A stretch of 62,301 nucleotides of DNA, the filler included, from Bipalium vagum (lineage: Eukaryota): the NCBI GenBank assembly GCA_037834085.1. It is 3 parts of 3 records of this genome, joined end to end, with 100 filler letters (N's around TTAATTAATTAA, not from the genome) between each part and the next. Parts side by side here need not be neighbours in the genome. Positions count along the whole stretch, not along the records: positions 20,738 to 37,093 come from JBBMKC010114947.1; 2 more parts are not named here. One strand, written 5' to 3'. Below the pieces are notes generated by a model, which was not told the origin of the DNA, searched no databases, and saw nothing but the letters and a program-made list of their open reading frames with translations. Of this stretch, positions 1-62,301 are shown in pieces. The translations under genes and the position numbers were made by a program. The number at the start of each line of letters is the position of its first letter. Position 1 is the first letter of the stretch.

Positions 1-14762: not shown

Positions 14763-15928
14763 GGGGCTGTATTCAGTATCTTGACTCTTCTCGGTTCACT
14801 AGTAAACTGGCCGATGAATGTTTGAAAGTTGAATTATTAATACAGTACACAGTATAAAATTCAGATTTCGATAAACTGGCAAATAATATGCAAAATAAAA
14901 AATTGTTTTAAAAAATTTGTTACTGTATTTTTGATTGCTTTAACTTTGCAATAAAAATTGTTTTTATATAATAATATATTTTATATCTGCATGTCTTGTA
15001 ATTAAAGCATTATTAAAATTCCGTGTTATGATTAAGTAAAATTTACAGTTTTCTCTTTTGACCTAAATTTCAGTTTACCGTTTATCCTTTTTTATTAAAA
15101 AAAAGTTCGCAATCCTTGCTCATGACCATAGAGGCATTAAAATAATTCTAATAAATAGAGGCATAAAATACTAATGATATATAAGATTAAAATACTTCTT
15201 CGAAGTAGTTGGTAATCGGAAGGAGAAATTTAAGGGAATTCAACTAGTGTTGTGAATTGACATTTTCCTTGATTTTTTTCGCAATTTATAATCGAGTGTT
15301 GTGATACAGAAGAATCATTTTTTTGCTTCATAATGAAATTTGGTTATTGCTCCTTCATCACAATATAAAAATCGCAATAATTAATATTTTTTTTCAGAAA
15401 GGTTTTAAAATTTTAAGTTAAACAAAAAATGTTATTCGTAAAAAACATTACAATTTTTTGTATAATTTTTGTTAAGGGTACTCTAAAAAGATGAATTATT
15501 TGTATTAGGCCATTTCAAAAGTTCGTGACTGATTTTATTAAAAAATGCAAAGTCAATAATTTATTTTATTACACCAAACCTCTGTCGAAGATAACATGTA
15601 TTTTATAGAACTCTTCCTACAATGTTTTATTTAATTTGTTTTGATTTCTGTGTTGACTAGATATTTCCCACCGTGTTTATGCACTAAATGGTGATTAAAT
15701 AAGAGAAAAAAACTAAGGAGTCTGTATTGAGAGCAAGAAGAGAGCCTGATATAAAATATAATAGGAATTGAATGGTGAGTACTGATAATATTTTTAATAA
15801 TAATACTAAGAACAATAAGAAATATTAATAACAATAGTAACAATTATTAAAATTATTTCAGTATTAATAATTGCGCTCATTATATGGTATATATATTATC
15901 AAGGAAGAGAAAAAAGAAAAGGGGTAAA

Positions 15929-16440
15929 ATACAGGGTGCGTCAGGTGGTATTTGAGGACAAAAATTGATATTAAAGGTAAGTAATATTTTTAATGAGAAG
16001 AATGTATATTTTTAAGCAATATTAGAAACTATATTTGTTTTAAGTACATAAGTTTTATTTATTCAAAAAAATCGCCTTCATTGTCAATTACAGCTTCAAA
16101 ACCGTTTCTGAAAAGCATAAAAGCCGCGATCAAATGGTTTTTGTTCTTATTTATCATAGCAGAAATTAGAAGCCCGTAATGAATCTTTAGTATTATAAGG
16201 ATGTTTGTTCGTCTTTTTTTCTACGACGCCCCATACGAAATTGTCCAAAGGATTTAAATCGGCTGAGTTAGGTGGCCATAAGTTTGGAGTGACATGGTCA
16301 TTAAAATTTAGCGATAGCCATTTTTGTTTTTTTAATGCTGTATGGCAAGGAGCTGAGTCTTGTTGGAACACATAAGGCCTTCCGTAGGCAACTTTCAATC
16401 CAGGGCTTCTCATATGTATCCAGACACTCGATATAAAGAG
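15929..16440 (-). mobile_element. DD37D (maT-type) Tc1/mariner remnant, 3' part
   Basis: VFQQDSAPCH...WPPNSADLNPLDNFVW, with 37 residues counted between the second and third catalytic Asp. TA-CAGGGTG TIR start at 15929. Confidence 0.85.
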
Positions 16441-16899
16441 ATGCATTAATTCCAAGTCCCTGTGGAAAGAAATTTCAGTTTCGTCAATTTCCAAAACAAT
16501 ATTTTCCTTAAAAAATAATTTATTAATTTTTATATATTTTCCTTTTTTAATCGTTGTAATATGAATACGTCCTTGCCTTTGATTTAGAAATTGTAGGTTT
16601 ACCAAAATATCTGAACATCTTCATTATTTCAGGATTATTTAATTTGTAGATTTGTGCTTTGAGAGCAACTTCAACATATTTGTCATAAGATCCTGTTAAA
16701 AAATGTGTGTTTAATTTTTTTGGAACTTACTAAATCGAAATTCTATTCAATAAATTTATGTTTCTTACTTTTCCGATGAGCATCTACAAAATATTTTTTT
16801 CGTGATTTACAAATTTTGCAATATATTGTTTTGTGAATGATATAAAAATTCTTGACTGTAGGTATTACAATAATAATTAATTATTTCCTTTTAGAACAT

Positions 16900-17193
16900 T
16901 CAAGAACATAATAGAAAGAACTGTTAAAAGTTATTTCAATGACAATAAAAACAAAAAGCTATTTAAAAATTAAAACGTCAACACCTGCAATATTGCAAGC
17001 TAAAATAGTATATGAATTTAAATGTCATTGGTGTAATAGCCTATACATAGAGAAGACAAAGCGTCACCTCAGAACACGTATTCGCGAACATTCGCAATTA
17101 AGCAGAGCGAGTAAAGTTTTAGATCATTCTTTGAATTGTGTTGTGCGAAAAGTCAAAGTTAATGCTGAAGAATTACGCCTTTATTCTGTATAA
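16900..17193 (+). mobile_element. Penelope-like retroelement GIY-YIG endonuclease fragment
   Basis: ORF 16939-17193: IVYEFKCHWCNSLYIEKTKRHLRTRIREH...VLDH matches the Penelope pattern VYxxxCxxCxxxYIGxTxRxLxxRxxEH, with YIG mutated to YIE. Confidence 0.8.
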
Positions 17194-17845
17194 CTGATCT
17201 TATTCATGGTTTTCAAATGTATACCAAGTTGATGTAACTGGTTTGCAATTTTGATCAATAAGTTTTTATGGATATGTAAGTGCAGGATAGCAGATCGTTC
17301 TGCAATGTATGATGTCTTCCATATTACAGGTTTATTATTGTATGTATATTTTAGAGTTTTCGTTAAGATGAAGACAAGATGAAATATTAAAATGACGATA
17401 GGCGAATTGCTTGTCAGTTATTTATATTCAAATTACTATTCGTAACAAAGCTGATAATTTTGTGGATATTGTTTTTATCTGAATTCTGACGATCATTTAA
17501 AGCACTATCAATTAATTAACTAACACTAAATCATCATTTTCTACACTTAACTTTGTTAATAAGATATCAAAAGGTTTGAACCTCAGACTAAGGTAATCGG
17601 AATTATGTAACAGTCTCATCAATTTCAAACCTGTATTCAGTTTGTAATTGAAAAAAATCATTTAAAGCCGATATCGTTCGTTTCGTGTCATTTACGTACT
17701 ATCTTCAAAGTAATTACCCACGAATTTAAATTTAATCAACGCTTACCACAGAGTATCACATATGTACTGACTATAAATGTTACTATAACATAAAAAAGAT
17801 TGAGTATAACCTATTAGTTTTAGTTATTTTTTTTGAAATTTATAA

Positions 17846-18910
17846 TATTTGGTTGGCCAAATATAAGTCATTTTTTATCAGAAACAAATTTATTTCAGAA
17901 AGAACAATAAAAAGTTTCAATTCAAAATATATTCTCCATTACTGTCAATGACTTTGCCTCCTTGACGCAGAGAATGGATGCCATTCTTTGAAAAGTCTTT
18001 GATTTTGATTCAAAGAACTGTGACACTCATATTTTGACCTCATCATTGCTTTTGAATGTTTTTTGTCCAATGAATGCTGCATTTATCTGAACCTATGCCT
18101 GGATTATATGGCGGATGGAACAAAACTATCCAACCAAATTTCCTTAATTTTTTTATTTGGTTTTCTTTACAATTAGCTGGTCAGCGTTGTCTTGAAGAAA
18201 TTTTGTTTTTTGAGGTATGTATATACAGCTTGACAGCACAAAGGTTGGTCCCCATGATTGAATTGTTTTGTGTATAGCTCTGATTTAACCATCTGACCCT
18301 TATATAGAAGCTCAAAATATACCAAACTTTTGTTGTTCTACCATACACAAAGCATGACTTTGAATTTAGCGACGTTTGTTGTGATTACTAAGTTCGTGCG
18401 GAACACATTTTCCGCCTATGTTTACTTTTTCAATTGCGTGCAAGTGGTTTTCAATAGTACTATGAGTGTAACCATAATTTTCTGCAAGTTCACTTGTAGT
18501 TTAGCAGGGATCAAACTTGAGGGTTTTTTTAATGTTTATTTGTCCTCAATGTGTGAACAACGTTGATGTTTTTCGTCTTCAAGACTTTTATCACCATCTT
18601 GGAAATGTAGAAACCATCGCTGACATTAGCATAATGCTGGAATAATCTCCAAATAATTAACACAAATTGCAATGTAATTCATTGATCGTTTTACCTTGTT
18701 CGAATTCGTATAAGAAAAAAACCCATACTCTGTTTTTGATATATCATTTTCTAAAGATTTATTAATTCAAAATTGAACCAATTTTAGATAAATAAATTAC
18801 TTGATTAAAACAACTTTATCATATAAATAGATTTACATAAATTTACATATTTTATAATGGCAAAAATTAAAACAAAAATGCTTGGCGACTTTTATATTTT
18901 GCGTCAATAA
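17846..18910 (-). mobile_element. degenerate near full-length mariner
   Basis: Minus strand reads QRWFLHFQDGDKSLEDE (HTH), MLCVW*NNKSLVYFELL and HPPYNP. TIR-like TTGGTTGGCCAAATATAAGTC at about 17849. Confidence 0.75.
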
Positions 18911-20637
18911 TTAATTATTGGTTTAACGATTATGGTCAAACTAGAGCTTTCTTTGTTTCAATTTTGATCTGGATCAAGATACATATCTCCCATATGTTGA
19001 GATTATTTCAATGTATTCAATTTTATAAGATCGTTTAGTTTCACAAGCAAATAATTTTTGGGTTTTTGGAAAAGGAATCATAACAGCAACAATATATGTA
19101 TAATTAAAAATAACGTATCACTCGTCAATGTCAAAAGTGACACGATTAACTGAAAAGCCGAATAATATCGGGCGAAATTAATTTCTAACAAAAATGACAG
19201 AATGGTGTATTGATTGTCCTTACGAGTGTTATTCATTTGGCTGGGAATTGTGAGAAATCAGAGAACGAGTTGGTTAATAATCTATCTTTAAAATATGTAA
19301 CATTCATGACAAATATTCTGTGACATGTTCTGATGCGACATTAAAGTAAGTTGACAGTCAGAAGTTCTCTTTTCAAGCCTTCAGATAACACTATAGAAAG
19401 AAAATTACATAAAATCATAGAAATGACAGGATTTTGATGTCAACAATAATACAGGCTTTACTATCTGAAATGATACGAGAAGGAGGAGATATCTGTTTAC
19501 TATGAAAAATGTATTATCGGAACAGTTTTATCAAATGATTGCTTTGCAAGAAAGTATTTGTATTAGTTGAAATATTGTTAAAATGTCATTTAATTTATGA
19601 TATTAAAATATATTGCGATACGGTTGGACTTGTTGAAAAAGGAATCACTAAAATATCATTAAATAATATTTTCTTAAATTCCAAAAATTCTGCTGAAGTT
19701 TTCTTTCAGTCAACCTTAAAAATGACATTTACATTAATATATAAATAATAATTTTCAGAACACCACTTACATACACCAACCAAACTTTCTGGTTTACATT
19801 TTAGTCCAAAAAATAACAGTTTATGATTTCGTTGAATAATTTTAGTCTCTTTTGATCCATATTTAGATTATTTTATAATTTAATAATAATAAAATTAATT
19901 TAATAATAATTTGTATTTGTTTTCCATTTTCCTGCTTTGTTTTCCTCATTAGAATTCTGCACGAGATTATTTTAATATTCTCTTTTATTTCACTGATGAA
20001 AATAATTACTTAAATTTAAGACTTTCATTCAATTTAATATTTCTGCACAAGATCAAAAGATTTCAGTTCAATTGAGAATTATATCCTTTGATGTTTTTGT
20101 TGAACTGTTGAAATAACGTATATAAATCCATTATTATTAATTTCTTGATATTATTATTTTACTATTTTTTTTCACTGCATAGTTTAAATAAATTTCATTG
20201 TGAATTACAACTGACAAAATAAAATAATATCCCATTTTTATTTTTTTTTATTTTTTTTTTAATTTTTACAGTCCTTTTCCATTTCAACTCAAAATATAAA
20301 TAAAAAAAAAATTTTTTGCCATTAATTGTTTTTTATATTTAATTTTATTGATTTTATGAGCTCCGTTATTATATCTTTGATTACTGTTTTATGATAAAGA
20401 ATCTTTCTTGGATGGAATATTTTGCTTTATTCAACTAAAGTTTCTGTCTGAGTTCTCTGATGTTCCAAAATCATTTTAATCGATTATTTATTTATTAAAT
20501 TATGGCGAATATTTTATTAAGAACAATAATCCTTACAACACAATTTAAGATATATATTCATTGATTAAATATTTCAATAGAAAGTATAATAAATATTGAT
20601 CACAATAAAATATTAATAAAAACTATAAAGAAATCAA

Positions 20638-20737
20638 NNNNNNNNNNNNNNNNNNNNNNNNNNNNNNNNNNNNNNNNNNNNTTAATTAATTAANNNNNNN
20701 NNNNNNNNNNNNNNNNNNNNNNNNNNNNNNNNNNNNN
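20638..20737. other. artificial contig spacer N44-TTAATTAATTAA-N44
   Basis: Exactly 100 nt with a central 12-mer that has stops in all six frames. An identical spacer lies at 37094-37193. Confidence 0.95.
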
Positions 20738-21311
20738 GATCACAAAAGTAAAACAAAAGAATCATTGTTGATTTAGTTCGTTTTGTACATCTGCTGTGCC
20801 TGGGAGTCTCCACAGTAAGTGAAATGTACGAATCAATTCTATTGAATTTGTGCTGTATAATTTAAGTGGTCGCGTTGATTGCTGTTTTTTCTGAATCATT
20901 TTAATAGTTCTAAATTTTTCACTTCATTAATTAATTTTTCCTGATTATTATTAAGAATTTAATTATATTTTTTAAAATAAATATTAATTTCACTGCTTTT
21001 TTAAAATTTTGATAAATATTTTTATTTTCTATATATTTTTAACATTTTAATTTATTTAAATTTACATTTTAACTTTACATTTTTTGCACTTTAAAATATT
21101 TTATTCGGATTTTTTGTATCCTATTATTATTATATAATAAGATTTATGAATTTTATAAAGAATAATAATAATATTAAATGAATGTAAAAAAATAAATCAA
21201 ATATATTTTTAAAAATATTGTTATTAATTCTTTAGATAAAATATTTAGTTAATTATCACTAAAAGTTGAAGACTAAAGTACAGGAGTACATATTACTATC
21301 TCCTAATTTTA

Positions 21312-21944
21312 TTAAGTCCTTTTTCTTTTTTTATTTGTTCTCGTGTTTATATTTTTTTTAATTTTGTTGGTTTTAAGAGAATGTTGACGTGGTTCTCTTT
21401 TTAAAGAAATATTTTTATCATTAAAAACATCCCCTTCTCTGTTATTTGCTGATCTTTGGGATAGTTTTGATCGGGATTTCATTACATTTTCTTTTTTCAT
21501 AGAAAGGTTTTGTCTTAAAGTCAAATTTGATATACTTCCGTTAATACGAGCTACAATTGCGTACTGCTGGCTTTGAAGTCTTCGCGATATGTCGAGATCT
21601 GCGCAATCATGGTGGGTAGGCTCACTACTATCAAGAATCTCAATCATCGAAATAGCTGAATCTTTGGAAATTAGTTGAGATATTTTCAGTATCAATATAT
21701 CAACAATTAACAGAATCCTAATGTAACAAGCTCTTAAACGATTTCTCAAGTGGGAATTGACAACAACGATTCTGAAAAGCATCAAATCATCCAAGTTTAC
21801 GAACTTTTCACCAGCAATGATTTCAAGTATGACATCTCTAAATTGATCCAATAATTTAACGTTATCAGACCCCTGCTCTTCAATATTAATGACGATTTTA
21901 CTAATTCCAGCAACCAGGTTTTCATTTTGAAAGCTTTTCTCCAT
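21312..21944 (-). CDS. hypothetical protein (210 aa, single ORF, basic C-terminus)
   Basis: Uninterrupted 633-nt ATG-to-TAA frame in very AT-rich DNA, with higher GC than the flanks. Amphipathic-helix-like N-half and Lys/Arg/Asn-rich tail ending NKKRKRT. No family recognised. Confidence 0.5.
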   Translation of the reverse strand: MEKSFQNENLVAGISKIVINIEEQGSDNVKLLDQFRDVILEIIAGEKFVNLDDLMLFRIVVVNSHLRNRLRACYIRILLIVDILILKISQLISKDSAISMIEILDSSEPTHHDCADLDISRRLQSQQYAIVARINGSISNLTLRQNLSMKKENVMKSRSKLSQRSANNREGDVFNDKNISLKREPRQHSLKTNKIKKNINTRTNKKRKRT

Positions 21945-22181
21945 CAGTAGAATCAGAGTATGTAACGGTTATAAGAAGGATTTTAAAATATTATTTATTG
22001 TTAATTGATAAATCGATTAATAAATAATCAGATTTATTGGAAAACAATACAGAACAATTTTCATTATCTATAATGTTATAAGGTGTATCTAATATATCTT
22101 TTTAAAATACCCTTATGAGACCCAGTTACCACAAAATAGTTATTAAATCAAAGTTATCTTTGAATATCAAATATTATTGTT

Positions 22182-22710
22182 ATATTGGGTAGGGAAGAAG
22201 TTTTTTCGTATTTTAAAGCACATTGAATCGTTTTTCATTAAATGGGAATATTTTTGTTAAAATAAAAATAAAAGATGTATTTAAATATTCTTGCATTGAA
22301 AGGTAAGCCCAGATATTTCGTTAAACTTGATTAGTGTCATGGGAAACTCCTTGAAAGGGTGCAAAATTAGGATTAACAAGAAAAGGAACTTGTGTTATGT
22401 TTCTTGTGGGATTGAAAAAGAATAATTTTTTATGAACATCTGCCACATAATCAAATGATCGATTCTAATCTGTATTTTGATCAATTACTGAGATTAAAAC
22501 AAGCTATTCAAAATATCAGACAAAACTTATAAGGTCATTATGTTTTAATACGACAATACCAGGCCACAGACACTTTCAAAGTCCGGCAAATATTAAACAA
22601 GTTTAACAGAAAAATAATTATGCTTCTACCACAGGCTTTCAACTGTTTAAAAGTAAATTTTAAGTCTACAAGAAAGTAAAAAATTGATACATTTTTTGTC
22701 AAAAATTTCA
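22182..22710 (+). mobile_element. highly degenerate mariner fragment
   Basis: TATTGGGTAGGGAAGAAG TIR-like start; VIMF*YDNTRP at about 22534-22566, a degenerate HDNARP motif. Confidence 0.5.
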
Positions 22711-22719
22711 ATTTTAATC

Positions 22720-23760
22720 TCTCGGATGTAGCTTCGTGCCACTCACCTCTCGATCAAGTACATTTACCAATGATCCGAATCTGTGGTTCCTCTCGTACTG
22801 TTTCACGACGGTCTAAACCCAGCTCTTTAGTCTTCAAAAATCGTATAGTTTTCTTTCTCAGTAGAGCTACATATCAAGATATCTTCTATATATATATAAC
22901 TCCATTGAAAAGTAGATCCTCCGAGTTAATTCGTGAGTTAATAACTCTTGCATCAGCTTCTGAAAAGTTACTGGTGCCGTTGCTAATCCATAAGATAAGC
23001 GGTTCTGGAAGGCCATGCACAGCAACATCTGATGAAATCGTATAAATTGCATATTCTACATAGGCTACTAATAAAAAGGCTGAAAACCATGCTGAAGCAC
23101 TGGTTACAAATTTTAATAAAGTTTTTTTTATAAATGTGTTACTTTTGTTGTAACTTTTAATAATGCATTTTTAAAACGAAAGAATACTTTAATAAATGAA
23201 AATCCAGATACAAAAATCATGGATTTAGAAATGAAATTTGTAAAGAATTGGATAACTTTTCTGCCCACTTTACTTCTCACAGCTACCCATCCGGCAGCTA
23301 AAACAATTTATTAAATGCAGCTAGTCTAACTTTATATATTGATATTAATTTGTCGTATTTCCAACTTGTAAGCTTTTTACATAAATTAAATTTATTTGCG
23401 CCTTTACGAAAAGTAAAGCCAATAGCACGAACAGCTAATGATCATTTTAATGGCAGCTTGAATACTAATTGTTTATTCACTTGCACTCACCTCATGGCCT
23501 GAAAGTCAGATAAACGTTCTCTGTTTTCTGACATCATTTCCTTGTCATACATTTCGATGAATATGTTCTTTATGCCTACTACCACCAATGGAGAACTCCA
23601 TTGACATTCACACTTAGTTAGAATTCCTGGTGACAATAGCTATGAAACCATTTTATCTATATTTGATTCCAAATGCATCGATTGTTTTCTTGCTTGTTGT
23701 GCGAGTCCGTTAATATTAAATATAACTGAACTAACCTTGAGTGATCTTGGTCAAATGTTA
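22720..23760 (-). mobile_element. Ty3/gypsy LTR-retrotransposon reverse transcriptase remnant
   Basis: Minus strand about 23700-23570 reads QQARKQSMHLESNIDKMVS*LLSPGILTKCECQWSSPLVVV (gypsy RT N-terminal SxWSSPLVxV). About 23010-22950 reads LSYGLATAPVTFQKLMQELL (MPFGLxNAPATFQRLM). Confidence 0.8.
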
Positions 23761-23922
23761 ATACCATTTATATTTTCTCATATGAAAGAAAAAATATATT
23801 TTTATTCATTCAGAAGAGGATAATATACTGTTTTCAGGCTTTGACAGTCGATAAACTATTGGATGTTACCTTCCACATTTTAAAACCGTTAATTTTTTAT
23901 TAGAAAAATATCAAATTTAAAT

Positions 23923-24455
23923 TTGGATAATAATTATTATCACCAAAACTTAACATTAAGAAATTGTGATTATTTAAAAATTTATTTAAACCAAACGGAT
24001 TCAAGTAAAAATGAAATTTTACTTTTTTCTTTATTACAAACAATTAATACTTTACATTTATCTAAGGCTTTACTTGTTTTAGAAATAGAGAATATAAAAG
24101 CCGATGAAAATTACTTTACAAAATAATCTCTTTCCATATTTATTTTCAAATACAATTTTTAAATTAGGTTCAACAGATGTTGAAACAATAGAAAATTTAG
24201 GAACTACAATTATCAGATAAAAATAAAGAAAACAGAGATAATAGGCTATGCAGAACTAGAAAACTTTTTTTTTCTCAAAATAAATTTATAGGAGAATTTC
24301 CATTAAAATTAATATTTGGATTTTTTCAATTTTATAATACAATTATTTATAAAATGAGAGGAGAAATTAGATTTTCAAAAAATTGATATTAATAAAGAAA
24401 TATGTTATGGAGATAAATGACATGCTTAATTAAAATTGATATATTTAAAATTATC
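23923..24455 (+). pseudogene. Maverick/Polinton major capsid protein relic
   Basis: Frameshifted segments: DYLKIY..NEILLFSLLQTINTLHLSKALLVLE (ORF 23923); FPYLFSNTIFKLGSTDVETIENLGTT (from 24131); FIGEFPLKLIFGFFQFYNTIIYKMRGEIRFSKN (from 24285). These are colinear with recalled Maverick MCP motifs LFSxxxxxLxGxEIExIxNPG and IPLxxIFGFxxDYxKII. Confidence 0.65.
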
Positions 24456-24459
24456 TTTA

Positions 24460-24960
24460 GATCCTGGGTCGAATAAACGCTTAGAAAATTTTGATGGAAT
24501 ATTAAAAAATTATAACGAAACAGGAAATTTAAATATTCCCCAAATTTCTAAAAAAGATTCTATTCAAATAAAACGAAACAAGAGAACAATTAGCAAATGA
24601 ACTTCATAAGGAATTTAGAGAACCTAAACAATTTTTGAAAATCAAAGTTAATAATAAAGAAGATATTTGACCTGATATTTAACCTTTGAACTAGGTGAGA
24701 AAGTATATAAAATAATTCTAATAGTTATTGATTTGTACACAAGATTTTCTTTTGCTGTTCCTTTGAAATATAAAACAAGAAAATCTATAACACATGCTTT
24801 TGTTGAAATATTTGGAGAGTATTAAAGAATTCATAATAATTCATAATATTAATAATTCATAATTCATATCAACTTTGGGTTGATAAGGTTCATAATTTTA
24901 AAATAGAACAACTGAGGATTTTTTTTTGATATGTAAATAGAAATTTACTCAACAGAGAAT
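24460..24960 (+). pseudogene. Maverick/Polinton retroviral-like (rve) integrase relic
   Basis: REQLANELHKEFREPKQFLKIKVNNKEDI* (24581), YKIILIVIDLYTRFSFAVPLKYKTRKSITHAFVEIF (24706), QLWVDK, IEIYSTEN (ending 24960). These match c-integrase motifs ELHK..DDIW, YxLxVIDxFSKYAWAxPLKxK, LWxDxG and YST. Confidence 0.85.
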
Positions 24961-25760
24961 TTATTAATTTTGGAAAAACAATTTTTAATAATATTCCTAT
25001 TGATAAAAGTTTTATTTACATTTGAATTTTCCTCAAATAAATTCTCAAGTTTCAAAATCCTCAAATAATATAAATGGAATTATATTTTTAAAATAATAAT
25101 TATTAAATTGACAATATTTACCTTTATGAAATATTTGTATAGTTTCTTAAAAATACTTTTATTTTCGTTTAAGACAATTTCTGAATGATACCAATTAAAA
25201 AAGTATTAAACGGAGATCGTTTGAATTATTATTTGAAAAGATGTTCATATTTCTAACTAAAACAAAGATTTGGATATAATAACATGTTACATATTTTTCT
25301 ATTTAATTGGATGTGAAAATACTATTTTGTCTATGTATTGGTAATAAATTTACCTTTGATATGCTGAATTCGATTTCATCTTATTAGTCTTCGTCGAACT
25401 CATATATTCATCATTTTCAAAACCATTTACTAAAATATTTTTTGTCTATTAAATATTTTAATATCACTTATTTTCACTAGAAAATGTATTTGTTAAATTA
25501 ATTAAATTCTATATTTTGCATAGTTTGAAACTGTCAATGATTTTCTGTTGAATATAAATATGCTAATATACTATAAACAAAAAATTATCATTATTTTTAA
25601 AATTTACTATATATTGTGATTTGAATGGTACTTGTATATATAAAAATTCTACTAAACTTTGATTTTTAAATAAATCTAATTATATTGATATTATTTTGTC
25701 AAATTCCTTCCAGATTCTTTTTGTTCTTTTACTTCCATGGTCTAATTTCTCTTACTGAAA
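24961..25760 (-). pseudogene. Maverick/Polinton protein-primed DNA polymerase B relic (N-terminal region to Exo I)
   Basis: Minus strand, in order: YIQVPFKSQYIVNFKNNDNF/ILAYLYSTENH/VSNYAKY, VKISDIKIFNRQKNILVNGFE, FVLVRNMN, QFNNYYFKNIIPFILFEDFET. These match pPolB SYIxLP..IINIKNxDNxCF..ILA, FPVKxxDIxKFExxNNISINVF, HYxLIKN and PFVIYADFE. Confidence 0.8.
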
Positions 25761-26344
25761 TGAAATTGTATTACTTATTTGATTTTCTTTTATTCTTTTT
25801 TCTGCTTTTGAATACTTTTAAATGATACTTTTAGATTTAATATATATTATTTGGTTATTAACGGTTATTTTATTATTAATATCATTTTTAATAATTTAAC
25901 TTTGGTTAATTTGAAATAAAAAAAATTAATAATTATATATTTTAATTTTCTTCAAATTTAATTTCATTAATATATATATTGACTCATTTCCAAGTAGCTC
26001 ATTAAAAAAATTATTATATAATATATTTATATAAATTTTTACTATGATTTTTAGATCTTAAATGAGATGATTAAACTGATTCTTTGTCACAATTTTCTTA
26101 ATTAAATTTTTTTCAAATATTTTGTTTCAATTATTTAATATTTTAAAATTTATAAAAATTAATCTTGAATTTCAATTTAAATTTCAATTACCCTTAGATA
26201 TTATGGGATTAAATAAACTCTTTTTATTTCGAGAGTGGTCTTGGCCTTCTAAGTTTCTGAAAACTTCACAAGGAATTTTAATTAAAAGATTTCTTATAAA
26301 AAAATTAAAAGAATTGTTTTATAAAATGTAGACCAGTTATTTGA

Positions 26345-26860
26345 TACTTGTGCAAAAAGAGATGCTCACTTGAGTCTGGGAACGTTTACAGATGTGAGTA
26401 GAAGGAAGATATATGCCCTTTTGTGAAGAAGACTGACCCATGATTTGTTGTTCGACGATCTTCAATTAATTTCCGAAAATTTTCATAGGATGCAGTTGTT
26501 TTTGGACGACATTCTCTGAAATCATCACCCAAATAGATGCGTCTAGACTTTAATTCATGAAACCATCGATACACTGTAGTTTTCGATAGAGCATTATCAG
26601 TTAGGCTGTCGAGACATTGCTGCTGTGTCAATCCGCATCGGAAATCATATAAAATCATAGCACGAAAGTTTTGCATTGATTAATTTATATTTTCCGCTTT
26701 GTTTGCCATATTTAAATGTAAATATTTATTTTTAAAAATGCGATTTTTATTATTAAATAAAAGTAATAGTGTTAAAAACACGTATTTTATGATTATTTTT
26801 TGATTTCTTATTAAGCCTTTGCATATTTTCCATTTCTGAAAGTTTCCAACTGCCCATCTC
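26345..26860 (-). mobile_element. mariner 5' fragment (same family as 54158-55370)
   Basis: ORF 26386-26676: MQNFRAMILYDFRCGLTQQQC..SKTTVYRWFHEL..LGDDFRECRPKT. The upstream leader aligns by eye with 55180-55370. Confidence 0.85.
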
Positions 26861-27326
26861 TACTATTCTTTAAATTCAGTAACTCAGTAATATTAGATAT
26901 TGAGTAATCATAAAGGTAGACCCTTAATAGAAATCTTCAATGAAGTAAGGCCTATATTCCTATTGGCTTAGATATAACATAATTTATCTTTGAAGAAATT
27001 TTTTTATTAAGAAATTCAAGTATTGTTATACTCCAGTGTGTAGTTTTACGAGTTTCAAGGTCAAATAATTTCTCTGCTTAAGTATTATTATTTTAAATAG
27101 ATACTCTAAGCAAATAGCTAAATGATGATCTACCCATTATAAGGCAGTCTATAATCAAGAAAGATGAAAAAATAAAAATTTTGTAGTGAGTTCTATCGAC
27201 TATCTTCATAGAACTTCATATCTGTTTTTCTAGAGTCATTTTTTCCTTTCTTAGTTATTTAAAATATCTTAATACAAAAAATAAGACTCATTTAGATTTT
27301 TATTGCTCCACAAAATGTGATGATAA

Positions 27327-28227
27327 TTAATCTTCTACTGTTGGCTCTTTGAAATTCTCTCCCTTATATGGACTATGTAGGATGCCCATCGTATAAGCTG
27401 GACTACTCGGTAAATGAGACTTAACCTTTATAAAAGAAATTAAAGTTTTCAATAAAAATATTTTTATTACTATTTCATGTTTGTAATGTGGTGGAGCAGG
27501 CGTGATGAGCTTAGAGTCAGGTGGCTTAGCTCCAGTTGATATCGTATATTTCGGTGCAGCAGCCAGAACTATATCTGGTGAGCCAACTTTATAATCAGCC
27601 GGTCCGGGACCCTATGGAAAATGTTATATGTACTTTTAATATCTTAAATACCTCTTTGGACTTATCGTATGTTAGGTATTGACTGACAGAGTATTTAGGT
27701 GCACTGGGCTTGTCACTAGTTATATCCGGAGATGGTAGTTTATACTCATTGGGACCTAAAGTACAAGTAGATTTCATAAATGTTGATACCAGAAAAAACA
27801 TACCAGGTGTGTCATCTGTAGTAAATTTATTTAAATATTGTCCAATTATGTGTTCGGGAGCTTTAGTCCACGCGATCGTTTTTGATCTTTCTAAATCATA
27901 ATCACTTGGCCCAGGAGTTACTTCTTTCTTCAATGGATCCAGTATTTGACCAATCGAGTACTTTGGAATGGAGTGTATACCCTGGTGTGTTAACTTGGAA
28001 TCCGGACCATATGCTGCAGGTCCAGGACTTTTTGGACCTCTGTCGTATTCTGATTTTAGGCCAAAGGAATATGATGGAGCCTTATAATAAACACTTCTCA
28101 TATCATGACCCTTTTCTCCAAGTAATGGAGGTAAACCATAAATAGGTCCAGGGTTTGAAAATTGTGCTGCAATGGGTACTCGAGGCTTTGTGTATGGATA
28201 TCCTTTAACTGGTTCGGTATTTTTCAT
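27327..28227 (-). CDS. ODF3: outer dense fiber protein 3-like / SHIPPO-repeat ciliary microtubule-associated protein (255 aa)
   Basis: Exons 28227-27804, 27755-27652, 27611-27471 and 27425-27327 total 768 nt from ATG to TAA; GT-AG introns are 48, 40 and 45 nt. Motifs: PIAAQFSNPGPIYGLPPLLG..HD..KAPSYSFG, repeated PGPxxY and APKYS/T units, C-terminal PAYTMGILHSPY. Confidence 0.93.
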
Positions 28228-28987
28228 TGCTTTTTGAAAGATGTTTAAATCGATGTTAAATTCTTTCGCTCGGTAACTAATTATGAAATAATTTATCTAT
28301 TTAATATATTTGAAAAAATCTATAAAATCATTTTTAAATATATATTAATTAATTTACCATAATTTCTTTTTTTGGATTAACAATATGTCATGAAAATGTA
28401 TTTTTCTTAGAAATATTTATCTTTTGTATTACTTAAATATTTACTTAAAATATTTTTAATATATTTTTAAATTAAATAACTGAAATATTTTGTTTTTATT
28501 TAAAATATTATACTTTTTTTTGTATTTAATGGTATTTATAATTTTTATCATAACTTATTTTCGATAAATTCTTTTGTCATCAATAATAAAAATTTGTTTA
28601 ATTTTGTATTAAATATTCTATTTATTAAAATCTTGACAATTGATATCATTGTTGGGATCCACAGTAAAACTGATAAAAAACAAATTCCAAAGAAACAGAT
28701 TCCATAGATCGCTGATGAACCTCAGGAGCCGATGGAGAGTGACGAAAGCTATCCGAAACTTGTAATCAACATTGGAAACATTTGATTTGATATTTGATTT
28801 GAATTTACATTACATTTTATTTTACATTTTACATTTTATATTTGAATATGCATGAAAAGGCTTCGTAGGGCCAACTATCTTTATTTCTATATTTCTGAAT
28901 AAAGGATGTTGGGTTATGGAATTAATAATAATAGGAAGAAGAATTTATTAATAAATAATAATAATTTTTTATAAAAAAATTTTTTTT

Positions 28988-29396
28988 TGTTCTCTAGACA
29001 AAATTTTACCGTGGGGATTTTCGGCAGATTAGACTAATGGATTCCCTGACAGTCGTTCTCGGGTGGACTACAGGATTCCATTAGCCTTGATATGAGTCTA
29101 TCTCGGCGTGGAGATAGAGTTGATGGCTATTAGGGAAAATAGCCATCTCTAAGCGTAGGAATTGGTGATCGTAGACCAATCTCTACGACTATTATTTTGG
29201 TTACATTTTTATTTATTGGACTCATTAATTATAGGGTGATTTATAGAAGTGGTTTGTCGTTCTGATTATTATTTATTGTGTTTTATCTAAATAAAGTTTT
29301 ATTTTAGAAGTTTTGAATCAGTTCTTAGGAATCGGATACAGTATTATTGTGGGTGTTTTGATTCGAATAAGGTTTGAAAAAGTAACGAACACTACA
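28988..29396 (+). other. hairpin-rich element: candidate LTR or structured ncRNA
   Basis: Four consecutive stem-loops at 29034-29187. TGT at 28988, AATAAA near 29290, and possible ACA ends at 29340 or 29396. Identity and strand are unresolved. Confidence 0.35.
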
Positions 29397-29523
29397 TTTT
29401 TATAGAAGTGAGGAGTTATCTGACTCGTTATCTATCTATTCGTTGATGGAGAAAATCAGTTCAAACAACAATAATCTTTATTGATATCACAATACAGAAT
29501 TACTGTCTAATTAATGATAATTA

Positions 29524-30459
29524 CAGAACCCTCCAAACGTTTGTTCACTCCTGTAAAATTTACGAATTTACTTAATTTGTGTTTTAATAACTGAAGTTTT
29601 AAATTATTTAATAATAAATTTAATAAATAATATTGATGTATGTTAATTATTTAAATTTTTATAGCTTTTATTTCAGTTACAGAATGTCAAAAAAATATCC
29701 GAATTTAATAGAAATGTCATAGTTGTACTTATGGAGTAGGAAAACCTGGAATAAAATTTAATTAGATTTACGGAATCAATATTTCACCAGTGTATCTAGA
29801 CGTGGAATGCAAAAGATTTGGTAAAAGTTTTTAAGAACAAACAAAACGAAAGATTTAGCTTGCCTTGGAAGACCTTGACAGGTATCAATAAGAAGTGAAA
29901 GATTACTCAAAAGAATTTCAAGGGCAAACAATAACCTTTCCGTGGCACAAGTAACTAATAACTTCTTATCTCAAAACAGTACTACAATATCATCGAGTAT
30001 CGTCAGAAGAACTCGATAAAAATATGGTATTCATGGTTACAGAAACATAAGGAAACATTTCCTATCAATAAGACAAAGACAAAAGAGAATTTTATGGGCC
30101 AACAAGCATAAATATTGGGATTTTAATAAGTGAAAAAATGCTGTCTTCAGTGACGAAAGCATTTTCCAGTGTTATAGTCAGATGAGAAACATTGGATGAT
30201 ACGGATAGCGAATTACAAACCAGGAAATATACACCAAACTATGAGTCACGGACCTAAAATACATGTATGGAGATGCTTTTCTTCGAATGGTGTGGGATTA
30301 TTAAAGAAGGTAGAAGGTTCCATGGATGCCAAATTATACCAGAAAAGAATAGTATTCAATTTCACTATGCTCCCGTGCTATTAAGGATAAATTGAAAGGG
30401 GTGTATTTATAACGTTAATTCAAATTAAAGTTAGGAAAAATAAATTTGGAGGGTTACTG
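29524..30459 (+). mobile_element. internally deleted Tc1-like transposon with both TIRs and TA target sites
   Basis: TA-CAGAACCCTCCAAA at left and TTTGGAGGGTTACTG-TA at right. Reads AVFSDESIF and TMSHGPKIHVWRCFSSNGVGLL. Confidence 0.88.
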
Positions 30460-30966
30460 TATTTGAGTGTTTTTATTGTCTGGTTTACTGGATTTTTAGT
30501 TTGAAAAGTATGTGAAATCAAAGCATAATTTTCCATTTAAGATCTCCTTTCAAATTTACATTATTTACTTTCTGGCACTGGAAATAATTTAGACTTTTCG
30601 TGATTAATTATATTGATATTGGAGTAAGAAACGTACTAATACATTCCGACATAGAAATCAAGGCTAAAAAATAAAATAACACAAGCGGCGGTAAAAAAAC
30701 AAATCTCCGTCCAAAGGATCAGGTATAATAACTATTTATATAATAAAAATACCCAAAATAACAAAAATTAATTTGAAAATACAACCTATTGTAATTTATA
30801 CTGCAAAATGACGGAACGCTTCAAAGTTTGATAAGTTAGGCGTCGCAATGCGAAAGTGAAATAAAGAGCGTATAGCACAGCTGATAAACGAGAAAAGCCC
30901 TTTCTAACAAATATCACAAATTATAAATTGTCATAATTATCAATATCATCATGAAAAAATGAGCGA

Positions 30967-32244
30967 TTAATCTTTCAACGGAACCAGCACCTCAACGAAG
31001 TTAACTGGAAAAAATCCAGTCTGACCACGAATTTCGCCTTCGAACCAATTTTCATCAACCTTTTGTGACAATAAAAAAACAAAATAAACATTAATAATAA
31101 TAATATAACCAAATAATTTATTATTATTGTTCTTATTATTACTTTATTCTAAAGGATTTTCCGGATAAGTGGGAAATCTTTGTACATGAATATAAAGTCT
31201 ACACAATAAATTATTTGATGTGATCTTCATTAGCTACCACAATCGCTTTTAGCTTCGACAGAAATCTGCAGCATATCAGTTTTTTCTTCTTCCTGATTCA
31301 AATTTACCATTACTTTCTTGACAGAATCCTCTAATGAATTGGCCCTGCCCTTCAACTATGTCACATCGATATTCGACCGGTTGGTAGTCAGGACTGAAAG
31401 GAGAATAGAAGTCTGGTGATCAATTTTTGATTAGATTTTCGTAAACCGATGCCAGAGAGCTTCTTGCTTTATGAGCAGGAGCAGAGTCTTGTTTAAATAC
31501 ATACTTTCTCCACCCGACTAATTTGTCGATCAAGAGATCTAAAACCGTCTCCATTAGGTTTTAATATCTCCCTGTGTCGACTACAAGATATTTCTCGACA
31601 GATGCTTGTAACTTAGAATGTCTGACAGTAGGAATGCACTGAAGAATGCTGGCAGATTCAGCGGTCATTTTCAGATTATACTTTCCTGTATGGAACTAAA
31701 TATCTATTATCTAAGAAGAACGTTAAAAACTCAGTGCTATCATGCCTCATGTTAATGTTTCTTTTACTACACTAACTGCTGAGTTTAATACCTTTACTTT
31801 GTATGATACTTCAGCTATATTTTTTGAGAAATCAGTATCCATCTTCTCTTTTAAATCGGCCATTAAATTTGGATTATTTTCTGATAATAACGTTTAATGT
31901 ATGTTTTCCTTTTTGTATTTAGATTATCTTTGTAATCATTCTCCTCAAGCCTTGTATCAGGTGTTTAAAACTATTGTCTTGCTATAGCCAAATCAATCAA
32001 TTAATTTGGAAGTTTACCCGGTATGAAGTGATTGTAGCACTAATGATCTTCTATTGTATTGTGAAGTCATATCTAAATCATAAAGTTAAGTTTTCTATGA
32101 TTAATATTCTCGATAAATTAACTTAGTTAAACAAATGAAATTTTGATGAATTTTACAAAAGTACTATGTTAAATACAACACTGACTATATTCCGGGATTA
32201 TCTCGAACACCGTATATTAAATATTAAAGCTAATTATGATAATA

Positions 32245-32323
<79 letters not shown>

Positions 32324-33630
32324 GGCTTTAAAAACATTCACAAACCTGTTGAATTAGTTTAACGACATCTCCTTCTGAAAAAGCAAGTTCATTCGCAGAT
32401 TCCGCAGCAAAGTCATAAAGAGCACGACAACATGGTGTTGTTGACTGTGAGTCTGAAAAATCAAAGAAAATTAATTATGATGATAAAAATAATTATTAAT
32501 ATTAATCAATAAAAAATAAAAAGAAATGATAACTAATTTTCATTAATATAACATTGAAACGAAAATAGAGGGAACACAATTCTTTGAAAATAATAAAACC
32601 ATTATTAATAATTATAATTAATATTTAATAAATGAAAAAAAAATCGTAAATATAAACTTTTTAAAGCGAAAAATAGACAAGCATGATGTATTGTTAAAGT
32701 TCAACAGTAACAGTTTGTTATTAACTTAAAAATAAAAATACAATATACATAGTCTAATCAATAAGTGTTATATCGATTATTACAAACTTTTTAATAAAAA
32801 TAATAACAATAATAATAAATGAAGCCTGGTGTTCTGGTCATTAATTAAAATTCTTATGCAATTCCTGTCATGATATGTACTATATTTATTAGAAGTTCAA
32901 AAGATTTTAGATAAGGTATGTCCAAAGTACAGTCTGAAAAAAAGAAACATTTACTAAGTCTATCGGAGTGAGCATATATGATTTAACTGGAGTTATCTAT
33001 TATCATTTTCATAATTTGCCAGTCAAACTTAGAAACCACTAGTTCAGATAGTTATTATTAAAAACCAAATATGTTTCATAAATTTTCAAATAAAATCAAT
33101 ATTAAAAATTTGTACCATAGCCCTTTTTAAATACAAATGTTGGATTAGGACTGTTTGACCCAACTCCTGCGCTGCTACCAATCGGACTATTGAAACCACT
33201 GCTGTTGTCGTCTGAAACTGTTGTCTTACTATAACTGTGACTGGTTGGCACTCTGGAACTTCTCTTTTTGTCTGACGAGTTGGCCTCGTCTCTTCTAGTT
33301 GTGATCAAACATCGAATAAATGATATCATTATCTGAACTAGGTCAGGAAAAACATGAAAAAACTACTTGCTCATCAATTTTGCATACAAAGACTCGAAAA
33401 TATCGGCGGCTTCGTGGTGGTAATCCCGTTCACCTCGGATGAACGCTGCGATTATGTTGATATGTTCGGCCTGTTGGATTTTTTTCATTGAACAAAAACA
33501 TTAATTAATGAAAACAAAAAATCCAAAACCTCAGAATCGAGGAAGTTCATCATGGCCTCTGACGCCAATTCTTTTGATTCTTCGAATTTCTTGTGAGCAT
33601 CGTCCAATTCTGATTCAACGACTTTGGCAC
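30967..33630 (-). CDS. SH3GL: endophilin-A (SH3GL family), partial: end of BAR domain, linker, SH3
   Basis: Phase-compatible exons: 33630-33530 (ELDDAHKKFEESKELASEAMMNFLDSE), 33470-33367 (AEHINIIAAFIRGERDYHHEAADIF), 33294-33116 (Ser-rich linker), 32452-32346 (PCCRALYDFAAESANELAFSEGDVVKLIQQ), 31059-30967 (VDENWFEGEIRGQTGFFPVNFVEVLVPLKD*). The 5' exons were not found before the spacer at 37094. Confidence 0.92.
31150..32216 (-). mobile_element. degenerate Tc1/mariner element (probably DD37D-like) in last endophilin intron
   Basis: Minus strand reads VFKQDSAPAHKA and PDFYSPFSPD; weak terminal inverted similarity. Confidence 0.6.
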
Positions 33631-33757
33631 CTGATATTTGATGAAAATAATTTGAAAAAATATGAGAAAATCGAAAACTTTAACAAAACTTGGCCGTTAA
33701 ATTGATTATGTTCCATTAATGATAACAGATCAATTAGAATGATTTTTATTTATTTAT

Positions 33758-33788
<31 letters not shown>

Positions 33789-33979
33789 TATTGAGTTTCA
33801 ATTTAAGTTTTAAATCAATGAAATCATTAATTTTACTAAATATTATTATTATTATTATTTTATAAAGTTTAAAAATCAATAAGTACATTGAATTTTAATG
33901 AAATCGAGTGGAATAATATAAAAACAACGAGTTATGTTTTTGGATAAATGACCTTTGAAAATGAAAGATCATTTCATAT

Positions 33980-35185
33980 AAAAGATAAATAAAAAGTGGC
34001 GGTTTGATAATAAAATCTTTATTATGTTAATTTTTTTTCAAATATTTTCAATAAGAGACGATTATTTTAGGCACTAGATAAGATTCTTTAATAATATATA
34101 ATCATTTTAAATTTAACCTTATAAAGTTCCATTTTTTTGATAATTTCCTAAGACATTTCCTACACATTTCCAAGTTCAAATTTTATACAAAAAAGATTAA
34201 GAGAGCCATGTGGAAATATGTAAAGTAACAAGAGCACTGTTAAGAGCAGTAGAAAGAACTATCTCTAAAATAAAAATCGGATACAGTCTTGAAAGAAAGG
34301 AAATGAAAGGATCAGAAAATTTTCAAAACATAGATCTGCAGAAACTCAGCCAACTTGTCATAAAAGGGAACAAAAAACATCTTTTTATTTAAATGAAGAT
34401 ATGACAAATCATGGATTCCCCAAGAGTACATCCCAAAACCATTTTAAACTACCTGCATCGATTAGGATTTTCAAAATTTTCTCCTAATAAGATGACAAAT
34501 GTAACCTGTCGATATAAGGAGAAGAGTCATGGTGTGAGGAAAAAAGAACAAGATGGCATAACTGGAATTTTAACGATGAGACCAGATTTTCACTATAAGA
34601 CATGAAAGGACTAGACTACACCTGAGGTATATACTCCGAAATTTGGATCATCATTAATGATATGGAGTGTCATTAGCTCTTATAAGAGGTGCAATCAACA
34701 GCCAAAAATATCAGGAAATCTTGAAAGAGGCTAAAGACTCATTAACAACTCTTCAACCGAAATCATTCGTCCTTCAAGAAGACAGTGCAACATGCCATAT
34801 CTCAAAATCCACATTTGAATGATTGCGGAAAAACAAATGGGCGGTATCTTCATGATCAACTAACTATGCTGACCTCAATCTTAGGGAATTAATGAAAAAT
34901 GAGGTAAGAAAAAGACAATCAAAAGATATGGAACATTTTCAGATAGTTATACAAGAAATTTGGGATGGAATCTCTTTGGAAACTATCAAGTCATTAATTT
35001 GAAGAATGCCAATAAGAATTGAAAGCTGTCTTCAGAAATATGGAGGACAAATCAAATATCAATATTTATTGTTTTATTGAAATAAGTGCATGTGAAATAT
35101 TAATTAAATTTTATTTTTTTAATTTAAAGTCTCTTTGCTTTGTAAATTGATAAAAGCCAACCGCCCTTTTTATTGTGACGACTAT
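33980..35185 (+). mobile_element. degenerate full-length Tc1-like transposon
   Basis: TIR core AATAAAAAGTGGCGGTTTG at left and revcomp AATAAAAAGGGCGGTTGG at right. Reads VHPKTILNYLHRLG, SLMIWSVIS, VLQEDSATCH and MPIRIESC. Confidence 0.8.
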
Positions 35186-35189
35186 AATA

Positions 35190-35305
35190 TCATCTTTTCT
35201 TTATGACTGGTGTGATGTTTAAGCTGTGATGTTTGAAGGTATATTGGCCGCAGATGTACCAAAAATGGTTTGGATCATTTAATAAAAATATTTGACCCCG
35301 GGTAA
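35190..35305 (-). mobile_element. possible DNA transposase N-terminal fragment (Sola-like, uncertain)
   Basis: Reads LNDPNHFWYICGQYTFKHHSLNITPVIK, resembling the recalled CxNxPDxFCYICGxY start of an animal transposase family. It is cut off at the neighbouring Tc1. Confidence 0.35.
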
Positions 35306-35399
35306 TGTTATTATTAATTTCTCTAAATTACTTAATACTTCAACATTCATTTACAAAAAGTTGTATTCTTGTTTTCCAACAATTTGTTTTCCTGTGAAA

Positions 35400-35860
35400 T
35401 TATTGAAAAAAATTTTTAATCTGCCAATCTGTTACAATTGAAAAACAAGATATCCTCCTACTGCTTCGATTATTGCGAAAATCCTTTGCTCCATAGAATC
35501 TATGAGTCTGTAGCGGTAATTCTCGTTTCCCACGATAGTGCTTTTCAGCTTCTGATAGGTGCTGAAGAAGTCGTCACTGGTGATAGGCTTTATAGCCATA
35601 AGATGAAGTTGGTGTTTCATGCGTCCCCATACATTACAATGTGGTTAGCATCGGGACTGATTGCTGCCCACTACAGAAGAGGTGTGGCATGATCATCAAA
35701 CCAATCTCTAGTTTTTTTGGAAGTATGAATTGGTGCATTGTCTTGCTGGTAGAATTTGATGTTGTTCATTTGATATAAAGAAATGAGGTACTGTTCTAAT
35801 AGCTCAACATATTCCTCAGAATTAAACCAGCTGTTGAACTCTAACCAAATCACTGTAGCA
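35400..35860 (-). mobile_element. Tc1-like transposase 3' remnant
   Basis: FYQQDNAPIHTSKKTRDWF, WAAISPDANHI and RLIDSMEQRIFAIIEAVGG. Confidence 0.85.
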
Positions 35861-37026
35861 TCTCAAAAATTTATAAGAGCAAATTTATATGAGTGTGGAC
35901 GCTTTAGAGACCTTTTACATGCACATGGACTGCTCTGATACTGAACTGGGCATATATCACATTTTCCATACTTGATTAAAGAATTCCTCAAGAAACAAAG
36001 AAATATGCGTAAGAAATACAAAAATTAATAAATTAGTTTCAAAGTTGCAAAACCAAATTTCTCATTGAAACTGTTTTCGATTACAATAAATCTAGGATTT
36101 TTCTTAATTTTTTATGTGCTATTTGGCATGATCAGATTTTAATGAAGTCCGCATAAAACTTTAAAAAGGCCCGTTGATAGAAAAGTTTGCTCATCTCTAT
36201 TCTAAAGGAAATATAATAAAACATTTTAAAATAGTGTTTTTCTTATTAATCCTTGAGTGAAAATTTGTAGTTGTAACCCGTTAAAATAAATATTTATATA
36301 TTAGAACTTTGTCTTTTAATTTTGATGAAATTAATACAGAACTTATTCCACAACCCACAATATTTTATCATTTTAGAATTTAGTATTTATTGAATTATAA
36401 TCGAAATTCAATATTTTCAGAGAAATTATTATTGATAGTTAGATTTGCTAAAGCTAAAGAAAATTAGTTTTAAAATTTTATTTATAAAACAATTGTAATC
36501 AATTATTGTTGATTCTCTATTGAATACTCCTGTTATTGATTTAAATTATTTATAGAAATTTGAAATCAATTATTTTTAAAATACTGAATTATAAAAATTG
36601 TTAAAATATCAATATTTACAAATTAATTAATTAAAAAATAATAAATTATAAAATTTTAACCTTAATAATATTGAAAAATCTTAAACGTTTCAAAAACAGA
36701 AAGAAATATCATTTAAAGAAAATAAATTTTTGGTAATTTTTTCATGATAATTTTCTTATCATGTTTTATTTGGTCAATGTTGGTTTTAAATCGACTTTGA
36801 CGGTATATGTTACAGGACAAAGTCCATGCAAATAATCTCAATAGTTAAAATGACATGAAAGAGAATAATTTTCATTCTTAAAATAAAAAATAAAAAATAT
36901 GTATTTAAAGAAATATAAATAAAAATCTTATTTTATTCAAATTTTATTATTGATTTAAATAAAATCCATTTTTAAAAAAGATATTTTCTGTATAGATTAA
37001 TTGATGCGATCAGAAAATATTTATTT

Positions 37027-37068
<42 letters not shown>

Positions 37069-37093
37069 TTATTATTATTATTATTATTATTAT

Positions 37094-37193
37094 NNNNNNN
37101 NNNNNNNNNNNNNNNNNNNNNNNNNNNNNNNNNNNNNTTAATTAATTAANNNNNNNNNNNNNNNNNNNNNNNNNNNNNNNNNNNNNNNNNNNN
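37094..37193. other. artificial contig spacer N44-TTAATTAATTAA-N44
   Basis: Same 100-nt structure as 20638-20737. Confidence 0.95.
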
Positions 37194-37479
37194 TGACTGA
37201 TGTGGTTTACCATACATAATCCTGAAATAACTCCTGTATGTATACTTGTAAATAAAACAATAAAAAAAATAAAAATACACGTGTTTGTAAAAGTTATTTT
37301 TGTTTTACATCGGTTAGTCTTTTAGTGGCCACCCTGTATTTTAAAGATATTTTCTAAAAATCAGTCCAGAAATTATTTTGGTTAAGAAAAATGATAATCT
37401 GTTGGTGAAAATGATACTCTTAAATTTATAAAAATAGATAAGCGTGTGTTAATTAATTCTTTAAATTCTGAAATCTGAA

Positions 37480-37900
37480 AATGAACTTGGAGTGGATTTT
37501 TATTTACAAAACACATGTTATGCAGATGATGAACGATGGTGCTTTGAAAATGCTTGAGCTCCTCTGACAGCCTTTGGTGCTTTTACTGGGGAGCTGCTCT
37601 ACTAGGGCACAAAATTCTTCCTTGTCCACCACCGGTGGTCGATCCTAACGTTCCTGATCTTCAAGACCGGTATCAACATGATTAAAGCAACAAAACCACC
37701 ACTGAGTCGTATTTTCCTTGAGTACATCTTTTCCTTCCAAGTCGCAAACTTCTCGAGTTTCAGATGCAGCTGATAGACTTTTTTAACAATAATAATGTAA
37801 TAGGATCAGAATTAATGCTTTTTCTTTAATCTTTCAAACTGTAAAAATAAATGAATGAAATGTTATAAATTTAAATTTTAAAATTTAATTACTTTCTCCT
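37480..37900 (-). mobile_element. mariner N-terminal (HTH) remnant
   Basis: AASETREVCDLEGKDVLKENTTQWWF..TGLEDQER*DRPPVVD..LVEQ. A separate TIR end GTGGCCACCCTG-TA lies at about 37325-37338. Confidence 0.75.
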
Positions 37901-38154
37901 TTTCAAGGGCTTTTAAATGATACCAATTTTTTCTTATAAATATTATGATTAAATGATATGGTAAAACATGAACTTTAAATAACTAAAAACATGAATAACT
38001 TTTGACTCAACCTGATAAACTTCCAAACTTGAATGATTTTTTTTATTTTTATGGTTTTATAATATTTCTTCTCGTATTATAAGGTATTGTTTATTAGCAA
38101 AAATTATTAAATTATTTACAAGTTCCCATTGTCTGAATTTTTAAAATTCTTTAG

Positions 38155-41100
38155 TTCTTACTGGTGAAGATGAAAGAAGAGCAAATTATTTGAAGGGACA
38201 AGCAGAACTAGCAAAGCGAAGAGCCATACTCGAGGAACAAATGAGACAAGAGGAGGAATCGCGTAAAGCGAAAGAAAGAGCAGAATTTGAACGCCTGGAA
38301 AAAATCAGGTATTATGTGAATTATTATTTGATAATTTTGAAGTAAATAAGAACTATTTCTTCCTGACATATTATTATCATTATATTGGTTTCAGTCACAC
38401 CGTTTGCTTACAAAATTGTATTGATATTTGTATGGTCAAGAAATTGGACGTATTTGGTTTACAAATAAGTTCGGTCTTTTTTTTACAAAATTTAATTTAT
38501 TTTACAACTACATGGATAAACTAATTAATTAAGTTATTTCCATCGCTTCAAACTATTTTTTCCACCTCTCCAGTAATTTTCGAATTCCATCTTTAAAAAA
38601 TGTATCGTGTTTTGAGGCCATCCAAGTTAGGAGCCATTGGTCAATTTTTTTGGAAGAAGTGAAACGATGACTTGTCATATCGTGTGGCATCTGTCGGAAT
38701 AACCAGTAATCTGAAGGAGCAATGTCAGGCAAATACAGCTAGTGCGCTAAAACATTCCATTTGGTCGTTTCCAAATGATTTTTTACGACTTTTGCGATAT
38801 ATGTGGTCTGGCGTTTTCATGCAGAAGATTTGTCTTTTTGGTTGTCTTTGGTCATATTCCGGCATTTTCTCCCACAATAAACAGTTTAAATGTATCAATT
38901 ATAGCCTATACTGATCGCCCGGTTGTAGCAGCTCAAGGTATACAACACCTTTTTGTTCCCACCAGAAACAAAACATCACCTTCGAATCATGAATATTCTT
39001 CTATGGTGTTGACATTGAAACCAATGAGATCAATTGACCGGGCTTAAAGTTAAATTTTTTTCATCTTTGGGTTCTCGAAGAATATCTATTTTTCATCACC
39101 AGTGACTATACGATATAAGAAACCATTTCTTTGTTGCTTTCGAAGCAACTGCTCGCAAATGAAATATCGCCTTTCAAGATATATCTGTTTTAGTTCATGA
39201 GGCACCGAGTTTCCTTACTTGTAGATAATTAAAATTTATTTCAATCTTATGGAAACCATATACTGAGTAGTTCCCAAAGATTCTGGGAGCTCCTCTTGTT
39301 TTTGACTGGGGTCTTCATCAAGTAATGCTTCTAAATCTTTATCTTCAACTTTTTTTGACTGACCACAACAAGGCTAGTCTTCGAAGCTGAAATCATCATT
39401 TTTGAAATTTCGAAACCATTCTTGACATGACTTATCACTTTTGTTAACATACACTTCAGCTGAAATTCTAGGGGCTTCAGCTACACTTTTATCCCAAATG
39501 AATCAAACAATTATAACTTCCGGCAAACGTTGATTTGTTATTAGAAAATTTGTCATGATTGATGAAGTAAAACAATGTCATTTTGTAAGAAAATCAAATC
39601 GAATTTAACTGAAAATTATTCACAGATGTTTAATCTCTCTGAATCAATTGAATTAAGTTGTAATTATCATTATAGCTATAATAAAGATTTATAGCCAGAG
39701 CCATCTTTTAAAATCTGACCGAATTTGTATCCAACTAACTGACAGACTTTGGCTGTTAACGTCGTATGGATAGATAAATTGCATTATTTTTGGAAAAGCG
39801 TCCTTATTATTGGTTTACTATGTTTTCTAACATGGTATGCAGAAAATGCTTGATAGACAAGAGTACAAGCTCACATACTCATCCAAAGACTGACCGACAT
39901 CAAATGAGATTAATGGGTTGTGTTTAGTGGGATATAATTTACTGGGAAATGCTGAAAAACACAATCAAATTTTCAACGCCGATTTCTAATAGCATCAATT
40001 GCAGCTAGTGGCAGATGCAATTGCCAAAAACAACCAGAATTGTGTAATTTTTTTTAAAAATGCCCTACCATACGCTGTCATTATTAGTGATGAAAAACGT
40101 TTGCCCAAAGTAATTGAGTGTGGTAATTTCATCCCCCTCTACTCACCTTATTCTGCTGACATATAATCTATTCCGAATCTTGCAGAACATTTGATTTCAA
40201 AACATTCCCATATAAAAACGATTTGAAATACGATCCATAAAAATTGTGCAATTACTTTGTTTCCAATCCAATATGATTGATTTTAGATTGTTAACATTTA
40301 GATTTTTAAAAGATTACAAGTAGTTTTAAAGGGCTAAGTTTAAAAATAGATTTAAAGTCTTTAATTTATAATGTTCTTAATTAATATAAATATTATCCAT
40401 TTTTTATATTTTATAATGTGATTTGTTTTAATGTTAAAGTATGTAAAGTACATAATTTAATCATTTATTAAAATAACAAAAGAAGACCGGAAACCAGCAT
40501 AACAAAAGCCTCAATTGTTATTAATGTGTTCTATTTAATAATTCATGGATTGGGATATCAATAAGTTTGAAAAATAGATTCCTTGATTGGTAACAGGATA
40601 TTTGAAGTTTAAGACTTAAAATTTTTTCTGAGCTTTTGTAAATGTGTGAATCTTAAAATTAATGATTCTTTACGAATATGGTTACATATGATAGAACTTT
40701 GATTTATTTTTACGACTCCGAAAGTTAAAATTGGGTGATGGATTGGTGACATCCTCCTTATCTTCGAGCAAAAAGTTCATAACAAAAAGAAATTTGGAGG
40801 ACTTCTTGAAATAAGGCAGCATCATAAATAGTACATAAATACTTTGCATAAGCTTAGGAACAATATGATGAGGAAGAAAAAACAGATTACAATTCAATTC
40901 CGCATAATTTAACAAGTCATGTACAAAAATATTCTTTTTTACATCTGTATAATCTCCTGATATTGATCTTTAAGATTACCATAATTCCTTACAACGCTCT
41001 ATTTTATAATTTTTCATTAACATCACCGATTTATGAAACCAGGACCTTATTTAAATATGATATGTTTAATAATTCAAAGTGGACAAGTCAGACATGTAGA

Positions 41101-42430
41101 AATGAAAACCGTTATAAGGAAAATTTTATTATTAGATGAAGGGATATCTGCATTCCAGACATTACATAAACATAAATTAATTATTTTCGTAAACTGTAAC
41201 AGGGAATTAATTTACTTCTGGTAAATAAATAATTCAGATGTATTTATGATTTTTCTAGTTTTTCAATATATAATTTTTTTTATTTACTTATTTTTTAACA
41301 GAAATATTTCACAGTTGAGGTTAGTTTCAATTTTTAATTTTGTAATATTGAAACAATTTCCTCATCGTAAATATCATTAGAGATATTCTCAGGCATTGGT
41401 ATACTTTCATGTATACATCAATAATATTATTCTGGTGATTAAAGGAATTTTCAATGAGATTAAGTAGCACCCATTTTAGTGAAAGTATTGAAAAATTCTA
41501 TAAATATTTACTGATCTTCTGGGAACCCATATATTTAAGAAATAAGTGTTTATAATATTTACTAATTTTTCCAATGTTTAGAGTGGAAAAGGAGCAAGCC
41601 AAAATTATTGAGATGCAACGACAGATGGAAATAAGACGACAGAAAGAATTAGAGCGAGAAGAACAATTACGGCGTATAGCAGAAGAAAGAGAAAAAGCTC
41701 GCCTTGAATCTGAAAAAAAGAGATTATTAGAAATGGAAAAAAGACGACTTGAGGTTGCAATTACTGAACGTAGACAGGAACAGGAAAATTTATTGGAGGT
41801 GAGCATTACAACTCTTTCTAAATTTTAAGATTTTCAATCATTGTTTTGGGGTTTTGAAAATTTTTTACTTTAACATTATATTCAGATTAACAGTAAAAAG
41901 GGAAATTTGATTGATGCCTTGGCCAATGAAAAAGAGAAAAAGCGAGATCTACAAAACAGAATAGAATCAACACAATTGACTCTGGAAACTTACAAAGCCG
42001 GTATTGGGTCTATGCGAGAACATCGTGATAAACTGATCGATACAACCGATTGTCTAAGGGAAGAGCTTGAGGCTGCCAAAGCGGAATTAAGTCGATGTCA
42101 GAGAGAAAAGCAGAACCTAGAGTTACAACTTCAATCAAATCTTCAAAGTGATCCAGTTTTGGAACAAATTAAAACGGTGCAAGCTTTGAAAAATAGTCAC
42201 AGAGATAAAATAAAATTACTTGACAAAGAAATTAAAGATTTGGAACAAAAAATGACAAGTCGTGGTCAAAAATTGGCAACAAATCGAAATAAAGTTCGTG
42301 ATCTGGAGAAAAAGGTTACTTCGAAATTGATATCAGACATTAAGAAGCTCCAAACTTCGGTTTGTGAAAAGAAAAATGCTGCACTCTCCATATTGAAAAA
42401 GCAAAAAGAACCAATGTTAGTATTTCATTG

Positions 42431-42507
<77 letters not shown>

Positions 42508-45500
42508 CAATACTTTATTGAAAATACCTTGAAATGTAAGTAATTTGAAATTGAAAAATCTCTTTATTATTAAATTTCATCAATATTCAACTTGATTTAT
42601 ACAATCAATATCATAATAATAATTAATTTCTAAAATATGAAATTAATAAATCATATAATCGATTTTTTAAAAAATATACCACTGATCATAATATATTGAT
42701 GGACATTATCGATCACCGTCTAAGCCGACCTCAATGTAAATTAATTACACATTCTAATGTGAACTGAAAACATAAATATTGGCAAAATGTAATTTAATCA
42801 TTTCATTTCATTTTACTACTTAAAAATAGAAACAATCATTGTATAATTAAATTACTATTCCAACATAGATGAATAAGTTCTGTTTTGGTTGAATGTGTAT
42901 TATTAATGATAATTTTTGCAATTGAAATAACATAACAATTTTCATATTTACAAAAATTATCAATATTGAAATTTAAGAATTGATTGAAATATAGGGTTTT
43001 TCAAAATGTGCTTTTAAGTAAATTCGAAATTAAACTCCCGACATTGACACCAAGAAATCGGTTTTCGATAGGCAACTTGGCTATAGCTGTCTAGGATGGA
43101 GTTCAGAACATAGATTCTATTCATTTATTGCTGGTCCTAAAATCTGGAAACAATCAAATTCTGCTCAGAGAAATTATCTATTGGCCACACGACCGGTGTT
43201 GACTGAAAAAACGTCCTTTTTGAAATTTGAGCCGCTTGTCGAGATTGATGAAACGCTAATATCTCGCCGGCACGAATTATTTCGAGAAAATACATCTATA
43301 TACCAGTTATTCGACTAAATTTTTTCACTTCAGAGATTTTTTAAAAGCAGTTTTTGATAGCACCTTTTATTTTGCAATGAATATATGAAGCACAAAAACC
43401 AATTAAAATAAAAAATGTAATAGTCAAGTTTATCATAATGGAAAGTAACTTAAATATTTTTTATATATCAATAATAATTTCAACAATAACTTATAAATCA
43501 ATAAATTATACAAAAATGAATAAATAATAATATTAAAATTGACCAATTATTATAAAATATTATATTGATTTAATTTATTTTTTATACTTCAATTGATATT
43601 AAAAATAATATGATTTGAAAAAATTCAAATTCAACGTTTTATTTTTAAATATTGATTTTTTATTTTTTTCAGGGGTTATAATGATTCAGATAACAAGATT
43701 ACCGATTTCAAAATAAGTTGATTTCCTATAATTATGTAACCTAAAATTATTGTCTTATAATTTCTTGTAGATCTTCCTAATAACAAATCAGATGATTTAA
43801 CTTATTATGAGGCCGTTTATGCTTTCGAAGGCCGACTACACGACGAATTGAGCTTCAAGTCGGGCGATGTTATAATTGTAAGATTAGGATTTGATTATTT
43901 ATTTGCCATTGATTTTTAATTTTTACATTATTTTTAATTTTGTTTTTATCAAAATATTTTTTAAAATTTAATTATTAAATAAATCAATTTATTGGCTTTT
44001 TAGAAAATTTTTTATTTATTAATTATTGGATTTCTGAAATTATCAAAGTTCCACAAAAAATTATATATTTTTGAAAATTTGTTTTTTACATTTTTGTCTT
44101 ATATTTTTATGAATATTTTTGATTTAACAATTACACTGATCATTAGCACTTAAAAGAATCTATTATAATGAAATAATACTAAAGAAATTTAACTTCACCA
44201 AAATTAACATGGTGCTCAGATATAATTTTAAAATTATTCTAAATGCTAAATAAAATATTTGAGGACTTTTTATTTATTCCATAATTAATTTTTAATATAT
44301 TATGTTGTAATGACGAAAATCTGAAATCAGCTTTTAAAACAATAACAGAATTTGAACTTCACTCGGTTATGTCTTACATTTTTTTTTCCATTAAAAAAAA
44401 TTCCAATGATTCTCTTTATACGAGTCTGAAAATTCATTTCTTGACGCCATTGTCTTATTCTTAAGATCAAAAAGCAGGATCAAATAGAACCAACCTCTGG
44501 ATGGCTATACGGTTGGTTGGAGAACACATCAAATTTCGGCCTTTTCCCAGAAATTTATGTCAGAAAACTCGACAATCAAATCGATAATGAGACTTTACCA
44601 GTTGTGGATATGAATGAGAATGTCCAAACACAAGATTTGTCAGATGTATTCAATTGTAATACAGTACCAAAATCTACTATAACCAAGTATATTTTGATTT
44701 TTATTCGATATTTTTTTCAAAGTTAACGATAATTGTTCGAGGTTTTTCAAATTTTTAAAAAATAATTTTCCTTATACTTTACTATCCTTATAAACATTGC
44801 GGTCATTTCCAAGATCGACTTCTTTTCAATGGGCCGAATCTATTTATCCATGGAAACCAGAATCCATTGGGTTATATGGAGATTATCCCAATCAATTGTC
44901 ATTTGACATTGGTCAAAAAATAAAAATTCTCGACAAAAATCTTTATGATTGGTGGACAGGAGAGATTACGAATGTGGATGTAAATGGTAAGGAAAAAGTT
45001 TTAACAGGATGGTTTCCGAGAAATTATGTTCGTTTATTGGATGAAAAAAATGCAAATAATCCTGAAAGTGGTACGGTAACCCCTACTGCTGGTTCTTTAG
45101 AAGACCTGGCAACAAAATAGTGAGTTTGGGTGTGGTTTGGTGGCATAATTTATTATTGGTTTTTGTCTTTGTTGTGTGAGTGTATCAGGGTCATAGTATT
45201 CTTTATGTATCGATTATATTTCTGTTATATCATTTCTAAGTTATCTGTTTTTCGTTCAGCTCCAGTCTCAATTTCTCCATGAAATATGGAGACTCAAACA
45301 CTGTGGAGAATAGTGGTCCGAAAATATTGTGTGTAGCTAGATATCCTTATCAGGCATCTGTTCTCGGTGATCTTAATATCCAACCTGGAGACATAATCGA
45401 TGTGATCGATCAAAAGCAGGATTGGTGGAAGGGCAATAATCGTAACACAGGATTGCAGGGATTGTTCCCCTCCAATTACGTGAAGGTCGTTTCTTCAGAG

Positions 45501-48329
45501 GTAATAAATATTTTTTATTCACAATTGATTTTTTATGATTTTTATTGAATTTTTAAATTTTTCATTCAAGTAAACTATCATTTTTATATAAATGCAATGC
45601 AAACAAATTTGGCACTGTAGATGATGTTGTTGGTGTGTTTTTCATTTATTACACTAATAAAATTGATTTTTTACTCGATGAAGGAATTAAATTTATCAAT
45701 TATTTGATATTGTGAGGAATTTTTTTATTTTTATCCTGTCACCATGACAACATTTATAAAAATTTAAATTTTGCGAATATCAGGAAATTGCTTTTTAAAC
45801 AGATCTATTCAAACATTCTTAGATATATTTAAAATTAATATCTCATGATTATTTTAAAGATTTTTATTTAATAGTTTTAATAGACATAATTTTATTTTCT
45901 TTCTGTTAAATTGAAAAAAATTATGTTAATTTTATTTAAAAAATAATCATATTTAATTCAATTAACTTTTGTGCTAAAATAATGTTATTGTCGAGAAAAT
46001 AATAATTATTCGGTAATTATATATATATATTGAATGATGCAATTTACAAAGTACACTTGTTTGCATCTGAATCGGTATACATCAAAATATACAATCATCT
46101 TTGTACAATAAAACCTGATTCAGTAATTTCTAAATTTTCAGAAAAATATTTACAGTTAAATTTCTTTAATAAAACTTTACCTTCTTAAGTACACCTTAAA
46201 TCTGTTTTTTGAAGGTGTTAATTGAAAATATTTGTTTATATTAAGTTTGCCAATTCTTCGAAGAAATGAAAAGTCGATATTTGACATTAATGTTTAGAAA
46301 ATCAAAAGAATATTTATGCTACAAAACGTTTTTTATACAAGGTATTTCCGAAAATTCCCGGACTGAGGCCACAAAAAATATACATTAATTATAACACATT
46401 TATTTTTAAAATATTTTTCAAAATAGTCTTCTTCGGCATCTGCACATTTTCGCCATTGTTTTTTCCACGAAGGGAAACATTTTTTTTACCAAATTGAATG
46501 TGCGCAAAGAGAGTGGGTATTATCACGATTATCATCTCTTTCTCATCTTTCTGCTCTTTTCTGACAAATAGCCTCTTGTTCTCTTCATGCTCGAGTTGTC
46601 AAAAACTTGAACCCATATTTCATGGATTTTGCCTAATTTAAAGGAAATTTTTATGCAAAATTGCTGCTCTAAAATTTCATTCATCCTAAAAATAGAAAAA
46701 TATGTGACTAAATACGTATTAGAATTAGTTTTAAAACTTATTGTGAGCGCCTGACCTTCCATTTAAAATAGATGAATTGCTAAAAAATATATTTTATTAG
46801 TTTAAATAAAAATTTTAATATTTTTACTATTTAATTACTTTTTTTGTCCTGGAATTTATTGGAAACACCTTGTATAATCTATATTTTGATAGTATTTTTT
46901 TTGGCAAATAGAGGAGTATATTTTTCATTTAATTCTTCAAAAATTATTGTGCATAAAAAAATTGAGTCTGTCAAAACAAATATATTGATTTAATATTTTT
47001 TTAAATTGAACTTTACATTTTACAATTAATATTAATCGAATTACCGGTTTTATTACAATTAAATTAAATGATTTTATTTTAATTATTTGTAAAATTTGTT
47101 GGTATCACGCTTCTTATTAAAAAAAATCATTGAAATTTAATTTTTCAGGAATTGGCAAACTCAGAGTCTTCGATATTTTCCACAGGAATGCAAATTGATG
47201 AAACAGCAGAGTCGAATATGGATGTGATGAATGCTAGTCAGATTAGTGCAATCAGTGTGAATTCAACGGCTTCCAATCTATACAGTGTATGGTTTACCTT
47301 TTTATCTTGAGAATCTATTTTGTCATACACTATTATTTTCCTTCTTTTTCTTATCTTACTTTTTGGTAATTATCTTATTATAATTGTTATTATTTTTACT
47401 AGATATTTTTCATTAATTTTTAATAACCACACATGGCTTGATAAGCTTCCAAATTCTTTCCTATCGTTAAATGTGTGAGTTTATTTCCTGATACAATGAA
47501 ATCAGTTAATATCAGTAGTCATTGATTATAAAAGACTTCGTGCAAGAAAGAGAAGCTTCTTTCTTCAGTATACAAATATTCATCTTGTAGTGTGGTCCAA
47601 AGAATAACTAGGTTCTTCAGATATGCTACATCGCTTCCTCAAGTAACAAAAAACACAAGATTATTAACGTTTAATTCAGAAGATTGAGCCGACTGGATAA
47701 TAATATTGACTCTTTCAATTAACCAGTTGATTTAACTTTTGCACATTGTTTTGTTATCATGTATCCTATTATTATTATAATCCATTTGAATAGAAACTTT
47801 TCCGCAAAAGTGCATCTTGTTTAAAACCACATTCTTACTTTCATCAAATTGTAAAACTTCTCAGAGTTTTTTATGCAACGAATAGACTGTGATACTTCTA
47901 TCCTAACAGAATAGCTCATTAACACTAAATAAATATTGAAATTAACGAATCCATATTTATTATTGACAGATAGTACATAAATAATCATTTTTAATGATAT
48001 TGAAAGAATCATAAAAGAAAAATGAAAATTATCATGTTCTTACCTTGAAATCAATTCTGTGTACCGTAATGTCTTGAAAAGGAAACATCGGAATTTTCAG
48101 TAATTTTTTAAAATTTTAATTTAATTAATTTAATTTTTAATAAATAATCATTTTTAATGATATTGAAAAAGCATCGTAAAAGAAAAATGAAAATTATCCT
48201 CTTCTTACCTTGAAATCTCAATTCTGTGTACCGTAATATCTTGAAAAGGAAACATCGGAATTTTCAGTAATTTTTTAAAATTTTAATTAATTATTGTTAT
48301 TGGACATTAATATAATAATTATAAATGAA

Positions 48330-48383
<54 letters not shown>

Positions 48384-51300
48384 TAATAATAATAATAAAT
48401 ATCTTGGCCATAATAATGATTATTATTAACTTTTTCTCTTTTGTTCGGATGATAAGACTGAAATAAAAATATTTTTAATTTAGACAATATCTGATGACGA
48501 AAACAATTCTACATTACATTTTCCGCAGTCTGTAGCTCCTTCTAATACCAATGGAGCATCAACACCAGAAATTGCACAAGTCATTATTGACTTTAATCCG
48601 AGCAGTGCTGAGCAAATACCATTGCAAATTGGTCAGTTAGTACAAGTAACAGAAAAGTCCAGTAGTGGCTGGTGGAAAGGAGAAATACAAGTAAATTTAT
48701 CAATCTAATATCGATGAAAAAAACATAAAAATTTCATTCCTTCTTAACCAAGTTTTATTTCATATATTATTACAACCAGGAGATCAATATAAATTTTTGA
48801 GTAGTGTTAAATTTTTTTAAAAAATTTTATTAATATTGATTGTGAATAAATGAATTCATAATTATTAATAAAATATAATTCAATATATTTATTTCTTATA
48901 ATAAATGTTTTATTGACAATCAATTTAAATATTACTGAATAAAGATTATGGTATTTAAAAGAAAATAATGTATTGGGTTGTTCGGAAAGTCACTTCGTAT
49001 TTTTTATTAAAAATAAGACAAAAAGTTTTATTAGTAATAAATATTTAATCAATGATGTATTGTTCTTTTTGTTCCAATACCTTATGCCATCTACCAGGTC
49101 AATTTGAATATCCCAACCTTTAAATGAGTTAGGTGCTTTAAATTAAGATTGAAAGATAGGTATAAAAAGCGAAGTGCCTTTCCGAACAGCCCAATAAAAT
49201 AGAATGCAAAATCAAATAGGCTTCGTATATAAAAATATATAAAACAATAATTATTTTTCATTTTTATATAAAATAAACATAATTTATAAAATGTCAATAT
49301 CAACCATAAATGAATCTAACATTGAAATTTATGTATTATTAATTGATTGATTTTGTGGTTCAATTATTTCTGAATATGGGAATATATAATGATACTATTG
49401 TATTCGTTATAAAATTATTAGATTTTTATGAATAAAAATCATCAATTATCCATTCTACACAAAAAGATACCTAAAAATATATTTTTAAAAAAAATTATTA
49501 TAATTACTCTCATTTGTATAAAAAATTAAAAATGATGAGTATAATAAATAAGGGAATTAATAAATATCTGTACATTTATTTTTTACTCTGCTTTTCATAT
49601 TATCAATAGTTTTATTTTACTTTAAATGGATAATTATTTGATTGAATTTTCTAATTAGCAAAGAGGACAACAGCGTCGTATTGGATGGTTTCCGGGACAG
49701 TATGTCAGCATAATAAATTCTTCTCAAGCTGTTGGTGAGTATTGATTATTTTTATTATTATTATTGTTATTATATGAATTTCTTCTTGAACGAAGATTAG
49801 CAGATACAAATATTTTAATCGATAAATTTAATTACAACTTTATTGATTCATAAAAGTGATATTATAAGAATAATAACATCAATTTAATAATGAAGATTAT
49901 TGAATAATCAATAGTCGTTTGTAAATGATGTAAAATTTTTTACATGAATAATTCTATTACATAAGATGTCATAGATAAAATACAGGGAATGCATATTTAT
50001 TGATTTTTTTAAAAATTATTCAAGATAATAATGTTTTAATTTTGTATTGGACATACAAAATTATTTTAAAGTAATTTATTGTGCTCGCTAACTAGATAAT
50101 AGGTCATAATATCAACTATTTGTGTTAAAAAAGAAAATTTCACACAAAATTATTTTTAATCGGTTATTTTATCCAAAAATTGAACTAAGGTCTCGAACTG
50201 CTTTACTGCCAATCATTAAAATATAAATATATCGATCAAAATAAAAAAGAGTATTGAGAATATTAAATTTTAACCGTAATTAGAAAGTAACAAGTTGATC
50301 AATGTTTCAGTTCCGATTAGTTTGAAGTTTTTGAGGTTATCAAAATTAGAATTAATAACATTTTCTTCTATCATAGCTGTAGTTTTCTCTTAAAAGTTAT
50401 TTTATTTTGTCATTTTCATTAAGATATATAAATTATTTTTTTATTATTAATTAATTATTATTATTCAGCTTCTGATAGCGCGACTCCTCCTAATTGTACA
50501 ACGCCAACACCAACGTCTTTTTTGACTTACAACGATAACTTATTTTCGAATGTGATTGAGCTAAATGATTCTCTACCTGGTGATCATCTAATAACAATGT
50601 ACAATTACTCTGCTCAAAATATTGATGAATTGAGTTTCGACAAAAACGTTATTCTGGTATTAATCGATAAGAACGAACCTGAATGGTGGATGGGTCGTAA
50701 TTTATCAACTTCACAAGAGGGTCTATTCCCGGTAAATTATGTCAGGCGACTTCAAGCTGGAAATGTGGCGGATGAAGATGCAATGAAAGAAGTAGCACAG
50801 GCCTCTTCTCAATACAACGTCAGCGTTGCAGGCCGACCGGTTTCATGTTAGTATGAAAAATATATTTTTTGCATTCTCGACTTAATGATGTCTGCTTGTT
50901 TGCTCTTTTTTACAGTTGTGCATGTTTACTATGAATATTTCTTTTCTTTTATAATACTTTTAATCTTCTTCGACGTATCAATATTGTTTTTTGAAAGGCA
51001 GATTCCTTGGTTTTTTTTAATTAACTTTGATAGCATTGATAATTGGATTTATTAAACTAATTATTTTTTCAATTATTACTTTTGGATATTGGATATTATT
51101 AAGGCTTTGGAAATAATTTTCATTTTGTCTGTGATAAAATTAATAAAATATTTTTGAAGGTTTTCCCTTTGAGGACTTGTGTAAACAATGATTTGTTTAA
51201 ATTATTCAAATTTTATTTAGGGTTGTTTAAACGTTTTTTAATGAATATGTATTCTTAAAATTATGATGGTCATTATTTCATAACAAAAGCTGTTTCGGAG

Positions 51301-54300
51301 TGCTCCATTATAAAATGTTGAGGAATTTGATAATTTATCGATTTATCGATTTCTTTTATATAATAATTTTCTAAGTTAATATAATTTTTCTTATTATTAT
51401 CATAAACATTATAGTAATTAAATAATAATAGTAATAAATATAATAAATAATAATATTATTATTCAATAAAGAATGTAAACTAATGAAAATTGAGTGTAAC
51501 ATATAGATATAATTAATACTGCAGAAATTTTACCGATTGCTGTATTTACACTTCTGATTATAGTTTAATAGAATATTGAATCGTGTTCATTCTTCTAAAC
51601 AGTTATTTTTTGTTGCTAATATGAGATTAGATTCTTATATTTGTAACATTTAGATTTTTTATGAAAACAATTGATTTTATATATTTAAATCTGTGAAACA
51701 AAAGAAAATTCTACATCCTTAGATCGGTTTTAAATTCATTTCCTTTTCTCCTAACTATGTTTTATAAATGTTATCCACTTTAATTAGGTTACCATGAAAT
51801 GTCTAATTTTTATATAAACTTTAAAAATAAAAATATACAATAATTAATACAAGGGGATCTCTATTTGCGTAGAGATACGTTCCAAAACAAGTTACAAAAA
51901 AATCGGTTCCAGTAATTTAAAAAATAAAAAATGTGGGTACATTTGTATATTTTTATTTTGATAAAAAAAATAATCAATAATAACAACGAAAAAGTAAAAA
52001 TGACGATTCATCCTTACATTTCAAAAAATGAATCAATTTTGGTTTCCTTTTTTCTTTGGTCATACAATTGACTATACAATATTTTTAAAATATTAACTTA
52101 AAAAAATTAAATTACGCTAACTAATTTTTTCGGTATGGAAACTATTTCGGCCTGCAATTGGATATCTTTTTATACCAAATTAAAGCTAGAATTTCAAGGT
52201 CTATTTACATTGTGTATGTTAGCATATAATTTTTTAAAAAGATTTATTTTTCATCGTTTTCTAAAATTGGTTAGAGCTACAAATTCGACCATATTTATTG
52301 TACTAGCTTAAATTGAAACATCAATGCTGCATTGTGTGAAGGCAGTAATAATGCACGGACCACAAAGTGGTGGTTCACTAAATTTTGCAATGGTGACATG
52401 AGGTTGGTAAAGAAAGATCATAGAAGATCAATCTGTTGCGAAAATAAAGGCAGGTGAAAATTAGCTAGTTTGCCTTATAGTGAGAAAACTTGTCCAGGAT
52501 CTCAATGTGTCAAAATTCACAATTTCTTGGATTGGGAAGGTTAAGAAGTTCCGGTTCCATATTATTTAATTGAAAACCAACAAAATGCAAGATTAGAAAT
52601 TTGTTCTTTAATTATATGGAACCAAACTGATCCATTTTTGTCATACGTAAAGTGGATTGCATACGATAAAAGGGGGTGAAATGGCTAGACGCCGATGAAC
52701 AACCAAAACAAATGCCTAAACCAACCCTTCACTCAAAGAAAACAATAATATCTGTTTAGTGGTGCTTAGCTAGCTTAAGCTATTATCATTTCTTAAAATT
52801 TTTGTGAAGCTATTACTGCACAGTCATGTTATCAGAAAATTGAAAACATATACAGAAAGTTGATTGACAAACAGCCGGGGTGATAAATCAAAATGGGCAA
52901 ATCTTGCTTCACAATAATACAAGACCACATATTTCTCAAATGATTGCAAAGAATTTGCATGAATTACAGTATGAAGTTTTGCATTATCCACTTTATTCCA
53001 CAGATCTTTTACCAATAGATTATCATTTGTTCAGGCACATGAATGCTTTTATCATCAGTAAAATTTTCCGTAACCAGTTTTTTTAATACAGAAGCTTAAA
53101 CTCAATCAAATTGGATTCAATACACTATTATATCGTTGGCAAGAGTGTTTCAACATTAATGGGAAATATCTTAATTCAAACATTTTTTATCAGTTCTTTT
53201 ATGAATTATTTCATTTATCGTAAAAATATGACATTTCATACTGGACAACATGATATTTTATAGGTTTAATTAATTATTAAGCATGGGAAGCTGGTTGAAG
53301 TCTTTAAGGGTGTTTTTATTTATATAATCTCCTGTATGCATAGAACTGGAATAAAATGCATTTTATTCAGATTTTTACATTTCGAAACAACCCCATTAAT
53401 TTTAAAAGGAATTGCTTTCTTTGCTTTCTATTTTTTTGTTCTGTGTACAGTTGCAAACTTAAAAATGTTTTAGAAAACGAATTAGTCAAAAAAATTTATT
53501 TATTCAATCTCAATTTGGAAGTTTAACGACAAAACTCTTTCATTTCATTAATCAAAATTCCGAATCATAATCGAAAATATTTCTCTTATTCATTAGGAAA
53601 ATAATCTATTTGTGTTTATCCATATTAAGATTTATGTTTGTTCAACATTTTTAAAAGTCATTTTAATATACATATATTTTTTTACTTTTATTTCTTTATG
53701 ACTAAATTTTATTATTTAAATGGTATTTATTATATTTCGGAAAGCACAAACTTTAAAATTGACCAAAAAATTGGCTTTTAAGCAAATTACTTAAGTCATT
53801 CGTTTTATGCGAATGTTTTTTATTTTTGATTAATAATTACTATTTTTATATTCTATATTTAATTTTTTTCGCTTCATTCAATTTTCTTATGTGAATTGAT
53901 TACGCTTACTGGAGGTTTTTATTAGTATAAAGAAAGTACATCTTATTATTTTTGTTATTTGAAATGTTTATTTAATATTTCTAAACAATTCTTTTTGATA
54001 TTCGATCATTTTTTCTATTAATGTTACTATTCTGATAGGCAAAATCCACATTTTAAATTTTTACCTTTCGCATTAGCAACAATGGTAGCTCACCCAAAAT
54101 AATCGAATTATTCAAAATATTTCTCTTATTATTTTTTGACTTAACAAATCTCGTGTACATATGTCAGCCGGAAAGTTTCTGGAATGTCACATAAAAACAT
54201 ATATTTATTATAATAAATAACATCATTGTTTATCGAAGTATTCATCATCACAATCTTTACACTTTTGCAATCTGTCAAATCACTCATTGAAACATTTATT

Positions 54301-57206
54301 CCAATCAGAAAGCAATATGTCTAAAACACGTGATTTGGACTTGAAAACCCCGACCTACGCATTTTTTATGGAATCAAATATGAAAAAGTCATTTGATGCC
54401 AAATCTAGACTATCAGATGGATGACTTAATAATTCAACGTTTTGAGTCCTCAAAAAATCGAATGTTTTATGGACTATATGGTAAGTGGCATTATCATGAT
54501 GAAGTATAATGGAACGTTTCGAGTTGTTTTTTCTCGATTCTTTGAGGACTTAAGGCAAGCAAACTGTGATACACCAATTCGAAGTAACTGTGCGATGATC
54601 ATCTAAAAAAAGGTAGCCACGTGACCTGATTTGGCTCCGAAACAGGCAACCATTTGCTTGGAGGTGTTCCGGGATCGAACAATTTTCACTGGGAATTTTT
54701 TCTCCCTGAAACACTCAAACAGTTGATTGGTGATTTATTTCGAGTTCATATGTGTATTCATGATTCATCGTCTCTGACAGTTTCATGAATATGTTTTGAG
54801 ATTTCATACTTTGGACCAATTACCGCGATTTCCTTTTTTTATCAATAGTAAGGATATGCAGAATACAACGAAAACTTAGCTTTCTGGCATCCAAGTTTTC
54901 ATGTAAAGTAGAATGGAGTGAATTCCGAGATATGTTCAATGATGTCTGAATTTTATGATATGTTGTCCAATGATCTTTAATTTATTTTCATTGGATGCAC
55001 TTTTTTTTGGACGACCTCTGAAATCATAACCCAAAGAGACGCATCCAGGCTTAAATTCATGAAACCATCGACAAACCGTAGTTTTACATTTTTTATTTAT
55101 CAGGAAATACCAAATTTAGATGATCGAGACATTGTTGCTGTGTTAATTCACATCGAAAATCATATAAAATTCTTGCTCGAAAGTTTCCCATTGATAAATT
55201 TATATTTTCCGCTTTGTATACCATATTTAAAATAAATATATATATTTAAAATGCGAATTTTCTTATTAGATAAAAGTAATATAGTATTAAAATAAAATGT
55301 TATTAATTTTTTTATTTATTACTAAATCTTTTCATACTCTATATTCCAGAAACCTTTCGACTCCCCCTCGTAAATAATAATGACAGAAACAACGTCAAAT
55401 AAACGGTTGTGCATAATGTCATAGTTTTAGCAATTTAGAAACATAAAAACTTATTTAAATATAATTTGTAATTCTGCTTATTTTTCAAAAATAAAATGTT
55501 TCACTTTTAAAAACCAAGGAAAGACAATTTTTGAATATATAAATTAAAATAATATATATAAATATAAAATAAAACTACATATTTCCCAATATCAATATGA
55601 ACTACTGACCATTTAAGAAAGTTTTTATTTAACAATTTCTTTGTGGTTACTAAGAAATTTTTATTAATCAAATTCCGTGTCATTATAAATAATAAATTAA
55701 ATTTATTTTATTGGGATGGAGTATTTTTCTCTTCCTGTCTAGATATTTTGAGATATTTGATTGGAATATGGTACATATATTAATTTTTAATTTTAGAGAT
55801 TAACAACTTTTAAATTGCTTTTCGATTGAATTTTTAAAATATTATTTATAATTTCTAAAAATTTTATATATTTAAGAGTTTTTTATTAAAAATTTATTTA
55901 CGATATTTTGGTTTTTTTCCAATCAAATTCTAATTAATAGATGTCACATATATATTCATCTTAAGATTAAAATATTTTATTGTTATTAAAAAAATAATTT
56001 ATGGCGAAAAACCTGAATTTTAATCAAAATAAAATTAATAGTTAAATATATAAAAATTTTTTTAATAAAATTATAAATCAAGGATATTCTATACACAATA
56101 AATTAATAACACGTTTATTTGTTGCAGGCATGATGAATATATAATTAATTTAGCGATTGAAATCTCATTAAGAAAATTATTAAATATGTAAAAAATAATT
56201 TATTAATAAGTGCATATTTTAATTGATTTTTGTTACTATTAAAAGTAACCTAATAGTATTGACTAGTACAAAGAAATCCGTGCTGATATTTTATTATCAT
56301 TAATACTTGTAATTTCTCTTTTTAAAGTAAATTATTTTTTTCAGAGATCATTAATGTATTGGTGAAAATTTTTTTATTAATAAATATCTAGTCGAATCTA
56401 TTTCCAATTCTTTTTATTTTCTTAAGATTTCTCAATGTTTTTCAGTTGCTGTTACATAATTCAAATGTGCCGTTTGGCCTAATTTTACTCCAAAAAAGAA
56501 TTTTTTTTAATGGGAAATTATTTGTTTTTGTTGTGATCACTTTATCGGCAGAAAAATCTTTTAAAAATATCTTCATAATTTAAATTCATTCATTGGTATA
56601 TTTATAGAAACCCATTGTTTTTTTCTATCTTCTAAAAGGACTTTCATTGTTTTAGAGTGGACAGCGGAATAATGTCATTCGATATTTTATGAATATTGAC
56701 TTCATTTCTAACGGTTTGACTCGTGCCATCATCGTTGATCTTTCTCCAAATCACAGTAACAGATTAGTGATTTGAAAGAATCGTTTTCTGATTTGAGAAT
56801 GTCTGTTCTTCGTGAATTGAATGTGTAAATCCTTTCAACGCTGCTATGATCCAAAATTTAGTATAAAATAAAACAAATTGCACGATTTATTTATTGGTTT
56901 TACTATTTTTCTTTATAAAGATTGTGTCCATATGTTTACATGTCTTCAAATAATGAGTTATTTAATGATGAGACTTTATTGCTTTTTTCATTGTGTGGTT
57001 TTGGTTGGATAAATATCTCTGTTAAATGGTACATTTATTTAAATATAAGTATTTTTGACTCTTGCTAATTCCAGTTGATTATTATTAATAATCAAATTTT
57101 TTTTTTCTTATCATTTTATGCATAAATATAATTTTTTTACTATTACTGATTTTTAATTATTTTTATAATAATGAATAATGAATAATTGATATTATTTTTT
57201 ATTTAG

Positions 57207-57244
<38 letters not shown>

Positions 57245-60200
57245 CATTACCATTATTATTTTTTTATCTATATTTTCTTTTTTATTATTAATTATTATTA
57301 TTATTAATATTGTGTTTATTTTAATTTAAATTGTTCGTAGTGTATATTATTAGCTTACTTAAAATTTTAAATTGTTTATTGTAATTAAAATGTTTTCTAA
57401 ATCATAGTTAATTTTTACTTTTGCGAAGTGGTAAAATTAAATTTAATCTGTAAAATTTGTGTTTCTTTCAAAGACATTTTCTTTTCTAACTTTTTGTATG
57501 ATACTGAGATTGCACAAATAGTATAATTAGGATTGAAAAATTAGCATTGATTTTGCTGCTTGCTGTGTTGTGAGTATTAACAGAGCTAATGCATGAATTT
57601 GTATCTTTTCTGTGTCTCCGTCATAGTTCGTTAAATTATGATTTTGTTTAGGGTATGTAGATGGGTCAATGACTTTCCAAGCAATTCTCACAGATGACGA
57701 GAAACGTAGACAGTTTTATATACGTGAACTGATTGAAACGGAAAAGGTTTATTATGATGACTTACTAGAGGTTCATCAGGTTGGATGATCACTGATTTAC
57801 TTGAAACCATTGAATTTCATGTTTTGTTAGATTTTTTATGAACCTATTAAAAAATCAAATTTATTAACGGCTGATGAGCTGAAATCAATTTTTCTGAATT
57901 GGTCAGATTTAATACCAAACTCCTACAATTTTTTTATGTAAATTTTATTTTTCAATTTTTAATTATTATTATTACTATTATTATTACTATTATTATTACT
58001 GGGTTTTTTATATTATTTTGTATCATATGATATAATATTTAATCGTATCATTTTTCGTCATTTAATTTTTTGTGGTTTTTTATTGTTAGTGCTTACCATT
58101 TACTATTATATTTATTGTTTTAATTGAAACCTTTTAAACTCATTGAAGAATATTTTTAAAATTGTTTTTACTAGTTTTACTATAAAATCTCGAGGTTACC
58201 TTACCCCAATATATTTTAGAAAATGATGAGACAAAGATAAAAATAAGACATGAAATAAATTTTAAAATAATAATAAAATTCATAATTTCTCGTCTAAAAT
58301 TGTATGATTAAAACAGTTTATATTATCTAGAGATCGACAAAAATTCTCAGTAATAAAATGAAAAATATTCCATTTATTTCTTAATTCAATACAGAAAAAG
58401 AGTAAATGATTTCCAAACTTTATTTGAACCATTTTAAGATAGATGGGGATGAGTCTTCAAAATTCTCAGTTTTTTCCAATGTCAGCGTAATATTGAACTT
58501 ATCAAATAAATTTCTCACTGTTTTGTCGTATTTGATTGTTAATTTTGCATTTTAAAAATTTTTCTAAAAATTCAATAAAATTATTAATAAAAGATGTTCA
58601 GTGACACAACATAAAAACGGATTAATTCCAAAAATATATGTAACTTTGTTCTTTAGTGACAAATGAATAAATAATTTTTTTTCTGAAGTGTCTTTTATTT
58701 TAAAGTCATTTTATCTTCTCTTCATCTGAGTTACAATATTTTTCATTAAACTTGGAATTGTAAATTGATATTTTGAGCAAAAAGTGGGCTAGTGTCCTTT
58801 TATTATTAAAACTTGTACAAAATATTTTTTTCTACTATCATTTTATCAAATATCTTTAGAAGATTTTCTATAGCAACCAGTATAAAAATTAAGACTATTA
58901 TATAATAAATAATAATAACCAATACAATTTTTTTGGATTTCATTAGTTAAAATTATCATTTTTATCGGACAACAAAATATAAATTTATGAATTATGCATA
59001 TGCTTTATTTGTGTTTCTCCAGAGAAATCAATGTACGGTAAATAAGAATAAAGAGTACGTATCTTCAATTTTTTCATAAAAATCTCCTTTTTGGTCCAAA
59101 TTATATAATTTAATTTGTTGATTATCTAACCATTTCAAAATAACTTAAAATTTCTCTGAATTCTATCAGCGTGGTGCAAAATTAATGCAGGTTTATGGTC
59201 TTCATACCTTGGAAGTAAAACATTATTATAAGAAATTATTATAATTAAATAATTATATAAATTATTATATTATAATTATAATATAAATTATTATAATAAA
59301 ATTTATTTCTACATATCATTTTAAAATTAATCTTATGTTCTTTATTTAAATACTCAACTATAAAAGATTAGAATAGACATGGGTGACATTAAATATTTCA
59401 AAATTGAAATAAATTAATTTTCCAATGTTATCTTTATTAGGTCAATTTTTTACTTTTGTTTTTTATCTTGATATTTCATTAAATTTTTAATGATTTTATT
59501 GTTGAAAATCCTGTTGAGTATTTTATGTTTCCTTAATTATAACTGTAGACTTAAGCTCTTAATTTTCATTATCCTCAAGTATCGTTTAAATAATCAAATG
59601 AGTTAAACTTGATGCTTTTTAAAAATTAACGTAATTCACAAATTTATGACTTATACATTCCTTCAAAAATTTCTTTTTATTTTTGAATTTCGATAAAAAA
59701 CTTTTTCATATTTTATATTGGGATAGAAATTTTTTTTCTATTATTAAAGGGCATTGAAGATTCGCAAAGATCTCGCCGGTACAAAACAACCGATTCAATC
59801 CGTTGGCGATATATTGCTGAGCAATGTTTTGCACTTTTCACGAGAATGTTTCTTTATTTTAATTTTTTTCAGTTTCCGAATTTCATTGTGTACGTACGGT
59901 TTTGTAGCATGCAAAACCAAGCCATTGGGAAATTACAGAAAAAACAACAACTTTGTCCAAAATTCAAAGATCTCTGCGAGGAGTGTGAGGGTCATTTGCG
60001 ATGTCAAAAAATGCCAATGACAAGCTATTTTTTGAAGCCAATGCAAAGGATAACCAAATATAAGCTATTAGTTGAAAATGTATTTAAAAATTTTTTTAAT
60101 TAATTTTTTATTATCATTATCATTATTATTTTATTATTATAATATATAAAATATTTTCGATTTCTTACTGTTATTGATTTTACTTCATCTGTATTTTAAT

Positions 60201-61027
60201 ATTATTTTTTATTTTATCTTTAAAATTAAAAGTTTTCTTAAGAACGTTACTTTGTTTGTTACTTTTGATAAATTTTTTTATCCATCTATTTCTATCTCCT
60301 TGATTGAATATTTATTTAATGAAGTAATTTTTGTATAAATTGTTTAAAAAATTGATCATTTACTAATTATGTTAGAATAAAGTAAAATATCTTTAAAAAT
60401 AATCAGTAGATTATTAAATTTGAAAACAAATATTTAGCCAATGAGATAATTTCTTAGAAATTGATCAATAATTTTATTTCACAAATATAAAATTTATAAA
60501 AACAGGATTATTAAAATCAGTTTCATTTTTAATCTTATTTTAAAGTATGAATAAATTGATTTGCAGAGCTTTTTTCAAACCTCCTAATCATTGCTATTGT
60601 TAAACAATAAAAATAACGATAGATACTGAAGCATACAGACGAGAATCATCCCGATAGAAGTGATATGGAAGAAGCAGTAGCAGCAGCTCGAAGTTTATGT
60701 GAATCTGTCAATGAAGGAGTCAGGGAACGCGAGAATTCAGAAAGGCTCGAATGGCTTCAGGATCACATACAATGTGACAATCTTTCAGAAAAATTATATT
60801 TTAATTCAAATACAAATTGTCTCGGTCACAGGAAATTGATTTATTCTGGCTCATTGACTAAATTCAAATCAGGAAAGGAGCTGGTTGGATTTTTATTTAA
60901 TGATTTTTTTCTTTTGGCCACTCCATGTTACAATACAAACGGCACACCTTTCGTATTTCCTTTGGAGACGTCCTCTAAGGATAAAATGCAGTTTAAAATG
61001 TACAAAAAGCCTATAATCCTTAATCAA
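38155..61027 (+). CDS. ITSN: intersectin, long form (coiled coil, SH3A-E, DH, start of PH); EH-domain exons and C-terminal exons not found in window
   Basis: Phase-compatible GT-AG exons: 38155-38308 (TGEDERRANYLKGQAELAKRR), 41582-41798, 41886-42415, 43673-43716, 43771-43877 and 44466-44686 (SH3A), 44814-45119 (SH3B), 45260-45500 (SH3C), 47149-47286, 48529-48690 and 49659-49734 (SH3D, PEIAQV..GWWKGEIQQRGQQRRIGWFP), 50469-50846 (SH3E), 57652-57779 (EKRRQFYIRELIETE), 57831-57937, 59750-59825, 59873-60079 (LKPMQRITKYKLL), 60623-61027 (VNEGVRERENSERLEWLQ..NSNTNCLG..KSGKELVGFLFNDFFLL). Confidence 0.96.
38451..39740 (-). mobile_element. degenerate full-length mariner in intersectin intron
   Basis: TIRs: TATTTGGTTTACAAATAAGTTCGGTC at left, revcomp TTAGTTGGATACAAATTCGGTC at right. 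Minus strand reads CQEWFRNFKNDDFSFED, VTGDEK, HENARPH and PDIAPSDYWLF. Confidence 0.9.
39745..40250 (+). mobile_element. second, more decayed mariner fragment
   Basis: Reads LLTSYG*IN (TxDEKW-like), MGCV*W, KNALPY and HPLYSPYSADI*S(L)F-like segments. Confidence 0.55.
40682..41020 (-). mobile_element. possible pogo-like DDE transposase fragment
   Basis: NCNLFFLPHHIVPKLMQSIYVLF resembles LxFLPPxTxxxLQPLDVxxF. Only this single motif supports the call. Confidence 0.3.
42994..43364 (+). mobile_element. non-autonomous Merlin-like (IS1595-related) element
   Basis: Imperfect 24-nt TIRs GGGTTTTTCAAAATGTGCTTTTAA and revcomp GGTGCTATCAAAAACTGCTTTTAA. Internal VEIDETLISRR (43238) matches the Merlin VEIDE catalytic motif. 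No clear TSD. Confidence 0.6.
46338..46872 (-). mobile_element. internally deleted mariner with TIRs and TA target sites
   Basis: TA-CAAGGTATTTCCGAAAATTCCCGGA at left and TCCTGGAATTTATTGGAAACACCTTG-TA at right. Reads MNEILEQQFCIKISFKLGK. Confidence 0.85.
47978..48292. repeat. two-copy tandem duplication, unit about 163 nt
   Basis: TAAATAATCATTTTTAATGATATTGAAA...GGAAACATCGGAATTTTCAGTAATTTTTTAAAATTTTAAT starts at 47978 and again at 48141, with a few small indels and substitutions. Confidence 0.9.
48973..49194. mobile_element. mariner-derived MITE (222 nt)
   Basis: TA-flanked, near-perfect TIRs TTGGGTTGTTCGGAAAGTCACTTCG and revcomp TTGGGCTGTTCGGAAAGGCACTTCG. Confidence 0.9.
52230..53255 (+). 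mobile_element. degenerate mariner
   Basis: KWIAYD, MPKPTLHSKKTIISV*W and LLHNNTRPH..HYPLYSTDLLPIDYHLF (ORF 52880-53086). TIR-like end near 53225-53255. Confidence 0.85.
54158..55370 (-). mobile_element. degenerate full-length mariner with TIRs and TA target sites
   Basis: TIR cores GGAAAGTTTCTGGAAT (left) and revcomp GAAAGGTTTCTGGAAT (right). Minus strand reads NFRARILYDFRCELTQQQC, ILHHDNATYH and HPSDSLDLASNDFFIF. Confidence 0.88.
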
Positions 61028-61619
61028 GTAATTTTTTATTTTTAAATTTTATTTTAAAAATGTTTAAATGATAAAGCAGATCAGATCAACAAATCATGTA
61101 GTTTTTTATTTTAAAAAAGCACAATAAACAAGTGTTTCAATTTTAAATTATTGAATATTAAAAATTATTTTTAAATTGCAAAAATTATCGATTTTCCATG
61201 TTTTAGAGTAATTAAATATAATTTTGAGATAACAGCAGAGCAAATTTGTCTTACTTTATAATAACCATAAAATCAGTATCTCTAGAAAAATGAGGTGTTT
61301 ATCTAATATTTGAACGATGGTTCCAGACTTTTTCAAGAACAAACAATATATGATAATTTAAAACGACTCAAGAATTATTTTACAAATAATTGTTGCTTAG
61401 TCAACTAATTTGATTTGTTGCAATATCTGAAGTTCTTTTATTATTGGCAAAGAATGTATAAAAAGACTTGAATTTCATAACAAAAATGATCAGTATTACT
61501 TAAAACTAAATTTTAAGTTATTTGATGCGTTTTCATTTTTTAGTATATAACAACACCCGTTCAAATTGGTATTTATTTAAATTTGTTTAAACAAACTAAG
61601 GTTTTTCGAAATACTCGAA

Positions 61620-62260
61620 TTTAAAGCTGTTTATAATTGACATTGCACCACTTTTTAGGTATTATATAATATTTTATGTTATAATTCGATTATTGGCAAT
61701 ATGGGAAGAAAATATATATATTAAGGCTATGCGCAAGATTACAAATTAAAGTATTATTAGAAGAAATAACAATGATGCAAAGGGAATAAATATGTAAACA
61801 AAGAAATAAAACAAACAGTCTCTAGAGTGTCAGTATAAAAAAGGATAGGTAAAAACAACCCCTGGAGATGACAGCAGTGATTAAAAATGTATTGAGACCA
61901 ACTAAAGATATTCACTCAATCATTGTTGATACAGGTGTAAATGTTTCTGAGAAAGATGACTGAAAGAAGTAAACATTGTTACTCATCTCAACAATCCTTA
62001 TTATTTCTTTGAATCTAGGTACTGTAATTATCGATTAGAGAACGAGTCCTAACTGTGAAAAAGCAAAATTTAATTACTAGAACTCAAAAAAGCTTGAAAT
62101 TGGCTGTCCCATTATAACCACCATGTTCAATTTGACCATATTTGCGTAGCACTGGTAGAGTCAGAAAATTTTGCCATGACTCCTGACCAACAAAAATATT
62201 TATACTGAAAGGATAACTGTGTTTTTATTTATTGACCTGGCTCAGAAATAATCCATTTCT
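61620..62260 (+). mobile_element. probable Tc1-like remnant
   Basis: TKDIHSIIVDTGVNVSEK resembles the second Tc1 HTH; heavily decayed. Confidence 0.4.
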
Positions 62261-62301
62261 GGATATAATAATAATAAAAATAATAATAAATAAATAATAA
62301 T

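Follow-up and report, generated by a model that had tools for sequence, protein, structure and literature searches.

Genes and transposon remnants around the hairpin island

The window, a stretch of 62,301 nucleotides of the Bipalium vagum genome (GenBank assembly GCA_037834085.1) that joins three parts of three records with filler between them, is AT-rich, with a GC content of 19 to 36% per kb. It holds exons at 4568-10085 and at 44794-61045, both on the plus strand, which by eye resemble those of a protocadherin gene and an intersectin-like SH3/RhoGEF gene, respectively. The gene nearest to the hairpin island is an ODF3/SHIPPO-repeat gene at about 27357-28227 on the minus strand, in at least two matching pieces. 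Its five named relatives, from trematodes and cestodes, share 42 to 47% identity with it; the best match (68%) is unnamed. The ODF3 ATG (28227, minus strand) lies 782 bp from position 29009, in agreement with the distance of about 0.8 kb upstream given in a preliminary description of this DNA. Only 422 bp separate it from the repeat described below, at the left edge of the latter, so that any promoter lies within this gap or within the repeat.

A broken Tc1-type transposon relic (29550-30391, plus strand; Pfam HTH_Tnp_Tc3_2, E = 1.4e-6), with a contig depth about 30 to 40 times that of the flank, adjoins the element on the right. At least eight mariner/Tc1-like transposase fragments are present in the window (2348-2671, 5813-5938, 8003-8137, 16150-16620, 31258-31509, 35644-35751, 38598-38801 and 52901-53068), two recognized by weak Pfam DDE_3 matches and the others by tblastn. 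The runner-up region in folding (31393-31680; z of about -2.5 on both strands) overlaps a transposase fragment. A 108-bp repeat occurs in two copies of 87% identity (26609-26716 and 55124-55231), the first of which overlaps an ORF at 26386-26679 (minus strand) that by eye is mariner N-terminal-like. The features of the island and its surroundings are listed in Table 1.

Table 1. Features at the hairpin island, in window positions; depth is relative to the single-copy flank.
Feature	Positions	Strand	Description
Direct repeat, 10 bp, left copy	28639-28648		Left edge of multi-copy stretch; may be chance
Repeat-encoded ORF tail, 5'-truncated	28649-28785	+	45 codons, 1 internal stop in window copy; depth ~140-290x
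AT-rich spacer	28786-29008	+	AATAAA at 28898 and 28950; purine run 28933-28943
H1	29031-29087	+	Long interrupted hairpin; depth ~150x
H2	29097-29118	+	Perfect stem of 8 bp, loop 6 nt; depth ~400-600x
H3	29122-29147	+	Perfect stem of 10 bp, loop 6 nt
H3 right arm	29138-29150	+	13 bp; candidate 3' subterminal inverted repeat
55-bp core	29138-29192	+	Common to a far more abundant family; depth ~2,700-3,400x; sharp right edge
H4	29154-29187	+	Stem 13 pairs long, 1 mismatch and 1 G-T in window copy; loop 8 nt; candidate 3' terminator stem-loop
Right multi-copy block	29198-29416	+	Depth 60-530x; AATAAA 29290-29295, GT-rich run 29347-29360, ACTACA 29391-29396, ~20 further shared bases; R-U5-PBS of an LTR or a separate repeat
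Direct repeat, 10 bp, right copy	29480-29489		~60 bp beyond multi-copy stretch

Folding and repetition of the island

The arms of hairpins H1 to H4 lie exactly where the preliminary description had placed them. As a whole, the 192-nt island folds to -64.5 kcal/mol on the plus strand (z = -3.0, equalled by 3 of 200 shuffles) and to -65.2 kcal/mol on the minus strand (z = -7.45, equalled by none of 200). Two segments covering the island rank first and second by energy among the 636 N-free 192-nt segments of the 62 kb; among the 67 segments with a GC content of at least 0.36, three have z below -3 on either strand, the island segment being the strongest. The plus-strand z weakens to -1.4 when the chosen limits are shifted by 16 bp, as chance folding of a GC-richer patch would allow, but this explanation is contradicted by the first rank of the island, its minus-strand z and the letters found elsewhere in the family, which improve the stems, and we regard it as scarcely credible. 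H2 and H3 are two of the five perfect hairpins in the window (arm of at least 8, loop of 3 to 12, at least 3 G/C). Folded singly, H2, H3 and H4 have z values of -3.2 to -5.6 on both strands, and H1 has -5.9 on the minus strand but only -1.75 on the plus strand. A weak G-U-rich stem that had been proposed at 29009-29024 did not exceed chance on the plus strand (z = +0.76; -1.99 on the minus strand), and a hairpin at the right end (29380-29425) folds no better than shuffles. The stems differ from each other, as had been observed, and no tandem array overlaps the island. The stronger z of the minus strand was not taken to mark it as the functional one: plus and minus fold with equal energy, and the G-T pairs that only the minus strand would form (29050/29070 and 29160/29181) involve minority letters.

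Repetition was assessed from the contigs of one public DNA sequencing run, possibly the assembly's own source, which were mapped to the window and are the sole repeat evidence. One contig matches 27200-28735 with no difference at a depth of 23.5, and the run thus comes from the same organism. Against this single contig on the unique flank, 2,392 contigs map to the 951 bp at 28590-29540, of which 169 are at least 99% alike, 444 are 95 to 99% alike, 966 are 90 to 95% alike and 813 fall below 90%, so that 1,779 of the 2,392 are less than 95% alike. Summed contig depth, an index of repetition only and not a copy number, is about 60 to 600 times that of the single-copy flank over 28649-29420 and about 3,000 times on the core. 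It is 79 to 289 times at 28654-28877, climbs towards the edge at 29192 through about 150 times at H1 (66 to 149) and 400 to 600 times at H2 (416 to 593) to about 3,000 times on the core (2,706 to 3,384 over 29134-29197), and is 64 to 528 times over 29198-29421 and 1 time at 29422-29453. The profile covers either side of 28919-28995, a segment skipped in mapping, and the linkage between left block and island in other copies falls outside it. One contig joins 28727 and 29126 on opposite strands, and about 60 single-copy bases follow 29420. Within the window, neither blastn nor nhmmer found a second copy, and two pattern scans of metagenomes returned no match; three viral contigs match the pattern of the H3 palindrome and have nothing else of note in common with the stretch. 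Given the pile-up of contigs and their divergence, the window copy is a decayed member of a high-copy repeat. The stretch is very probably a transposon relic of some class, and the hairpins, although real, likely have an ordinary cause, namely a decayed transposon end.

The core consists of the right arm of H3 (42 to 54 bp before the depth edge), 3 nt, the stem-loop H4, 5 nt and the edge. The most frequent loose end lies here: at 29192, 197 contigs depart from the window and carry on in a common sequence (agreement 0.72), which consists of 5 nt completing a TATA-like run, the inverted H3 right arm, 6 nt and a partial arm matching at six of seven positions. Another 85 contigs enter at 29137 from other sequence that still ends in the 7-bp left arm, with a different 6-nt loop. 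Since the sequence before the core in the 85 contigs differs from that after it in the 197, and since none of the eight joints listed goes back, a simple H3-H4 array is unsupported; the joints listed are incomplete, an evident small offset at 29123 having been missed. One contig, about 80% alike, spans 29092-29251, and another joins 29192 to 29276. The 40 bases past the edge contain 58% T, versus 38% in the window, and there is an ATTTT whose end lies 48 bp past the arm; neither this word nor a T-rich flank is rare in the window. An exact 12-bp direct repeat (29240-29251 and 29399-29410, 159 bp apart) lies in the right block, its first copy differing in most other copies. The motifs CCAAT, GATA and TAAT in the stems were discarded as signals, not being rare enough to count.

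Variation among family copies bears on the stems. Among the 40 variants listed of 67, seven lie in stems. At 29033, 29070 and 29160, 84 to 95% of the depth carries a Watson-Crick partner where the window has a mismatch, and the source elements thus had better stems. The variants at 29045 (40%) and 29145 (93%) lead to G-T, on the plus strand only; those at 29075 (25%) and 29122 (68%) break a pair. No two-sided compensatory change occurs among the same 40 of 67. The stem variants show a slight preference for the plus strand, a pattern that fits RNA or single-stranded DNA alike.

On the left, the multi-copy stretch starts abruptly at about 28649, inside a plus-strand frame ending at 28785. Among the nine differences listed in this ORF tail, all five of intermediate share (0.37 to 0.75) fall at third codon positions, and the four near-fixed ones (0.85 to 0.96) fall at first or second positions, as expected of selected active lineages together with private decay of the window copy. 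The third-position bias alone leaves the strand unfixed, one minus-strand frame having the same positions; we prefer the plus frame for its single internal stop and its resemblance to a soluble tail. As a query the tail is weak, with 45 residues of low complexity, and it matched none of four candidates of 80 to 2000 aa, none of 1.84 billion representatives and no Pfam family. A YPxL-like word in the tail was set aside as private to the window copy, since 93% of the depth differs there.

RNA gene, LTR or other mobile element

The preliminary description had offered two origins for the island, an undescribed RNA or part of an LTR. In the first case, the island would be a member of a multi-copy family of structured RNAs (snRNA-, SL-, SmY- or SINE-like), giving a discrete plus-strand RNA of about 180 nt. 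The strong folding and the letters of the family, which favour pairing, with G-U on the plus strand only, would suit such an RNA, and several expected flatworm RNAs have yet to be found (PMC2770079, in part). However, Rfam yielded no match in the window at the gathering score and none over the island at E <= 10 (two plastid matches at 29461-29514, outside the island, are due to chance), and neither a tRNA nor an A or B box is present; the preliminary description had likewise matched no canonical U1, U2, U4, U5, tRNA or hammerhead motif. With its series of hairpins and the U-rich word behind them, the island does resemble Sm-class snRNAs and spliced-leader RNAs, and the Sm-site-like ATTTTGG is indeed there, but it lacks the purine of the consensus RAT4-6GR and is in no contig mapped there; the depth value of 19 at 29197 comes from a single contig that differs at that place, and holes in the depth may stem from the mapping filter. 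The same word occurs 20 times in the window, counting both strands. The island sits inside a longer multi-copy element that carries a protein tail, both of its sides are also multi-copy, and the 20-fold difference in depth between H1 and H4 means that the four stems do not travel as one unit. We therefore consider an RNA gene improbable, and of the two origins offered it is the repeat that was right in kind, though the LTR form is not the one we favour. Two other RNA candidates were rejected: a hammerhead at 28712 of the retrozyme or Penelope pLTR kind, whose core words lie inside the ORF tail, whose stem II is unclosed by eye and which has no Rfam match, and a telomerase RNA, for which there is only the hexamer CCCTAA, by eye too short as a template, on the minus strand.

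The main rival to the interpretation preferred below is somewhat less likely: the island would be the palindrome-rich U3 promoter of a Gypsy-like LTR retrotransposon. The hairpins might then serve as inverted binding sites, with a TATA box downstream of them at about 29190 in most copies, and AATAAA, the GT-rich run and ACTACA might form R-U5, followed by 20 bases of degenerate primer site; from the window copy, both the left part and the segment behind the TATA box would have been lost. On the plus strand, the palindromes, a TATA-like run, AATAAA at 29290, the GT-rich run, CA and about 20 shared bases beyond do follow each other in LTR order, although the TATA-like run is found only in the loose ends of other copies and all of these are common words here. 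At the AATAAA at 29290, 25 contigs begin to match, the GT-rich run lies in the deepest bin of the right block, and the left and right blocks are of similar depth. Seven nucleotides after CA stands AGAAGTG. This word is presumably in register with a primer site of the tRNA-Leu type. It also lies within a PCR primer for Spoink, where it is not called a PBS (PMC10965091). The order corresponds to the layout of animal Metaviridae (PMC3601003, in part), Sirevirus LTRs offer a precedent for palindromes and hairpins that precede the TATA box (PMC4728375, in part), and Gypsy elements are abundant in planarians (PMC6431247 and PMC11410931, both in part).

Other signs of an LTR held up less well. The TGT reported at 28988 exists but has no matching end or target duplication, and TGT occurs 1059 times on the plus strand; the AATAAA is likewise in place but common, with 218 occurrences on the plus strand of the window. 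ACTACA is present as described, with 29396 as its last base, but the sequence after it that had been called PBS-like starts with TTTTT, has no TGG and shows no variant in this T run among the 40 listed of 67. By eye, no inverted match to ACTACA occurs in 28890-29010, although truncation could explain the absent TG start, and the purine run of the spacer is not followed by TG and is one of a common kind (51 similar runs on the plus strand). U3 is as a rule less conserved than R and U5 (PMC3601003, in part), yet here the depth of the supposed U3 core exceeds that of the supposed R-U5 at least 5 times, mostly 10 to 50 times. An ORF tail before and a primer site after a single LTR would call for a rare recombinant (PMC4079214, in part) or an ORF inside U3. 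Neither a second LTR nor a 4- to 6-bp target duplication was found in the window, and by eye none of its 20 ORFs of at least 100 aa is gag-pol. What the repeat has in common with Sirevirus and Metaviridae LTRs is that a GC-rich group of palindromes able to form hairpins precedes a TATA-like run, which is followed by AATAAA, a GT-rich run and CA. It differs from them in that inverted termini, a TG start, a primer site with TGG and a target duplication are all missing; Sireviruses are moreover plant Copia elements, not flatworm ones, and the window stems differ in sequence. Helenus/TRIMp3 (PMC10886601, in part) and ta-TRIM (PMC4558846, in part) are also short repeats with LTR-like signals, from which the window differs by its single candidate LTR, its attached coding tail and the lack of a tRNA-like sequence, A box or B box. 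Helenus was excluded, the stretch having no tRNA-derived part of the kind given in the excerpts of PMC10886601, and ta-TRIM (PMC4558846, in part) serves as a flatworm precedent only.

Alternatively, 28649-29416 would be the 3' end of a non-LTR retrotransposon or of a cut-and-paste DNA transposon, with the core amplified separately as a satellite or internal tandem array. The abrupt 5' truncation inside the ORF, right after a 10-bp direct repeat with its partner at 29480, points in this direction, as does the succession of an ORF, a long noncoding stretch, AATAAA, a GT-rich run and a conserved last 30 bp, and arrays inside retrotransposons can seed satellites (PMC7004042, in part). But 46 of 1201 control zone pairs (3.8%) give as good a direct repeat, about 60 single-copy bases separate the partner from the shared end, and neither a poly(A) tail nor a rise in depth marks the right end. 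We hold such an element to be unlikely.

A candidate Helentron end

By analogy with published elements, we tentatively favour the reading that the hairpins are the right-hand end of a Helentron-type rolling-circle DNA transposon, which fits the depth profile and the spacing better than an LTR does. The probabilities that our wording expresses, here and above, are judgements and not computed values. The right arm of H3 would be the 3' subterminal inverted repeat (subTIR) and H4 the terminal stem-loop; the element's Rep/helicase would recognize the two on displaced single-stranded DNA and finish the copy shortly after H4. The core would outnumber the rest about 20-fold since short non-autonomous derivatives (HINEs) retain nothing but this end; ends common to such derivatives give the kind of climb in depth observed towards 29192. 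Where copies continue with the inverted arm and the partial repeat, the 3' end of one element would be joined head to tail to the 5' end of the following one, and the right block would be of separate origin. The window copy itself would be dead, cut off on the left inside the ORF and lying beside another repeat fragment and the Tc1 relic.

In Helentrons, subTIRs of 12 to 15 bp lie 38 to 60 bp from a 3' end that carries a palindrome, the last 60 bp are the part common within subfamilies, and the 3' stem-loop lies 8 to 35 bp from the end (PMC4067079, in part). A stem-loop a few nucleotides downstream of a 13-bp subTIR has been described (PMC2374699, in part), as have HINE/DINE-1 elements with a right flank of 60 bp and a left flank made of a subTIR, 1 to 12 bp and an inverted repeat of 7 to 12 bp (PMC7492417, in part). 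In the Helitron2 element FoHeli, the 3' repeat is itself part of a hairpin, 38 to 51 bp before an ATTTT end (PMC5148889, in part), and tandem Helitrons have been reported and ascribed to terminator bypass or circular intermediates (PMC4067079 and PMC5148889, both in part). The window resembles these elements in having an arm of that length at about 40 to 55 bp from the depth edge, taken here as the putative terminus, with a stem-loop just behind it, a roughly 60-bp end in far more copies, a following start that carries the inverted arm and a partial repeat, and a T-rich flank. It differs in its two extra hairpins upstream and in an H3 arm that equals none of the 15 subTIRs of Table S2 in the excerpts of PMC4067079; the 5 bp between H4 and the edge (11 bp if the end is 29198) is below the range given there.

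The inverted 5' subTIR with a partial inverted repeat 1 to 22 bp away is absent from the window copy; such a layout, which matches the left flank given in PMC7492417, appears only in the loose ends of the 197 contigs directly behind the edge. Several observations weigh against a Helentron end. No Rep, helicase or endonuclease sequence was found, the only coding sequence being the 45-aa tail, and neither a 5' end nor an empty site was seen in the window or the contig data. Random flanks do not appear at the edge among the six loose ends listed (285 others exist), and the commonest loose end is one shared continuation, so that a Helentron requires frequent head-to-tail joins; the same continuation moreover makes a good TATA box, which would be expected of an LTR. 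Directly at the edge begins the right block, with a depth like that of the left block, which suggests one element, and two of the seven listed stem variants (29075 and 29122) break a pair.

As for novelty, none of the titles listed in literature searches, as opposed to repeat libraries of the Repbase type, describes the repeat, which probably represents a new family within an element type already known; neither a Helentron nor an LTR would amount to a new mechanism. If the LTR reading is true, the palindrome-rich promoters that Sirevirus LTRs have in plants would find a counterpart in an animal. If the Helentron reading is true, a flatworm would harbour an abundant HINE-like family, of which the Helentron survey PMC4067079 names none in its excerpted text; no flatworm term occurs in that text or in its 10 supplements, several of which are figures with little text. 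A bolder version, which we think unlikely, is an undescribed rolling-circle family whose short derivatives stand head to tail in thousands of copies, forming a hairpin-studded satellite of transposon ends; if true, this satellite would be a candidate for DNA of centromeres or heterochromatin, and over-replication by the rolling-circle route would be directly recorded in it. For the annotation of this genome, the finding is a correction: what looked like a striking noncoding RNA candidate 0.8 kb upstream of a ciliary gene is very probably the relic of a transposon, and repeat masking should cover it.
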